The notes: a model not told the origin generated them from the letters alone. A DNA stretch of 64,000 nt from Candidatus Woesearchaeota archaeon (GCA_965205335.1 OZ242164.1:224001-288000), one strand, 5' to 3'; counted from the first letter of the stretch, positions 1 to 64,000 are shown. Numbers and translations are program-made.

Positions 1-99
1 AGAATATTCTGAATAAAAATTAAGATTATGGGATAAAATTTCGTAATATTTTTAATATTAAATCTCAAAATTTCCTAAAAACAACAAACTTATAAATAT

Positions 100-678
100 G
101 TGTCTCTTAACAGTAGTAATGTGGCATTATATGACAGAATACTTTTTAGGAATAAAACATTCCATCTTCTATCACCTATCACTAAGAAAGAATTCATTGG
201 AAATATGTCTTTAAGGTCGGCAAGTAAAAGAGATTTAACTTATTACATAAGTAGGTCCATCATGGGCTATAAAGACTATTCTGATATAAGAAACAAGCGA
301 GGAGAATTATATGTAATTAGGAAAACTACTGAGAAAGACAGGTGGTATGGAGTTCTAAAATTTGTAGCCTCTTCTAATCAACTTAAAGGACTTAATGAGA
401 ATTCCATAATTCAAATTATAGGACCAACATCATATAATCTTAATTGGGGAGTTTTTGAAGACGACCTAAATAAATTATATGAATCTATAAGCAATAAATT
501 AGAAGAAAACTTATATAGAGAACCTGAAAGAACTAAAATGATTAAAGGTAGAACATTGAATGTCTATAGAGATACAAAACAAGATAACAAGATAACTTAC
601 AGAGATCAAAATGACGCAGAATATAGATCTTCAGATGGGCAGGTAGACAGACAATTAAAACTAAATTTCTCAACCTGA
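100..678 (+). CDS. hypothetical protein
   Basis: 192-aa ORF (GTG start) with a TATA-like cttataaat just upstream; no recognisable motif. Confidence 0.55.
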   Translation: MSLNSSNVALYDRILFRNKTFHLLSPITKKEFIGNMSLRSASKRDLTYYISRSIMGYKDYSDIRNKRGELYVIRKTTEKDRWYGVLKFVASSNQLKGLNENSIIQIIGPTSYNLNWGVFEDDLNKLYESISNKLEENLYREPERTKMIKGRTLNVYRDTKQDNKITYRDQNDAEYRSSDGQVDRQLKLNFST

Positions 679-698
679 TCTCTACAAAAACAGAATAT

Positions 699-1514
699 TT
701 AAACTCTACTTTTAAAAATTGAAGAAAAAGGAATCGATAATAAAAACAAACCAATCAAATTCATTACAATAGTTGCTCCTACTGGCAAATCAAAAAGATA
801 TGAACTAAAAATTCCAAGATAAATCCCTAATACACATGCAACACACGAAATCACAATTGACGCCTTAAACGACTTACCAATTCTTAACCCGATTAACGCT
901 GGAATAACCAACAAAGCCGAAACCAATAAAATACCTACCACCCTAACAGAAATAACAACAGTAATGGCGCAAAGAACAATAAACACCTTATCTATTAACT
1001 CAACTTTCTTATTTCTAACCTTTGCAACATCAGAATTAAAAGCCAAATAAAGCAAACTCTTATAATTAAAAAAATAAAAAATACAAATCAGAATTAAAAC
1101 AATTATTGCAATAACAATATCAAAATAACTAATTGTAAGGATTGAACCAAACAAATATGAAAAAATATCAGTATTCATCTTATCTGCAATACTAATTAAT
1201 ATCAATGCAAAAGCCAACCCAAAAGACAAAATAAGAGCAATAGCACTCTCCCCATACAACTTTAACTTATTCACTAATCTATCAATTCCCAAAGATGCAA
1301 TAGTTACAAATCCCAAAGCCATAAGCATTGGATTAAAACCTGTTACAAACCCAAGAGCAATCCCCCCAAACGAAGCATGTGCAAACGAATCCCCTAAAAG
1401 AGATAACCTTTTCAAAATCAGAAAAACTCCAATCAACGCTGTAGCAATCCCTATAACTAACCCTCCAAGCAATGCCCTTTGCATAAAACCATAAGATAAA
1501 ACCTCAAAAACCAT
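699..1514 (-). CDS. znuB: Zn/Mn ABC transporter permease (ZnuB/ABC-3 family)
   Basis: Hydrophobic; LLGDSFAHASFGG, YLFGSIL and VVGILLVSALLVIPA motifs; in an operon with ATPase and solute-binding protein. Confidence 0.92.
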   Translation of the reverse strand: MVFEVLSYGFMQRALLGGLVIGIATALIGVFLILKRLSLLGDSFAHASFGGIALGFVTGFNPMLMALGFVTIASLGIDRLVNKLKLYGESAIALILSFGLAFALILISIADKMNTDIFSYLFGSILTISYFDIVIAIIVLILICIFYFFNYKSLLYLAFNSDVAKVRNKKVELIDKVFIVLCAITVVISVRVVGILLVSALLVIPALIGLRIGKSFKASIVISCVACVLGIYLGIFSSYLFDLPVGATIVMNLIGLFLLSIPFSSIFKSRV

Positions 1515-1515
1515 T

Positions 1516-2217
1516 TTAACTATGTCCTCTATGCTTATGACTTAACTCATGAAAACTATCCCCATAAGTAGAATATAACAATGAGTGAATATTCTTAGCA
1601 TCATCAACACATACCTTCTTATCATGAATACATACTATCTTCGTAAAATAACTTGAAATCATCCCTGTATCGTGTGTAACAAAAAGAATAGTCAAATTCC
1701 TTTCCTTATTTAACTTCTTTAACAATTTATAAAAATCCTCCTGAGTCTTTGTATCAACCCCAACCGTTGGCTCATCTAAAATTAGAATATCAGGATTAGA
1801 CAATAATGACAAAGCAATCATTACTCTTTGAGCCTGTCCTCCCGACAAATTCTTAAACTGCTTATCCTCAAAATTTGAAACTCCCAGACTCTTCAAAACA
1901 TCATCTCTTAAAGAACAATCACAACACTCCAAATCTAAAATCTCCTTAACCCTTGCAGGAAAATTAGAATCATAATTAAATTTCTGAGGAATATAAGATA
2001 ACCTACCATTAACCTTAATACTTGATTTCTTTGCCCTAAGCAAACCTAAGATTATCTTAACAAGAGTAGATTTCCCTGTCCCATTTGAACCAATAACTGC
2101 AACCAAATCTCCTTTATTAATTGAAAAGGAAACATTCTCTAAAACATTCTCCAAATCATTAAAAGAATACGTCAAATTCCTTACACTAATTATTGTTTTC
2201 ACTGTTTTTCTTTTCAT
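1516..2217 (-). CDS. znuC: Zn/Mn ABC transporter ATP-binding protein
   Basis: Walker A GSNGTGKST, signature LSGGQAQR, Walker B LILDEPT, His-rich C-terminus. Confidence 0.92.
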   Translation of the reverse strand: MKRKTVKTIISVRNLTYSFNDLENVLENVSFSINKGDLVAVIGSNGTGKSTLVKIILGLLRAKKSSIKVNGRLSYIPQKFNYDSNFPARVKEILDLECCDCSLRDDVLKSLGVSNFEDKQFKNLSGGQAQRVMIALSLLSNPDILILDEPTVGVDTKTQEDFYKLLKKLNKERNLTILFVTHDTGMISSYFTKIVCIHDKKVCVDDAKNIHSLLYSTYGDSFHELSHKHRGHS

Positions 2218-2290
2218 TTTCTAACTCTAACAAATCCAAAGCAAATTAAAAAGATATTGATTAACCATTTTAATATAAAACCTTCAAAAA

Positions 2291-3295
2291 TCAATTCATA
2301 TGACAATCAAGACCTATCTTCAAATTATTTAAATTACCTCTCATAATTGAAAAATAATCCTCATTCTCATTCATCTTTAAAGGATTTAATTCCAGAACTT
2401 CTGCTCCAATATCATTTGCAATAGTCTGTGCAGTTTTAGGATCTAACTGTCCTTCTGAGAAAATATACTTTAAATTATTCTCTCTTGCAACATTTATAAC
2501 TCTTTGAATTGTTTTAGGTGAAGGTTCACTCTGGGGAGAAAACCCAGAAATACTAACCTGTTCAAATCCATACTCATTAGCCAAATATCCAAAAGCTTTA
2601 TGATTTACAATTATTTTATCATTACTACAATTTGAAAGCCCCAAATCAAATTCCTCTTCCAACTCTCTAAGTTTCTCTAAATAAACTTCTGAATTCTCAG
2701 AATAAATCTGTGCATTTTGGGGATACATCTCACTTAAATGCTCTTCAATTTCCCTTGTCATCTTTTCCATATTATGAATTGATAACCAAACATGTGGATC
2801 ATATTCCTCACTATCATATTCATTAGATTCTTTGTCATCATGTCCTTGTTCATCCTCTTCACTTTCATCATATCTATGTTCATCTTCATCCAACTCCTTA
2901 TTATAATCTTCATTCTCTCCAACTAATTCTAACGTATGAGTTGCATCAATCATTTTAATGTCTGAATTTGCATCAAGTATCTTTTCTTCTATATTTTCAA
3001 AACCCCCACCCATTACAATAAAAACATCTGCTTTTGACAAAGAAACAACCTGAGTTGGCGTTGGTTCATAACTATGAGGATCAACTCCCACTGGAACTAA
3101 AACCAATACTTCCGCACTATCAAGAGCAATTGCTTCTGTAATCTCCTGAACTGGATAAAACGTCACAACAAAAATCTGATTATCCAATGCAACCTCTGAA
3201 CTATCCAAACTTGAAGAATTTACCTGAGCACACCCTGCAAAAAATAAAACAACAAACGCAAATAACAAACCCAACAAAACAAATTCTCTTTTCAT
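2291..3295 (-). CDS. znuA: Zn ABC transporter substrate-binding lipoprotein
   Basis: Lipobox FAGC; DPHSYEP, DPHVWL and HKAFGYL metal-binding motifs; acidic/His loop. Confidence 0.92.
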   Translation of the reverse strand: MKREFVLLGLLFAFVVLFFAGCAQVNSSSLDSSEVALDNQIFVVTFYPVQEITEAIALDSAEVLVLVPVGVDPHSYEPTPTQVVSLSKADVFIVMGGGFENIEEKILDANSDIKMIDATHTLELVGENEDYNKELDEDEHRYDESEEDEQGHDDKESNEYDSEEYDPHVWLSIHNMEKMTREIEEHLSEMYPQNAQIYSENSEVYLEKLRELEEEFDLGLSNCSNDKIIVNHKAFGYLANEYGFEQVSISGFSPQSEPSPKTIQRVINVARENNLKYIFSEGQLDPKTAQTIANDIGAEVLELNPLKMNENEDYFSIMRGNLNNLKIGLDCHMN

Positions 3296-3326
3296 ATATA
3301 CTAATGATTTCGTTAAGTTTATAAGT

Positions 3327-3345
3327 ATTATTAATTCTCATTATC
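3327..3345. promoter_or_regulatory. Fur-box-like operator in the divergent znuA/fur promoter
   Basis: Minus strand reads GATAATGAGAATTAATAAT, 14/19 identical to the Fur box GATAATGATAATCATTATC, next to the shared TATA tttataa; the AT-rich background weakens the match. Confidence 0.4.
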
Positions 3346-3351
3346 AGTAAG

Positions 3352-3717
3352 ATGAACCAAAGCAGAAATACAATCCAGAAAAAAATAATAGAACAGGAAA
3401 TAGACAACATAAAAACTTTCTTTTCAGCAGAAGACCTTTTAGAAAAAGTGTCTCAGAAAAATAGAAAAATAGGAATTGCAACCATCTATCGGCACTTAAA
3501 AACTTTAAGAAAAAACGAAGAAATATATTCCTACTCCTGTTTGGGGAAAACCGTTTACTCAAATACTAAAAGAAGTCACTGTCATTTCTTATGCACAAAA
3601 ACAGGAAAAGTGATTCACTTTGACATAAAAAACTTAGATTTTCTAAAAGATAACATCCCAGGAGAAATTGAAAGTTTTCAGATTGAAGTTAAAGGAATTC
3701 ACAAAGATTCAGAATAA
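3352..3717 (+). CDS. Fur-family metalloregulator (Zur-like by context)
   Basis: FSAEDLL...IGIATIYRHL helix-turn-helix and HCHFLC motif; divergent from znuABC. Confidence 0.85.
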   Translation: MNQSRNTIQKKIIEQEIDNIKTFFSAEDLLEKVSQKNRKIGIATIYRHLKTLRKNEEIYSYSCLGKTVYSNTKRSHCHFLCTKTGKVIHFDIKNLDFLKDNIPGEIESFQIEVKGIHKDSE

Positions 3718-3767
3718 ACCAAACCTAAAAAAACAATCATTATAAATAAACATTTACTATTACTAAT

Positions 3768-4097
3768 ATGTCTATATTTGGAAAATCATGTTTTGAATGC
3801 GGGAAAAAAACAAAATCTCTTATCTGTGGAAAATGTCACAAATGCTACAAGAAATCCTATCCTCCTGTTAAAGAAATCAAACCAATTAATCTTAAAATAT
3901 GCAACCAATGTAAAAAAATCCATATCAACAATTCCCTTCACACTCTTGATGAAATCAAAAAAATTCTGCCAAACATAATGAAAAAAAAAATTACATTAAA
4001 CGAAGGATACACACTAAAAAACATCTCCATAACAGACATAGGACTTGAAGGAAACAAATTAGTATTTAGTATGAAAATTAAAACTGATATAAAATAA
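3768..4097 (+). CDS. NMD3-like zinc-finger protein, N-terminal part only
   Basis: CxxCG..CxxCY..CxxC spacing as in the N-terminus of archaeal NMD3; only 109 aa. Confidence 0.55.
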   Translation: MSIFGKSCFECGKKTKSLICGKCHKCYKKSYPPVKEIKPINLKICNQCKKIHINNSLHTLDEIKKILPNIMKKKITLNEGYTLKNISITDIGLEGNKLVFSMKIKTDIK

Positions 4098-4161
4098 ACC
4101 TAATATTTCTTATCCCACAGTTAAAATAAATTCATATTAAACACCCATCACTTGTAACTTT

Positions 4162-4650
4162 ATGAATTTTCCTAATCCATTTAAGAAAAAAGAAGATAGA
4201 GAATATAAACTAAATACAACACATCTTCCATCACTAAGTGATATGGGAACAGACAAGCCACAAGAGAATCCTCTAAACTCTCCTGTTTCTGCAATGCCAA
4301 CTTTTGGTTCTTCAAGTTCATTTGGGAGTACATCCCCTATCACTGATAAGCACGAGTACGATACACATGATTTTTCATCTTCAACACCAATTAAATCATT
4401 AAGTTCAGGGTTCAATCCTGAGCCAACAAACAACAGTTCAAATGAGAGCAACTCAGACAACAGCATCCACGTAGAAATAACTAAAACAAAAATTGACACA
4501 CTTGAAGCAAAAATCACATTAATTGGAGCCAAACTAAATAATATAGAACAAAAATTAGAATTAATCTTTCAGATGATGGAAAACGAAGTATCAGAAGAAA
4601 CCAGAAGAAAGATAAGGGTTGACTCAATGATGAACAAAATCAGGGGTTGA
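4162..4650 (+). CDS. hypothetical protein with Ser/Pro-rich disordered middle and C-terminal coiled coil
   Basis: 162-aa ORF with + strand codon bias; heptad pattern IDTLEAKITLIGAKLNNIEQKL. Confidence 0.7.
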   Translation: MNFPNPFKKKEDREYKLNTTHLPSLSDMGTDKPQENPLNSPVSAMPTFGSSSSFGSTSPITDKHEYDTHDFSSSTPIKSLSSGFNPEPTNNSSNESNSDNSIHVEITKTKIDTLEAKITLIGAKLNNIEQKLELIFQMMENEVSEETRRKIRVDSMMNKIRG

Positions 4651-4686
4651 ATCTAAAGGATTTACAGTTAGTTAAAAACAAAAAAA

Positions 4687-5436
4687 TTATCTCATCTCAT
4701 TCCATTTCTTAGTTGAATACTTCTCTTCTGAAAGTTCCTTTGCTCTTATAATCTCTTCCTCACTATAATCCCTAATTTCCAGATTATACCTCTTTCTAAA
4801 AGAATTCTCCAAAGCATTACAAACAGAATCAAAACCAACATCAACTTCATCACTAATCGAAGTTACCCTCTTCTTAACAGAACTTATTAATTTATCTGCA
4901 ATCTTCTCCTTCCCAACACTCAAAAGAGAAAACATCTTGTCAACATCAACCTTAAACAAAAGAGTTCCGTGCTGAAGAAGTATCCCTTCCCTTCTTGTCT
5001 GAGCACTTCCTGAAATCTTTCTTCCATTAACTATAATATCATTTATCGGAGAAAAAACTGCCTTTATCCCAATTTCAGACAAAGCATTAATTAACACATT
5101 GCAAATCTCCTCATACGAGTCGCGAATATTTTTGCTAAAATAACTATCAGGAGCAATAACTGAATACGTAATCTCACCTAGTACATCATGATAAACTGCT
5201 CCTCCTCCAGTTCTTCGGCGAACAATATCAACCCCTTCTCTAATACATTCCTCCTCATTTACCTCAATATGATAACCTTGAAAATAACCAATAGAAATTG
5301 CAGAAGGTTTCCATGTATATATCCTGATTGTAGGATTTGACTTTTTAGAACGAACACTCTCGCAAATTGCCTCATCCAAAGCCATATTCATATAAGCATC
5401 AAATTCCTTTTGCCTTATGAACCTAAACTTATTCAT
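4687..5436 (-). CDS. lplA: lipoate-protein ligase A, catalytic subunit
   Basis: NMALDEAI, RRRTGGGAVYHD, NDIIVNGRKISGSAQ, QHGTLL motifs. Confidence 0.92.
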   Translation of the reverse strand: MNKFRFIRQKEFDAYMNMALDEAICESVRSKKSNPTIRIYTWKPSAISIGYFQGYHIEVNEEECIREGVDIVRRRTGGGAVYHDVLGEITYSVIAPDSYFSKNIRDSYEEICNVLINALSEIGIKAVFSPINDIIVNGRKISGSAQTRREGILLQHGTLLFKVDVDKMFSLLSVGKEKIADKLISSVKKRVTSISDEVDVGFDSVCNALENSFRKRYNLEIRDYSEEEIIRAKELSEEKYSTKKWNEMR

Positions 5437-5719
5437 TTGAAATCACCTCTAAAATTGCATTTGCAATATCATCTGAACTAACCCCAATTAAACTAGCATT
5501 TCTGCTTGAAAGAGCCCCATCAATCTTATCCTTTAACTCACCGCAAGAAATATCAGAACGAACGCCATTTAATACACTCTCAATATCAGTTATTGTTTCC
5601 TCTGGATGCAAAAAAAAATCCCCAGTAATCTTAATTTTCTCAATCTTAGAATCAAAATCCAAATCAATTCTAAACAACTTTCCTCCCTCAACCTTTTTCG
5701 TTATAGTTTTTAAAACCAT
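5429..5719 (-). CDS. lipoate-protein ligase accessory C-terminal-domain subunit (LplB-like)
   Basis: KVEGGKL...IKITGDFFLHPEE motif; start moved to ATG 5719 (MVLKTITKK) to avoid the lipA promoter. Confidence 0.85.
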   Translation of the reverse strand: MVLKTITKKVEGGKLFRIDLDFDSKIEKIKITGDFFLHPEETITDIESVLNGVRSDISCGELKDKIDGALSSRNASLIGVSSDDIANAILEVISNE

Positions 5720-5806
5720 AACTTTGCATATTCCATATATTTTATAAAATTTTCCAACTAACCCAAAGTAAAAGAACTTTATAATATCTAAAAAAATAAA
5801 AAGCAT

Positions 5807-6679
5807 ATGAAACAAAAGCCAGACTGGATAAGATACAAACTTTCTCTAAACAACGACTATTCCAAAATTAAAAATGCTTTAAGAAAAAGAGGATTAGTTA
5901 CTGTATGCGAAGAGGCAAGATGCCCAAACATTTCACAGTGCTGGGACAAAGAAGGAACTGCGACATTCATGCTCTTAGGGGATACATGCACAAGAGGATG
6001 TAAATTCTGCGCCATTAAAACAGCAGTAAAAGGAAAGGAAATTGATAAAGATGAACCCTCAAAATTAGCCGATGCCATAGAAGAAATGGGGCTTGACTAT
6101 GCAGTTTTAACAGTTGTTGACAGAGATGACTTAGAAGATGGAGGAGCAAACCACATAGCAAATTCAATCAGAAAAATAAAAGAAAAATCAGAAGCATTTG
6201 TTGAAATCTTATCAGGAGACTTTGCAGGAGATTTAGACAACCTAAAAATAGTTATTGACTCAAACCCAGACGTATTCGCTCATAATATTGAAACTATAAA
6301 AAGACTTCAAAAAAAAGTAAGAGATCCAAGAGCTAATTATGAACAATCACTAATGATACTAAAACAAGCCAAGAAAATAAATCCTAACATAATAACAAAA
6401 TCATCAATAATCCTTGGATTTGGGGAAAATGAATTAGAAATATTCAAAACAATGATTGATTTAAGAAAAGTTGGCTGTGACATTTTAACACTTGGACAAT
6501 ATCTAAAACCAAAAAACTCAATACTTGATGTGTATGAATACATAACTCCTCAGAAATTCAATGACTACAAAATAATAGGAGAGAAATTAGGATTCAAATA
6601 TGTTGCAAGTGCCCCATTTGTCAGGTCATCATATATGGCAGGGGAATTATTTGTTAAAAATATTTTACTAAACAAATAA
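5807..6679 (+). CDS. lipA: lipoyl synthase (radical SAM)
   Basis: CEEARCPNISQC auxiliary cluster motif, CTRGCKFC radical-SAM motif, C-terminal VRSSY. Confidence 0.95.
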   Translation: MKQKPDWIRYKLSLNNDYSKIKNALRKRGLVTVCEEARCPNISQCWDKEGTATFMLLGDTCTRGCKFCAIKTAVKGKEIDKDEPSKLADAIEEMGLDYAVLTVVDRDDLEDGGANHIANSIRKIKEKSEAFVEILSGDFAGDLDNLKIVIDSNPDVFAHNIETIKRLQKKVRDPRANYEQSLMILKQAKKINPNIITKSSIILGFGENELEIFKTMIDLRKVGCDILTLGQYLKPKNSILDVYEYITPQKFNDYKIIGEKLGFKYVASAPFVRSSYMAGELFVKNILLNK

Positions 6680-6734
6680 GAAAAATTCACCCTACTTAAC
6701 AATAGAAATAAAAAATATGAAGCCCACAAACACT

Positions 6735-6845
6735 AACCCAAATGCTCATAGCAGGACTTAGACGTCATATACTTGCAAAAGGATCCTCTGTGGAGGGCTT
6801 TACATCCCGTTGAAGAGTAACGAATTCTTCCATTGGGACAAACAT
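6735..6845 (-). ncRNA. candidate structured ncRNA (possibly a degenerate 5S rRNA)
   Basis: GC-richer island in an AT-rich spacer, TATA (TTTATATA, 6862-6869) upstream on the minus strand, several complementary stems. Confidence 0.45.
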
Positions 6846-6976
6846 AACAAACAATATCTATTATATAAAGATATTCCTTCAAATTACTTAAAGATAAGTG
6901 CCATTAATTATACACAAGAAAATTTAACCACATCTCCATCATATTTCTGAAACACCAATAAAAATTTAGCCAGAAA

Positions 6977-7876
6977 CTAATCATAATGCTTTGTAGGAAT
7001 CACAAAATAACCACAACCTAAATTTATATTATTATTTCCTGAATAATCCTCTGGCAAAGCAGGAAAACTCTCATTTATTATCTCAAACTCTTCATTCTCA
7101 GTCCTCCATTCCTGAATAATAACACCACTCACAGAATCTGTTGCAGAATCCGAAACTAAATAATTTATATTTCTCACAAAAAAATTTCCATACTTTGATG
7201 CAAGTCTTGAAAAAAAAGTCTGAACTCTATTTACTCTAACTCCAATTACTTCTCCTGCATCTCCAAAAAATCCTCCACTCAAATCAGGTGAATTAGGGAG
7301 TCTGTATATAAAATAATATACCATCAAATTCTCCCCTTCCAAAACTGATAAATCTGAAAGAACACCCTGAGACAAAGTTACATCATTCAAATTAGATGTC
7401 TCTTGTTCCTTAAACAAATCCTCATAATCTTCATCACCATAAATCTTCTCAAGTTTAGAACCCAAATCAGATATATCATTCTCTGCTTTTGCAAAACCAC
7501 AAAATACACATATACTTTTTCCATAAGAATTTGCCGCCATAATATCTCTTCCATTTGCCATCTTATAATAACAATCCTTAGACAACTCTGCCAAAGGTTC
7601 TACATTTTTATTTCTTATCTCAATAGTCTTTGAAGGACAAGTACCTGCTAATGTCTTAATAAGAATTCCCTTAGGTTCTGTCAATCTATTAAAAAAAGTT
7701 TCATCAGGTTTCATATTATCCACAAAAAAATTACACTCAATTAAAGATGACTCATATTTTGAATCTCCTATCTGAAAACTAATGAATATTACCAAAACAA
7801 TAAATGAAAATATAGCAATTATTATAAGTAGAATCTTTGAATAAACTACATTTCCTTTTCTATCTAACTTATTCAT
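6977..7876 (-). CDS. membrane-anchored secreted protein with class III (pilin-like) signal peptide
   Basis: MNKLDRKG followed by a long hydrophobic stretch; paired Cys; probable start at ATG 7876 overlapping the ftsY stop. Confidence 0.65.
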   Translation of the reverse strand: MNKLDRKGNVVYSKILLIIIAIFSFIVLVIFISFQIGDSKYESSLIECNFFVDNMKPDETFFNRLTEPKGILIKTLAGTCPSKTIEIRNKNVEPLAELSKDCYYKMANGRDIMAANSYGKSICVFCGFAKAENDISDLGSKLEKIYGDEDYEDLFKEQETSNLNDVTLSQGVLSDLSVLEGENLMVYYFIYRLPNSPDLSGGFFGDAGEVIGVRVNRVQTFFSRLASKYGNFFVRNINYLVSDSATDSVSGVIIQEWRTENEEFEIINESFPALPEDYSGNNNINLGCGYFVIPTKHYD

Positions 7877-9125
7877 CTTCAATATCAAATAACTGCCTTG
7901 CAATTAATTTTGCATCAAATTCTAATAAATCATCATAACTCTGTCCATTGCCGAGAAAATATATAGGCCTATCTATTGAATACGCTGTTGTCACAATAGA
8001 GCCCGGCTTTTCATCCGTATCAACCTTTGTTAGAATTATACCATCAATCCCAACTCCCTTATCAAATAAATAAATCTGCTCTGTTAAATCATTTCCTGAA
8101 ATTAAGTCCCCAATAAAAACTGCCATCTGAGAATTAGCTACCCTTCTAATTTTTTGCAGTTCCATCATTAAATTTGAATTATTGGGCATTCTTCCAGCAG
8201 TATCAATTAAAACAACATCTATTTTCTTTGCTTTTGCATGCTCAATTGCATCATACGCTACTGCTGCTGGGTCTGAACCTTCTTTGTGCAATATTAACCT
8301 AAAATCCAAATTCTTTGAATGTTCCTCAAGTTGTTCAACAGCAGCAGCCCTAAAAGTATCAGATGCAGCAACCACAACAGACAAACCATTCTCCTTTAAG
8401 AAATTAACAATCTTTGCAATTGTTGTTGTCTTTCCCGTGCCATTCACACCAAGAATTAAAATTTTAACAGGAGACTCTTCCTCTCTCACTTCATTCAACC
8501 TTTCTAAAAAATCCCCTTCCCTATCTTTAAGAATTGTTTCAACTTCCTCCTCTAACACACTCCTGATTTTTTGAGACAACTTAAACCTGTTAAAAGAATT
8601 ATCCACAAGTTCTTCTTTTAATCTCTGCCCTATTTTTTCAACCACTTCATAAGCTATATTAATCTCAAGCAAAAACAACTCAAGTTCTAACCAGATTCTA
8701 TCAAAATCCTCCTCCTTTATCTTCTTTAACTTCAACTTTGTAAATACTTTTTTTAGAAACCCTTTTTTCTCTTCCTCTAAAACCTCTTGTTCTTCTTGCG
8801 TATTCTCCATGTCCTCTTCTATTTCTGCCAACTCCTCATCATCATAAGGCTCACCTACTTCATCTTTGGTTCTTGACCTTTTTCTATTCTGTCTCTTTGG
8901 TTCTTTTTTCTCATCAGAAACATCCTCTGAATCTTTTACATAATCATCCTCAAAATCTTCACTTTTCCTTTTTCCAAATATCCTCGACAAAATCCCCCTT
9001 TTCTCTTCTGGATTATCAGAAATTTCATCAACTGATACCTCCACTTCTTCATCAGGATTTTCCTCAATTATCTCCTCTGATTTCTCAAAAACATTCTTTA
9101 ATTTGTCTTTTATCTTTCCAAACAT
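7869..9125 (-). CDS. ftsY: signal recognition particle receptor FtsY
   Basis: Acidic N-terminal domain, GVNGTGKTTT, DTFRAAAVEQL, DTAGR, TKVD motifs. Confidence 0.96.
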   Translation of the reverse strand: MFGKIKDKLKNVFEKSEEIIEENPDEEVEVSVDEISDNPEEKRGILSRIFGKRKSEDFEDDYVKDSEDVSDEKKEPKRQNRKRSRTKDEVGEPYDDEELAEIEEDMENTQEEQEVLEEEKKGFLKKVFTKLKLKKIKEEDFDRIWLELELFLLEINIAYEVVEKIGQRLKEELVDNSFNRFKLSQKIRSVLEEEVETILKDREGDFLERLNEVREEESPVKILILGVNGTGKTTTIAKIVNFLKENGLSVVVAASDTFRAAAVEQLEEHSKNLDFRLILHKEGSDPAAVAYDAIEHAKAKKIDVVLIDTAGRMPNNSNLMMELQKIRRVANSQMAVFIGDLISGNDLTEQIYLFDKGVGIDGIILTKVDTDEKPGSIVTTAYSIDRPIYFLGNGQSYDDLLEFDAKLIARQLFDIEDE

Positions 9126-9142
9126 CTAATACTTCCAAACCT

Positions 9143-9185
9143 ATTACATTTATAAGTCTTAAGATTAACTTACACGAATTAATTT
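9143..9185 (+). repeat. direct repeat copy 1 (overlaps the ftsY TATA box)
   Basis: attacatttataagtcttaagattaacttacacgaattaattt; matches 12603-12645 with 5 mismatches. Confidence 0.8.
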
Positions 9186-9387
9186 AGAAATCTATTTTGA
9201 ACAATTTCAAAGCATATATAAAAAATTTATACTTATTTGTAACAAAACACTGTATATTTAAGTTACAATACCTCCTTCACTTCAACTTGTGAAATAATTA
9301 CAAAAGTTTTCTCCCTATACTTCTATCAGCATATCATTATGCTATGTTATTGGAATTTCTTCTCCTATCCCAATATCTCTTCTGGTA

Positions 9388-10257
9388 TCACTTACTCTTC
9401 TTGAACTTTATCTCCCAGAATTTGTTCTTCGTGTCAATTATGCATGTTTCCCCATATGGAATTGATATGTTAGGATTTATATGTCCAATCTTCTGGTTCA
9501 TTATAACAGGAATGCGAAAGTCCTTGAAAAACTCCCTTAAATAATCATTTATGTCTTCACTTGCCTCTCTGAAATCTCCTAAAATAACTCCCTTGACTGA
9601 ATCAAATTTTCCTGCAAGTTTCAACTGCCATAAAATGTCATACACCCATGGTGATTCGCCCGTTAATTGTTCAAAGAATAAAATTTTCCCTTTTGTGTCA
9701 ATCTCATAGGGAGTGCCAAGAGTTCTTCCAACGAGGATCGTGTTACCTCCAGTTATCTCTGCCTTTGCATATCCTTCAACAATCACACTATCATTTCCTT
9801 TTATACCAATCCTGTAATCTTCTCTATTAAGAGCCTTTTGAAGATAGTGAACAGTTTCCATACCTGGTCCTCTGGTAAAAAGACCTTTTGATGCTATGTT
9901 GGGTCCATGTATACACCTAACGTCTGTCCTTGAGTAAAGAGCCAAAAGCAGTATAGTTATATCACTGAACCCAATAAGTGTCTTAGGACTACTGATTTTA
10001 TGATAATTAATACTCTCAAGTATACTTACAGCTCCCATCCCTCCTCTTACTGGGAAAACAATATCTGACTTAGGGTCTGCAAGGGCTTTGTTGATTTCCT
10101 CTATTCTTCTCTTAGGAGTTCCCGCATAATACAAGTATTTTTGGGTGATACCTTTCAAGTTCTTACATTCAAAACCAAGTCTGCGAACATTCTCCATTGC
10201 ATTTTTCAACTTCTTATCCGTTATACTCCCTGAAGGGGCAATTAAATGCACTTTCAA
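9388..10257 (-). CDS. S66 family LD-carboxypeptidase (LdcA/MccF-like)
   Basis: LIAPSG, VRGGMG, IGFSDIT (catalytic Ser), GGN, ILFFE (Glu), IGH (His); TTG start overlaps the upstream TGA. Confidence 0.9.
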   Translation of the reverse strand: MKVHLIAPSGSITDKKLKNAMENVRRLGFECKNLKGITQKYLYYAGTPKRRIEEINKALADPKSDIVFPVRGGMGAVSILESINYHKISSPKTLIGFSDITILLLALYSRTDVRCIHGPNIASKGLFTRGPGMETVHYLQKALNREDYRIGIKGNDSVIVEGYAKAEITGGNTILVGRTLGTPYEIDTKGKILFFEQLTGESPWVYDILWQLKLAGKFDSVKGVILGDFREASEDINDYLREFFKDFRIPVIMNQKIGHINPNISIPYGETCIIDTKNKFWEIKFKKSK

Positions 10258-11390
10258 ATTCGAGTCACCTCTTCAAAATTATGATCTCGTCTGGGAATTC
10301 TCTCACTCAACACACTCCCAAGAGGAATTGGATGTAGTGCACCTCCCAAACCATTACCATGTTGGGGACTTCTCTTCCAGTCATCCCATCCAATGATGTG
10401 GTAACTTCTACGTTCTTTTTGTCCAATTTGAGCCCTCCTTTCCACTGCATCAACAATATCTGGGTTAATATTAAGAATAACTTCAGTGTAACTCCCCTCT
10501 TTTCCTCTTATCCCATAAAGACTGCCTGCCCCTGAACCATTAAACTCAAGTACATTAGGTCCTCTGAAATCCACTGAACCGTAAATAATTTTTCTACCTG
10601 GAGGAGAATCCAGAAAACGTTCAACAACATCTACTTGATTCCTATCACGTGGTTCATCTATATAAACCTCTGAAACTCTCTCACTACCATAACCACCTTC
10701 CATGCAATTCACTCTTACCCTATTATGTATCCTTCCGTCTAATATAAAGTACCTAATTTCCTTGCTAGCAGGTACAAATCCCTCAAAACAATAATCTCCT
10801 AATCTTTCGCAACTATCAAAATATCCAGACACCTGCTCTGGAGAATCCAGAAATACAATTCCTTCTCCTCTTTCTCCTATTTGTGGCTTTGCTACAACTC
10901 TCTGTCCCGACCTGAGTATTCTCTCAAGGTCTTTGCGATTCTCAGGTTCCACAGAAGGCATGTATGGAAGATAAGGCCTAAGTACCTTCTTCTGTACATT
11001 CTTTAAACTGTACCAATTAACTTCAGGTGGATTAACCATCAGCCTATGATTCTTCGATAACATTTGAATTGCTCTTAAAAAATCCTTTGGCTTGCTTAAA
11101 TCACGCGTACCCCGCACAGTATCCTGCCCATATCCTTGCATAAAAAAAATGTCTCCTTCCGGTACACAATTTCTTCCCACTTGCTTAAACTTCCCATCAT
11201 CTAACCTGTGTATTCCACCAAAAATACCTCTCTTGGGATCCACAACATCATCTGAAAAAACAACTCTCATATCATGCCCTCTATTCTCAAACTCTTTGTA
11301 TTTCCCAAGAATATACTCATAATCTCCGTTCACTTTCCCCTTAAAATAAGGTTCCAATCTTCTGTCTATAGACATAGTAACTCTGTTCAT
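10254..11390 (-). CDS. ATP-grasp ligase (RimK/GshB-like)
   Basis: MVNPPE, VVAKPQIGERGEGIVFL, FEGFVP..KEIRYFILDG, GSVDF...VLEFNG. Confidence 0.75.
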   Translation of the reverse strand: MNRVTMSIDRRLEPYFKGKVNGDYEYILGKYKEFENRGHDMRVVFSDDVVDPKRGIFGGIHRLDDGKFKQVGRNCVPEGDIFFMQGYGQDTVRGTRDLSKPKDFLRAIQMLSKNHRLMVNPPEVNWYSLKNVQKKVLRPYLPYMPSVEPENRKDLERILRSGQRVVAKPQIGERGEGIVFLDSPEQVSGYFDSCERLGDYCFEGFVPASKEIRYFILDGRIHNRVRVNCMEGGYGSERVSEVYIDEPRDRNQVDVVERFLDSPPGRKIIYGSVDFRGPNVLEFNGSGAGSLYGIRGKEGSYTEVILNINPDIVDAVERRAQIGQKERRSYHIIGWDDWKRSPQHGNGLGGALHPIPLGSVLSERIPRRDHNFEEVTRI

Positions 11391-11585
11391 TCTTCTTCTC
11401 TAAAAATCTCCGAAATCAATCATTTTTGTTAAACTACACATTCTCTATACTCAGTCAATAAGCATCATATACTAGAATGTGCAATTTATACATTATAAGT
11501 ATTCTTCATATAATATAATTTTTATGTATTAAATACTTGGAAATTTTGAATAAACTTATAAATAAAGTAAAAATATACAAAATAT

Positions 11586-12554
11586 ATGATGAATTTAAAA
11601 ATTAAGAAAATTTTATATATGTTATCGGACAATTCAAGAATCAGTTCAAAGAGCATATCAAAAGAAGTAAAGATTACGCAACAAGGCGTAAGTTATCAAA
11701 TATCCAAACTTAAAAATACGGGTATAATCAAAAATTTCAGTCTTGTGGCAGATTCCGCAAAATTCGGATACAGCAATTTCTGCGTACTTATAAGGCTGAA
11801 AAAATACTCAAGAAATTACATCAGAGAGATTATCCGAGAACTCCAAAAGTACAAAGAAATTATTGCAATTAATATTTTGTTTGGAAACTACGACATTTTC
11901 CTGAAATTCTCAACTCACAACTCATCTCAGTTCAACAAAATTCTAAGAGAAATTATTAATAATAATTCCAATAAATTAATAGATTATACAATCCTGACAC
12001 AAGTAGTTGTGTATCATTTTTCAAGAGGCTATCTCTCAAGAAGAAAAACAATAAAGCAAGCAATAATTTCAGGAGACAGGGAAATTGTCAATCTGGACAG
12101 AATGAATGTTGAGATAATAAACAAACTAAATGAGAATTCAAGAAAGAATTTCTCCCACATAGCAAATGAACTAAACACAACGTCAAAAACCATAATATTA
12201 AGAGTGAAAAACTTAGAAAGAAAAAAAGTAATAAGAGAATATGGAATAAACATAAACCATACAAAAATAGGCATCAAGAAATACCTTCTATTCATAAGTT
12301 TCAATTTCATGCATTCAAAAGGGGAAAATATACTTGCGGACTTTTCACACAAATGCCCTAACATAATAGAATTAATAAAAACATTTGGAAGATGGGATGC
12401 AATTCTAGTGATAGAAGTACTAAAAGACGAGGATTTCAGAGAAGTTCTCAATATAATTAAAGAGAAATTCGCAGATTCCATCAAGTATTATGATTTCCTT
12501 GAGTCAGAGGAAACAATAGCATGGAAATATCTTCCAAAATTAAATTCCAACTGA
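11586..12554 (+). CDS. tandem-duplicated Lrp/AsnC family regulator
   Basis: Two wHTH+RAM units (L..NSRIS...G.YD and LNENSRKNFSHIA...GRWD); divergent from the ATP-grasp operon. Confidence 0.88.
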   Translation: MMNLKIKKILYMLSDNSRISSKSISKEVKITQQGVSYQISKLKNTGIIKNFSLVADSAKFGYSNFCVLIRLKKYSRNYIREIIRELQKYKEIIAINILFGNYDIFLKFSTHNSSQFNKILREIINNNSNKLIDYTILTQVVVYHFSRGYLSRRKTIKQAIISGDREIVNLDRMNVEIINKLNENSRKNFSHIANELNTTSKTIILRVKNLERKKVIREYGININHTKIGIKKYLLFISFNFMHSKGENILADFSHKCPNIIELIKTFGRWDAILVIEVLKDEDFREVLNIIKEKFADSIKYYDFLESEETIAWKYLPKLNSN

Positions 12555-12602
12555 TAAACTCAGGAGTTCTCAATGAGTTAAGTTCCTCTCTTATTCCCTA
12601 TA

Positions 12603-12645
12603 ATTACATTTATAAATTTTGAGATTAACTTATACGGATTAATTT
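12603..12645 (+). repeat. direct repeat copy 2
   Basis: attacatttataaattttgagattaacttatacggattaattt; see 9143-9185. Confidence 0.8.
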
Positions 12646-12725
12646 CGTTTTAGGTACAGATTATTTATTTAATTATCTGAAATTAAAATTAACATTATTA
12701 ATTAAATCCACTTGATTTATACAAA

Positions 12726-13232
12726 ATGGATGAGAAAGATAAAAAAGTTAATCTAAAAGTAAAAAATAGGATTGAAAGGTTAAGTAACCCTAAGTTAAAA
12801 GAGGATTTACTAACCCTCATAAAGATATTGAGGATTGGTTATGGGATAAAACCTGTAAGACCAAGAACCATAGAAGGATATGTTAACGCTCTAATTCAGC
12901 TTAGTAAATTCAAACCAAACCAGAAATTTCTCGATTATGATAAAAAAGACTTGTTAGAATATTTTAGTTCAATAGATGAAAAAGGAATTTCAAAAAATAG
13001 TTTAAATTTATACAAAATTAAAATAAAAAAATATTTTACGTGGTTATATAGAGAAAATAATTTATGTGGGAGAGAAGAAATACCAGAAATAGTTTCATGG
13101 ATAAAAATATCAAAGCAAATAAGAAAAACTAAATATATTGAAACTTCTTTTTTAACAGGACGGTTCAAAAAGGGAATAAATGAAAAGTTGGAAAATCATT
13201 CAGAACAAATAAAAAAAACACTATCCCTCTAA
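12726..13232 (+). pseudogene. tyrosine integrase remnant (N-terminal core-binding domain only)
   Basis: RTIEGY...DLLEYF...SKNSLNLYKIKIKKYFTWL...PEIVSWIK pattern; no R-H-R-H-Y catalytic domain; points at the tRNA-Thr 3' end. Confidence 0.7.
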
Positions 13233-13321
13233 AACTTAACAGAACCCAGAAATAATCAAAATCCTACCCAAAATTGAACAGAACCGGAAGTCCGGAAATT
13301 GAAGCAGACATTACTGAAAAA

Positions 13322-13393
13322 AGCTACTGCTGGGAATTGAACCCAGGACCTGCACCTTACCAAGGTGCCGTTCTACCACTGAACCACAATAGC
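13322..13393 (-). tRNA. tRNA-Thr(GGT)
   Basis: Acceptor GCTATTG/CAGTAGC, anticodon arm GCACC-TTGGTAA-GGTGC, T-loop TTCAATT; CCA not encoded. Confidence 0.96.
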
Positions 13394-13482
13394 GTTATTA
13401 ACCTACAGATTTATAAATCTCTCTCACCTTAAATATTTAGTGGATTTAAAAATAATTTATACCTAAACCAACATTATAGGGA

Positions 13483-14025
13483 TTAATTCAAAAATTTACT
13501 TTTAATAATATCAAAACACATATAAAAAAATTCATCCTTACTTGGAACAAAGTCCCGTCTATTCGAGTTGTAATACTCTATTATTTCACTTATTGGAATT
13601 AATTTTATCCCCTCAACTTCCTCATTAGTATTAATTATTCTCTCATCACTTATTCGCACAAAATAAATATACCTAAACTCACTCTCATACCAGTTTGGAA
13701 TTACTTCCTCATCAAAATAGGCTATATGTTCTTCCCCTAAACCTTCCTCTGAGATTTTAATTCCTAATTCTTCTAAGCATTCCCTTACAGCAGCCTGCTT
13801 AGGTTCTTCTCCTGAGTCCACATGCCCAGATACTGATTCTGTATATTTAAGGGGATACTTAACCTCATCTGAACGTTTCTGCAAAATAATCTTATTCTCA
13901 TCAGTTACAAACCAAACCACAACTGCTCTGTGGAGTAGCCCCTTTTCATGTATCGTACTATAATCCTTAGACTCTCCTATTAGTTCATTATTCTCATTAA
14001 CTATATCAATTCTTGGCCACTGCAT
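13483..14025 (-). CDS. Nudix hydrolase (IPP isomerase type 1-like fold)
   Basis: GLLHRAV..LQKRS; Nudix box GHVDSGEEPKQAAVRECLEELGI. Confidence 0.85.
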   Translation of the reverse strand: MQWPRIDIVNENNELIGESKDYSTIHEKGLLHRAVVVWFVTDENKIILQKRSDEVKYPLKYTESVSGHVDSGEEPKQAAVRECLEELGIKISEEGLGEEHIAYFDEEVIPNWYESEFRYIYFVRISDERIINTNEEVEGIKLIPISEIIEYYNSNRRDFVPSKDEFFYMCFDIIKSKFLN

Positions 14026-14067
14026 TTTTTAGACTCATTTCTATATAACTTCCCAAACACTATCTCT

Positions 14068-14733
14068 TCATTTATACCTTATAAGTTCATTATCTACAAG
14101 CACATAATGCTGTAATTCAACTGGTCTCCAATCATCCTCTATTAAATCCGCATTAAGCCATTTTGAAAGTTCCTCTGCATTGCCTATTGTTGCAGAAAGT
14201 CCAATTATTCTAATCTTAGGATACTTGGCTTTAAAGATTGACAAAAGAATTTCAAGAGTTGGCCCTCTCTTCTCATCATTTATCAAATGAATCTCATCAG
14301 CAATAACAAGCCCCAAATCTTCAAGAATTTCTCTATTACGCCTAATTAATGAATCCAATTTTTCCGCTGTTAAAATCAGCAAATCATAATCATAATTATA
14401 TTTCTCATTCTGAATCTCTCCAACCGAAACTCTTATCTTTACTTTTTCCCCATAAACTTCCTTAAACTCCTTATATTTCTCCCAAGCCAAAGCTTTTAGA
14501 GGAACTATATAAATTACTCTCTTTTGTTTGTTTAATATTTCATCAAGCATTGCAAGTTCTGCAATAAGAGTTTTCCCTGATGCTGTCGGAGAGCATACTA
14601 CCTGATTTTTATTATTATCAAAAAGTCCCCTTTTAATTGATTTCTCCTGAGAAGGTCTTAGTTTCTCTATTTTAAGTTCTTTCAGAAATCCACGAATATT
14701 CTCAGGGATTTTCAGAATAGTTTCATCAGTCAT
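14068..14733 (-). CDS. Ski2/Hel308-like helicase, RecA1 (DEAH) domain only
   Basis: PTASGKT, VPLKALA, DEIH, LSAT, WRPVEL; stops at 221 aa. Confidence 0.85.
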   Translation of the reverse strand: MTDETILKIPENIRGFLKELKIEKLRPSQEKSIKRGLFDNNKNQVVCSPTASGKTLIAELAMLDEILNKQKRVIYIVPLKALAWEKYKEFKEVYGEKVKIRVSVGEIQNEKYNYDYDLLILTAEKLDSLIRRNREILEDLGLVIADEIHLINDEKRGPTLEILLSIFKAKYPKIRIIGLSATIGNAEELSKWLNADLIEDDWRPVELQHYVLVDNELIRYK

Positions 14734-14776
14734 ACTATCTCACAAGAATTAGAATTTATAAAACTTGGGTTATACT

Positions 14777-14904
14777 GGCTCTGTCCGGAAATTGCTTTTT
14801 CCAAAATCTATGCTAACTATATTCAATCAAAGAAAAAAATTATTCGTCAAAAGTTGCTTTATTGATACAATATTTTAAGTTTTCTTGAATTTCCGGACAG
14901 AGCC
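14777..14904. mobile_element. MITE, 128 bp, IS1595-like ends
   Basis: Perfect 17-bp TIR GGCTCTGTCCGGAAATT (14777-14793 and 14888-14904) flanked by 8-bp direct repeat GTTATACT (14769-14776 and 14905-14912). Confidence 0.92.
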
Positions 14905-15316
14905 GTTATACTATTAATATTCAAAGTAAGAACAATTTTTTACAAACACAAAAATAAAATTAGATTACACAGTTGTAATTCAGTACAAAAATAGTTAAAG
15001 ATAAGTTAGATAAGTTAATTGAATTTGATAAAAATGAGTTTTCAAGTTTTTGTGATTTGTTTAAGATTTCTTCAAATTCTTTAAGTTTTTCTTTTAGTTC
15101 ATATAGTATGCTTTCAACTTCTGTCATTAATATCATAAGTAAACTATGCATTCAAATAAATTCTCTTTCATTATGTGTAGAAACATTCTTCAAGAAATTT
15201 TTACTATTAATAATAAAAATGATATAGTTTTTAACTTCAATACAAATTCTTGAAACTTATATCACAATCAATTTTCCCAAAAATTTAAAAGTAATAGAAC
15301 TTAACCCTTATTTATA

Positions 15317-15922
15317 ATGGCAATAATATTTGATTTTGATGGAGTACTCCACGATACATTTGAGTTTCACAGATGTCATATAGAGAAGTTTGCAGGAATT
15401 GAGTTATCTGAGCAAGAATTCAAAGATGTTCACAACGAAAACTTTAATAGTTATAAACACCATGGATTTAGAAGTGTAAACTGGAAAGAATATGAAGAAT
15501 TTATTTATCCAAGTATCTCCCACCTAAGAATAGAAGATAAGATTAAAGATGCAATCTCGAAACTTAGCGAGAATCACGAACTATATATAAACAGTTCAGG
15601 AGGAACTAGGTGTATTCTAAGTTATTTAGAAAATAATGGTATAGATTCCTTTTTCAGAGAAGTTTTAGGCTCGGACTTTCACAAATCAAAAGTATATAAG
15701 TTCAGGCATATTTTTGGCGAATATGGTTTAACTTCTAATGATTGCATTTTTATAGCTGACACATTAGGAGATATTTTAGAAGCAAAAAAAGTTGAAGTAA
15801 GAACCATTGCGGTTGTTTCTAAATACCACAATAGAGAAACTTTAGAGCAAGGAAGTCCATATAGGATAATTTCACATTTAGGAGAATTATATGGGATAAT
15901 AAATTCTGATTCTCCCCACTAA
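15317..15922 (+). CDS. HAD-superfamily hydrolase (phosphoglycolate phosphatase-like)
   Basis: IIFDFDGVLHDT motif I, INSSG motif II, K...FIADTLGDI motifs III/IV. Confidence 0.88.
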   Translation: MAIIFDFDGVLHDTFEFHRCHIEKFAGIELSEQEFKDVHNENFNSYKHHGFRSVNWKEYEEFIYPSISHLRIEDKIKDAISKLSENHELYINSSGGTRCILSYLENNGIDSFFREVLGSDFHKSKVYKFRHIFGEYGLTSNDCIFIADTLGDILEAKKVEVRTIAVVSKYHNRETLEQGSPYRIISHLGELYGIINSDSPH

Positions 15923-16067
15923 TTAAAAAAATTACTCTTCTCTTCCAAAATAGCAAAATAATTTAAGAAAGGAACACAAACTCTTCAACAAAATAATTAA
16001 AGTGTTCTAATTTTTGTAAAAATTAAATAAACAAAATCTTTTAAATAAGTTTTATTTTGAAATTAAT

Positions 16068-17387
16068 ATGAGGAAAAAAAATTTATTGATAGTATTAATC
16101 TTATTATTTCTTGCTTTTTTAACTGGTTGTCAGTTTGAAGAGTCTAAACAAAAAGAGGATTTAATTCCTGATAATCCGCCAATTAACGAAGAAACAAGTG
16201 GCATTGATGTAAAAAAGAATATCTTTAACGAAGAGGAAATAAGAAATTCAGTTATCGATGAAATTAATAATTTAAGACTAGAAAATAATCTTACCTCTAT
16301 GATTTATAATGAAAATCTTGAAAACCGAGCAGAGAAATGGGCTTTATATCTTAAAAACACAAATAGTTTTGAAACGAATGAATTTGAAAAAAATTTCGCC
16401 CAGACTATTCATACAATACCTTATAGTAATAATGTGAAGAATTGTAGAAGAACTAAAACAAACAAAGAAAATGTGGAATGTCTGATGAGAAGTTTTGAAA
16501 ACTCTAAGAATATAAAAAATATTTTGAGTTACAACCAATTCGGAGTTGGAGTTGAGTCAGTCTTAGATGATAATGGAATTTACAATGTTTTATATGTTTT
16601 CTATTTTAACAATAATCTATCTACTATCTCAGACACATACAACCTGAATTTCTCAGAGATTAGAGATAGTGTTTCTCATAAGATAAAAAAAGAAAGAGAG
16701 AATAGAAATCTGCACTTTGTAAGAAGAAATTATAAATTAGATAAAATTGCAGATATAAAAGCAGAAAAACTAATTAATGAAGGGTTTCATCATACCGATG
16801 AAGAAGGGAAAAACATTGATGATATTTTAAAGGAGAACAACTTTTTCTACATAACAGCAGGAGAGAACTTATTTTATACATCCTTGATAGGAAATGAGTC
16901 TAACGAATATCTTGGAAACCTGTCCGTTTCGAAATGGTTAGAAAGTCCAGGTCACAGGAGTTTGGTTTTAAACAGAGATGACTGGCTATATAGTGATATG
17001 GGAATTGGCTTGAGTTTAGATAACAAAAATAATCTTTTAAATTTTGTTCTAATCTTTGTCACGCTATCAAAAAAAGGTACAATAGAAGCAGAAAAAGATT
17101 ACTGTTACACAATTGAATTATACGATAAAGATCTTTTTGAAGAAGGAGTCTTTGAAGAAGTAGATGTGAATGTTATAATAAATTCTAAGAGAAAAATCTC
17201 AAAGATGTTTTTAGTTGATGACTCATCTGAAGCAGAAAATTGCTGGGACGGTAACGTGGACGATATTAAAGAATGGAGAAATATCAAAAATTTAAATGAA
17301 ACCTTGAAAATCAAAAAAGGATATTCACTTCTGTTAAGAATGAAAAGGGATTCAGAAATAAATTATGTTATTAATTATATTAATTGA
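16068..17387 (+). CDS. lipoprotein with two CAP/SCP (PR-1-like) domains
   Basis: Lipobox FLTGC; INNLR..N.L...YNQFGVG and GFHH..AGENL..WLESPGHR..MGIG motifs. Confidence 0.85.
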   Translation: MRKKNLLIVLILLFLAFLTGCQFEESKQKEDLIPDNPPINEETSGIDVKKNIFNEEEIRNSVIDEINNLRLENNLTSMIYNENLENRAEKWALYLKNTNSFETNEFEKNFAQTIHTIPYSNNVKNCRRTKTNKENVECLMRSFENSKNIKNILSYNQFGVGVESVLDDNGIYNVLYVFYFNNNLSTISDTYNLNFSEIRDSVSHKIKKERENRNLHFVRRNYKLDKIADIKAEKLINEGFHHTDEEGKNIDDILKENNFFYITAGENLFYTSLIGNESNEYLGNLSVSKWLESPGHRSLVLNRDDWLYSDMGIGLSLDNKNNLLNFVLIFVTLSKKGTIEAEKDYCYTIELYDKDLFEEGVFEEVDVNVIINSKRKISKMFLVDDSSEAENCWDGNVDDIKEWRNIKNLNETLKIKKGYSLLLRMKRDSEINYVINYIN

Positions 17388-17534
17388 TTTAGCTAATTGC
17401 AGACAACTTATGATAGGTTCCTATAAATTTAAAGAAACGATTTTGAATATGTGATTAAATTTTCATAATAAATTTTATAAAGAGGTTCTTGTTAATATTT
17501 AATGTGCCGTCAGTTATGGCGGAGCTTAATGGAT

Positions 17535-17608
17535 GGGCTCGTAGCTCAGTCCGGTAGAGCACCGCCCTTGCAAGGCGGGGGCCTCGGGTTCAAATCCCGA
17601 CGAGTCCA
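17535..17608 (+). tRNA. tRNA-Ala(TGC)
   Basis: Acceptor GGGCTCG/CGAGTCC with G3-U70, anticodon arm CCGCC-CTTGCAA-GGCGG. Confidence 0.97.
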
Positions 17609-17662
17609 TTAGGCCTCGCGAGATTTTTACTGTTGCATATTTGATTTATCTTATATGTTAGT

Positions 17663-17681
17663 AAGTCCCGATGAGTCCATT
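17663..17681 (+). repeat. imperfect copy of the tRNA-Ala 3' end (att-like scar)
   Basis: aagtcccgatgagtccatt vs aaatcccgacgagtccatt (17592-17610), 17/19 identical. Confidence 0.7.
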
Positions 17682-17749
17682 TGAGTATGCAGCTTTTAAG
17701 ATCTATCTTAAGAGTGAAGAACAAAGGTAATTGCTTGCAATTACTTATG

Positions 17750-20657
17750 ATGTTAAGTATGAAAATAGCCTTATAGTTTTTATTAATTAAATCTATTATG
17801 TGAATGACTTGGCTTGGGTAGCGATGAAGGACGTGGTTAGCTGCGATATGCGTAAGGTAGGAGCATACTTCCTTTGAACTTGCGATTTCCGAATAGGACT
17901 TCCTTTATATTCGCTCGACGAAAGCACACTTGGGGAACTGAAACATCTTAGTACCCAAAGGAAAAGAAATCAATGTGAGATTCTGTAAGTAATGGCGAAT
18001 GAAAGCAGAACAGATCAAACTGAATCACTTGTAGCAATACATTTGAGATGTGGTGTTTGGAATTCATTTTCCGCCTAATTAAAATATTCAAATAATTCTG
18101 AAATGTTTAACCTTAGAGGGTGATAGTCCCGTAGAATATTTTTGTTAGGGGTTTTGAAATCTCCAGAGTAGCATCTATTGGAAATTAGGTGTGAATGTGG
18201 GGGTCACTTGCCTCCAAATCTAAATATAACCCAAGACCGATAGTGAATTAGTACCGTGAGGGAATGTTGAAAAGAGGCCTTAACAGGTCCTGAAAAGATC
18301 TGAAACATAGTAGATATAGGATGATGCGGCATCAAGGTGTTGCATCGTACGTTCTGAATAACGGGCCGGGGAGCTGATTTTTATGGCATGGCGAAAGCCG
18401 CAGGGAAACCAAGTTGCTGCAAATTTGAGAGCAAGGGTAGTAATACTGCCTTTAGTCATAAATATCAAACCCGAAACCAGATGATCTATACCTGAGCAGG
18501 CTGAAGTTCAAGTAAAATTGAATGGAGGGCCGAAGCAGTATCGCGTCTATTGATTTGTGTGATTTGGGTATAGGGGTGAAAAGCCAATCGAATCTGGTGA
18601 TAGCTGGTTCTAGTCAAAATTGGCCTTAGTCAAGTCTTAGTTTAGAATGTTACAGAGGTAGAGCTACGGATAAGGAGGTTGGGGGGAGAAATCTCTTCAT
18701 TTCCTTGTCCAACTCCAAATGCTGTAACTTCGTAGATACTAGGAAACGGGATTGCACGGGGTAAACTTGCAATCCGTGAGGGGAACAACCCAGACTATAG
18801 TTAAGGTCCCTAAATAGTGATCAAGTGATAAAGGGTAAAGGGTGTAAGTATTCGAAGACAAAGAGGAGGTTTGCTTAGAAGCAGCAATCCCTTAAAGAGT
18901 GCGTAACAGCTCACTCTTCAAGAGTATTTGCCCCGAAAATAATCGGGTCTAAATCACTTACCGATACTATAGTTCACGTATACGATACGTGTAAGGTAGA
19001 CTAGTAATGCATGTGGGCAGAAGTTTCGCTTGAAGGCGAAGTGGACCACATGGATATAAGAATCCCGGCGGTAGTAGGAGAATAACTGCGTGAGAATCGC
19101 AGTGGGCGAAAGGGCAAGGGTTCCTTCTCAATGTAGATCAGAGAAGGGTTAGTCATTCCTAATTGGAGTCCTAATTGGATTTACAAGAAAGGGAAGCAGG
19201 TTAATATTCCTGCACTATTTGGATAGATGTGGTAACACAAGTATAATTTTGGACAATTTCGGTTAATTGCTACCAAGCTTGCTTGGTTCAAGAAGAATAA
19301 ATCAATGGAGTGTTGTAATGACGAGAAGTTGATTAAGTTTTTATGTGTAATTTGCAATAATACCTAGATTCCTTGAAAACAAAATTATATCAATTCCAGA
19401 TAAATGTACCCACAACCGGCACAGGTGCCCCTAGGTGAGAAACCTAAGTCCTGTAAGGCTAATCTTTGTAAGGGAATTCGGCAAATTAGCCACATGCCTT
19501 CGGCATATGTGGTCCCTGAACTACGTGTTTAATCAAGTAGCTTGAGGGTGCAATTTCAAAGGTGGTTCGACTGTTTAACTAAAACATAGGGAACTGCTAG
19601 TCAGTAATGATGTGTATAGTTCCTGAAGTCTGCCCACTGCCAGTAACTAAAACCTCTTTCCAAGGAGGCCAAGGTCTGGTAAAGGGCGGGGATAACTATG
19701 ATCCTCTTAAGGTAGCGAAATGCCTTGTCGTTTAATTGACGACTTGCATGAATGGCGTAACGAAATCACCACTGTCCCTACAAAGAACCTTCCGAACACA
19801 CTTTCCCGGTGCAAAAGCCGGGGACTTCATGTGGGAAGTAAAGACCCCGTTGAACTTTACTGCAGCCTGCTATTGTGATCAATTCTGTAGTGCAACAAGG
19901 AGCTTTGGCGTCAGTGAAATACTTGTCGCTACAGAATTGGTTGCTTATCACTATATGTGAAACAGTAGTTGGTGGGCAGTTTGGCTGGGGTGGCACCCTG
20001 CTGAAAAGGTATCAGCAGGGCCCAATGGTCAGCTCAGTTGGTTTAGAAATCCAACGTAGAGTGTAAGAGCAAAAGCTGGCTTTATTGTGATTACCATAAT
20101 ACTAATCGCAATTACGAAAGTATGGTCTAACGATCTCCAATGTGCTCCTAAGTGGGGCCTTGGATTGACAGAAAAGTTACCACGGGGATAACAGAGTTGT
20201 CGCTCCTGAGAGTTCATATCGACGGAGCGGTTTGCTACATCGATGTCGGCTCATCCTAACCTGGTAGTGCAGCAGCTACCAAAGGTGGGGGTGTTCACCC
20301 ATTAAAAGGGTTCGTGAGCTGGGTTCACAACGCTGTGAGGCAGTTGGTATAATATCTGCATGGAGTGTAATAGTATCTGCGAGAAAGATTCATTTAGTAC
20401 GAAAGGAACGATGTGTCGTCGCCACTGGTGTATCTGTTGTCCATATGGGCACGCAGAGTAGCTACGCGATAGAGGATAAAGGCTGAAAGCATCTAAGCCT
20501 GAAACCTCCCTCTAAAAAAGATACATTTGTCACAAATAAAAGATTTGTTTGATAGGATCTTGGTGTAATTATGAAGTTTTTACGACATATTCAGCCAGAG
20601 ATTACTAACGACTTTACAATAAAAACTAACTTAACAGGAAATTTTCATACTTAACAT
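17750..20657 (+). other. 23S pre-rRNA processing stem (flanking inverted repeats)
   Basis: atgttaagtatgaaaat (17750-17766) pairs with attttcatacttaacat (20641-20657); tagtttttatt (17774-17784) pairs with aataaaaacta (20618-20628). Confidence 0.85.
17785..20617 (+). rRNA. rrl: 23S ribosomal RNA (archaeal, AT-rich; ends approximate)
   Basis: GAACTGAAACATCTTAGTACCC, CTCTTAAGGTAGCGAAATGCCTTGTCG, GGGATAACAG, CGATGTCGGCTC, sarcin-ricin loop AGTACGAAAGGAAC. Confidence 0.97.
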
Positions 20658-20833
20658 AATAATTTGTTCACATATACAATACTCAAACATTTTATTTATC
20701 TAAAAAACAAAACTAAAAAATTCTATGCTTAATACGTAATATTTTCTTAACTCTAAGAGAAATTCTTATAAAAAATTAAACTAAATAAGATTTAGATAGA
20801 AAACCAAAAATAAAATAAAAACTATTCCTTAAT

Positions 20834-20998
20834 TCATTCAACACACGAACACTTACCACAGTGACATCTGTCTGGGTTTTTGTGAATTCCCATATAAACT
20901 CCTCTCCCACATTTAGGACAGCTCTTGCGTGACTCCTTAACCATATCATACTTCCTAGAAGGTTCACTTGACTTTTTTTTCTCTTTTGCCTTTGCCAT
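20834..20998 (-). CDS. rps27ae: 30S ribosomal protein S27ae (eS31), not in the ORF track
   Basis: Manual translation MAKAKEKKKSSEPSRKYDMVKESRKSCPKCGRGVYMGIHKNPDRCHCGKCSCVE; directly follows rpl11. Confidence 0.9.
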   Translation of the reverse strand: MAKAKEKKKSSEPSRKYDMVKESRKSCPKCGRGVYMGIHKNPDRCHCGKCSCVE

Positions 20999-20999
20999 T

Positions 21000-21488
21000 T
21001 TAAATTTCCTCATTTAACTGCTTATCATAAGTTCCAGCCTTAACATCTGAAATAAAATCTCTTGGTTTCTTTCCATCAATAGTTACCCCAAGTGAATAAC
21101 AAGTACCTGCAATCTCGCGAACCGCTGCAGACAAATCATTTGACAGCAATGCATCAAATTTCATCCTTGCAACTTTCTTAATCTGTTCCAAATTCATATC
21201 TGCAACATACTCTGTATTAGGAGTCCCTGATCCTTTTTGTATTCCAAGTTCTGATTTTATTAGTTGTGATGCCGGGGGAGTTCCCACCTCAATCTCATAC
21301 TCTTTTGTATCAGTATCAACAATAACTTTTACTGGAACTTTCATTCCCTTAAAATCTGATGTTTTCTTATTAATATCTGCTACAACCTGCCCAATATTGA
21401 CTTTCAAAGGTCCTAACGCAGGTCCTATTGGAGGTGCAGCTGATGCTTTCCCTCCCTCAATTAAGGCTTCAACAGTTTCTTTTCCCAT
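21000..21488 (-). CDS. rpl11: 50S ribosomal protein L11
   Basis: GGKASAAPPIGPALGP, KGMKVPVKV, GTCYSLGV. Confidence 0.97.
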   Translation of the reverse strand: MGKETVEALIEGGKASAAPPIGPALGPLKVNIGQVVADINKKTSDFKGMKVPVKVIVDTDTKEYEIEVGTPPASQLIKSELGIQKGSGTPNTEYVADMNLEQIKKVARMKFDALLSNDLSAAVREIAGTCYSLGVTIDGKKPRDFISDVKAGTYDKQLNEEI

Positions 21489-21655
21489 TTTCTATCACAT
21501 TATGTAAAAACGTAAGATGCAAAAAAATTGTATTGCAGAACTTACAAACCTACTATCAAACAAACATAGAAACAATGAAACTACCAACTTCCTACATCTG
21601 TAAGCTACCTTATGCATCGCAATAAAGGTTAGTGGCATTAATTAAAATAACGCCT
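21489..21655 (-). promoter_or_regulatory. long structured 5' leader of rpl11
   Basis: TATA at 21677-21684; stems GGCGTTA/TAATGCC, ACCTT/AAGGT, CTTACAGA/TTTGTAAG, TGCAA/TTGCA. Confidence 0.45.
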
Positions 21656-21743
21656 GAAAAAATTAATACAAAACCTTTTATAAATCTAATGTCAGAAAAA
21701 GGCAACAGGAAATTTTTAAAAAGAAACAAAAAATAACATTTCT

Positions 21744-22322
21744 ATGACAAAAAACTACTCTGACTTTAAATTCTGGAAAAAACAGGCACTTTCCAAATTA
21801 GACAAATCAAACATAGGAGAAATTGATGAAAAGATAAAACCACTTTGCGACTCCATAAACAAAAAAGATAATATGTTTACTCTCTCATCCTGTAGCGGAA
21901 GAATAACTCTAATGAAAGATTTAAGCAAAACCCAAAATATTTGGCACTTTGTCTCCCATAAAAAAATAAAACTCCAAGACATAACAAATTCATTAAATAA
22001 CTACAAAGAAAACACTCCTCTCCTTTTCATTCAAGAATCAGTTATAATACACATCTGCGTTAAAACAAATGAACTTGTCAGAAAACTAATGCACATTAGC
22101 AAAAAATCTGGACTAAACCAAGTAGGGATAATCGCAAACAGAAATAAAATAGTAGTTGAACTAATTTGCGATTCTAAACTCAAACTCCCAATATACGAAA
22201 ACAGAAAAATTTTAATCAATGAAGAATATCTCAAAATCTTAATTAATAGAGCAAATAAAAATTTAAAAAAATCTTGGAATGCAATAAAAAAACTTACGAA
22301 GGAAATTACAAATTTGAAATAA
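21744..22322 (+). CDS. taw3: tRNA wybutosine-synthesis methyltransferase Taw3/Tyw3
   Basis: DKSNIGEIDEKI...IN...FTLSSCSGRI...WHFVSH motif. Confidence 0.9.
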   Translation: MTKNYSDFKFWKKQALSKLDKSNIGEIDEKIKPLCDSINKKDNMFTLSSCSGRITLMKDLSKTQNIWHFVSHKKIKLQDITNSLNNYKENTPLLFIQESVIIHICVKTNELVRKLMHISKKSGLNQVGIIANRNKIVVELICDSKLKLPIYENRKILINEEYLKILINRANKNLKKSWNAIKKLTKEITNLK

Positions 22323-22368
22323 AACATGCAAACGTTAGCTTTATATATATTTACACATTCAAAAATCT

Positions 22369-22974
22369 ATGGCAAAATTTGAATTAAAAGATTTACCCTA
22401 TGACTATACGGCGCTAAGTCCATACATTAGCGAAGAGACATTAAGATTTCACCATGGCAAACACCATCAGGCTTACTGTGATAAATTAAATGCCGCTCTT
22501 TTAGAACCTGAAATTGAAACAGATAACATTGAAGAGATACTTGCAAACTTCTCAGACAAACCAGCTATAAGAAACAATGGAGGAGGATTCTGGAATCACA
22601 CATTTTACTGGGAGAGTATGGGAAATAACAATAACGAACCAAGCAAGAGAATGTTAAATTTAATTGAAGAATCATTTGGTTCATTTGAAGAATTTAAAAA
22701 TCAGTTTAGCAATTTCGCGACTACTCTTTTCGGTTCTGGATGGACTTGGCTTGCAGTAAACAATGAAGAAAAATTAGTAATATACAATACACCAAACCAA
22801 GACAACTTTATGATGGGTGTCTGCCCAAACAAAGAAAAACCAATACTTGGAATTGATGTATGGGAACATGCATATTACTTGGATTACCAAAACAAAAGAC
22901 CTGAATATATTGAGAATTTTTTTAAAATAATCAATTGGGCAAAAGTTGAAGAACGATATAACGAATTAGAATAA
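22369..22974 (+). CDS. sod: Fe/Mn superoxide dismutase
   Basis: HHGKHHQAY, NGGGFWNH, FGSGWTWL, DVWEHAYYLDY. Confidence 0.97.
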   Translation: MAKFELKDLPYDYTALSPYISEETLRFHHGKHHQAYCDKLNAALLEPEIETDNIEEILANFSDKPAIRNNGGGFWNHTFYWESMGNNNNEPSKRMLNLIEESFGSFEEFKNQFSNFATTLFGSGWTWLAVNNEEKLVIYNTPNQDNFMMGVCPNKEKPILGIDVWEHAYYLDYQNKRPEYIENFFKIINWAKVEERYNELE

Positions 22975-23012
22975 ACAAATTCTTAAATTCTACTTCTCAA
23001 CCAAACCCAAAT

Positions 23013-23414
23013 TTAAATCATTTTGATTAATTCATGTGTTGGAAGAATTTCAACTGTATCTTGCTCTTGCAAAAGTTTATCATTAGACCAAATTGGACAA
23101 CCTAATTTAAGAGCCAAAGCAAAATAAAGAATATCTTCATTATCTAGAGAAATCTCTTCTGCTCGTTTTTCAAATCCTTTTAAATCTTCAAAAGGAACTA
23201 AAACAATCCTATTCTCATAAATATTAAACAATCTTTCAAAATCTTCTGGACTTCTTTTAGTCTTCCTTAAAATTGTTTGTTTATGCTTCCTAAATTCCTC
23301 AAATACAAATTCAGGAGAATATAACTTTAAACCTGATTTTATAAGTAAATTTGAAGTAACACTCTCTTTTATAAGAGCAGCAAAGAGGATATTTGCATCC
23401 AAAACCAAATCCAT
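23013..23414 (-). CDS. PIN-domain (VapC-like) toxin
   Basis: VLDANILFAAL...E...D..Y.ALA...IWSNDK acidic tetrad. Confidence 0.9.
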   Translation of the reverse strand: MDLVLDANILFAALIKESVTSNLLIKSGLKLYSPEFVFEEFRKHKQTILRKTKRSPEDFERLFNIYENRIVLVPFEDLKGFEKRAEEISLDNEDILYFALALKLGCPIWSNDKLLQEQDTVEILPTHELIKMI

Positions 23415-23644
23415 TATTTATTATTCCCCTTATATCTCTTCATTAAATCCTTTTTTAATTTTCTTCCCAATCTCAGAGCATCTTTCTCAGTCATTTCACT
23501 TTCTGCTTTAAATTTCTTCAAAAAATCCAAATCTGAAACTTTTGAAAGAAAAGCTTGTCTTGCAACTTCAGACCAATTAATCTCTGGATGAGACTCCATT
23601 TTATGCCTTAATTCAGACGGAACAGATAAAGTCATCGTAACCAT
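23414..23644 (-). CDS. ribbon-helix-helix antitoxin
   Basis: MVTMTLSVP..L..KM...PEINWSEVARQA; stop overlaps the PIN gene start. Confidence 0.8.
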   Translation of the reverse strand: MVTMTLSVPSELRHKMESHPEINWSEVARQAFLSKVSDLDFLKKFKAESEMTEKDALRLGRKLKKDLMKRYKGNNK

Positions 23645-23695
23645 ATGTATATTATGTGCACACACACATATAAACTTTTGCTTTTAAGAATTCTC

Positions 23696-23965
23696 TTATT
23701 CCTTTATTTCAACCAAACCCAAAATCTCTTCTTTATATCTCTTTGCAAGATTCTTATTTCTAATAATCAACAAATTCTCATCATTATAAGAAACCCCAGA
23801 TTTACTTGGATTCATTGAACCTGTAATAACATACTCCAAATCAACCACAAAAACTTTATGATGCATTGTCTTTGGATTAGAATCCTTGACAATATCTAAA
23901 TCCTTTGACAAATTATCTATAATTGAACCTCTTGTATTCCACATCCGACTCTCAATAATGACTTT
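23696..23965 (-). pseudogene. C-terminal fragment of a phospholipase D/nuclease
   Basis: MHHKVFVVD...ITGSMN...NDEN (HKD motif); 5' part missing. Confidence 0.75.
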
Positions 23966-24266
23966 TCTGATTTCATTTCTAATTTTATTTTACATAGACC
24001 AAACTACATATCCTATAAACATAAAAATAAAAAACCTAACGAACAACCACATAAACAAAAACATAATAGTAGAAGGAAAAATAATAAAACAATCTAACTT
24101 TAACTCAACTAAATTCTTTAATATAAAAGACGAAACAGGAATTCTAAAAGCAGTATCATTTAAATCAGAATATGAATTACACAAATCCCGAAAATATTAC
24201 TTTATGGGAAAAATAACAAAATACAACAATGAATTAGAACTAATAACTTCAAAAATATGGAAATAA
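23958..24266 (+). CDS. membrane-anchored OB-fold protein, probably 5'-truncated
   Basis: Short hydrophobic start, then V.GKI...FFNIKDETGILKAV.F...GKITKYNNELELI. Confidence 0.6.
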   Translation: MTFLISFLILFYIDQTTYPINIKIKNLTNNHINKNIIVEGKIIKQSNFNSTKFFNIKDETGILKAVSFKSEYELHKSRKYYFMGKITKYNNELELITSKIWK

Positions 24267-24268
24267 AA

Positions 24269-24961
24269 TCAGACATTAAAATCCCTTTGAGTTGAAACCT
24301 CCTTTCCATCAACGCAAACCTTTCTCTTTATAGTACCAACTCGTTTTGCAAGTCGTCTTGCAGTATCAAAATCAGGAACTTCCTTTGGAAGTTCAATTCC
24401 AGTAACCTCAATCTCATGAAAAATCTCAACCAGTTTTGGTTCACCTGACACATCAAACGCAAACTCTCTAATAACTTTCCCTGCAATACTAGATGGAAGA
24501 GTAACTTTGCAGAAATCTGCTGCAAACTCTTTATTTGGCTTTGGAAAACTTGACTTAGTAACATACGAAACTCCTTCCTCTCTAATATTTATTAGAACAT
24601 GATAACTATTCATTGTCTCAACAAAATCCTTAATATCAACATCATTCTCAAGCTTATACTTAAAAATTCCTCTTGCCTTAGAAACTTTTGAATACATAAT
24701 ACCTAACTTTGCAAGTTCTGATGCCAAATCTCTATTCCATATAAGAAGTCCGCTAATATGAACTACTTTTTTCCCAATAACACCCGCTACTATCTCTAAA
24801 AGCTCATCTACATAATGAAAAGATGCACCAATCTTAACACCTGTATTTGAAACCCTGATTTTCATAATAGGTCCTACAAACCCCCCCTTACTATACCTAA
24901 TAAACTTATTATGAAGATGGTCAGTATCATTATCTTCATACAAATCCTTAACAAAATGCAT
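24269..24961 (-). CDS. hypothetical protein
   Basis: Long ORF with minus-strand codon bias; TATA ~25 nt upstream of ATG 24961. Confidence 0.7.
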   Translation of the reverse strand: MHFVKDLYEDNDTDHLHNKFIRYSKGGFVGPIMKIRVSNTGVKIGASFHYVDELLEIVAGVIGKKVVHISGLLIWNRDLASELAKLGIMYSKVSKARGIFKYKLENDVDIKDFVETMNSYHVLINIREEGVSYVTKSSFPKPNKEFAADFCKVTLPSSIAGKVIREFAFDVSGEPKLVEIFHEIEVTGIELPKEVPDFDTARRLAKRVGTIKRKVCVDGKEVSTQRDFNV

Positions 24962-25097
24962 ACTATACAACCTTAAACAATCTTTATATATATTTGCTTT
25001 TACTTAAAAGGTTATATTATACACAAATTTAAACATATCACTATCTATTATTTAAAAAAATCTAAAAGTTTTTATATAACTAGGAAGTGCGTTTAAT

Positions 25098-25499
25098 ATG
25101 GGAGGTGTTTTAACACACACATTAATTGGGATTTTAAGTGGAGGTGTAGTTTTTTATTTCTGGAGAAAATCCGAATTTTTCTTAGCAACACTTCTTGGAA
25201 ATACAATTGTTGATTTCTTTAAATTCTTCTTTACCGCCCTCAAACAAGGAACAATATATCTATTTAACATAGAACACGATGAAACATTTTGGTTTTGGGC
25301 AGATTTAACTAATAATTGGACTAACTGGTTCACATTGGGTTTCTTCCTTTTAACATTAGCCACATTCTTGTACCATCATCATATAATCAGAAAAAAAACA
25401 TTTGTTGAATACGAAGAATTAGTTTGGGCATTTTTAATTGGAGTATGCTTACATTTGTTATTAGATATATTTTACATTGAAAAAAGTATTTGGATATAA
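25098..25499 (+). CDS. membrane protein, putative metal-dependent hydrolase (YbcI/DUF457-like)
   Basis: THTLIG...VD...HLLLD pattern across transmembrane helices. Confidence 0.55.
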   Translation: MGGVLTHTLIGILSGGVVFYFWRKSEFFLATLLGNTIVDFFKFFFTALKQGTIYLFNIEHDETFWFWADLTNNWTNWFTLGFFLLTLATFLYHHHIIRKKTFVEYEELVWAFLIGVCLHLLLDIFYIEKSIWI

Positions 25500-25500
25500 A

Positions 25501-26310
25501 ATGATAAAAAAAATCTATTTAATACTATGTGGAGAAGATGAACACAAAAGACCCCGTTCAAGAAAACTATTAGAATTAATTAGAAATGATATATTAAACA
25601 ACAATGAGTATAAAATTGTTGTCAGCGGCTTATCTGTTTTTAATTTAAACCCAGAGAGTTCTGAAAGTTCAAGACTCTCTAAATACTTAATAAAAAATAA
25701 TGTTCCAAAAGAAAACATAATCTTAGAAAAAGAATCATTAGACACTCTTGGTAATATGGTATTCTCCCACACTATAATTGAGCAAATAATTAGACAAAAT
25801 CCACAAGAACCAATTGAGATAACTTTAATCACAGAAGGTTTTCATATGAAAAGAAGTGAAGAACTATTCCTGAAAATATTTAATGATTTAAAAAATATCA
25901 ATAATAAACTAACATTTAATTTTGAAAGAGCGAACACAGGCGGAATATCTTCTTTTTTCTGGAAAAGAAAATCAAAAGTTATTATTGAGAAAATCAAAAT
26001 ACAATTAAAAATTAGAAAAGATATCAAGAAAAGACACTTAGAACCTGAAAAAGACATTGTGGATTTCTTTAAAAAATCATCTTTAGTTAGTATAAAATAC
26101 TTAAAGGATTTTGCGGCTTTAGAAATTATTCTATTAGATATTAAAAAATTTAGATTGAAAACTTATGAAGAATTCGAAAATTTTCTGTTCTCCTTACCTA
26201 TTTATAATGAAAAATACAAACCAAAGCACAGATACCTAATAAAATTCAGTCTTTATGCCCTCGCAATCAACATCTCCTTAATGAAAGAAAATCAAAACAA
26301 GAGATACTAG
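25501..26310 (+). CDS. YdcF/DUF218 family protein
   Basis: ILCG, VVSG, NVPKENIILEKESLDTLGN, ITEGFHMKRS. Confidence 0.8.
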   Translation: MIKKIYLILCGEDEHKRPRSRKLLELIRNDILNNNEYKIVVSGLSVFNLNPESSESSRLSKYLIKNNVPKENIILEKESLDTLGNMVFSHTIIEQIIRQNPQEPIEITLITEGFHMKRSEELFLKIFNDLKNINNKLTFNFERANTGGISSFFWKRKSKVIIEKIKIQLKIRKDIKKRHLEPEKDIVDFFKKSSLVSIKYLKDFAALEIILLDIKKFRLKTYEEFENFLFSLPIYNEKYKPKHRYLIKFSLYALAINISLMKENQNKRY

Positions 26311-26329
26311 AAGAAAACAAAACCAACAA

Positions 26330-26689
26330 CTAATTCTTACTTTTCCACTTATTCAAACTATCCTTAATACTTTGAAAATACTTATCAACATTATCCTCAA
26401 CCTCTGCAATCATCTCTTCCTTATTCTTTGAAAAATAAACAAACATAAATCCCCTATCTAAATTAACCTGCCTTTTCATCAAAAGCCCCTGCTTTAACAA
26501 TTTAGAAAGAATTTTCTGAACCGTTGTTCTGTCCTTTCCAACCTTATCAACTATATCCTTTACACCGAGTCCCCTCTTACTCATAATCAAAGCAGAAAAA
26601 ATATCATATTCAGAATCATTCAAACTATAATTACACCTAATCAAATCCCTCAAAGTAATCTTCCTACTTGTAAAATCCAACTTACCCAT
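26330..26689 (-). CDS. TrmB-like winged-HTH regulator
   Basis: DLIRCNYSLNDSEY...KDRTTVQKILSKL...RGFMFVY; start moved to MGKLDF. Confidence 0.8.
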   Translation of the reverse strand: MGKLDFTSRKITLRDLIRCNYSLNDSEYDIFSALIMSKRGLGVKDIVDKVGKDRTTVQKILSKLLKQGLLMKRQVNLDRGFMFVYFSKNKEEMIAEVEDNVDKYFQSIKDSLNKWKSKN

Positions 26690-26754
26690 AGTGAAAAAGA
26701 AATCACATATATTTATAAAACTATTCAAACTTTCAAAACTCACTCCATAAACCT

Positions 26755-27936
26755 TTATTTTCTAATTGCATCAATAATATTTATCTTTGATGCTCTATAC
26801 GCAGGAAGAAACCCTGAAATAACCCCTATTACAAACCCAAAAACAAGCAAACTACCTGCAATCTGAGGTTCTATTGCAATCTCTAAAAAAGTATACCCAC
26901 CAGCTTTAGCTGCAGCCTCAAAACCAATTGCTGCAAAAGAACCTAAAAAAATACCCAGCATTGCTCCTAAAAGCCCAAAAATGCCTGCCTGCAAAACAAA
27001 CAAAAACAAAATATCACTATTCTTAGCTCCAACTGCCTTCATTATTCCAATATCCTTCCTCTTCTCAGTAACTATAACATACATCATATTAATAATACCC
27101 AAAGCCCCCACAATCAAAGCAACAAACGCAATCCCGCCAAGACTCAACTGAACAACCCTTAAAATTGAATTTGCCTGCTCTAAAAGCTGAGTTGGAGAAT
27201 TAATATCAAAACTATCCTTACCTAACCTATTTTCCAAAAAAATACGCAAATTCTCTTCTGCAAGCTCCACATCATAACCCTCAACAATTATAACATCTGC
27301 AAACCCAACAGAATCCCCTGCATCAAAAACATCACGAATAGTATCAATATTAAAATAAATAACAGAATCATCAGGAGGGCTTCCAACAGGCTCTAACACA
27401 CCAACCACCTTAAACTTAACGCCCTTAATATACAAATTACTCCCAACAAGAACCTCTTTCTCATACAAATCCTCTGCAACAAGAGAACCTATAACTGCGC
27501 TATATCTCTCATTCTCCTTAGGAAACCTTCCCTTATCTAATCCCAAATTAAACTCATTAAACAAATCCTTAGATAAAGCAGTTGAAAAAATCTGAACATC
27601 CAAAAACTCATTACTATACTCAACCTGAGTTACTCGGGCATAATAAGGATAAACCTTATCTACATAACTCCTCTTCTCAACCAAACTAACTATATTATCA
27701 TCAAGTCCTTTGACAAAAGTATTTGACGCAATACTCTGAGCCGATGAAGTTAAATACAATCTATTAGAACCTATCTGATCAAACTGTTTCTCAATTGAAC
27801 TCTCAAAACCTGCTCCTAAAAGAAATATAACAAAAATAGTAAGAATACCAAGACTAATTGCAAAAAGAGTTAGAAAAGACGAAACCCTCCTTCTCCAAAG
27901 ATCCCTAAATACCAACCTTAAAAAATCTAATAGCAT
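26755..27936 (-). CDS. ABC transporter permease (MacB/FtsX family)
   Basis: SFLTLFAISLGI, LIVGALGIINMMY...EKRKDIGIMKAVGA, PAYRASK. Confidence 0.92.
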   Translation of the reverse strand: MLLDFLRLVFRDLWRRRVSSFLTLFAISLGILTIFVIFLLGAGFESSIEKQFDQIGSNRLYLTSSAQSIASNTFVKGLDDNIVSLVEKRSYVDKVYPYYARVTQVEYSNEFLDVQIFSTALSKDLFNEFNLGLDKGRFPKENERYSAVIGSLVAEDLYEKEVLVGSNLYIKGVKFKVVGVLEPVGSPPDDSVIYFNIDTIRDVFDAGDSVGFADVIIVEGYDVELAEENLRIFLENRLGKDSFDINSPTQLLEQANSILRVVQLSLGGIAFVALIVGALGIINMMYVIVTEKRKDIGIMKAVGAKNSDILFLFVLQAGIFGLLGAMLGIFLGSFAAIGFEAAAKAGGYTFLEIAIEPQIAGSLLVFGFVIGVISGFLPAYRASKINIIDAIRK

Positions 27937-27941
27937 TTTAA

Positions 27942-29237
27942 CTAAGACTTAATCATCTTTCTTTTGGCTTTATTATAACCAAACCTTCTCCCAAGCAAAA
28001 ACGCCAAAATCACAAGCACAACAGTCAAAACCAAAAATCCAACTCCACCAAAATTAGAACTCCCTGAACTAATACCAAACTCTTCAAGTTCACCCTCGCT
28101 ATAAATTTTCAAAGGAAGTTCAACCAATTCTTCAACCTCTCTATTATAACTATCCAAATAATTAACTCGCGCCTTAATACTTACATCTTCACTATTCTTC
28201 AAATAAATCTGAACCTGAGCAGTCTGAAAATCATCAGGATTCAAATCCCCAATATAAGAGAAAGCCCCCGAAATTATCTCATAATCATCTGAACCCAAAA
28301 TCTCAACCTGAGTTCCCTTAATAGAACTTGTTCCAAAATTTGCTATTGCAAACGAAACCTTCCCCTTTCCAACTGAGTAAATATCCTGAGAATCCAAACT
28401 AAAAGATAATCTTGGAGTTGAATATATCCTAAAACTGCCTAAAAAATTCTTCACATATGAATTTCCTAAACTATCTTCATACAGAATTTCCACAGGCAAC
28501 AAATACGGTTTTGAATCTGCATCAGGACTTGCCATAACCTCAAGCATCACATCTTCCTTCTCGCCTGATTTAATAAGAGGAATATTAAAATTATTACTTC
28601 CACTCTTAACTGATAAAACTTTTCCCTCAACATCACTAAGTTTTAAATCCATAACAATATTCTCCAAATCAACATCACTTGGATTCTCTATGCTAATCTC
28701 AAGCATTGATGACTCCCCTGGCTTAATCTCACTAACAGAAAAATTATTCACCTGAATCACAGGATTTGCATCCTCAACCAAAACATCAAAACTATACTCA
28801 ACATTTCTATATCCTTCCAACTTAAACTTTAAAATATTCAATCCCAAAGGAGTTGTAGGCTCAACAAACACCTTATACTTTGCAATAGCATATGAACTTA
28901 TACTATCTCCAGTACTAAACCTCGGAATCAAACCTAAATCCTGTGAAATCTCACTTCCCTGTGCTATCTTAAAATTCTCATTTTCAACCATTGTCAAAAT
29001 CACATCAGAAATCTCATCAGGACCTGAATTTGAAACCTTAACATTAACAAAAACAAAATTCCCTGGAGATACAGGGTCAGGATTCTGATTTAACAAAATA
29101 ATATTAAGTCCACTCACACCCTGATCAGAATAAACATACGATACGCTAAACAATAATAAAAATACCACCATAAGCAATCTTAAACTTAATTTTCCCCAAG
29201 TCATCTTCGCATTATAATACCTTACTATTTCTTTCAT
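27942..29237 (-). CDS. COG1361-type S-layer-domain protein
   Basis: Signal peptide, QNPDPVSPG, YIGDLNPDDF, C-terminal TM; usual partner of archaeal MacB-type ABC systems. Confidence 0.8.
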   Translation of the reverse strand: MKEIVRYYNAKMTWGKLSLRLLMVVFLLLFSVSYVYSDQGVSGLNIILLNQNPDPVSPGNFVFVNVKVSNSGPDEISDVILTMVENENFKIAQGSEISQDLGLIPRFSTGDSISSYAIAKYKVFVEPTTPLGLNILKFKLEGYRNVEYSFDVLVEDANPVIQVNNFSVSEIKPGESSMLEISIENPSDVDLENIVMDLKLSDVEGKVLSVKSGSNNFNIPLIKSGEKEDVMLEVMASPDADSKPYLLPVEILYEDSLGNSYVKNFLGSFRIYSTPRLSFSLDSQDIYSVGKGKVSFAIANFGTSSIKGTQVEILGSDDYEIISGAFSYIGDLNPDDFQTAQVQIYLKNSEDVSIKARVNYLDSYNREVEELVELPLKIYSEGELEEFGISSGSSNFGGVGFLVLTVVLVILAFLLGRRFGYNKAKRKMIKS

Positions 29238-29922
29238 CTTTTATAACTTTTCCGTCTATTAGAGTGATAATTCTACTTGCATACCTTGACAAATTACTAT
29301 CATGTGTAACCAATATAATTGTCTTACCCAGAAAATGTAACTTTTTTAGTTCATCCATTACAATAGTTCCTGTTTTTGAGTCAAGATTTCCAGTCGGTTC
29401 ATCAGCAAGAATAATCTGAGGATCATTTGCGAGAGCTCTTGCAATAGCAACTCTTTGTTGCTGTCCTCCCGAAAGTTCTGAGGGTTTATTAATTAACTTA
29501 TCTCCCATATCCAATTTTTCAAGCAACTGCTTTGCCCTCTCAAGTCTTTGTTCTCTTGGAACTCCCTGAAAAATCATTGGAACTTCAACATTCTCAAGAG
29601 CTGATAGTGTCTTTATCAAATTAAACTTCTGAAAGATATAACCTATCTTCTTCCCCCTAATCCTTGCAAGTTCAGAATCACTTAAAGCAGAAACATCATA
29701 TCCATCCAAAATTATATTCCCTTCACTAGGGGTATCTAAGCATCCAATATGATTAACAACAGTTGTCTTTCCACAACCAGACTTTCCAACAATTGAAACA
29801 AACTCTCCATCACAAATCTTAAAACTCAAACTCTTAAGAGCATGAACTAAATTATCTCCTAAATAATAGGTTTTCCACACATTATCAAGTTCAATAACTA
29901 CATCTCTCTCTTTGACAGACAT
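29212..29922 (-). CDS. ABC transporter ATP-binding protein (MacB/LolD-like)
   Basis: GKSGCGKTT, LSGGQQQRVAIARAL, ADEPTGNLD. Confidence 0.95.
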   Translation of the reverse strand: MSVKERDVVIELDNVWKTYYLGDNLVHALKSLSFKICDGEFVSIVGKSGCGKTTVVNHIGCLDTPSEGNIILDGYDVSALSDSELARIRGKKIGYIFQKFNLIKTLSALENVEVPMIFQGVPREQRLERAKQLLEKLDMGDKLINKPSELSGGQQQRVAIARALANDPQIILADEPTGNLDSKTGTIVMDELKKLHFLGKTIILVTHDSNLSRYASRIITLIDGKVIKDERNSKVL

Positions 29923-30031
29923 TACAGGAATTAGGACTCATATACTTATAAATATGCATATTACTATTTAGTAATAACCATTTAATATTCCAATTCTTTT
30001 CTAAATATTTTTGTAAATTTTTTATCTCAAA

Positions 30032-30461
30032 TTAAATTCTTTTTTGGACTGATTGTAAATATTTTTGATTTTTAGTTCTTAAATATTTAAACATAAAATC
30101 AGTTAATAATTGGCATTCTCTTTTTATTTTTTCTTCTTGTGAATATGTGTCTTTGCTAAAATCAGGTTGAATGTTAACATTATAATCTCCCTTCAAAACC
30201 CTAATATTATCTTCCTGAGGCTTGCATAAATCTCCTTCTTTATACCGATAAAAATGTATTGTCACAAGAACAATTTTGTCTTAAATAAAACTAAATCATA
30301 AATAGGTTTTTGAATTTTTTTTGAGTAAATTTCAACATCAAAATCTGAAAAATTTTTTATGTCTCCAAAAGCAGTTGAACCTCTTATCAATATTAAATTT
30401 GTCAGAATATTTTTTTTCTGATATAATTAAAAACTTCAGTCTTAGAATTAAATTTTTTCAT
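30032..30461 (-). pseudogene. minimal nucleotidyltransferase-like gene with two single-base frameshifts
   Basis: Reconstructed MKKFNSK...LILIRGSTAFGDIKNFSDFDVEIY...VTIHFYRY (GS..SDxD motif); adding one base near 30410-30417 and one near 30280 restores 143 aa. Confidence 0.7.
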
Positions 30462-30504
30462 AATTTTTTTTATATTTATTAATTTATAAGTTTAATCTTA
30501 AAAT
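30451..30504 (-). repeat. duplicated promoter+start block, copy 1
   Basis: 54 bp, 4 mismatches to 31637-31690; contains TATA cttataaat and ATG AAA AAA TT. Confidence 0.8.
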
Positions 30505-30624
30505 GGTTCTGGTGTAAATTCGGTTGTTTTTTGAGAAATGGTGTCTATCGGTTGGTGTTGAAACTATTATTATAACTTTTTTCAATTTCAGTTCTATTAA
30601 ATATCATTTGCTGGAATTGTTTTT

Positions 30625-31647
30625 TCATTCCAAAACTACCTCTTTCTTTTCTCTCCAGGATTTTTCAAGTGAAAGTATGACTTCTAAAGTTTTTAACCCT
30701 TCTTCAATAGAAACTAAAGGACTTCTATTCTCAGATACTGCAGAAACAAAATCTTGAATTTGGAAAATGTGTCCATAACCATAATATTTCTTACCCAAAG
30801 TTTGAGAAGCAATTAAATCAGTCTCCTGATTAATTTTACTTATTTCATCTTCAGATTTTCCTCCCCATTTTAAAATTCTTCCATCATACAACTTAACTGC
30901 ACTCTTTTTTCCAATAATTTCAATAGTAGAACCAAATCCAGGATTTGTAGATGTTGAACAATCAATTACTCCACCTGCTCCAGAATTGTATTTTAAAATA
31001 CCAAAAGCACTATCTTCAACAGGTAATCCTTTATCAAACCTTAATTCTCCATATACAGTTTTGACTCCTCCATTAAACCAACAAGCAAGATCAATCATGT
31101 GGATTGCCTGAGTCATAAGAACACCTCCCCCACTTAGTTCTTTACTTCCATGCCAATCAAGAAAATACTCATCAGTTTTTTTCCACTTAACATTCACACT
31201 AGTAGAATATAATTTTCCTAATTCTCCTTTATCTATTGCTTTTTTTACCAATTTATTAGCATACTCAAATCTGTGTTGAAGAACTGTCCCAGAAATATTA
31301 CTTTTTTCCTTAACTAATTCTGATAATTCTGCACCTTCCTGAGAAGAAATAACTACAGGTTTTTCAACAAGAAAAGGAATTTGAGTACAAAGAGCCTCTT
31401 TGATCATTGGAAAATGGAGATAATGTGGAGTACAGATACTAATTGCATCTAAATCCATTGACAAGAATTCCTCATAGTCTTTCATCACTGAAACATCATA
31501 TAACTCTTTTGCTCGAGATAAATTTTCCTCATTTATATCACATATTGCTGAAAGATTAACACAATCCTTAAGTTTTTCGTCAAGTACTCTAGCATGAGTT
31601 TTTCCTGCACAACTAAAACCAACTATTCCATATCTTAATTTTTTCAT
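30625..31647 (-). CDS. Gfo/Idh/MocA family NAD(P)-dependent oxidoreductase
   Basis: GIVG, ICTPHYLH, LVEKP, QHRF, GGGVLMTQAIHMID, VED. Confidence 0.92.
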   Translation of the reverse strand: MKKLRYGIVGFSCAGKTHARVLDEKLKDCVNLSAICDINEENLSRAKELYDVSVMKDYEEFLSMDLDAISICTPHYLHFPMIKEALCTQIPFLVEKPVVISSQEGAELSELVKEKSNISGTVLQHRFEYANKLVKKAIDKGELGKLYSTSVNVKWKKTDEYFLDWHGSKELSGGGVLMTQAIHMIDLACWFNGGVKTVYGELRFDKGLPVEDSAFGILKYNSGAGGVIDCSTSTNPGFGSTIEIIGKKSAVKLYDGRILKWGGKSEDEISKINQETDLIASQTLGKKYYGYGHIFQIQDFVSAVSENRSPLVSIEEGLKTLEVILSLEKSWREKKEVVLE

Positions 31648-31690
31648 AATTTTTTTCACATTTATTAATTTATAAGTCTAATCTTAGAAT
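31637..31690 (-). repeat. duplicated promoter+start block, copy 2
   Basis: See 30451-30504. Confidence 0.8.
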
Positions 31691-32104
31691 AAGAACTAAA
31701 AATTTCCAAAAATCAGATTTATAAATATTCTTTATACAAAAATTATATGCCAACAAAGTTACTTTCACTTGAAGACAAACACTTAAACAACTCAAAGAAA
31801 CAGCATCAATTCTTGGTTTAAATAAAGTATGACTATTAAAATTACAGTTACTTTATTAATTAAGAAAGTAAAGAATAATTTCAATGGTTTTGAGGACATA
31901 TTAACAAATAACTAAAGAAGCAATTAACCAAATTATTTCAAGAGATTTAGATGTATTAGCCAAAACAAATGATCTCTTTTACTAAATTTATTGAAAAGTT
32001 ACAACAATAATTAATCACTAAAACCAATTCTTCAAAAAATCCAAATCTAAATTATATTCAATATTCCAATGAGGAGGAAGAAATTTTTAACTAGAAATCA
32101 AAAA

Positions 32105-32179
32105 CGAGCCCAACGGGATTCGAACCCGCGACCTACGGATTAAGAGTCCGTCGCTCTAACCAGACTGAGCTATAGGCTC
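32105..32179 (-). tRNA. tRNA-Lys(CTT)
   Basis: Acceptor GAGCCTA/TGGGCTC, anticodon arm ACGGA-CTCTTAA-TCCGT, T-loop TTCGAAT. Confidence 0.97.
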
Positions 32180-32267
32180 ACATAAAATTAGAAAAGAACT
32201 AATTCTAAACTTAACAATTAATAGAGATTAACAAAACTTTAAAAAGATTATCCATTAATCAATTATA

Positions 32268-33218
32268 ATGTCACTAGAATTACTATTACAAATAGTCCTT
32301 CTAATAATAGGATTCTATGCAATATTAAAATCCGCAGATGTTTTTGTTGACAAAGCCGTCTCTATAGGAAACCAACTAAAACTCTCAAAACTAACAATTG
32401 GGCTAACAATTGTTGCAATAGGAACATCCCTTCCCGAATTATTTACTACAATAGGAGCTGTCTTATTTATTCAGAACTACTCTGATTTCATCATTGGAAC
32501 AGTAATGGGCTCAAATATTACAAACATACTATTAGTATTAGGAATATTTCTAATATACACCAAAACATTTACAATACAAAAATCCGAAAAATCCAATACT
32601 ATAAGCCTAATCATACTAACACTTGCATTCTCACTATTCATATATCTTGGATTTTCAAACCAATTAACAATCCTTCTTCTCATATTCTATGGTATATACC
32701 TAATATATATGGCAAAATACCATAAAGAAGAAATTTACAAGGAAGAAAAAGTAGAGACAAGTAACGACAAAAAAGAAGATATGAAAGAATCAATACCAAT
32801 TCTAATTCTATGCATAATTGGGCTTTTCGTTGGTGCTAAAATAGTCACTTCATCAATTGAAGAAATAGGAACCCTACTAAGCATTCCTTCTGCATACTTA
32901 ACACTAACAACTGTTGCTCTTGCTACATCGCTTCCTGAAATAGCAGTAACAATACTAACAGCAAAAAAGAAACAATTCCTAATAGGAATAGGGAATATAA
33001 TGGGCTCAAACATCGCAAACATTGCACTTGTATTTGGACTATTTGGATTCTTAGGATACTACACAATAGAAACCAGCTTATACATTGAATCTCTAAAATT
33101 CCTACTAATCTCAACACTAATCTTCTCTATTCTGCTCTTTAGAAAAAAATTCTACGGCTGGGCAGGATACATTTTTTTAGCACTATACACAATATACATA
33201 ATTATGTTTTTCATATAA
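32268..33218 (+). CDS. Ca2+/Na+ antiporter (YrbG/CaCA family)
   Basis: Two alpha repeats GTSLPE...GSNITN and ATSLPE...GSNIAN. Confidence 0.93.
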   Translation: MSLELLLQIVLLIIGFYAILKSADVFVDKAVSIGNQLKLSKLTIGLTIVAIGTSLPELFTTIGAVLFIQNYSDFIIGTVMGSNITNILLVLGIFLIYTKTFTIQKSEKSNTISLIILTLAFSLFIYLGFSNQLTILLLIFYGIYLIYMAKYHKEEIYKEEKVETSNDKKEDMKESIPILILCIIGLFVGAKIVTSSIEEIGTLLSIPSAYLTLTTVALATSLPEIAVTILTAKKKQFLIGIGNIMGSNIANIALVFGLFGFLGYYTIETSLYIESLKFLLISTLIFSILLFRKKFYGWAGYIFLALYTIYIIMFFI

Positions 33219-33251
33219 AACTTTATATAATACAACCTCTTCCTAAAATAT

Positions 33252-33953
33252 ATGGTAAAAGTCAATGAAGCATTTGAAGTTAAATACAAACATTCAGAAG
33301 GACAATTTCAGATTCTTGTAGATTTTAACAAACTAAAAGAATTCAAAGAAAAACCAAATCAGATATCTGTATATGACGTATTAGCGGATACAAAAATATT
33401 TCGCGACCAGAAAAAAGGAGAATTAGCCTCTGATAACTTACTAAAACAAGTTTTTCCAGACAAATCAAACGAAGAAACCTTAAAAGAAATACTCCTAAAA
33501 GGAGAATGCCAAATTCCAACTGCATACATAAATGAACTGCGTGAAGAAAAGAAAAAACAAGCAATCAATTACATAAGTGAAAACGCTATAAACCCATCAA
33601 CAAAAACAAAATACACGCAAACAATGATTGAATCTCAGGTAAACAAAATAAAATACAATTTTAGCCCTGAGAGAGATTACATAACCCAAGCAAACGAAAT
33701 ATTAGCACACCTGAAAAAAACCATGCCAATTGCAATAACTAAAATAATCATTAAAATAAAAGTTTCAGGAATGCACTATGGAAATTTCTACGGACCATTT
33801 AGAAAATACGGAAACATAACAAAAGAATTCTTTGACGACAAAGGCAATATGCACATTCACATTGAAATCAACGAGAGCATAGCAGACGAAGTAATTAATT
33901 ACATAAAAAACAAATCAAACAATGAAGCAGAATACTTTGTTGAACAACTCTAA
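33252..33953 (+). CDS. ribosome maturation factor SBDS/Sdo1
   Basis: FQILVD, IFRDQKKGE.AS, EILLKGECQIP, NAINPSTK. Confidence 0.9.
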   Translation: MVKVNEAFEVKYKHSEGQFQILVDFNKLKEFKEKPNQISVYDVLADTKIFRDQKKGELASDNLLKQVFPDKSNEETLKEILLKGECQIPTAYINELREEKKKQAINYISENAINPSTKTKYTQTMIESQVNKIKYNFSPERDYITQANEILAHLKKTMPIAITKIIIKIKVSGMHYGNFYGPFRKYGNITKEFFDDKGNMHIHIEINESIADEVINYIKNKSNNEAEYFVEQL

Positions 33954-34032
33954 AATTATAATACTGTTTTTAGTTTAGAATCATAAGAAGTAAATTCATA
34001 TATTATTAAGGAAACATCTCCGATATAAGAAA

Positions 34033-34350
34033 TCACTTCTTAAGTTTCTTTAATTCTCTCTTAAAGATCCTCTCAAACTCCTTAAATTCCTTATCTCTAT
34101 CAAACATTCCAAAAATAAAAATTTCATTTCTATGAGGATAAAAAACTGCATAAATCAATCTGGAATACTGATTATCAATATCCATCTTAACCTCAAACAT
34201 ATGTTTATAACCACCAAGATTTTTATACCTTGTTGGATTTACTCTAACTAAATTAAGTTTATTTGAAATTCTCCTCTTTACATCTTTAGAGTAATCTCTT
34301 ACCTATTCTATAAAATACTTAGAAAGAATTAACTTAAATTGTGATACCAA
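34033..34350 (-). pseudogene. RelE/ParE-family toxin with in-frame TAG, not in the ORF track
   Basis: TTG start; (M)VSQFKLILSKYFIE*VRDYSKDVKRRISNKLNLVRVNPTRYKNLGGYKHMFEVK...SRLIYAV...IFGMFDR; TAG at 34303-34305. Confidence 0.8.
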
Positions 34351-34543
34351 CTTTCTTCAAATCTTCTTCTGTTCCCCACATCCTTGCTTCTTGCATTTCA
34401 TTAATTAATCTCAAAACTTCTAAATCCTTCTTAGTAAGTTTTAAAGTTCCAAATTTAGTAATTTTCTCAAGATTCTCAACTCTTTTATTTAATTCTTTAA
34501 GTTGCTTGAAAACCTCACTTAGAGTAACTTGATTCTGTTCCAT
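34334..34543 (-). CDS. putative antitoxin
   Basis: Small acidic-tailed ORF overlapping the start of the relE-like gene. Confidence 0.65.
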   Translation of the reverse strand: MEQNQVTLSEVFKQLKELNKRVENLEKITKFGTLKLTKKDLEVLRLINEMQEARMWGTEEDLKKVGITI

Positions 34544-34583
34544 ATCTAATATAGGAAGTTCCAATTTAAAAAATTATCTCTTC

Positions 34584-35093
34584 TTATTTCCACTTAATAG
34601 AACATCCAATTGAAGGTTTAAAAGAATCATCAATCTTCTCATCACTTAATAGTCTGTTAATAATATCTTCTGTTGAATCATCTAACATTCCATGAAAAAC
34701 TAATTTGTGCTTAGCATCAAAAAGGAATGGATCTGGAGTACATACAGCACCATACTCTTTTGCAATTTCTTGCGTCTCATCAATCAAGTAAGGAAAATCT
34801 ATTTTATTCTTCTTGGCAAATCTCTTCATATTTTCAAAACCTTCGCCTTCATAATTTGGATCATTGCTATTTATTCCGACAACATTGATTTTCCCTTTAA
34901 ATTTCTCATGCAAATTAACCATTATGTCTATCTTTTCTATCACATAAGGACAATGGTTGCACATAAATATTACAAGTAATGGTTTATCTTTAAAGACAAG
35001 TAAAGAATAATTCTTATTACTTACATCCCGAAGTGAAAAATTGGGAGCACTACCGCCTATTTCAAGTTTCTGATTTGATTTTGTTAATACCAT
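34584..35093 (-). CDS. thioredoxin-family (AhpC/TSA-like) protein
   Basis: APNFSL, FMCNHCPYV, GAVCTPDPF, SIGCSIKWK. Confidence 0.92.
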   Translation of the reverse strand: MVLTKSNQKLEIGGSAPNFSLRDVSNKNYSLLVFKDKPLLVIFMCNHCPYVIEKIDIMVNLHEKFKGKINVVGINSNDPNYEGEGFENMKRFAKKNKIDFPYLIDETQEIAKEYGAVCTPDPFLFDAKHKLVFHGMLDDSTEDIINRLLSDEKIDDSFKPSIGCSIKWK

Positions 35094-35230
35094 AAAAATA
35101 AGAAGTTATACTTATTTAAAAACCCTTAGTTTGATTATTAAGTTAAAAAGTAATACATATAAATATTTAGAATAATTACATTACATAGAAAAATGAAAGA
35201 AATAACAGAAGAAAAGAAAGAAAAATCTAA

Positions 35231-36358
35231 TCACCTAACATAAATTTCAATAATATCTTTATCTTCTACTATATGAGAAAGACCAACTCTCTGCCAGTCA
35301 AACTTAACACTCTTTCCCTTAACCTTAGCATACTTAAACCTGCCTAACATTTCCTTATGAATTTTCAGACATACCTTCTCAACAGTATCCCCATAACGTG
35401 CAACAAGAGGCTTTTGCATATCAGGTTCACTCTTTCGCTCCTTCAAATAAACCCATATGAAACCTAATTTCTCCCAAATAAAATTCTTGAACTCATCTAA
35501 ATTAATTCCTTTTTCAGCAGAAATCCCAAACACATCAAACTGAGGAAATCTCTTCCTAACCAGACTAACCTTCTTCCCTATCTCATCATCAGAAAACAAA
35601 TCAATCTTATTCAGACACACAACTGCTTTTCTATATTCCAAATTATCATAACAAGCATCAACAAAATCAGAAGGACTTAAATTCTTCTCATAAATAACAA
35701 CCTCTACATTTACTTGCTTCATATCACTTAAAACCTGCTTAATAAAATCATAAGGAATTAACTCACTTGAATTATTTAATGCAACACTAATTCCACCATA
35801 AGACATCCTCTTAATCTCAACATTTGGTCTCTGAGAATTAAAGCGAATCTTTGCCTTTTCACTCTCACAAAGAAGCATTTCAAGTTCCTCAATCGGACTT
35901 TTCGCATCAACAACTAAAACCACCAAATCACATGCTCTGACAACTGATAGAACCTTTTTCCCAAATCCCCTATTATCAGCCGCCTGATTAATAATTCCAG
36001 GAAGATCCAAAATCTGCAGATTTGTATGTTTAAAATGCAAAAGCCCCGGAACCACATCAAGTGTTGTAAACTCGTATGCCCCTATCTTTGATTCCTTATT
36101 TGTAATCTTTCCTAAAAGAGTTGATTTTCCAACAGAAGGTTTTCCCAAAAGTCCAACAGTTGCATCTCCTTCCTTTCTAACTGCAAAACCCTCACCCTTC
36201 CCACTTCCTTTTGAAAGTTTTGCTTCAAGTTCTTCCTTTAACTTAGAAATCTTAGACTTTAACAAACCAACTGCCATCTCGGTTCTCTTATTAACCTTAG
36301 TATTTCTCAACTCAGTCTCAAGTTCCTCAATCCTATCTTTAATATCCTCATGAACCAT
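35231..36358 (-). CDS. DRG/Rbg GTPase with TGS domain
   Basis: GKPSVGKST, YEFTT, DLPG, NKID, QRVGLSH..EDKD. Confidence 0.93.
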   Translation of the reverse strand: MVHEDIKDRIEELETELRNTKVNKRTEMAVGLLKSKISKLKEELEAKLSKGSGKGEGFAVRKEGDATVGLLGKPSVGKSTLLGKITNKESKIGAYEFTTLDVVPGLLHFKHTNLQILDLPGIINQAADNRGFGKKVLSVVRACDLVVLVVDAKSPIEELEMLLCESEKAKIRFNSQRPNVEIKRMSYGGISVALNNSSELIPYDFIKQVLSDMKQVNVEVVIYEKNLSPSDFVDACYDNLEYRKAVVCLNKIDLFSDDEIGKKVSLVRKRFPQFDVFGISAEKGINLDEFKNFIWEKLGFIWVYLKERKSEPDMQKPLVARYGDTVEKVCLKIHKEMLGRFKYAKVKGKSVKFDWQRVGLSHIVEDKDIIEIYVR

Positions 36359-36444
36359 TCTATAAAATATCCCTCTAACCTAATTAGAAAAAGTATATTT
36401 TATTTTTAAATTATTCCCTAATAAATCCCTTGAAGTAAAAAAAA

Positions 36445-36970
36445 TCACTCTTCCACTCGTATAATCAAAGGAGTTTTATCAACAAACATATATGAGTCAT
36501 TCAAATTAACCACTGTTGTAAAACTGCACTCCTTCAAAACCTGTTTTGTATTTACAAGAATTGGCATACTTGCACTAAATCCACTCTGAACATTAACTTC
36601 AACATCTGGATAACCCACCCAAACCTTCCCACAACCTGCCTTCACCAAATATGGCTTCCCACGGGGGGCTAGGAAACTCAACTTCTATTTTAAATTTTTT
36701 ATTTTCCTCTCCTCTATTTGCTATAAATACCTCAAAAGTATCACTTCTTCCAAGTTTTGTTTTAATGCTCGGAGCACAGACCCAATCCTCCCCATCACAC
36801 TCAAGAGAACTGATGTGTGATTTAATTTTGTCCTGCAAACCTTCACTTGTATTTTCGGCCTCTTCCGAAATTTGAGCAAATAATGCAAGACCCATTGCAA
36901 AAATAACAAGTCCTATAATTGTCATAACAACCACATTTATAGGCAACTCCATTCCCTTCTTTGATTTCAT
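36445..36970 (-). pseudogene. class III signal peptide (pilin-like) surface protein, frameshifted in a C6 run
   Basis: MKSKKG-MELPINVVV hydrophobic N-terminus; ORFs 36599-36970 and 36445-36681 join into 174 aa if the run at 36663-36668 is one base shorter. Confidence 0.75.
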
Positions 36971-37098
36971 AATTAACTTTCAAAAAATCATATTTATAAA
37001 ACTATTGCTTTACTTATGCGAAAACCCAATTCTAACCTTCAAACAATCATAAAACCAAAACCTTTAAAACAAAACAAAAAACAACTAAAATAAAGAAA

Positions 37099-37263
37099 AT
37101 GAAACAAGAAATACTCTTCAACAAAAAAACAAACAACTACACCCTAAAAAAAGAAATAGATGGAGAAAAATCCCAAAAAAGAATTCCTATGAAATACAAA
37201 GAAAAAGACAAAACATCCAAATACCGAAAAGAAGAACTAAAAAAAGAACTCCTAATATCTTAA
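37099..37263 (+). CDS. small basic hypothetical protein (54 aa)
   Basis: MKQEILFNKKTNNYTLKKEIDGEKSQKRIPMKY...; + strand codon bias, TATA-like ctttaaaa upstream. Confidence 0.45.
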   Translation: MKQEILFNKKTNNYTLKKEIDGEKSQKRIPMKYKEKDKTSKYRKEELKKELLIS

Positions 37264-37278
37264 ACACCAAAAGAACAA

Positions 37279-38379
37279 CTAATTCAAATACTTTCTTTTC
37301 TTCATTAAATGAATCAAATCCTTTGACTTAGCATCAGTTTTAATACCTAATCTATTATTTGAAACCCTGCTAACCTCAAACCCCTTACCTTTCAACTCAT
37401 CTATCAACTCATCAAACTTAATCCTCGTTGAAAAACCAAACTCCTTCTCAAGCTTATGCGTATTATAATAACCAAAAACATCAACCTCACTAACCAATTT
37501 CTCAAGCAAAACCAAAACTTCCTTACTCTCCTTAATAAGATGAGAACTATCAATCATTTTCCCAAGCAACCTCTTATCATTTAACTTCCCAGCATAAATC
37601 TTTCCAAAATACCCATCTAACTCAAACTTGCTAAAATCAAACTCTTGAGTCTTCCTGTCCCAAAAATAATACATATGATTCCTAACAATAACATACGACA
37701 AAGAACGAGACTCGCGAACTAAAAAAAATACTTTATAAAAATGCTTGGAAGAAAAACTAACAACAGGAATCAAAGCCTTATCAAACTTAGCACCCTCTCT
37801 CTGACAGAACGCAATTAAATTGCGAAGTCCTATCTCCTCATGACACAAAGTCTTAACAACACTAATTCCATACCGCCTCAAAGTTTTCTTTGGATAAGTC
37901 CCGCACAAAGCCGCAGTATCAGTTGCAGTAACCGAAAAGATTCCCTTGTGCTTTACCCTTTGAATTGCAACATCCAAAAAAGGAACTGGAGTTCCAAAAG
38001 GATCAATCTCAACAAAATCAAAATACTCAGAAGCAATCGTATTAACAGCACTATCACATCTAATATCCACCTTATCAAAAGAAACATCATTTCGCTTAAA
38101 ATTCATCTTAATATTTTTAACTGCAACCTTAGAAATATCCCCCACAACAATCTTTGAAAAACATTCCCCAATACTTTTCAAAAAACGAATCTCGCGAATA
38201 CCTGACGCCGCCATAGGATCACAGAACTTAATACACTTATCAAAATAAGACTTAATCAAAAGAAGTGAAACATCACGATTAACCTTCATATTAGAATTAT
38301 AAAAAACATCAAGCTTCTTTGAAATATCCTCTCCATAAGACTTAATTACTACTCCCTCCTCTATAACTGACTTAGACAT
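37279..38379 (-). CDS. trm1: tRNA (guanine26-N2)-dimethyltransferase
   Basis: VFYNSNMKVNRD, AASGIR, EIDPFGTP, VTATDTAALCG, EIGLRNL. Confidence 0.95.
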   Translation of the reverse strand: MSKSVIEEGVVIKSYGEDISKKLDVFYNSNMKVNRDVSLLLIKSYFDKCIKFCDPMAASGIREIRFLKSIGECFSKIVVGDISKVAVKNIKMNFKRNDVSFDKVDIRCDSAVNTIASEYFDFVEIDPFGTPVPFLDVAIQRVKHKGIFSVTATDTAALCGTYPKKTLRRYGISVVKTLCHEEIGLRNLIAFCQREGAKFDKALIPVVSFSSKHFYKVFFLVRESRSLSYVIVRNHMYYFWDRKTQEFDFSKFELDGYFGKIYAGKLNDKRLLGKMIDSSHLIKESKEVLVLLEKLVSEVDVFGYYNTHKLEKEFGFSTRIKFDELIDELKGKGFEVSRVSNNRLGIKTDAKSKDLIHLMKKRKYLN

Positions 38380-38489
38380 AAAAAAAATACTTTCATACTA
38401 TTTATAAAACTTAATCCTAAACTATTCAAAAATCCAATTCTAACATTTTGAAACATTTAGCAAACAGATTACAAAAATTACAAAAAATC

Positions 38490-41400
38490 TTATGACAAAC
38501 CATCAACACTACTTAAATTAATACTCAAAGGATTAGGATTATCTACATACCTAACTTCATATTTCTTCACTGCATCCTTATTATCATAACTACACCTAAT
38601 ACTTAAATCATGTTCACTCTCAAAAACAATATTATTTTGCGATGTAATCAAATATCTCTGCGTGGAACTTAAATCCTCCCATCCCAAAAAGAAGATTCTT
38701 CTGAAAAATGAAATAATAATATCAATAAAACTTTTACTATCATCAAGCTTATATTCACAACTAACATTCTTCCTATTTAGGCTAAGTTCTAAAAGTGCAC
38801 TACTATCTGCAACATAATTTATACCATCTTCCTGTAGAATTTGTTCTCCACTACCTCCAATTAACTTTGCCCAATTAATAACCAAAGGTTCATCCTTTGC
38901 AACCACAAAAGAATACTCTTTCAAAGGTCCATCAATGCCAAAAGCATTATTACACAAGAGTTTCATCGTATAATCCCCATCACTAAAAGAACTGAAATTA
39001 AAACTCTGCATAAACTTAAAATTAATAGCAAAATCCTGTAGGTTCAAAGACTCATTAAATTTAGTACTTGGAGCAGAACCATCAAATGAATACATACATC
39101 TAATTGGTCTAAAAGGACCAACACTTGTTATTGTTATATCACTTAAATAAGGATACTCATTAATCCTGAATCCATTTGAGGACTCTAAAACATAATCAGG
39201 AATAGAGAACTTATCAACCCACCTCAAATCTATCGTCTGATTAACCCATATCCCCTCATTTTGACAACTTAGTTTAACTTTAACAGACCTACCATTTTCA
39301 TCTTCTAATACATTATCAAAACTAAAACTTGGAACTGATGATAAATCAATGGAATACCTATCTGCCTCATTTGAATCTTTAACTGCATCAAAATATTTAG
39401 TATCATTTCTTACCAATCTTCCCCATTTTTGATCAATTAAAGGATAAACTCTACATTTTAAATCCTCCGTTGAAATCCTAAAAGATATAATTGGGGCACT
39501 CAGATTTGTAATCAAATGAAGAGGACTTAAAACATATGACTGACCTGGTGTACTCACCATATCATAATTTATCATAGGATTTGTAGTAACAGTTATACTA
39601 TCAGAACCGACATTCCCTACATAATCATATAAATCAACTCTAAAAGTATATGTCTGATTAAACTCTCCTGCTTTAAACACTAAATCACGATTGGAATAAT
39701 TCATATCTCCCAAATAAAAACCCCCTGAATATCTACTACTTACGATAAGAAGTGAATCATTAATAAACACAAAACCTTCTTTATTTTCTTCATAAATCAA
39801 AGCATTATCCAAATACAACTTAATAACCTTTAACTTACCTGAAGGAGGAGAATCACTACCATTTAAGTTTATTCTAAATTTAGACGTAAACACTTCTCCT
39901 CCTTCTCCATCTGGAATACTTATGCTAACATTAGGATTAATAGTATCAATTCTTAACTCATTACGTATTCCATCAGAAGGACTTACTGCATTATAACGAT
40001 AACCATCAAAACGGATATCATAAATTCCATCAGAATAACCACTAACATCCAAATCTTTTCCATATGTATAAACTCCACCCTCAAGACCTTGTTGAGGTAA
40101 ATTATCAACCAAAATCTCATCATCTGAATTAGCAACATCTACTATATCTTCCTCAGTAACCACTTTCACATTAGAAAAAGGAAACACAGAATAAGCTGAC
40201 AAATGAGCAATACCACTTGAATAGTTAACATTAGAATCTATAAATCCACCTGAATAATAACCAACAGAAAAAGCATAACTTTGTTGTGAACTTTCTAAAC
40301 CAGCAGAATCTTCACAATGAGCAGTAATTATGAAATTAGTCATAACATCCTCATCTAGACTTGCACTCAACAAACTGTCAAAGTTCTCCTTTCTTGCACA
40401 TATGCCATCCTCTGCTGAATTTTCTGCCCTTCCTATCAATAAAACCAAAGGACTAGAATTCAAATTAGGTGAATATAATATAACATTAGTTGATTCACCA
40501 CAAGTATAATAATTACTGCCATCACTATCTGGGGCTATTTTCAAAGTACAGTTATAGGCTTCCTCATTTTCAGAATTACTTAAATTAAACCTGACACTAT
40601 CATTAAGATCACCAAAAGGAAAATTATCTATTTCATGTTCAAATGCCTTAATAGGACCACCAACCAACTCTATTCCATTTAGATCCGGTGGAACATTATC
40701 ATAAACAATTACATAAGATTTAGAAAAACTAACATTATAAATATCAACACACTCCAAACTTAAATTAAAATGTCCATCTGTAGATAAATTTATACCTGAA
40801 TGAAAATCCTTCACTCCAAACTTCATAGATGAATCAACTGAACTAAAATTCTTTGTATCATAAATAATCGGATCAGTCTCCCTTATTTGTCTAAGACTTA
40901 CATCACAACTAAAATTCCTATATGATAGATAATTCAACGTAACACTTATATTAGGCTGTTCTTTTACAGTATAAACCTTATTAGAGTCGCTAATTAAACT
41001 TTTTCCTACTTCCCCTCCTATCTCTAAATTAGGTGTTGAATTATCCTGATAAATCTTAAACCCTCCAGAACCAACATTTCCTGCCTTATCTCTGAACTCA
41101 ACAGTATAATTAAAAAGATTCAAACCATTATCTTCTCCAGATAATGGCAATGGAGTATACTCACTTGGAACATACGAAAAATAAATCCACCCTATAGTAG
41201 AATTATCTGAAAAATTAATAGATTCATTATATCCAATAATGGAGTGAGCAAGTTGCAAACTTTCATTTCCGAATGTAACATTTAGAGATTTATCTATCCA
41301 CGTCACAGTTCCATTCAAACTTAAATTAATATTAAACCCATGATTCTTCCTTAATCTTGTATAAAACCTTCCATCCTCTTGGGAATAATAAACAAATTTC

Positions 41401-44400
41401 TCAGAACCAGTACTCACATCAACTAATTCAAAATCAACTAACTCAGGAGGAACGGTATCATAATAATAAGTTAAATTCTGTATTATCTCATTATCATTTT
41501 GATCAATACATTTAACATAACCTTCATGTCTGCCATCATTATTAAAACCCATCTTTCCTGTTATATTCTTATGAAAATCACCTCTCAGTCCGGAAGGAGT
41601 GAAACTATTCTCAATGTGACTAACATTAAGTCTTTGTGTCGCATTAGTACTTAAATTATCAAATTCAAGAGAACAATTGAATCCCTCAGGAGAGATGTCA
41701 CTCGATACACCATGAAAGAATTTTGTCTCATTTAGATATCCAAATTTCTCACTAATAGTCTTAAAATCTAAAGGCTCAATTAAAACAAAATTTGTATGAA
41801 AATCAGCTATAATTGTATAAGATACTTCACCTTTCTGACCAAAGATATCAATGCACGAAATAGTTATATCATATACCTCACTCCCCTCAGGAGTTGAATT
41901 TATAATAGTGTCATTAAAATAAAATTGATTATCAGAATCTGGAATAGTATATCCACTTGAATTTGGAACATAATTATTATTTAACTCACTCTTATCAGAT
42001 TTACTTATAGAATAAGAACAATTCTCAACACCATTATCACCAGTCACATTAAACTTAAAATCATTTGAAGAACTTGTCATTAAAATTGTATCATGCTTCG
42101 TTAGACTTGGCTCCACTAACGTTATATTAGGTCCATACAAATCCATATTCAGTCCAGAAAAATCCCAAGACTTGCCTATGTTCCCACTCTGATCTAAAAT
42201 TCTTATAGAAATGTTATACATTGCATTAGGTACTTGCCCAAAAATTTCACTAACTGGCAGTAAAGCACTATTGCTCCCTCTTTGATTTAATTTTAGATTA
42301 TGAGTAAACTGATCGCTATAAGTAATGCTACTAATATTAACATCCAAATAAATTTGATTATGAGAAGAAACATTCAGGTAAGGTTCACACGAAGGAGGAA
42401 TAAAATCACTATATTCCAAATAAATCTTTACATCTCCAACCATATTACCATAATCTCCTTTTGTTATTGTTACATCCTCTCCTGATAAATTCTTTGCAGT
42501 GAAATAAACATATGAATTAGGAGGAATAGTATCACATGAAAATGCAAAATCTGATAGATTATCATCATTGCTCTGCCAATTATAATCTGCTTCCCAATCA
42601 CTTAATGATGCTCCTCTATAACTTGAAGGTTTAGCTTTTATAACATCAGGGATATCATCATTATTTGAATCCTTGAAACAACCATAATCATTATGCCATT
42701 TACACAACTTTGAAGTCATATTATGATAAACACTATAATGAGAATTAACATAATTATTAGGATCCTCGCAAGAAGTCTCATTTAAATACATTTCACAAAA
42801 AAGCTCTGAATTAGAGACAGACTGTGACTGCCAAGGACGATCTCCTCTCATATGAACATTATCATACTTTCCAAAATATTCAGAAAGAGAAGAATTATAA
42901 GGCTCACTTGGATTTGAAACCATATAAGTACAATCACCAAGAAGATCAGACTTACTTTTTGTGCACAGATTTAAATTGTTAGCCGAATAACAAAGATGAC
43001 AAAAAGAAGCCTCTTTGGGATATATTTGAACTGGCTTAAAAACTTCAGAATAAGAATTAGGATTACCTGAACTACTATGTAAAACCTCAAAAGACACAGA
43101 ATCAATTTCAATATCTCCTCCACTTTCTAACTTAAACTCAATCCTTGATATATTCCTACCAACAGGAACATCACCAAAATCTATTTTTTGAAAAAAAGCA
43201 TAAGAAGCTAACTCCTTCTTATCACGTTTAGATTCAACCTCCTTTCCAGTATTATCAAATTGAGTCACATTAAGGGTCAAATTAAAAGGACCGCTCTCTG
43301 TGCGAGCATATAAATAAGGATCATAAGTTTTACCATTTCCAGGGAAATAAAACGTATGAGAAAGAGAATTTTCTTCTGATAAATAATACACATAAGAACC
43401 ATGATAAGCATCTGAAATCTCTTTAAGACTATTTCCATTATTATATTCCCAACCAAAAGGATCACCACTATTCATATCATACTCAAAACTTGGATTTTTT
43501 ATTAAATTCAACCTATCTGGATAATACTTTTTATTCATACGAATTATTAATTCTGGATTCAATTTTTCCTTCACAACACAAATTCCAGAAATATCACTAA
43601 AATAACCTTCAGAAAAATTACTTGACTCAACCCATTCACAATTAAGTTTTATATCCCTCCTATGTTCCCCGTATCCTCTATCATTATTACAATTCTCTTT
43701 TGTTTTATAATCATCACATGAATCTATCAATAATTTTGGAATGCAGGAATTCTCAGCAGGAGCAAGACCTAAATCTCTCATATTATCTGGAGAACCATAA
43801 TTATCTTTAAAAAACCCCCCTAAATAAGGATTATAAATACAAAACTGCTTTCCAGTCTCACAACTTGAATTTGTCGCAAAAATACTAATAATAAAATTTT
43901 CCGAAGGAGTACATAACTCCTTAAGTATATCAATTTGTGCCGAACTTGGTTCATTTCCTGACTGATTTAGATCAGGATCATCATTACTATCAAAAGTATT
44001 TCTTGTATTAATACCTCCTTGATCCACTCCACCACCAATACTACTACCTTCTGTCGATTGGGAATCATCACAACTCGAATTATAATTTGGTAATGTTACA
44101 CAATACTCACTTAAATTTACATCTTCAGGAAAAAATCTATTACCAATTACAAATATATACTTTCCACCATCAACCGTTTTGGAGCATTTTTCAGTTCCAC
44201 CACTATCAACATACTCGCAAACACGTCTATTATCATCCCTATTATACTCATAACAAAGATCACTAGTGGTTTGATCATCATATGGACCAACTTCTTCACC
44301 TCCTTCACTACAGGGAACTATCATACTTTTCTCATTATAACAGCACTGATCATGATTTGAAGAATAAACAAAACTTAATGAGAATAACATAACTAAAAAC

Positions 44401-44438
44401 ATCAAAAATATGAAACGTCTAAAAAAACCCAATATCAT
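38490..44438 (-). CDS. giant secreted/surface protein (1982 aa) with Cys-rich N-terminal modules and Ig-like beta-sandwich repeats
   Basis: Signal peptide; Cys clusters; NLIKNPSFE (CBM-like start); recurring C.D..GN and D..PP motifs; many NxS/T sequons. Confidence 0.75.
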   Translation of the reverse strand: MILGFFRRFIFLMFLVMLFSLSFVYSSNHDQCCYNEKSMIVPCSEGGEEVGPYDDQTTSDLCYEYNRDDNRRVCEYVDSGGTEKCSKTVDGGKYIFVIGNRFFPEDVNLSEYCVTLPNYNSSCDDSQSTEGSSIGGGVDQGGINTRNTFDSNDDPDLNQSGNEPSSAQIDILKELCTPSENFIISIFATNSSCETGKQFCIYNPYLGGFFKDNYGSPDNMRDLGLAPAENSCIPKLLIDSCDDYKTKENCNNDRGYGEHRRDIKLNCEWVESSNFSEGYFSDISGICVVKEKLNPELIIRMNKKYYPDRLNLIKNPSFEYDMNSGDPFGWEYNNGNSLKEISDAYHGSYVYYLSEENSLSHTFYFPGNGKTYDPYLYARTESGPFNLTLNVTQFDNTGKEVESKRDKKELASYAFFQKIDFGDVPVGRNISRIEFKLESGGDIEIDSVSFEVLHSSSGNPNSYSEVFKPVQIYPKEASFCHLCYSANNLNLCTKSKSDLLGDCTYMVSNPSEPYNSSLSEYFGKYDNVHMRGDRPWQSQSVSNSELFCEMYLNETSCEDPNNYVNSHYSVYHNMTSKLCKWHNDYGCFKDSNNDDIPDVIKAKPSSYRGASLSDWEADYNWQSNDDNLSDFAFSCDTIPPNSYVYFTAKNLSGEDVTITKGDYGNMVGDVKIYLEYSDFIPPSCEPYLNVSSHNQIYLDVNISSITYSDQFTHNLKLNQRGSNSALLPVSEIFGQVPNAMYNISIRILDQSGNIGKSWDFSGLNMDLYGPNITLVEPSLTKHDTILMTSSSNDFKFNVTGDNGVENCSYSISKSDKSELNNNYVPNSSGYTIPDSDNQFYFNDTIINSTPEGSEVYDITISCIDIFGQKGEVSYTIIADFHTNFVLIEPLDFKTISEKFGYLNETKFFHGVSSDISPEGFNCSLEFDNLSTNATQRLNVSHIENSFTPSGLRGDFHKNITGKMGFNNDGRHEGYVKCIDQNDNEIIQNLTYYYDTVPPELVDFELVDVSTGSEKFVYYSQEDGRFYTRLRKNHGFNINLSLNGTVTWIDKSLNVTFGNESLQLAHSIIGYNESINFSDNSTIGWIYFSYVPSEYTPLPLSGEDNGLNLFNYTVEFRDKAGNVGSGGFKIYQDNSTPNLEIGGEVGKSLISDSNKVYTVKEQPNISVTLNYLSYRNFSCDVSLRQIRETDPIIYDTKNFSSVDSSMKFGVKDFHSGINLSTDGHFNLSLECVDIYNVSFSKSYVIVYDNVPPDLNGIELVGGPIKAFEHEIDNFPFGDLNDSVRFNLSNSENEEAYNCTLKIAPDSDGSNYYTCGESTNVILYSPNLNSSPLVLLIGRAENSAEDGICARKENFDSLLSASLDEDVMTNFIITAHCEDSAGLESSQQSYAFSVGYYSGGFIDSNVNYSSGIAHLSAYSVFPFSNVKVVTEEDIVDVANSDDEILVDNLPQQGLEGGVYTYGKDLDVSGYSDGIYDIRFDGYRYNAVSPSDGIRNELRIDTINPNVSISIPDGEGGEVFTSKFRINLNGSDSPPSGKLKVIKLYLDNALIYEENKEGFVFINDSLLIVSSRYSGGFYLGDMNYSNRDLVFKAGEFNQTYTFRVDLYDYVGNVGSDSITVTTNPMINYDMVSTPGQSYVLSPLHLITNLSAPIISFRISTEDLKCRVYPLIDQKWGRLVRNDTKYFDAVKDSNEADRYSIDLSSVPSFSFDNVLEDENGRSVKVKLSCQNEGIWVNQTIDLRWVDKFSIPDYVLESSNGFRINEYPYLSDITITSVGPFRPIRCMYSFDGSAPSTKFNESLNLQDFAINFKFMQSFNFSSFSDGDYTMKLLCNNAFGIDGPLKEYSFVVAKDEPLVINWAKLIGGSGEQILQEDGINYVADSSALLELSLNRKNVSCEYKLDDSKSFIDIIISFFRRIFFLGWEDLSSTQRYLITSQNNIVFESEHDLSIRCSYDNKDAVKKYEVRYVDNPNPLSINLSSVDGLS

Positions 44439-44503
44439 AAATTAAAAGTTCATAAAATTAATATTTAAATATTACATAAAACTAAAAAGTAAGAACACAA
44501 AAA

Positions 44504-44677
44504 CTATACAACTTCTTCAGAACCGGATTCACCTAAACTCTTAGAATCAGCAGAACCCATTATTTTATGATATATCTCCTGAATATGCCTAGCCTTAGGG
44601 CTACTTAATTTTGAGTGCAATTGCTTTAACCTCTTCTTTCTCTCAAGATAATCTCTTTCGTAATCAGCATCTCCCAT
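44504..44677 (-). CDS. small hypothetical protein (57 aa)
   Basis: MGDADYERDYLERKKRLKQLHSKL...; minus-strand codon bias; TATA tttatatt upstream. Confidence 0.55.
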   Translation of the reverse strand: MGDADYERDYLERKKRLKQLHSKLSSPKARHIQEIYHKIMGSADSKSLGESGSEEVV

Positions 44678-44917
44678 TTTTAAATTAAATCTCGTTTTTT
44701 AATATAAATTAGTAATTATTCAAACCAAAGTAACACTCTGTACTTACTTAGAGTAATAATTCATTATTTATAAAGGTTACGTTACTTCTCTTAGAAACAA
44801 AACAAATGAAAAAACGACTGAAAACCCAATTAAACATTACTCTTCCACAAAAAATCCATAAAAAGAACACACATAAAACTACAAATCAGAATATTAAAAA
44901 TCTTAGAACTTGTTAAA

Positions 44918-44990
44918 TGGGATCTCTGGGACTTGAACCCAGGACACCTAGATCTTCAGTCTAGTGCTCTACCAGCTGAGCTAAGACCCC
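44918..44990 (-). tRNA. tRNA-Phe(GAA)
   Basis: Acceptor GGGGTCT/AGATCCC, anticodon arm CTAGA-CTGAAGA-TCTAG. Confidence 0.97.
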
Positions 44991-45135
44991 AAGTAATACC
45001 AAAAGTAAAACTGCTCATTTTATAAATGTTTTTCTTTACAGTCTCTAATTTAAAGTTATTCAATACAAAAGTTGAATAATCAAAACTCACAAATTAAAAA
45101 CTTAGAAATCCCAATCACTAAAACATATACACATC

Positions 45136-46935
45136 TCAAACCACCCTCTTGAACTTTCTCTCTAAATCCTTGTAACTATACCTTAAAAAAGTTGGTCTTC
45201 CATGAGGACAATTAAACGGTTGCTTTAAAGTCCTTAAATTCTCAATCATTCTTCTCATCTGAGGCATTGTCAATTCATCCCCTGCCATAATAGACATCCT
45301 ACATGACATTGAAGCAATCTTTGAGTATTTCTCTTCCTCAACACACTTAATCTTCTTATTAACCAAAACATTATACAAAACATCTCTTAGATTCTGAGCA
45401 TGAACTATTTCCTGCCTTACATTTATTGGAACTTCCCTAACCAAAATCTCATTCTCTCCAAACCTCTCGGTTCTAAACCCAATTTTCTCCATAACATCCC
45501 TATTCTCCTCATACAAAAGCATATCCGAATTTGTCAAATGAACTATCTCTGATTTTAAAAGAACCTGAGTCTTTGCACTTCCCTTCTCAATCTGCTTCTT
45601 AAACCTCTCAAAATAATACTTCTCCTCACACACATGCTGATCCACTAAAAGAAGTTCCTTTGGCGTCTCAATTACAATATAAGTCTTATTTAACTGCCCT
45701 AAAATCTTATACTCCTTTAACTCATCATACAAAACACCCTTTTCCTCAACTTGAACATCCACATCCGTATAAGACACCTTATCAGATTTCTCAACCATCA
45801 CCTCATCCTCACTAAGAACAAAACTTGTTTGTTTCTCACCAGAATAATACTTAGAACGTTCTTTCCCTTCCTCTCTTTCTAATCCCTTTGATGTTACAAC
45901 CTCAACATCATAAGCCTCCAAATCCCTATCAGACTCAAACTCCTTAAACATTTCTTTCGTCTCAAACTGCTTCTCAACTGCCCTTCTAACCATTTCATAA
46001 ATCTCTTCCTCATTCTCAAACTTAACCTCAATCTTAGTAGGATGAATATTCACATCAATTATCTCTGGGTCAATATCAATAAAAAGCACAAAAAAAGGAT
46101 GCCTTTTAACCATAAGATTTGAGCCAAACCCATCATAAACAGCATCCCTTATCAACTTAGACTTAACAAATCTCCCATTCACATAAACATACTGATTCTT
46201 CCTAAAAGAATAAGTCAGACTTGATGGTTTCCCTATAAACCCACAAACTCTAATTCCTTCTATCCTCTCATCCAACTCCAACAAATTCCCATTAAGCTCA
46301 CGCCCTAAAACATAAAACAAATTCTCTTCTTTTCCCTTAAAACTTGGTTTATTCACAAGAATCTTTCCATTATGCTTCAATGTAATCTTAACATCATTAT
46401 AAAACACCTCAAATCTGTTCACAACATCAACTATTGCTTTTAACTCCAATGCCTTTGACTTAAGATACTTCCTTCTTGCAGGAGTATTATAAAACAAATC
46501 ATCTACAATCACTGTTGTTGACTTGCTGCAAGAAGCCTCTTTCACCTCATCTACATTCTCACATGATATCTCATAAGCAACATCCTGCTTTTGGGGTTTT
46601 GAAATTATCCTTGCTTTCGCAACCGAAAAAATTGAAGCCAAAGCCTCTCCGCGAAAACCCATCGTACTAATACTATACAAATCATCAAAAGACTGAATCT
46701 TAGAAGTTGCATGCCTTAAAGGAGCTTTTAACAAATCATCCTTTGAAATTCCTCTCCCATTATCAATTACCTGAATTCTCTTCAAACCAGACTCTTCAAT
46801 CAAAATCTCTATCTCATCAGCACCTGAATCTATTGAATTCTCAACTAACTCCTTAACAACAGCCCCAGGATTCTCTATAACCTCTCCTGCTGCAATCTGA
46901 GATACAATATCATCACGAAGAAGTTTAATAACCAT
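45136..46935 (-). CDS. mutL: DNA mismatch repair endonuclease MutL
   Basis: QIAAGEVIE, KELVENSID, GFRGEALASI, DVNIHPTK, DQH..EE, CPHGRP. Confidence 0.97.
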   Translation of the reverse strand: MVIKLLRDDIVSQIAAGEVIENPGAVVKELVENSIDSGADEIEILIEESGLKRIQVIDNGRGISKDDLLKAPLRHATSKIQSFDDLYSISTMGFRGEALASIFSVAKARIISKPQKQDVAYEISCENVDEVKEASCSKSTTVIVDDLFYNTPARRKYLKSKALELKAIVDVVNRFEVFYNDVKITLKHNGKILVNKPSFKGKEENLFYVLGRELNGNLLELDERIEGIRVCGFIGKPSSLTYSFRKNQYVYVNGRFVKSKLIRDAVYDGFGSNLMVKRHPFFVLFIDIDPEIIDVNIHPTKIEVKFENEEEIYEMVRRAVEKQFETKEMFKEFESDRDLEAYDVEVVTSKGLEREEGKERSKYYSGEKQTSFVLSEDEVMVEKSDKVSYTDVDVQVEEKGVLYDELKEYKILGQLNKTYIVIETPKELLLVDQHVCEEKYYFERFKKQIEKGSAKTQVLLKSEIVHLTNSDMLLYEENRDVMEKIGFRTERFGENEILVREVPINVRQEIVHAQNLRDVLYNVLVNKKIKCVEEEKYSKIASMSCRMSIMAGDELTMPQMRRMIENLRTLKQPFNCPHGRPTFLRYSYKDLERKFKRVV

Positions 46936-46969
46936 AAAAAGAAAAAAACAAAAAACTATATAAAATTAA

Positions 46970-47860
46970 TTATTTATAAAAAAACCTTCTTACAAGTCTA
47001 TATACTCCATAAACAACACCAAAAGGAATAACAAACCCTACAATTACAACCACAACCAATATACTATACTTAAGCGATGACAAGAAAAGCCCTGCTAAAT
47101 CCTTAAAACTGAAAAAATCAACCTCATCTACAATAGATGGTTCTTTCGTCTTTTCTCTCATATACAAACTCACAGAAGAATAATCAACATCCTCCTGCAA
47201 TGAACCAATTCTGCCCCTCAGACGAAAAACCTTATCCTCTAATTCATCGATTCTTGACTGGAGTTTAATCTCTTCCTCAATTGAAACATCCTCTCTTAAC
47301 AACATCGCATTATACCTATCCATTTGTGAAGTATACCTCTTCAGCCTATTTGTATAATCAACATACACTCCCGTCACATCATCCGAACTTATATCCAAAC
47401 TTATAACCTCACCATAACCTTCAATCTCATTAACAAAAATATCTAATTTATCAGAATCTACCTTAATACTATATCTAACATACCTCTTATCATCATAATC
47501 CCTTGACTCCCTCTCATACAAAACAATAGCCCCATGAGCTCTAACAGAATTACCCACACCAAGCTTTGAAGCATTATAGTCATTAGTTTCAATCTCTAAA
47601 TTGGCATTCTTTCTTACCTTTCTTTCATCAACCTCTAAGGCGTCACTTCTTACACTCTCACGATAATAAGGCGAACCATCATAATAAGCCTCTGCATATC
47701 CATAATCTGCTGATGACAAACTCTTACTACTCAAATAATCCAAAGAACCACTATCAATCATTACACCCACAAAACCTACAAGACTTAATAGTACCAATAC
47801 AATTAAAAATATAATAATATAATTCTTCTTTATATTTTTCACCAAACCCATAAAATCCAA
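46970..47860 (-). CDS. DUF4349-like membrane protein
   Basis: N- and C-terminal TMs, RKVRKNA.LEIE, SSDDVTG.YVD, coiled coil, VDYSSVSL. Confidence 0.75.
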   Translation of the reverse strand: MDFMGLVKNIKKNYIIIFLIVLVLLSLVGFVGVMIDSGSLDYLSSKSLSSADYGYAEAYYDGSPYYRESVRSDALEVDERKVRKNANLEIETNDYNASKLGVGNSVRAHGAIVLYERESRDYDDKRYVRYSIKVDSDKLDIFVNEIEGYGEVISLDISSDDVTGVYVDYTNRLKRYTSQMDRYNAMLLREDVSIEEEIKLQSRIDELEDKVFRLRGRIGSLQEDVDYSSVSLYMREKTKEPSIVDEVDFFSFKDLAGLFLSSLKYSILVVVVIVGFVIPFGVVYGVYRLVRRFFYK

Positions 47861-47937
47861 AGAGATTACCTACTTATAAAAATTTGCATTCCCATCAAAC
47901 AACAAACTCACGTTATTATAAAATTATTTATTACTTC

Positions 47938-48579
47938 CTACTTCCATACACTCATAGGTTGGATTTCTCTCCTACATTTCTCAGCCCTAAGAGAAGGTTT
48001 AGCCCCACAGCCAGAAATTATGAATTCAAGTGTCTCCTTCAATCTTCCCAAAACTTTCTTTATTGGTTCTTCTCCATCTGAAATGTGAAACTGATTAGGC
48101 CAGAGGAAAATATAGCCTCTCTCTTCCCTAAAACTATCTAACTTTTCCTCTGTATCATCAACTAAAATACTATTCTCACCTGCAAGCATATATTTCCCTG
48201 AAGTAAATATAGGAGGAAGTGAAAGTCCACCAAAATACTTATATACTAACCTTACTCTCTCAGCATACGCATTTGAAATCTCATTGGGATCTTCGCTATG
48301 AATACCAACAGAAGTAAGAATTCCAACTCTCCCATACTCACTGCAAGTACTTACTAAACGATCTGCCCAAGGAAAAACTTTCAAATTATCCCAAAACTCC
48401 CTAGGATTTAAAGATACTCTGTTCCAACAACCCGAAAGAACATCTCTATATTTCTCTCCATCTTTTAGTCTTCGGATATAACCATCATGTTCTCCCCCAG
48501 GATACAATCTAAGCAAACCTCCAGCCAAATCAACCAGAACCCCATTCAAGTCAAGAAATATCTTTAGCCCATCCTCCAC
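47938..48579 (-). CDS. HAD 5'(3')-deoxyribonucleotidase-like protein
   Basis: IFLDLNGVLVD, FWDNL, ILTS, K..LAG..SILVDD. Confidence 0.7.
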   Translation of the reverse strand: MEDGLKIFLDLNGVLVDLAGGLLRLYPGGEHDGYIRRLKDGEKYRDVLSGCWNRVSLNPREFWDNLKVFPWADRLVSTCSEYGRVGILTSVGIHSEDPNEISNAYAERVRLVYKYFGGLSLPPIFTSGKYMLAGENSILVDDTEEKLDSFREERGYIFLWPNQFHISDGEEPIKKVLGRLKETLEFIISGCGAKPSLRAEKCRREIQPMSVWK

Positions 48580-48609
48580 TATAAAGTAATATTTTCATAA
48601 TATATAAAA

Positions 48610-49524
48610 TTAACGAAACTCCTTGCTTATATACTCAAACGCTGAATACGCCGCAACACTACCTTCCGCTGCACCTATTATTCCCTGCTTCCATTCTGAA
48701 TCTGTTACATCGCCTGCAGCATAAACCCCCTTAACATTTGTTCTTGAAAGCCTGTCAATCACAACCTCTCCCTTTTCATTTAATTCAACTCCCAAACTCT
48801 TTGCAAACTCATTTTGCGGAAGCATTCCAACTGCAATAAACAACCCTTCAAGTTCAAACTTATCTCCATTATCCAACTCAACTCCCTTTAACTTTTCACT
48901 CTCTCCGAAAATTTCTTTCACCACAACTCCCTGTATTATCTCAACATTCTCAATCTTTCTTATCCTGTCTGCATTAATTGGCTCTGCTTTCAAATACGTT
49001 CTAATAAACATATAAACCTTAGACGAATTCTGTGACAAAACCATCGCCTCCTTTGCAGCAGAATCTGAGCCACCAACTATCCCAACTACCTTATTCTTAT
49101 AAAACGGACCATCACAAGTAGCGCAATACGAAACCCCATTATTCATATACTCCTTTTCACCTGGAGCATTCAGATGCTTGTGCTTTGTTCCTGTTGCAAG
49201 TATTACTGTCTTTGACTTCAACTCCAACTCTTGAATATCTGTTTTTATCTCAAAATAATCTCTCTTCCTCTCAACCGAAACCACAATATCATTTAAAATC
49301 GGAACATTATTTGCCTCAACATGTCTCTCCAACTTATCCGCAAGTTCCTGTCCTGTCAGAGAAACAAACCCAGGATAATTCTCAACAAGATGCGTTGTTG
49401 TAATAAGTCCTCCCTTCTCCTTTGCAATAACTAAAGTCTTCAAATTAAACCTTGAGGCATAAACTGCTGCAGGATACCCCGCACATCCTCCACCAATAAT
49501 AATTAAATCATATTCAGTATCCAT
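48610..49524 (-). CDS. trxB: thioredoxin reductase
   Basis: GGGCAG, VENYPG, GVSYCATCDG, GGSDSA, AAGD. Confidence 0.95.
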   Translation of the reverse strand: MDTEYDLIIIGGGCAGYPAAVYASRFNLKTLVIAKEKGGLITTTHLVENYPGFVSLTGQELADKLERHVEANNVPILNDIVVSVERKRDYFEIKTDIQELELKSKTVILATGTKHKHLNAPGEKEYMNNGVSYCATCDGPFYKNKVVGIVGGSDSAAKEAMVLSQNSSKVYMFIRTYLKAEPINADRIRKIENVEIIQGVVVKEIFGESEKLKGVELDNGDKFELEGLFIAVGMLPQNEFAKSLGVELNEKGEVVIDRLSRTNVKGVYAAGDVTDSEWKQGIIGAAEGSVAAYSAFEYISKEFR

Positions 49525-49596
49525 ACAATTCTAAAAACAACAACTCTTTATTAAAATTTCGTTACACAACACATTAATAAAAAAATAAAAAATACA

Positions 49597-50142
49597 TTAA
49601 CTCTTATAACTATGATGCCTCTTAGAATCAACTCTTTTCTTTGCGGCAAGAATCTCTCTAATATAAACTCTGCCAACATCCTCTTCTCTAATATCAAGTT
49701 TCTTTATATACATTTGCACCTTTTCATACGAATAAGACTCAATCTCAAGAATTGGATCAAGACCCACATACTCATCCAAATCAAAAGTTACATCATCCAA
49801 CCTATACTCAGTTCTATACTTAGTCAGCTCAAAAATTTTAATATAGCCTAGCTCATTTAAAATCCTACGCATAACCTTAAAATTTGAAATCTTTACACCA
49901 ATCTCATCACGCCCCGTTATATTCTGAACTGAGTTTTTCTTCCCTTTCAAACTCAAATAAATATACCTTCCTTTCTGTCTTATCCTAAGCGCCTTTCCAC
50001 CTCTTGACAAATCCCTATCAGGAGTATCAAACCTATAATCCACAACTTTTCCTGTAAATACTTTTAAAGCACCCAAATTCTCAATCTTTTTCACGATAAC
50101 ATTCTTATCAATATTTCTAATCTTAACTTCAACCTCTTTCAT
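49597..50142 (-). CDS. CYTH-domain protein (class IV adenylyl cyclase-like)
   Basis: EVEVK N-terminal ExExK, ALRIR, KYRTEY, LEIE. Confidence 0.88.
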   Translation of the reverse strand: MKEVEVKIRNIDKNVIVKKIENLGALKVFTGKVVDYRFDTPDRDLSRGGKALRIRQKGRYIYLSLKGKKNSVQNITGRDEIGVKISNFKVMRRILNELGYIKIFELTKYRTEYRLDDVTFDLDEYVGLDPILEIESYSYEKVQMYIKKLDIREEDVGRVYIREILAAKKRVDSKRHHSYKS

Positions 50143-50242
50143 TTCTCATTTCCCCAAAACTACTATACAAAACGCGAGTAACTTTCTTTAACACTAACAA
50201 CACAAATTCATGCAAGATCTCAAATCTTAAATATCTCACATA

Positions 50243-51174
50243 CTATAACATTGTAATAATCGATTTCTTATTATTAACAAAAACAACGCAATCCTCATAC
50301 TGTGATACCACCGAACCATCAACAGTAGACAATGTGTCATACTCGTAAATTATTCCATTACCCTTTAGTACTTTCAGTGCATACTTAACCTTTCTTATAT
50401 CAAACCCCTTCGGAGCACTTGAATTCAAAGTTCTAATTATATCCTCTACTAACCACCTCTTTGAAAAAGGCAGATAAGGATAGTTTTCCTTAATATAACC
50501 AAGAACCTTTTTTGCAATAGGATCTCGAATAGGCTTATTACCTTTTAGATGAATTACATTTGAGGGTCCACACGACTTCACTTCTGGATTTCCAGTTGTA
50601 AAAAATGGTTCTATCGCAAGTTGCATATCATCCTCAATCTTCTGAAGGTTCTTATTTACAAAATTTGGAACAGACAACCCAGAATGCAAATTATTTTGAC
50701 CAATCTGATGCCCACACAAATTATGTATAGTCTCATATCCATACTTTCTTGCAACACTATGAACAGTTTCTCCTAAATCATTCATCGTAACTCCTATCTG
50801 TGCTTTATCCATTACAGCATTAAGTCCCTCTAAATTTGCTTTCATCAAACTCTCATACTCATTAGTTTCAATCTCAACTGTAAAAGCATTATCTGTTATA
50901 AAACCATCTTGGGATATTCCGAAATCAATCTTAACTAAATCTCCCCTCTTAAGCAAATATCCCTCATCAAATACAGTATAATGAGCGGCAACATCATTAA
51001 CACTAACTGTCGCTGGGAATGCAGGCATATAACCCTCTCCAAAATCCTCTTCTCAATATAATCTATGATTTGGGTTATATCCATTCCTACTTTGGGTAAA
51101 ACTGACACTTCCTTTCTAATAACTCTTGTCAGCCTACCCAATTTTTCCAAAACATTAATATCTAGTTCACTCAT
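50243..51174 (-). CDS. map: methionine aminopeptidase type II, apparent single-base frameshift near 51031-51045
   Basis: PAFP..VSVNDVAAHYT, KIDFG, TDNAFT, NLCGH, AIEPF, SQYED; the N-terminus lies in ORF 50935-51189; one added base restores 310 aa. Confidence 0.9.
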
Positions 51175-51254
51175 TAATAATTCAAACACTCATTATTATA
51201 TAAAACTTAGGTTTATCAAATCCTTATTCAACACATGCAATAAAATAAAAACAA

Positions 51255-52163
51255 TTAAAAATATCTATCCAGATACTCATTAACCTTCTTCTTAGTTATT
51301 CCATAATTAACCAAACCTTTACTTATGGAATCTCTTGAATGCTCAGACTTATACTTTAAAATATACTCCTTGCACATCAACTCTTCCTCACTCATCTTAC
51401 TACTTTCAGAAGGATTGGAAATTTCTCTAATTCTACTCTTACGTCTGGAAACAACAATAATTAAAATAATCACAATTAAAAGAACTACTCCTGCTGATGC
51501 TCCAATATAATAAGTTAGAGGATTAACCTTTGATGCAACAATAACTGCACTATCTCTTTCTCTCAAATCAAAAATATCCATCGTCACCCTATTCTCATTC
51601 ACAACTCCAACCTCAGAAGATTCTACTTTTGCAGGCAGTGTAACTGCATATGTGGTTTTTGCACCTAAGGCCCTAAGTTGTGGCAGGGTATCAACAAAAT
51701 CCTCACTATTATCATCAGATGAAGAAAAATCTCCAGAATCAAAATTGGAATTCAGTTTATTTATCAACTCAAAAACTCCCAAAGCATTATACGTGTATGT
51801 AATTTTTGGCAATCCTTTTTTAACTTCAAAAAACTCAGAAGTCACCTGCCATTTTCCCTTAAGAACTACTAAACCATCCTCTGTTACACTGCAATCAAAA
51901 CCAAATTCCTTAACACTCCCCAAACCTCCCTCATCATCACATGCTCCATCCATTATTTCATCAACTCCACTTGTTTCCTCAGACTGCAGACCCTCTTCGA
52001 GTTTGCCAAAAGAACTAATAATATTTGAAAAATCATATTTAATCACAACATCAGAACTGCCATCCTCTCTCAATTCCTGTTCAATCCCCATATTCACACA
52101 TCCACTAAAAAATAAAACAGCAAAAGCCAAAAACAAATAACTAATAAATTCCTTCACATCCAT
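51255..52163 (-). CDS. lipoprotein with C-terminal TM (LppM-like)
   Basis: Lipobox FSGC, L.EDGS, VTLPAKV, TM then short cytoplasmic tail. Confidence 0.6.
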   Translation of the reverse strand: MDVKEFISYLFLAFAVLFFSGCVNMGIEQELREDGSSDVVIKYDFSNIISSFGKLEEGLQSEETSGVDEIMDGACDDEGGLGSVKEFGFDCSVTEDGLVVLKGKWQVTSEFFEVKKGLPKITYTYNALGVFELINKLNSNFDSGDFSSSDDNSEDFVDTLPQLRALGAKTTYAVTLPAKVESSEVGVVNENRVTMDIFDLRERDSAVIVASKVNPLTYYIGASAGVVLLIVIILIIVVSRRKSRIREISNPSESSKMSEEELMCKEYILKYKSEHSRDSISKGLVNYGITKKKVNEYLDRYF

Positions 52164-52290
52164 TATGTCCTATAAGAATTAAAATCTATAAGAATATTAC
52201 TAACTATCAATAAAAGACAACAACTAATCATAATAAAACACTACATAACTTCTTATTCAAAGACGATAAATATCCCTTACATATCAATCC

Positions 52291-53265
52291 CTATCTCAAA
52301 CCCTTTCTCTTCATAACCTTCTTTACCGCCTTTATTATCTTCTCTGTTGAAATCCCATACTTATCCATTAATTCATATCCTCGTCCACTCTCTCCAAAAG
52401 AATCCTTCATACCAACAAACTCAACAGGCACAGGATAAACTCCTGAAAGATACTCACAAACCGCTCCTCCAAGTCCTCCTATTATCTGATGCTCTTCACA
52501 CGTTACAACTGCATTAGTCTTCTTCGCATACTTCAAAACAGTCTTCTCATCAAGCGGTTTAATTGTATGCATATTAACCAAAGTTGCCTTAATCCCTTCC
52601 TCTCTAAGTTCTGATACAGCCCTAAGAGCAAACTGAACAGTTAAACCGCACGCAATTATCATAACATCATCTCCCTCATCTAAAACATTGGCAACGCCTA
52701 TCTTAAACTTATCTGATTTCTTAGTGATATTCAAAGACTTCTCTCTAGAAATCCTAAGATAACAAGGACCCTTATACTTTGCAATTTCAATAGTTGCCTT
52801 TCTCGTCTCCTCTTCATCACAGGGAACTACAACAACCAAATTAGGTAGAACACGAGTAATTGCAATATCCTCTAAAACCTGATGAGTTGCTCCATCTTCT
52901 CCTGTCGTAAGCCCTGCATGGCCCCCCAAAACTTTAACGTTGCGGTTAGAATAACAAACTGAAACCCTGAGCTGATCCCAATTTCTCCCGGGATTAAATG
53001 CCGCAAAAGAAGTAACAAAAGGAATCTTCCCATTCAGACACATACCCGATGCAGCGCCCATCATATTCTGCTCGCAAACTCCCATCTGAAAATATCTCAG
53101 GGGAAACTTCTTTGCAAAAGCACTCACCCTAACAGAATCTGTTAAATCAGCACACAACGCAACAACATTCTTATTCTCCTTTCCTACATCCAAAAGTCCC
53201 TGCCCAAAACCATCCCTTGTAGAGCCCTTTGAATTACAATCAATATTATCATAATACACCATCAT
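52291..53265 (-). CDS. transketolase, C-terminal subunit
   Basis: ADLTDS, GVCEQNM, GEDGATHQ, EEHQIIGGLG. Confidence 0.95.
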   Translation of the reverse strand: MMVYYDNIDCNSKGSTRDGFGQGLLDVGKENKNVVALCADLTDSVRVSAFAKKFPLRYFQMGVCEQNMMGAASGMCLNGKIPFVTSFAAFNPGRNWDQLRVSVCYSNRNVKVLGGHAGLTTGEDGATHQVLEDIAITRVLPNLVVVVPCDEEETRKATIEIAKYKGPCYLRISREKSLNITKKSDKFKIGVANVLDEGDDVMIIACGLTVQFALRAVSELREEGIKATLVNMHTIKPLDEKTVLKYAKKTNAVVTCEEHQIIGGLGGAVCEYLSGVYPVPVEFVGMKDSFGESGRGYELMDKYGISTEKIIKAVKKVMKRKGLR

Positions 53266-54104
53266 AAATCACCTCTTTTAATTTTCTCTCTAATCCTAAG
53301 CAACTCATTAAGAGCAACCTTAGTTTCATCATCATTTGGAGCTTTCCCATGCCATCTATAATCACTCTCCATAAACGAAACTCCTTTTCCAGAAACCGTA
53401 TTTGCAATCAAACAAACAAGACTTCCCTTAATTTTCATACCTTCTCTTAAAGCATGCCTAATAGCCATTATATTATTCCCATCAAATTCAATCGTCTTAA
53501 ACCCAAAAGCAGAAATCTTTCTGGAAACATCACCAATAGAACTAATATCTCCTGTTCTCCCCTCAATCTGAACATGATTCCTATCAACTATCACAATTAA
53601 ATTATCAAGCCCCTCATAACTCGCAAACAAAAAAGCCTCCCAGCACTGACCCTCCTCAAGTTCACCATCTCCCATAAAACAAAACACTTTATTTTTCTTC
53701 TTATCCCTTTTCAAAGATGCCCCAAGCCCTACCGCCTGAGAAATCCCCTGCCCCAAAGGACCTCCTGAATTCTCAACTCCTACAACTGCCCCATTATGAG
53801 GATGTCCCTGCAATCTTGAATTAATCTTTCTAAATGTCATTAACTCATCAACACTAAAATATCCAAGCCTTGCAAGAACTGAATACAAAACAGGACAAAT
53901 ATGCCCATTAGACAAAAAAACAAAATCTCTTTTACTCCATTCAGGTTTCTTAGGATTATGATTTAAAACCTCATTATACAAAACAGAAAAAACATCCGCC
54001 ATTCCCAAAGAACCCCCGCAATGCCCCGACTTAGAATTATTAACCATCCTTACAATATCACACCTGACATCATTTGCAAATAACTTCAACTCACAATCAT
54101 CCAT
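53262..54104 (-). CDS. transketolase, N-terminal (TPP-binding) subunit
   Basis: SGHCGGSL, LSNGH, LQGHP, GDGELEEG, WHGKAP. Confidence 0.95.
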   Translation of the reverse strand: MDDCELKLFANDVRCDIVRMVNNSKSGHCGGSLGMADVFSVLYNEVLNHNPKKPEWSKRDFVFLSNGHICPVLYSVLARLGYFSVDELMTFRKINSRLQGHPHNGAVVGVENSGGPLGQGISQAVGLGASLKRDKKKNKVFCFMGDGELEEGQCWEAFLFASYEGLDNLIVIVDRNHVQIEGRTGDISSIGDVSRKISAFGFKTIEFDGNNIMAIRHALREGMKIKGSLVCLIANTVSGKGVSFMESDYRWHGKAPNDDETKVALNELLRIREKIKRGDL

Positions 54105-54240
54105 AAAAAAACTAAAAACCTAACAATTTAAATAAACGTGTTTTAATCTCAAAGTTTAACCACCCCAAACACTAAAAAAATTATCATGAAATAACCATAC
54201 AAATTTATAAACAAATCACTATCAATTTATATAATATACA

Positions 54241-55509
54241 ATGGAAAAATCAAACATGCAAAAACAAGATGACGAATTCATAGTATGCGAGAATTGTAAA
54301 AAACAATTAGGAAAAGTAAAACACATAGCACACCTTAGTTCAAAGGATTTATCTATTTTGGAAAATCCAAGAAGAGTAATGAATGTAAACTTCCCACTTA
54401 GAATGGACAATGGAACAATAAGAATAGTTAATGCATTTAGAGTTCAGTACAATGATGCTCTCGGTCCAACTAAAGGAGGTATAAGATTTCATCAAAGCGT
54501 TAATGAAGAAGAAGTTGCAGGGCTGGCGTTTTTAATGTCTCTTAAAACTGCATTAGTGGGACTGCCCTACGGAGGAGCAAAAGGGGGCATAAGAATTAAT
54601 CCAAAAGAATTATCCGAGGGGGAATTAGAGCGAGTATCAAGAGGATACATTAAAGAAATGGCTAAAATCATTGGACCTAAATTAGACATTCCCGCGCCCG
54701 ATGTTAACACAAATCCAAAAATAATGGGATGGATGATGGATGAATATGAACACATAGCAGGTGTTAAAACAAGAGGAGTTATTACTGGAAAACCAATTCT
54801 TCTTGGTGGAAGTTTAGGCAGAAATGAATCAACCGCAAGAGGAGCATTTTTTATAATATCCAGAAAATTTGAAAAAGAAAAAAACAAATCCAAAATTAAA
54901 ATTGCAATCTCAGGATTTGGAAATGCAGGCTCTAACCTTGCCAAAATGCTTGATAAAGAAGGATTTAAAGTTGTCGCAGTATCTGACTCATCAAGTGGCT
55001 TATATGAACCAAAAGGACTTGACATAGAAAAAATAATTGAACACAAAAAAGATAAGAAGCATCTTGCAACATATGAAAACTATAAGAAAATATCAAACGA
55101 AGAATTACTTGAATTAAACGTAGACATACTAATACCTGCCGCTCTTGGAGAGGTTATAAATTCAAATAATGTCCAAAATATTAAAGCGAAAACAATTGTT
55201 GAAGTTGCAAACGCTCCTACTTCAGTATCATCTGATGATGTACTAGAAAAGAAAGGAATAGAAATTATCCCTGACATTTTAGCAAATTCAGGAGGTGTTA
55301 TTGTCTCATACTTTGAATGGGTTCAGAATCTATCAAATTATTATTGGAGTGAAGACGAAGTAAACGAGAAACTAAAAACTAAAATTATTAATGCTTACGA
55401 AGATGTCTTGGAAGAAGCAAAAGTTCATAATATAAATTTAAGAACTGCATCATACACATTATCAATTGCAAGAATTCTTGAAGCAGAAACATTAAGAGGA
55501 CATATTTAA
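54241..55509 (+). CDS. gdhA: NAD(P)-dependent glutamate dehydrogenase
   Basis: GPTKGGIRFH, PYGGAKGG, DIPAPDVNT, GFGNAG, NSGGVIVSYFEWVQN. Confidence 0.96.
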   Translation: MEKSNMQKQDDEFIVCENCKKQLGKVKHIAHLSSKDLSILENPRRVMNVNFPLRMDNGTIRIVNAFRVQYNDALGPTKGGIRFHQSVNEEEVAGLAFLMSLKTALVGLPYGGAKGGIRINPKELSEGELERVSRGYIKEMAKIIGPKLDIPAPDVNTNPKIMGWMMDEYEHIAGVKTRGVITGKPILLGGSLGRNESTARGAFFIISRKFEKEKNKSKIKIAISGFGNAGSNLAKMLDKEGFKVVAVSDSSSGLYEPKGLDIEKIIEHKKDKKHLATYENYKKISNEELLELNVDILIPAALGEVINSNNVQNIKAKTIVEVANAPTSVSSDDVLEKKGIEIIPDILANSGGVIVSYFEWVQNLSNYYWSEDEVNEKLKTKIINAYEDVLEEAKVHNINLRTASYTLSIARILEAETLRGHI

Positions 55510-55511
55510 TT

Positions 55512-55949
55512 TTAATTTTCTCTTAAATAATCTCCTATGTTCATCTGATTTAATAATTTTTTATTTACAAATTTAATATATCCAATGGGATCTTCATTAT
55601 GCACAACAAGATAAAATTTCTTTTCATCAAGTCTTAAAGAACATCTAATATGGCTCAAAGACAAATCTTTTCCATACGTAAAATCAAGTGCTTTCTTTGA
55701 TGATTTAACACTAACTATATTTTTAGAATTTTTACTAATAAAATCAAACAAATACTTAGAAGGCAGTAACCTCTTTAATTTAATAAATATAAGACTATCA
55801 TTAAAAACCTCATCTTCCTCAAACTCTCTTTCACAAAGAAACACATTCTCATTTTTCACATATAACTTTTTGCCAAGAAAAAACTTAGAAATCTTTGAAT
55901 TGGAAACATCAAATCCTTTTAGAAAACTACGTAGTTCATCTGCTTTCAT
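55512..55949 (-). CDS. hypothetical protein, possible NIP7/PUA-like RNA-binding domain
   Basis: FTYGKDL...LVVHNEDPIGY...NIGDYLRE resembles the C-terminus of archaeal NIP7-like proteins. Confidence 0.5.
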   Translation of the reverse strand: MKADELRSFLKGFDVSNSKISKFFLGKKLYVKNENVFLCEREFEEDEVFNDSLIFIKLKRLLPSKYLFDFISKNSKNIVSVKSSKKALDFTYGKDLSLSHIRCSLRLDEKKFYLVVHNEDPIGYIKFVNKKLLNQMNIGDYLREN

Positions 55950-56117
55950 AAAATAAGCAATTAAAACAAATTTAAAAGTATATTGTTGTTTAAGTTAGTT
56001 AAATATACACAAAAATAACAAAATAGTGGGGGAAAAACATTTTGATGAAATAATCACTAACCAATAGAGGACATCACTTAAATTCTGTATCATTAATGAT
56101 ATAATAATAAAAGAAAT

Positions 56118-59100
56118 ATGATACAGAAAACTTCTATACAACAGAAAGTCTTAAAGACAACTTTAACATCATTACTAATCATTGCATTAATTGGACTAAC
56201 AAGTAGTTTAGCATGGGGAACTCAACCCCAATTCAATCAAAGTTTTTACAATTTTAGTTTTTATGAGGAAAATGATGGAACGGCAAACTATGCATATGTT
56301 GGAACAGTAAGTGCAAATGGTTCTGTTGGTGATACTCTAACATACTCTCTTGAAGGTCATAACCAATCTATGTTTAGAATTAATTCAGAAACAGGAGTTA
56401 TTACATACATTGGACCCGGGGAAGATTATGAAAGTGCAAATAAACTTGATCATACATTCAAAGCCAAAGTAACCAATGACAACAATGAGAATGAAGTATA
56501 TGTTTATGTATATGTTAAAGACCTAAACGACAACTATCCTATTTTCAGCCAGGATATTTTCTATCTTTATCTTGATGAAAACGCCAACGGAAGTTCAAAC
56601 CCTGTACCTATTGGAAATATAATCGCAACTGATCTTGATGAAGGGAGTTTAAAATACTCTATAACACAAGGAGACATTAATAAATTTGCTATTAACTCAA
56701 CAACAGGAGAAGTTACATACATTGGAAATGGAGAAGATTACGAAAGTGGAATATACCAATACAATTTAAAAGTTCAGGCAAGTGATGGAACATATCATCC
56801 CAAAAAAGATCTAATAGTTATCATTAATGACTTAGAAAACGAAAGCAGAAATTATCCCAACTGTAGTGGAACTGCAGCACTTAGAGGCTCTACAAGTAAA
56901 ACTGATTTAATTGCAGATTGTAATACTTTATTATCGTTTAAAAAACATATCAGAGCAGTGAATTTAAACTGGGATATCTACACCAGAATAGGAAAATGGG
57001 AAGGTGTTACAATAAAAAATAACAGAGTAACAAAATTATACTTGAGAAATAAAAATTTAACAGGGAGTATCCCCAAAGAATTAGGAAATCTCTCAGGATT
57101 GGTGTACTTAAATATGATATTTAACAATTTAACTGGGGAAATTCCTAAAGAACTGGGAAAGTTATCAAATTCATTTGAATTGGATTTGAGTTATAATAAT
57201 TTAAATGGAGAAATCCCCAAAGAATTAGGGAATATGGCAAGTTTGATTCAATTGTATCTAAACCACAATAATTTAACAGGAAGCATCCCTAAGGAGTTAG
57301 GGAATCTACATATATATGACTTGTATCTAGACCACAATAATTTAACTGGAGAAATCCCTAGAGAATTTGAGAATCTATCTCTAAGAAGTTTAAGATTGAG
57401 TAATAATAATTTAACAGGAAGCATCCCCTCGCAAATAGGAGACCAAAATTTGAAAGAATTATTTTTGAATAATAATAAATTAACCGGAAATATCCCCACA
57501 CAAATTGGAAGTTTAACAAATTTAGAGGACTTGTATTTAAATGATAATGAACTAACTGGGAGTATTCCATCACAGTTTGGAAGTTTAACAAAATTAGAGA
57601 ACTTATACTTAAACAATAACAAACTAACAAGAAATATCCCTACACAAATTGGAAGTTTAACTAAATTAGAGAATTTATATATGAACAATAACGAACTAAC
57701 TGGGAGCATACCTTCACAAATTGGAAGTTTAACAAATTTAGAAAATCTGTATATGAACAATAATAACTTAACTGGAAATATCCCTGAGGAATTAGGAAGT
57801 CTAATAAAATTAATTAATTTGGATTTGAGTTATAATAATTTAACAGGAAGCATACCCACGCAAATAGGAGACTTAACAAATTTAATTAATTTGTTTCTGA
57901 ATAATAATAACTTAACTGGAAATATCCCTGAGGAATTAGGAAGTCTAACAAAATTAATTAATTTGGATTTTAGTAATAATGATTTAACAGGAAGCATACC
58001 CACGCAAATAGGAGACTTAACAAATTTAATTAACTTGTTTCTGAATAATAATAACTTAAACGGAAGCATACCCACACAAATAGGGAATCTGATAGATTTA
58101 GTTAACTTAACTATAAACAACAATAATCTAACTGGGAGAATTCCTAGACAAATGGTAAGTTTATGGGATTTGGAAAAACTATTCTTGAACAATAACAATT
58201 TAAATGGAAGAATTCCATCGCAATTAGGAAATTTAAGGCGTTTAAAATACCTTCATTTGAACAATAACAATCTAAATGAAGGAATTCCTATAGGATTTGG
58301 ATACTTGGAAGATTTAGAGGAGTTCTTTTTGAATAACAATAACTTAACGGGAGATATTCCATATGAATTAGCAAGATTAGGTGAGTTATCACTCTTTTTT
58401 TTAAACAATAACAATCTAACAGGAGAAATTCCTGAAGAATTTGGAGATTTAGCAAACCTGAGAATCTTGCTTATGAATAATAATAATTTAAACGGAAGCA
58501 TTCCAAGAGAATTAGGAAATCTATCAAAATTAGAAGTACTGGATTTGAGTTACAATAATTTAAACGGAAGTATTCCTGAAGAATTAGAAAATTTACCTAA
58601 TTTGAGGAGTTTGAATCTAAGCAATAATAACTTAAGGAGTAACCCAGATAATATAGAAATTTTACCACCTCAACCTAATAATAATCCTGTTTTCAATCAA
58701 AATCATTACAATTTTAATCTTGATGAAAATGCAAATGGCAATCCAAACCCAATATCAATTGGAACTGTAAATGCAACAGATGAAGATGATGATAATTTAA
58801 CATACACTATTACACAAGGAAATACTAACAAATTTAACATTCATTCAGGAACAGGAAAAATTACATACACAGGAAATGGGGAAGATTACGATAGTGGAAC
58901 AACACAATACACCCTGACAATTCAGGCAGATGATGGACAAAATAACATAAATGCACAAGTTACAATTAGCATCAACAACTTAAACGACAACTCCCCACAA
59001 TTCTCCCGAAACTCATACACTTTCAGTCTTGATGAGAATGCAGACGGGAATCCAAACCCAGTAACAATTGGAACTGTGACCGCAACAGATGAAGACAGCA

Positions 59101-62100
59101 ATACTTTAACTTACACAATCACACAAGGAAATACTAACAAATTTGACATTAATTCTCAGACTGGGAAAATCACATACACTGGAAACGGGGAAAACTATGA
59201 AAGTGGGATAACACAACACACTCTGACAATCAGGGCAAATGATGGACAAAACAATGCAAATGCACAAGTTACAATTAACATCAACAACTTAAACGATAAC
59301 TCCCCTCAATTCGGACAAAGTTCTTACACATTTAACCTCAACGAGAACACAGACAGGAATCCAAACCCAGTAACAATTGGAACTGTGACCGCAACAGATG
59401 AGGACAGCAATACTTTAACATACACAATCATACAAGGAAATACCAATAAATTTGACATTAACTCTCAAACAGGAAAAATTACATACATCGGAACAGGAGA
59501 AGATTATGAAAGCGGGATAACACAACACACTCTGACAATCAGGGCAAATGATGGACAAAACAATGCAAATGCACAAGTTACAATTAACATCAACAACTTA
59601 AACGACAACTCTCCACAATTCGGACAAAGTTCTTACACATTTAACCTCAACGAGAACGCAGACGGGAATCCAAACCCAGTAACAATTGGAACAGTAACTG
59701 CAACAGATGAGGACAGCAATACTTTAACATACACAATAACATCAGGGAATATTAACAAATTTGACATTAACTCTCAAACAGGAAAAATTACATACATCGG
59801 AACAGGAGAAGATTATGAAAGCGGGACAACACAACACACTCTGACAATCAGGGCAAATGATGGACAAAACAATGCAAATGCACAAGTTACAATTAACATC
59901 AACAACTTAAACGATAACTTCCCCGCCTTCACTCAAAATTCATACAATTTTGATATTGATGAAAATGAAGATGGTAATCCAAATTCTGTTTCTCTTGGAA
60001 CAGTAAATGCAACAGATGAAGACAGCAATACTTTAACATACACAATAACATCAGGGAATATTAACAAATTTAGAATTAACTCAGAAACAAGTGAAATGTC
60101 ATACATCGGAACAGGAGAAGATTATGAGAGCGGGACAACACAATACACCCTGACAGTTCAGGCAAATGATGGACAAAACAACGCAAACGCCCAAGTTACA
60201 ATTAACATCAACAACCTAAACGACAACTCTCCTCAATTCAGTCAAAGCTTTTACACATTTAGTCTCAATGAAAATGCTGACGGAAACTCAAACCCAGTAA
60301 CCATTGGAACAGTAACTGCCACTGATGAAGATGTTGGCGACACTTTAAGATATTCCATCACATCTGGTAATGCAGATAACAAGTATGACATTAATTCAAC
60401 AACAGGTGAAATCACATATATTGGAAGTGGAGAAGATGGAAGCACACCAATGTATTCCTTAAATGTTAGCGTAACTGATACTGAATTTTCTGACCAGACC
60501 ACTGTTCAGATTATCATTAATGCAACAAGCAATAATAACAATCATCCTCAATTCCCTACCGACGTAGCCTATTTTGACCTTGATGAGAATTTGAATGGTC
60601 CTATATATGTTCATGAGCTCACTGCAACTGATGATGATGTTAATGATACTATAACCTACTCAATTGCTTCTTGTGATAGAAGTAAGTTTAGTATTAATTC
60701 CTCAACCGGTAGAGCACATTACATTGGTAGCGGGGAAGATTTTGAGAGCTTAGTGGAGTCTGGTTCAACCCAGTTTAATTGTATAATTGAAGCCAGTGAT
60801 GGGTCACTTAATGATACTATTAGGTTAGAGATTAACGTTGTTGATGTGAATGAGGCTCCTGAATTTCCGGGTAGTGGTTATGCTTCTAATGATCTTGATG
60901 AGAATATAGATGGGAGTTCAAGTAATAAGTTCCTTCACTTTACCTTTGCAACTGATCCTGATGACGATAATTTAACATACTCTATTACAGAAGGTGATAC
61001 AAGTAAATTTAGAGTTGATGAATCAAATGGTAACTTATATTACATTGGCAGTGGAGAGGATTATGAGGATTTAATAGATCTTGGAGATAACTCTTATAGT
61101 GTTACAATTACAGTTAGTGATGGAGAACATAATGATTCTTATATTTTTACTTTAGAGATTCTTGATGTGAACGATGCTCCTATGTTCACCGGGTTTGAGA
61201 CACGCGGACCTATGAAGGCTTATTTTTTCAATTTTGATGAGAATCTGAATGGCAGTTCTACTCCAGTTTTTGTAGGGAATGTAACCGCGACTGATGACGA
61301 TGAGGATAATTTAACATATAGTTTTACTACTGCTCAAACCAAGTTTGAGATTAATTCATCAACTGGTGAGATAACGTATATTGGTAGCGGGGAAAATCAA
61401 GAAGATGAAGATAGTTTTAGGAAAGCGGTGCAGGTAAGTGATGGTAATCTTAATGTTTCTGTCAATGTTTTAATTAGTGTTAATGATGTAAACGAGGCTC
61501 CTGAATTTAATCAGGATTCATACAATTTCATTCTTAACGAAAATACAAATGGCAGTTCAACGCCTTTTCCTATTGGAACGGTAACTGCGACTGATCCTGA
61601 GGAGGATACTTTAACATACTCAATCTTACCAGGAGAAATAGACAAATTTCAAATTAATTCAACAACTGGTGAAATCACATATATTGGAAGTGGAGAAGAT
61701 GGAAGCACTTCAGTATATTCCTTAAACGTTAGCGTAACTGATACTGAATTTTCTGCCCAGACCACTGTTCAGATTACCATTAATGCAACAGTCAATACTA
61801 ACAATCCACCTGTATTCACTGAGCTCTCTCATCTCTCTCTTGCAGAAAACCGAGACGGGAGAACAACTGCTGTTTATGTTGGAAATGCAACTGCAACCGA
61901 CCAGGATAATGACACTTTAACATATTCCATTACTGAAGGCGACACAAATAAATTTAATATTGATTCATCAGTCGGGGAAATTACATACATTGGAAGCGGG
62001 GAAAATTACGAAAGCGGAAATACTCAACATAATTTAACAGTTCAGGCAAGTGATAGAACAAATGATATAACTGCTAAGGTTATAATTAATATAAAAAATA

Positions 62101-63320
62101 TAAATGAATCTATTGCTTTCAATCAGAGTTTCTATACTTTTTATCTTAATGAGAATGCAGATGGAAGTACAAATCCTATAACTATTGGCAAAGTGAACGC
62201 TATTAGTGGAAGTGGAATACCTGCATACTCTTTTCTTGATAATACATACAGCAGGAAATTTAATAACATAACTAACGATGGTGATATTAATTATATAGGA
62301 AATGGTGAAGATTATAATAATGAAGAAAATCAATTTAATTTAACAGTTGGGGCAAGGATTGATGGAAACTCTACTTCTGTTAATATTACCGTTAATATTG
62401 TTAATTCTAATGATACAGAGATTATACCTCTCCAATATAATGTAAAGACAGATGAAAAAGAGACTAACTCTAATGAAACAGGGAATTTACTTCCATCCCC
62501 TAATGTAAACACAGATGAAAACGAAAGTATCTCACCACCATCATCTACATCCGACAAACCAAAAAGTGGAAGTGGGAGCGGAGACAGTGGAAGAAGTAAA
62601 AAGAGTAAGCCTACACCAGAAGAAGAAGAAGAAGAAGAATATGAATATGAATTTAAAACAACAAGTTCAAGTGCAGATACAATTAAAATAACTTCAAATA
62701 AAATTGCAAAAAATATAAAAGTAAGTGCTAACAGAATCAGAAACACATCATCTACAATACAAAATATTCCAACTCCACAGGGAAAAGTATATGAATATAT
62801 TGAAATAACCACAAGCGGATTAGAAGATGATGAAATTGTTGGTGCAACAATTGAATTCTCTGTAAGTATAGAATGGTTGTCAGAAAATGGATTTGAAAAA
62901 GAAGATGTAGTGCTATTAAGATATAATGAAGACAAAAATGAATGGGAAGAATTTAACACTATTATAATCAGTGAAAATTCAACAGAAGTTAGGTACTCAG
63001 CAGATACATCTATGTTTTCAATTTTTTCTATAACAGCAAAAAATGAAGAAACTCCAACCACAACATCAATCCCTCAGACAGATTCTTCTATTGAGAAAGA
63101 GAATAAACTAAAACCACTAGCACACGAAGAAGAAACACATCAACAAGAAACAAACACAGTTCCTAACGACATAGAAACAAACATTCCACAAACACCAGCA
63201 CAAACGCAACCAATACAAGAAGAAAGTTCATCAACTACATTAATCTTCATCATACTTGGAATCATAATAATAATCACAGGAATAATAATATACATATCAA
63301 CCAGAAAAACTGAAGAATAG
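56118..63320 (+). CDS. 2400-aa surface protein: signal peptide, 2 cadherin repeats, capped ~23 plant-type LRRs, 12 cadherin repeats, PGF-pre-PGF-like domain, C-terminal TM
   Basis: LxxLxLxxNNLTGxIPxxLGxL repeats; cadherin motifs LDEN, ATDxD, DYE, NxNDNxP; GKVYEYIEI...ATIEFSV..EWL..NG...LLRY...W...TSMFSIFSI; TM followed by RK. Confidence 0.93.
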   Translation: MIQKTSIQQKVLKTTLTSLLIIALIGLTSSLAWGTQPQFNQSFYNFSFYEENDGTANYAYVGTVSANGSVGDTLTYSLEGHNQSMFRINSETGVITYIGPGEDYESANKLDHTFKAKVTNDNNENEVYVYVYVKDLNDNYPIFSQDIFYLYLDENANGSSNPVPIGNIIATDLDEGSLKYSITQGDINKFAINSTTGEVTYIGNGEDYESGIYQYNLKVQASDGTYHPKKDLIVIINDLENESRNYPNCSGTAALRGSTSKTDLIADCNTLLSFKKHIRAVNLNWDIYTRIGKWEGVTIKNNRVTKLYLRNKNLTGSIPKELGNLSGLVYLNMIFNNLTGEIPKELGKLSNSFELDLSYNNLNGEIPKELGNMASLIQLYLNHNNLTGSIPKELGNLHIYDLYLDHNNLTGEIPREFENLSLRSLRLSNNNLTGSIPSQIGDQNLKELFLNNNKLTGNIPTQIGSLTNLEDLYLNDNELTGSIPSQFGSLTKLENLYLNNNKLTRNIPTQIGSLTKLENLYMNNNELTGSIPSQIGSLTNLENLYMNNNNLTGNIPEELGSLIKLINLDLSYNNLTGSIPTQIGDLTNLINLFLNNNNLTGNIPEELGSLTKLINLDFSNNDLTGSIPTQIGDLTNLINLFLNNNNLNGSIPTQIGNLIDLVNLTINNNNLTGRIPRQMVSLWDLEKLFLNNNNLNGRIPSQLGNLRRLKYLHLNNNNLNEGIPIGFGYLEDLEEFFLNNNNLTGDIPYELARLGELSLFFLNNNNLTGEIPEEFGDLANLRILLMNNNNLNGSIPRELGNLSKLEVLDLSYNNLNGSIPEELENLPNLRSLNLSNNNLRSNPDNIEILPPQPNNNPVFNQNHYNFNLDENANGNPNPISIGTVNATDEDDDNLTYTITQGNTNKFNIHSGTGKITYTGNGEDYDSGTTQYTLTIQADDGQNNINAQVTISINNLNDNSPQFSRNSYTFSLDENADGNPNPVTIGTVTATDEDSNTLTYTITQGNTNKFDINSQTGKITYTGNGENYESGITQHTLTIRANDGQNNANAQVTININNLNDNSPQFGQSSYTFNLNENTDRNPNPVTIGTVTATDEDSNTLTYTIIQGNTNKFDINSQTGKITYIGTGEDYESGITQHTLTIRANDGQNNANAQVTININNLNDNSPQFGQSSYTFNLNENADGNPNPVTIGTVTATDEDSNTLTYTITSGNINKFDINSQTGKITYIGTGEDYESGTTQHTLTIRANDGQNNANAQVTININNLNDNFPAFTQNSYNFDIDENEDGNPNSVSLGTVNATDEDSNTLTYTITSGNINKFRINSETSEMSYIGTGEDYESGTTQYTLTVQANDGQNNANAQVTININNLNDNSPQFSQSFYTFSLNENADGNSNPVTIGTVTATDEDVGDTLRYSITSGNADNKYDINSTTGEITYIGSGEDGSTPMYSLNVSVTDTEFSDQTTVQIIINATSNNNNHPQFPTDVAYFDLDENLNGPIYVHELTATDDDVNDTITYSIASCDRSKFSINSSTGRAHYIGSGEDFESLVESGSTQFNCIIEASDGSLNDTIRLEINVVDVNEAPEFPGSGYASNDLDENIDGSSSNKFLHFTFATDPDDDNLTYSITEGDTSKFRVDESNGNLYYIGSGEDYEDLIDLGDNSYSVTITVSDGEHNDSYIFTLEILDVNDAPMFTGFETRGPMKAYFFNFDENLNGSSTPVFVGNVTATDDDEDNLTYSFTTAQTKFEINSSTGEITYIGSGENQEDEDSFRKAVQVSDGNLNVSVNVLISVNDVNEAPEFNQDSYNFILNENTNGSSTPFPIGTVTATDPEEDTLTYSILPGEIDKFQINSTTGEITYIGSGEDGSTSVYSLNVSVTDTEFSAQTTVQITINATVNTNNPPVFTELSHLSLAENRDGRTTAVYVGNATATDQDNDTLTYSITEGDTNKFNIDSSVGEITYIGSGENYESGNTQHNLTVQASDRTNDITAKVIINIKNINESIAFNQSFYTFYLNENADGSTNPITIGKVNAISGSGIPAYSFLDNTYSRKFNNITNDGDINYIGNGEDYNNEENQFNLTVGARIDGNSTSVNITVNIVNSNDTEIIPLQYNVKTDEKETNSNETGNLLPSPNVNTDENESISPPSSTSDKPKSGSGSGDSGRSKKSKPTPEEEEEEEYEYEFKTTSSSADTIKITSNKIAKNIKVSANRIRNTSSTIQNIPTPQGKVYEYIEITTSGLEDDEIVGATIEFSVSIEWLSENGFEKEDVVLLRYNEDKNEWEEFNTIIISENSTEVRYSADTSMFSIFSITAKNEETPTTTSIPQTDSSIEKENKLKPLAHEEETHQQETNTVPNDIETNIPQTPAQTQPIQEESSSTTLIFIILGIIIIITGIIIYISTRKTEE
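57759..58058 (+). repeat. near-identical 144-bp tandem duplication (two LRR units)
   Basis: aataataacttaactggaaatatccctgaggaattaggaagtcta starts at both 57759 and 57903. Confidence 0.85.
58680..60390 (+). repeat. 309-bp tandem cadherin-coding repeats
   Basis: atcaacaac(t/c)taaacga recurs at 58971, 59280, 59589, 59898 and 60207. Confidence 0.9.
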
Positions 63321-63505
63321 AAAAAATAAATTTAAAAGTATATGGTTACCAAAACTAGTTGAATATGTATAAATAATAACAAAATTTCTTTTTTTATGAT
63401 AAAATTTCTAAACAATAAATTTGTTATTAAAAAGAAGAAAATCTTATCATAATTACTAACTAGTGAGTAAAATATATTATAATATGATTTTATCTCCTCA
63501 TAAAT

Positions 63506-64000
63506 GTGAGAGAAGAAAAAGTATTAAAACAGAAAATTCTGAAAACGGTTTGGATACTTTTAATGTTCATTGTATTAATCTGCTTATCTGCAAACTCTGT
63601 ATTAGGGGAATGTGACGGCACTATAGCAGTTGGAAGTTCTACAAATGATACAGATTTAATCGCAGACTGTAAAACTCTGTTATCAATTAAAAAGCATTTT
63701 AATGCAAGTTTAGATTGGAGTGTTGACAAAAATATTAGTAATTGGGAAGGTGTTACGGTAAAAGATAACAGAGTAACTAAATTGGTATTGTTCCAAGCTA
63801 GTTTAGTTGGAGAAATTCCAAAAGAATTAGGCAATCTATCAAATCTGACTGAACTTGACTTGAGTAATGATAAATTCTTTGGAACAAAATCTAACAAGCA
63901 TAATAGCGAAAATAAAAATAGATTAAGTGGAAAGATACCAGCAGAATTAGGAAATTTAAAAAATCTGCAAAGACTCTTTCTTGGTAGTAATAATTTAACA
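63506..64000 (+). CDS. second LRR surface protein (paralog of 56118-63320), cut by the window end; not in the ORF track
   Basis: GTG start; (M)REEKVLKQKILKTVWILLMF...ECDGT...TDLIADCKTLLSIKKH...NWEGVTVKDNRVTKL...GEIPKELGNL; open to 64000. Confidence 0.9.
   Translation, partial: MREEKVLKQKILKTVWILLMFIVLICLSANSVLGECDGTIAVGSSTNDTDLIADCKTLLSIKKHFNASLDWSVDKNISNWEGVTVKDNRVTKLVLFQASLVGEIPKELGNLSNLTELDLSNDKFFGTKSNKHNSENKNRLSGKIPAELGNLKNLQRLFLGSNNLT

Follow-up and report, generated by a model that had tools for sequence, protein, structure and literature searches.

Capped leucine-rich repeats of the plant-specific class on an archaeal membrane anchor: a pair of putative adhesins from a Candidatus Woesearchaeota archaeon

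What would an archaeon with a small genome do with proteins that join leucine-rich repeats (LRRs) of the type found in plant receptors to an archaeal surface domain, in one case by way of a long cadherin stalk? The question is raised by one end of the window analyzed here, a stretch of 64,000 nucleotides from Candidatus Woesearchaeota archaeon (GCA_965205335.1 OZ242164.1:224001-288000), which holds one such gene (gene A) and the beginning of a second (gene B). An earlier note on this DNA proposed a tandem, expanded family of chimeric adhesins or receptors with which the archaeon might recognize a host or a eukaryotic niche. In our reading, to which we give a probability of about 0.65, the two products are type-I, C-terminally membrane-anchored adhesins with an LRR head from a bacterial-type module, and their most likely job is cell attachment.

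Gene A (56118–63320, plus strand) is a single open reading frame (ORF) of 2400 amino acids, delimited by ORF calling, translation, and Pfam and NCBIfam matches, in which a signal peptide, two cadherin repeats, an LRR cap, 23 LRRs, 12 further cadherin repeats, a PGF-pre-PGF domain, and a transmembrane (TM) helix follow one another; all are on the plus strand. The signal peptide (approximately residues 1–34; 56118–56219), whose cleavage site is predicted from the translation, has a basic N-region, a hydrophobic core, and the ending ...SLAWG, and this N-terminus resembles those of gene B and of the giant cadherin proteins of the genome. Cadherin repeats 1 and 2 (residues 38–243; 56229–56846) form the tip of the molecule and are followed by the N-terminal LRR cap, recognized in the translation with its cysteine pair C249/C268 (residues 249–303; 56862–57026), by the LRRs (residues 304–852; 57027–58673), and by a stalk of cadherin repeats 3–14 (residues 858–2101; 58689–62420). 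The PGF-pre-PGF domain (residues 2171–2307; 62628–63038) precedes a hydrophobic run taken as the TM helix (approximately residues 2375–2393; 63240–63296) and the tail STRKTEE. By the ORF calls, a 185-bp spacer (63321–63505) separates gene A from gene B, which starts with GTG at 63506 on the plus strand, continues past the window end at 64000, and was taken at full length from the genome (287506–289851; 781 amino acids). Gene B comprises a signal peptide, a cap (C36/C55), 17 LRRs, a C-cap (C503/C521), a PGF-pre-PGF domain (approximately residues 540–690), a spacer, and a TM helix (residues 758–774); no cadherin was found in it by phmmer from one repeat or by a hidden Markov model (HMM) built from the matches. 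It is thus the homolog described earlier as lying 185 bp downstream, with a signal peptide and cap and no N-terminal cadherins.

The earlier count of about 23 LRRs of a 24-residue class in gene A holds: a regular expression yields 21 starts, and the in-register layout has 23 units, 20 of 24 residues and three of 23. Four Pfam LRR families match (LRR_1, 5.2e-49; LRR_14, 6.1e-39; LRR_4, 1.7e-38; LRR_8, 1.1e-36), and the DNA of the array shows tandem periods of 72 and 144 bp with 71–78% matches. The 31 regular units of genes A and B have the consensus LxxLxLNNNNLTGxIPxELGNLxx and belong to the plant-specific class, for which the source cited gives a 24-residue repeat with the variable segment [ST]GxIPxxLxxLxx (PMC4030839). 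The gene A cap reads ...C.GT.A..GS...DLIADC.TLL.FKKH...W...WEGVT...RVTKL, and the cysteine pairs of cap and C-cap are conserved. Pfam LRRNT_2 (PF08263) scores 15.5 bits on the gene B cap, below its cut-off of 20.7, and does not match the gene A cap, so that of the plant-type N-cap claimed earlier the cap itself remains, and its sequence is only LRRNT_2-like.

A sequence search of solved structures returned plant LRR receptor-kinase or receptor-like ectodomains for all of the 40 best matches (GSO1, 2.4e-158; FLS2, 1.8e-137). The AF2 model of the solenoid, in gene B numbering, has a pLDDT of 92–99 over residues 45–510; Foldseek again ranks plant LRR ectodomains highest (ERL1, 6.8e-34), and the predicted solenoid superposes on RGFR1 with an rmsd of 2.0 Å over 460 columns (38% identity) and on BRI1 with 1.7 Å over 480 columns. 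The affinity to plant receptors that had been noted therefore extends to class and fold, but the nearest proteins by identity are bacterial ones from metagenomes. All 71 related loci in GTDB species genomes are bacterial (30–60% identity; 34 Dehalococcoidia, nine Latescibacterota, five Rhodothermales, two each from Acidobacteriota, Acidimicrobiales, and Omnitrophota, and 17 others), and 11 of them, from Dehalococcoidia and Acidimicrobiales, have the two-Cys cap type. This cap type also recurs in many metagenome proteins, with 36–49% identity, versus 28–34% for plant caps. In the cap tree, which carries a composition warning, the archaeal clade, the plant caps, and a single cap from Acidimicrobiales meet in a trichotomy (support 91/81), and the archaeal clade is not nested within a bacterial group; an AU test did not reject archaeal and two-Cys bacterial caps together (p = 0.39), this grouping having been named after the tree was seen.

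The archaeal relatives give a different picture. The LRR query matched none of 19 congeners; plant-specific LRRs were not found elsewhere in the phylum, where the four matches among 400 other genomes are all "NxLTxLP" LRRs of other classes without a signal peptide; and the ortholog query gave two weak partial matches among 400 other genomes of the order. These counts may be too low, since the samples are representatives, many of them incomplete, and long repeats often go unassembled in metagenome-assembled genomes (MAGs). Among 71 other anchor-bearing proteins, two (P0015 and P0125) contain LRRs, both on one contig of 1.04 Mb; with this ortholog pair, the LRR module is not unique to this genome. 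The earlier note had allowed that the architecture might prove common in archaea; in the relatives searched it was not found. Patchy distribution and best matches together suggest that the module was acquired horizontally. In both GC and GC3 the LRR segments fall within one standard deviation of the long ORFs of the genome, and since composition is fully native, any transfer would be old, or its donor AT-rich.

The remaining parts of the two proteins appear to be home-grown. Both cadherin searches, phmmer from one repeat and the HMM from its matches, find 14 repeats in gene A, the approximate number given before, and Pfam Cadherin matches at 6.1e-89 with 11 stretches above threshold. Calcium-site motifs are frequent (xEN in 12 of 14 repeats, A.D.[DE] in 12 of 14, and a DxNDNxPxF-like linker in six of 14). 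Repeats 1 and 2 are 41% identical to the N-termini of cadherin ORFs of 3198 and 1952 amino acids, and the stalk DNA contains a 309-bp tandem array of 5.3 copies with 85% matches. The genome encodes 97 cadherin repeats in six ORFs and is the only one among 41 relatives with cadherin above the Pfam cut-off (congeners, 0/19). Surface proteins of giant size and many domains are commonplace in the order: FN3 occurs in 20 and TIGR04213 in 19 of the 41 genomes, with TIGR04213 in one of 19 congeners.

The PGF-pre-PGF-like domain and TM segment described at the end of gene A are both present: TIGR04213 (PGF_pre_PGF) scores 89.6 bits against a cut-off of 28 over residues 2171–2307, and the hydrophobic run follows. 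TIGR04213 exceeds its cut-off in genes A and B and five further ORFs, and the seven together make up about 4.4% of the genome. The nearest anchors to that of gene A are in the cadherin giants (genome 355–403 kb; E values of 1e-36 to 1e-40 against the 3198-, 1952-, and 5178-residue ORFs), and the nearest to that of gene B are in ORFs at 296–310 kb (E about 1e-50 against the 1653- and 2439-residue ORFs). Between genes A and B the anchors share 31% identity and the LRR parts 50% (residues 36–487 of gene B, cap and LRRs). Because their anchors come from different paralog lineages, the two genes are mosaics and not plain tandem duplicates, and the earlier description as tandem paralogs is too simple, whereas the chimeric architecture is confirmed by agreeing domain matches and repeat counts. 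As for an expanded family, it is the anchors and cadherins that are expanded: a six-frame scan of the 1.2-Mb genome finds the plant-type LRR motif in only two ORFs, so the LRR genes are a pair.

The PGF-CTERM signal (TIGR04126) and archaeosortase A (TIGR04125) were not found in the genome by a search that matched both in Haloferax volcanii and Methanosarcina acetivorans; a plain TM helix is therefore the probable anchor, and the C-terminal segment is also modeled as a helix. By analogy with the modeled homolog in gene B, the gene A domain is probably a beta-sandwich. The gene B model matches ZU5/FIIND folds with Z of 8.8 to 5.3 and GAIN_B domains with Z of 7.6 (BAI3), 7.5 (CD97), and 6.6 (CELSR1), scores that below about 8 can mean a mere common arrangement, and its Foldseek E value is weak (0.06). 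In gene A a conserved T-S-M-F-S turn (S2301) stands ahead of the last strand. In an alignment of 73 anchors this turn has S in 70 and a preceding [FL] in 71, followed by x-F-A-I; position −2 holds G in 54 sequences and S in 12, with M and N in genes A and B, respectively, and no invariant His occurs elsewhere in the domain. The anchor is thus predicted to adopt a ZU5/GAIN-like fold in which an [FL]-S turn is conserved, a lead that may point towards force-releasable tethers.

These parts can be assembled into a tentative picture of attachment. A Sec-type signal peptide would export both proteins. The ligand-binding head would be the capped, plant-specific-class LRR solenoid, which could be heavily N-glycosylated (N-x-S/T sequons: 61 in gene A, 24 in gene B). 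The head of gene B would sit near the membrane; that of gene A would lie within a calcium-stiffened, presumably rigid cadherin rod, with 12 repeats below it and two beyond. A cadherin repeat is roughly 4.5 nm long, so that 12 of them would place this head about 50 nm out. Towards the C-terminus both proteins have the predicted PGF-pre-PGF beta-sandwich and a disordered spacer rich in acidic residues, Pro, and Thr, then a single TM helix with a tail of some 5–7 residues. One LRR-plus-cap module, of a kind that environmental bacteria have in abundance, would thus have been joined to anchor and stalk cassettes of two lineages native to the genome, and the proteins would attach the archaeon to a host or partner cell or to a surface in its habitat. 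Cell attachment is not the sole possibility, since LRRs can also have glycans, lipids, or small ligands as binding partners.

The best-surviving alternative, which we consider unlikely, is that the LRR and cadherin modules contact an animal host such as a sponge, its cells or matrix, and not a prokaryotic one. LRR, cadherin, and FN3 are among the domain classes that the passages cited report as enriched in sponge symbionts (PMC11706023, PMC7848895), and the closest named LRR relatives come from MAGs of Dehalococcoidia, Latescibacterota, Rhodothermales, Acidobacteriota, and Acidimicrobiales. Three of these loci (L076, L077, and L079) bear "SB0661_bin" names, by which they would belong to a series that the cited text ties to the sponge Ircinia ramosa (PMC11706023). 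The restriction of above-cut-off cadherin to this genome among the relatives fits as well. Against it, the genome has no ankyrin repeats, and the bacterial relatives were drawn from many MAG sets. The hosts to which DPANN cells attach, moreover, are generally taken to be prokaryotes. That the host is a small-genome DPANN cell, as had been supposed, is supported by its genome, a single contig of 1.2 Mb, 95% complete, with an archaeal 23S rRNA, and by the grouping of its FtsY with Woesearchaeota or Nanoarchaeota (all 10 organism-named matches among the 120 listed).

A structural coat or spacer layer, or homophilic cadherin-like contact between sister cells, with no specific foreign ligand, seems to us improbable. 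PGF-pre-PGF typifies archaeal surface and S-layer-type proteins, as the matches in the H. volcanii and M. acetivorans controls illustrate, and the share of the genome given to anchor ORFs and the many sequons would suit such a layer. But a coat should be conserved, and the congeners have almost none of these domains; capped LRR solenoids are typical ligand-binding heads; and recent repeat expansions, such as the 85% DNA matches of the stalk, are less expected of a lattice protein than of adhesins that diversify. Signaling in the manner of plant LRR receptor kinases or receptor-like proteins is very improbable: the proteins share their LRR class and fold with plant receptors for peptides and steroids, and a co-receptor is conceivable, though nothing points to one, but the Pfam scan finds no kinase and both proteins end about 5–7 residues beyond the TM helix. 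With no kinase or other cytoplasmic domain, they would bind without receptor-kinase-like signaling, and "receptor" in the plant sense does not apply. Least likely of all is a misjoin of bacterial or eukaryotic DNA to an archaeal contig, which the rarity of the module in relatives and its bacterial best matches might suggest, but which is contradicted by native composition, by an anchor and signal peptide common to other ORFs of the genome, by archaeal core genes on both sides (glutamate dehydrogenase, a split transketolase, and Met-aminopeptidase upstream; CDC48 and tRNA-intron endonuclease downstream), and by Logan contigs that cross the junctions. These contigs, assembled independently from three runs of one sample, possibly the source sample, match 53000–57788, linking transketolase, glutamate dehydrogenase, and a PUA gene to LRR unit 11, and 61987–64000, linking the end of gene A to gene B, with no differences.

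Set beside known systems, the proposed adhesins share with the plant ectodomains (GSO1, FLS2, RGFR1, BRI1, ERL1) a twisted solenoid of 24-residue plant-specific LRRs, a helical N-terminal cap closing on W.GV...RV..L.L, and a single-pass membrane anchor. They differ in lacking island domains and the plant C.W.GV.C cap cysteines, in place of which a Cys pair 19 residues apart lies further upstream, and in being fused to an archaeal anchor and cadherins; the LRR module is 28–40% identical to plant proteins versus 40–56% to prokaryotic relatives. Bacterial multidomain LRR surface proteins (e.g., P0074, P0018, and P0009) have the same repeat consensus (...NxLTGxIPxELGNL...), cap type, and C-cap (NxLTGC.P...C), and P0074 in addition joins its LRRs to two cadherins, FN3, and a C-terminal TM helix. 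Bacterial LRR proteins carry T9SS, PPC, FN3, or protease modules in place of PGF-pre-PGF and a TM helix, whereas in gene A the array is set inside a cadherin rod, and the host is an archaeon in whose sampled lineage this LRR type was otherwise not found. Archaeal PGF-pre-PGF/PGF-CTERM glycoproteins share TIGR04213, and the parts for archaeosortase A processing were not found here. The eukaryotic-like proteins of sponge and animal symbionts, as far as the cited texts describe them, are large secreted or surface proteins with the same LRR, cadherin, and FN3 classes, whose domains are thought to spread by horizontal transfer (PMC11706023, PMC7848895); the archaeal examples given there are ammonia-oxidizing Thaumarchaeota with "leucine-rich repeat DUF285," not the plant-specific class (PMC7848895). 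Finally, MAIN domains are described as microbial GAIN-like autoproteolytic domains (Brogan & Rudner, bioRxiv 10.64898/2026.05.12.724683), in a main text that contains the term PGF-pre-PGF 0 times. The His of their defining HX(S/T) motif is absent from the archaeal anchors, which keep the hydrophobic-Ser turn, and MAIN proteins are anchored by sortase or SLH and not by a TM helix. By the same text, the adhesion domains of MAIN proteins include cadherin-like, LRR, Ig-like, and FN3 domains, and their N-to-C order is that of genes A and B: signal peptide, adhesion domains, a beta-sandwich next to the anchor, and a surface anchor.

Two adjacent genes encode exported-looking, membrane-anchored proteins with a capped leucine-rich-repeat (LRR) solenoid. 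Gene A (window 56118–63320, forward strand), an ORF of 2,400 amino acids, has a signal-peptide-like N-terminus, two cadherin repeats (residues 38–243), an array of 23 LRRs when written in register (residues 304–852; 20 units of 24 residues and three of 23), twelve further cadherin repeats (residues 858–2101), a PGF-pre-PGF domain (TIGR04213; residues 2171–2307, window 62628–63038), and a hydrophobic C-terminal helix followed by STRKTEE. The Pfam family Cadherin (PF00028) scored 293 bits against a cut-off of 28.8 (E = 6.1e-89, 11 passing stretches), LRR_1 and LRR_8 matched at 5.2e-49 and 1.1e-36, and TIGR04213 scored 89.6 bits with hmmscan and 96.6 bits in a search of the genome, against a cut-off of 28. 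A single-repeat search and an HMM made from its matches each gave the same 14 cadherin units. The layout and counts that the earlier note had read from the DNA (about 23 LRRs, 14 cadherins, PGF-pre-PGF domain, and transmembrane, or TM, helix) are thus upheld by the in-register array, the HMMs, and TIGR04213. The calcium-site motifs xEN and A.D.[DE] are each present in 12 of the 14 cadherins, and a DxNDNxPxF-like linker in six; the rod that carries the gene A solenoid has thus retained most of the calcium-site motifs of cadherins, and its repeats may bind calcium. Tandem repetition is also visible in the DNA, as 5.3 copies of 309 bp with 85% matches in the cadherins and as units of 72/144 bp with 71–78% matches in the LRRs, suggesting that internal expansion is still ongoing in both arrays.

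Gene B starts with GTG at window 63506, 185 bp past the gene A stop, and extends beyond the window end; as read from the genome, it encodes 781 amino acids in the order signal peptide, cap, 17 LRRs, two-cysteine C-terminal cap, anchor domain, acidic/proline-rich spacer, and TM helix. Fifteen of its LRRs have 24 residues, one has 40 with an insert, and the last merges into the C-terminal cap; its PGF-pre-PGF domain lies at genome 289174–289542 (53 bits in the genome search, cut-off 28). The predicted signal peptide and cap are present, and gene B lacks not just the two N-terminal cadherins, as had been noted, but cadherins altogether.

The 31 regular units of the two genes give the consensus LxxLxLNNNNLTGxIPxELGNLxx. 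As published, the definition of the plant-specific LRR class comprises 23–25 residues with LxxLxLxxNxL followed by [ST]-[GS]-x-[IL]-P-x-x-L-x-x-L-x-x (PMC4030839), and the LRRs of genes A and B agree with it in length and in both conserved and variable segments. An AlphaFold2 model of gene B, built from a 34-sequence alignment, has pLDDT values of 92–99 across residues 45–510 and of 30–60 in the anchor of the full-length model. The best 50 Foldseek matches listed for this model are plant LRR ectodomains throughout, including ERL1 (6.8e-34), RGFR1 (rmsd 2.0 Å over 460 columns, 38% identity), and BRI1 (1.7 Å over 480 columns); when solved structures were searched by sequence, each of the best 40 matches was the ectodomain of a plant LRR receptor kinase or receptor-like protein, with GSO1 (2.4e-158) at the top. 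The LRR part of gene B is predicted to have the plant LRR ectodomain fold. A protein-atlas search with gene B gave no usable match.

The claim of a plant-type N-terminal cap survives in part. An LRRNT-like W.GV...RV cap is present in both proteins; however, PF08263 (LRRNT_2) reached only 15.5 bits in the gene B cap against a cut-off of 20.7 (E = 0.022) and did not match the gene A cap, and the plant C.W.GV.C cysteine pair is missing from both, the cap cysteines being C36/C55 (gene B) and C249/C268 (gene A). The cap probably works like an LRRNT cap, yet is of a different subtype. The notion of a receptor in the plant sense had to be dropped: Pfam identified no protein kinase family, and since the chain stops about 5–7 residues past that helix, neither protein can signal as receptor kinases do. 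The Xanthomonas type III LRR effectors XopAE (163.6/600), XopAC (135.7/450), and XopL (66.7/500) scored below their NCBIfam equivalog cut-offs, and the similarity to them is no more than that of generic LRRs.

The two genes are mosaics. Their cap-plus-LRR regions are 50% identical and their anchors 31%. Seven ORFs carry the anchor domain: besides genes A and B, these are ORFs of 1,653, 2,439, 5,178, 1,952, and 3,198 amino acids (stop to stop). All seven are on the forward strand within genome 280–404 kb, and together they amount to about 4.4% of the genome. Nearest to the anchor of gene A are those of the 3,198-, 1,952-, and 5,178-residue cadherin giants (E 1e-36 to 1e-40), and nearest to that of gene B are those of the 1,653- and 2,439-residue ORFs (E about 1e-50); because the anchors match different paralogs, one LRR module has been joined to two stalk/anchor lineages. 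The signal peptide and first two cadherins of gene A share 41% identity with the N-termini of the 3,198- and 1,952-residue giants, and the LRR module of gene A is an insert within a cadherin protein. Cadherin repeats total 97 in six ORFs genome-wide (14, 9, 26, 13, 24, and 11); when the full genome was scanned for the LRR motif in six frames, genes A and B were the sole ORFs to carry it. The chimeric build proposed for the family is therefore supported; the description as simple tandem paralogs does not hold, the anchors coming from different lineages, and the expanded LRR family shrinks to two ORFs.

Anchor and cadherin ORFs, some with FN3 domains, make up a one-strand "surface island" at genome 280–404 kb and 1160612–1166455, all of it beyond the window apart from genes A and B. 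A 1,640-residue protein there (genome 296596–301518) has the same anchor and no recognizable Pfam head domain, its sole Pfam match being a sub-threshold one to a trimeric-autotransporter Trp-ring. The 2,439-residue cadherin/FN3 ORF is preceded, at a distance of about 170 bp, by a 46-residue frame (genome 303246–303344) that matches the signal peptide of gene A at 66% identity; the true start of the ORF may be farther upstream, or the gene may be interrupted. Between two surface-protein genes is a RhuM-family gene (genome 301979–302974, reverse strand; Pfam E = 1.3e-101); genes of this family often travel with mobile elements. Elsewhere, a 1,982-residue ORF on the reverse strand (window 38490–44438) has no NCBIfam match at E ≤ 1e-5.

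The genome that carries the pair is a single contig of 1,199,749 bp, rated 95% complete, of which the window is bases 224001–288000. It contains an archaeal 23S (LSU) rRNA (2357.9 bits), and among the best 120 FtsY homologs listed, the 10 that are organism-named are all from Woesearchaeota, Nanoarchaeota, Nanoarchaeales, or Nanoarchaeia. Assignment of the host to the small-genome DPANN archaea (Woesearchaeota/Nanoarchaeota type) is thereby supported. The pair is flanked by ordinary archaeal housekeeping genes: a split transketolase, glutamate dehydrogenase (GDH), Met-aminopeptidase, FtsY, Trm1, and MutL upstream, and CDC48 and tRNA-intron endonuclease downstream. The transketolase consists of two adjoining genes for the N-terminal and C-terminal halves (window 52291–54104, reverse strand), an arrangement common among archaea. 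GC and GC3 of the LRR segments (0.29/0.26 in gene A, 0.31/0.20 in gene B) are within one standard deviation of those of the 426 long ORFs of the genome (0.32 ± 0.04 and 0.25 ± 0.06).

A chimeric join to non-archaeal DNA had been raised as an objection. The stretch is present in three sequencing runs from one sample, perhaps that behind the genome, whose Logan contigs were assembled independently; no RNA run containing it was among those listed. One of these contigs matches window 53000–57788 with zero differences, running from transketolase through GDH to the eleventh LRR, and another matches 61987–64000 with zero differences, linking the anchor of gene A to gene B. Because these contigs cross the junctions, the objection is removed, as a matter of assembly rather than of biology. 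The cadherin array between them (about 58.0–62.0 kb) is represented by short loose-ended Logan pieces, none of which crosses the whole stretch, since repeats break short-read contigs.

Relatives of the LRR proteins are scarce among the archaeal genomes searched. With the cap-plus-LRR region of gene B as query, we found matches in none of 19 genomes of the same genus, one of 21 from other families of the order, and four of 400 others sampled from the phylum at a completeness of 90% or more. The four phylum matches were rejected, being short proteins with no signal peptide whose LRRs are of the common "NxLTxLP" kind and outside the plant-specific class. The module does occur in one further archaeal genome: a contig of 1,044,134 bp encodes both P0015 (710 amino acids), which is orthologous to gene B over its full length and 50% identical to it, and P0125 (467 amino acids), with a cap, about five LRRs, a C-terminal cap, and an anchor. 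As query, P0015 gave two weak partial matches (34–35% identity, one in an unpublished genome) in 400 sampled other genomes of the order. TIGR04213 occurs in 17 of the 21 genomes from other families of the order and in one of the 19 in the genus; Cadherin passes its Pfam cut-off in none of the 40 relatives searched, and FN3 is common (20 of 41 genomes), these relatives being representative genomes, many of them fragmented, in which absence means not found in those searched. Long repeats assemble badly and are lost in short-read metagenome-assembled genomes (MAGs). The possibility that the architecture is common in archaea finds no support among these relatives, in which it was not found. Among 71 other proteins sharing the anchor, P0015 and P0125 alone have LRRs, the remainder having Ig-like, CARDB, NosD/beta-helix, NHL, or PKD heads. 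Ankyrin repeats were searched for in this genome and none were found; a congener in 260 contigs has ankyrin matches on three of them with one or two in-frame TAG codons, which could reflect contamination, pseudogenes, or another genetic code.

Elsewhere, relatives of the LRR module are abundant. A word-indexed search gave at least 7,991 (7,991 of 8,000 candidates scored), and the best 120 mix plant receptor kinases with metagenome proteins that carry FN3, PPC, Ig, T9SS, trypsin-like, or cadherin domains. In GTDB species genomes, a set from which the genome of the window and very close ones may be missing, each of the 71 related loci is bacterial and 30–60% identical (34 Dehalococcoidia, nine Latescibacterota, five Rhodothermales, two each of Acidobacteriota, Acidimicrobiales, and Omnitrophota, and 17 others). 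The cap is the sole non-repetitive marker, and genes A and B share one subtype of it: a Cys, about 18 residues, D-C-x-x-L-L-x-x-[KR], then W...W.GV...RV..L. Many metagenome proteins have this two-Cys subtype (36–47% identity), as do 11 of the 71 loci, all in MAGs of Dehalococcoidia or Acidimicrobiales (identity up to 49%), whereas plant caps are 28–34% identical to those of genes A and B and have cysteines at other places.

In a maximum-likelihood tree built on 109 columns of the cap and first repeats from 64 rows, the four archaeal caps form one clade (support 90/56; 96/80 and 99/90 within it), which meets plant caps and a single Acidimicrobiales cap in a trichotomy (91/81); a composition warning applies to the archaeal rows and two plant rows. 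The separate phylogeny thus groups the archaeal caps without fixing their source: neither this 64-row tree nor the AU test singled out a donor, and holding the archaeal caps with the two-Cys bacterial caps, a group named after the tree was seen, was not rejected (p = 0.39). Our reading is that one acquisition, or one ancestral gene, was followed by duplication and shuffling, and that a bacterial donor would be likelier than a plant. The bacterial metagenome protein P0074 is already an LRR-plus-cadherin surface protein.

We infer that genes A and B bind something outside the cell, and because the host is a DPANN-type archaeon, a partner cell is the obvious candidate. Alternatively, the proteins may make contact with a eukaryotic host, the role that published work proposes for sponge-symbiont proteins rich in LRRs, cadherins, and FN3 domains (PMC11706023, PMC7848895). 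This reading gains some color from the bacterial taxa in which the closest relatives of the LRR module occur, and the names of three of the related-locus MAGs belong to a series tied to the sponge Ircinia ramosa (PMC11706023); the lack of ankyrins in this genome counts against it. A purely structural coat is less likely, since none of the three modules (LRR, cadherin, anchor) is conserved in the genus.

To our knowledge, little is known of how DPANN archaea recognize and hold partner cells, and for partner recognition or attachment genes A and B are concrete, testable candidates: a binding head of a well-understood structural class, in one species and not found in sampled congeners, its LRR module, probably of foreign origin, having been shuffled onto stalk/anchor cassettes native to the lineage. 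Each part by itself is of a known kind; what is new is the host lineage, the insertion of a plant-specific LRR array into a cadherin rod that is held by a PGF-pre-PGF anchor, and the mosaic history. The plant-specific LRR class, and its pairing with cadherins, is extended to a small-genome archaeon. Literature searches, thin on subscription journals, turned up passing mentions of PGF-pre-PGF and no publication that deals with LRR or cadherin proteins in DPANN archaea or Woesearchaeota.

The anchor itself invites comparison with better-characterized domains. PGF-CTERM (TIGR04126) and archaeosortase A (TIGR04125) were not found in this 95%-complete genome, the Haloferax volcanii and Methanosarcina acetivorans controls having matched; since neither was found, the TM helix is probably the anchor. 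PF09721 also had no match in the genome, in a search whose control missed Haloferax. With the anchor region alone (residues 530–781 of P0003), a word-indexed search scored nothing in 3,615 candidates, and an exhaustive HMMER search gave 149 relatives at E ≤ 1e-3, 11 of them at E ≤ 1e-10; by sequence, the domain matched no solved structure at E ≤ 10. Modeled from a 73-sequence alignment, it is a beta-sandwich (pLDDT 88–98) followed by a disordered spacer and the TM helix. Foldseek gave nothing significant (best, the BAI3 GAIN domain, E = 0.06). A wide VIA-align search, which works independently of Foldseek, placed ankyrin ZU5 domains first (Z 8.8, 8.3, and 8.0), then GAIN domains (BAI3 7.6, CD97 7.5, CELSR1 6.6, Gpr126 6.5, GPR97 6.4, GPR110 6.2) and FIIND domains (CARD8 6.0, NLRP1 5.8; lowest GAIN/FIIND rows 5.3), with dextranase and CBM sandwiches interspersed (6.5–5.2), and Z values in this range may reflect a common arrangement alone. 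Across the alignment, the sequence of the turn that precedes the last strand is [TS]-P-G-[FL]-S-x-F-A-I, with Ser in 70 of 73 rows and the preceding F/L and following Phe in 71 each; it is T-S-M-F-S in gene A (S2301) and T-S-N-L-S in gene B (S673).

GAIN-like autoproteolytic (MAIN) domains, reported in bacteria and archaea, self-cleave at H-x-[ST] in the turn before the last strand, lie between adhesion domains (cadherin-like, LRR, Ig-like, FN3) and a surface anchor, and have been proposed to serve shear-driven ectodomain release (10.64898/2026.05.12.724683); the main text of that preprint does not mention PGF-pre-PGF. In our alignment the position of the catalytic His (−2) is G in 54 and S in 12 of the 73 sequences and, in the rows printed, never His. 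Because the His is missing, we have not filed PGF-pre-PGF as a MAIN member and keep it as a lead; judging from the model, it may be a His-less relative. That it is the archaeal counterpart of the GAIN/MAIN/ZU5 autoproteolytic domains, with a His-less site at G-[FL]/S-x-F-A-I that would make the heads force-releasable tethers, is doubtful, with a probability of roughly one in five. If so, the LRR and cadherin heads would grip the host cell and could be shed under load, leaving a membrane stub; species-specific capture of a bacterial plant-type LRR module would change what episymbionts hold; and the same would apply to archaeal surface proteins generally, in six-figure numbers. Genes A and B have the adhesin–sandwich–anchor architecture of MAIN proteins without the His, and the fold and motif of their anchor may link the poorly characterized PGF-pre-PGF domain to these recently described microbial GAIN-like domains.
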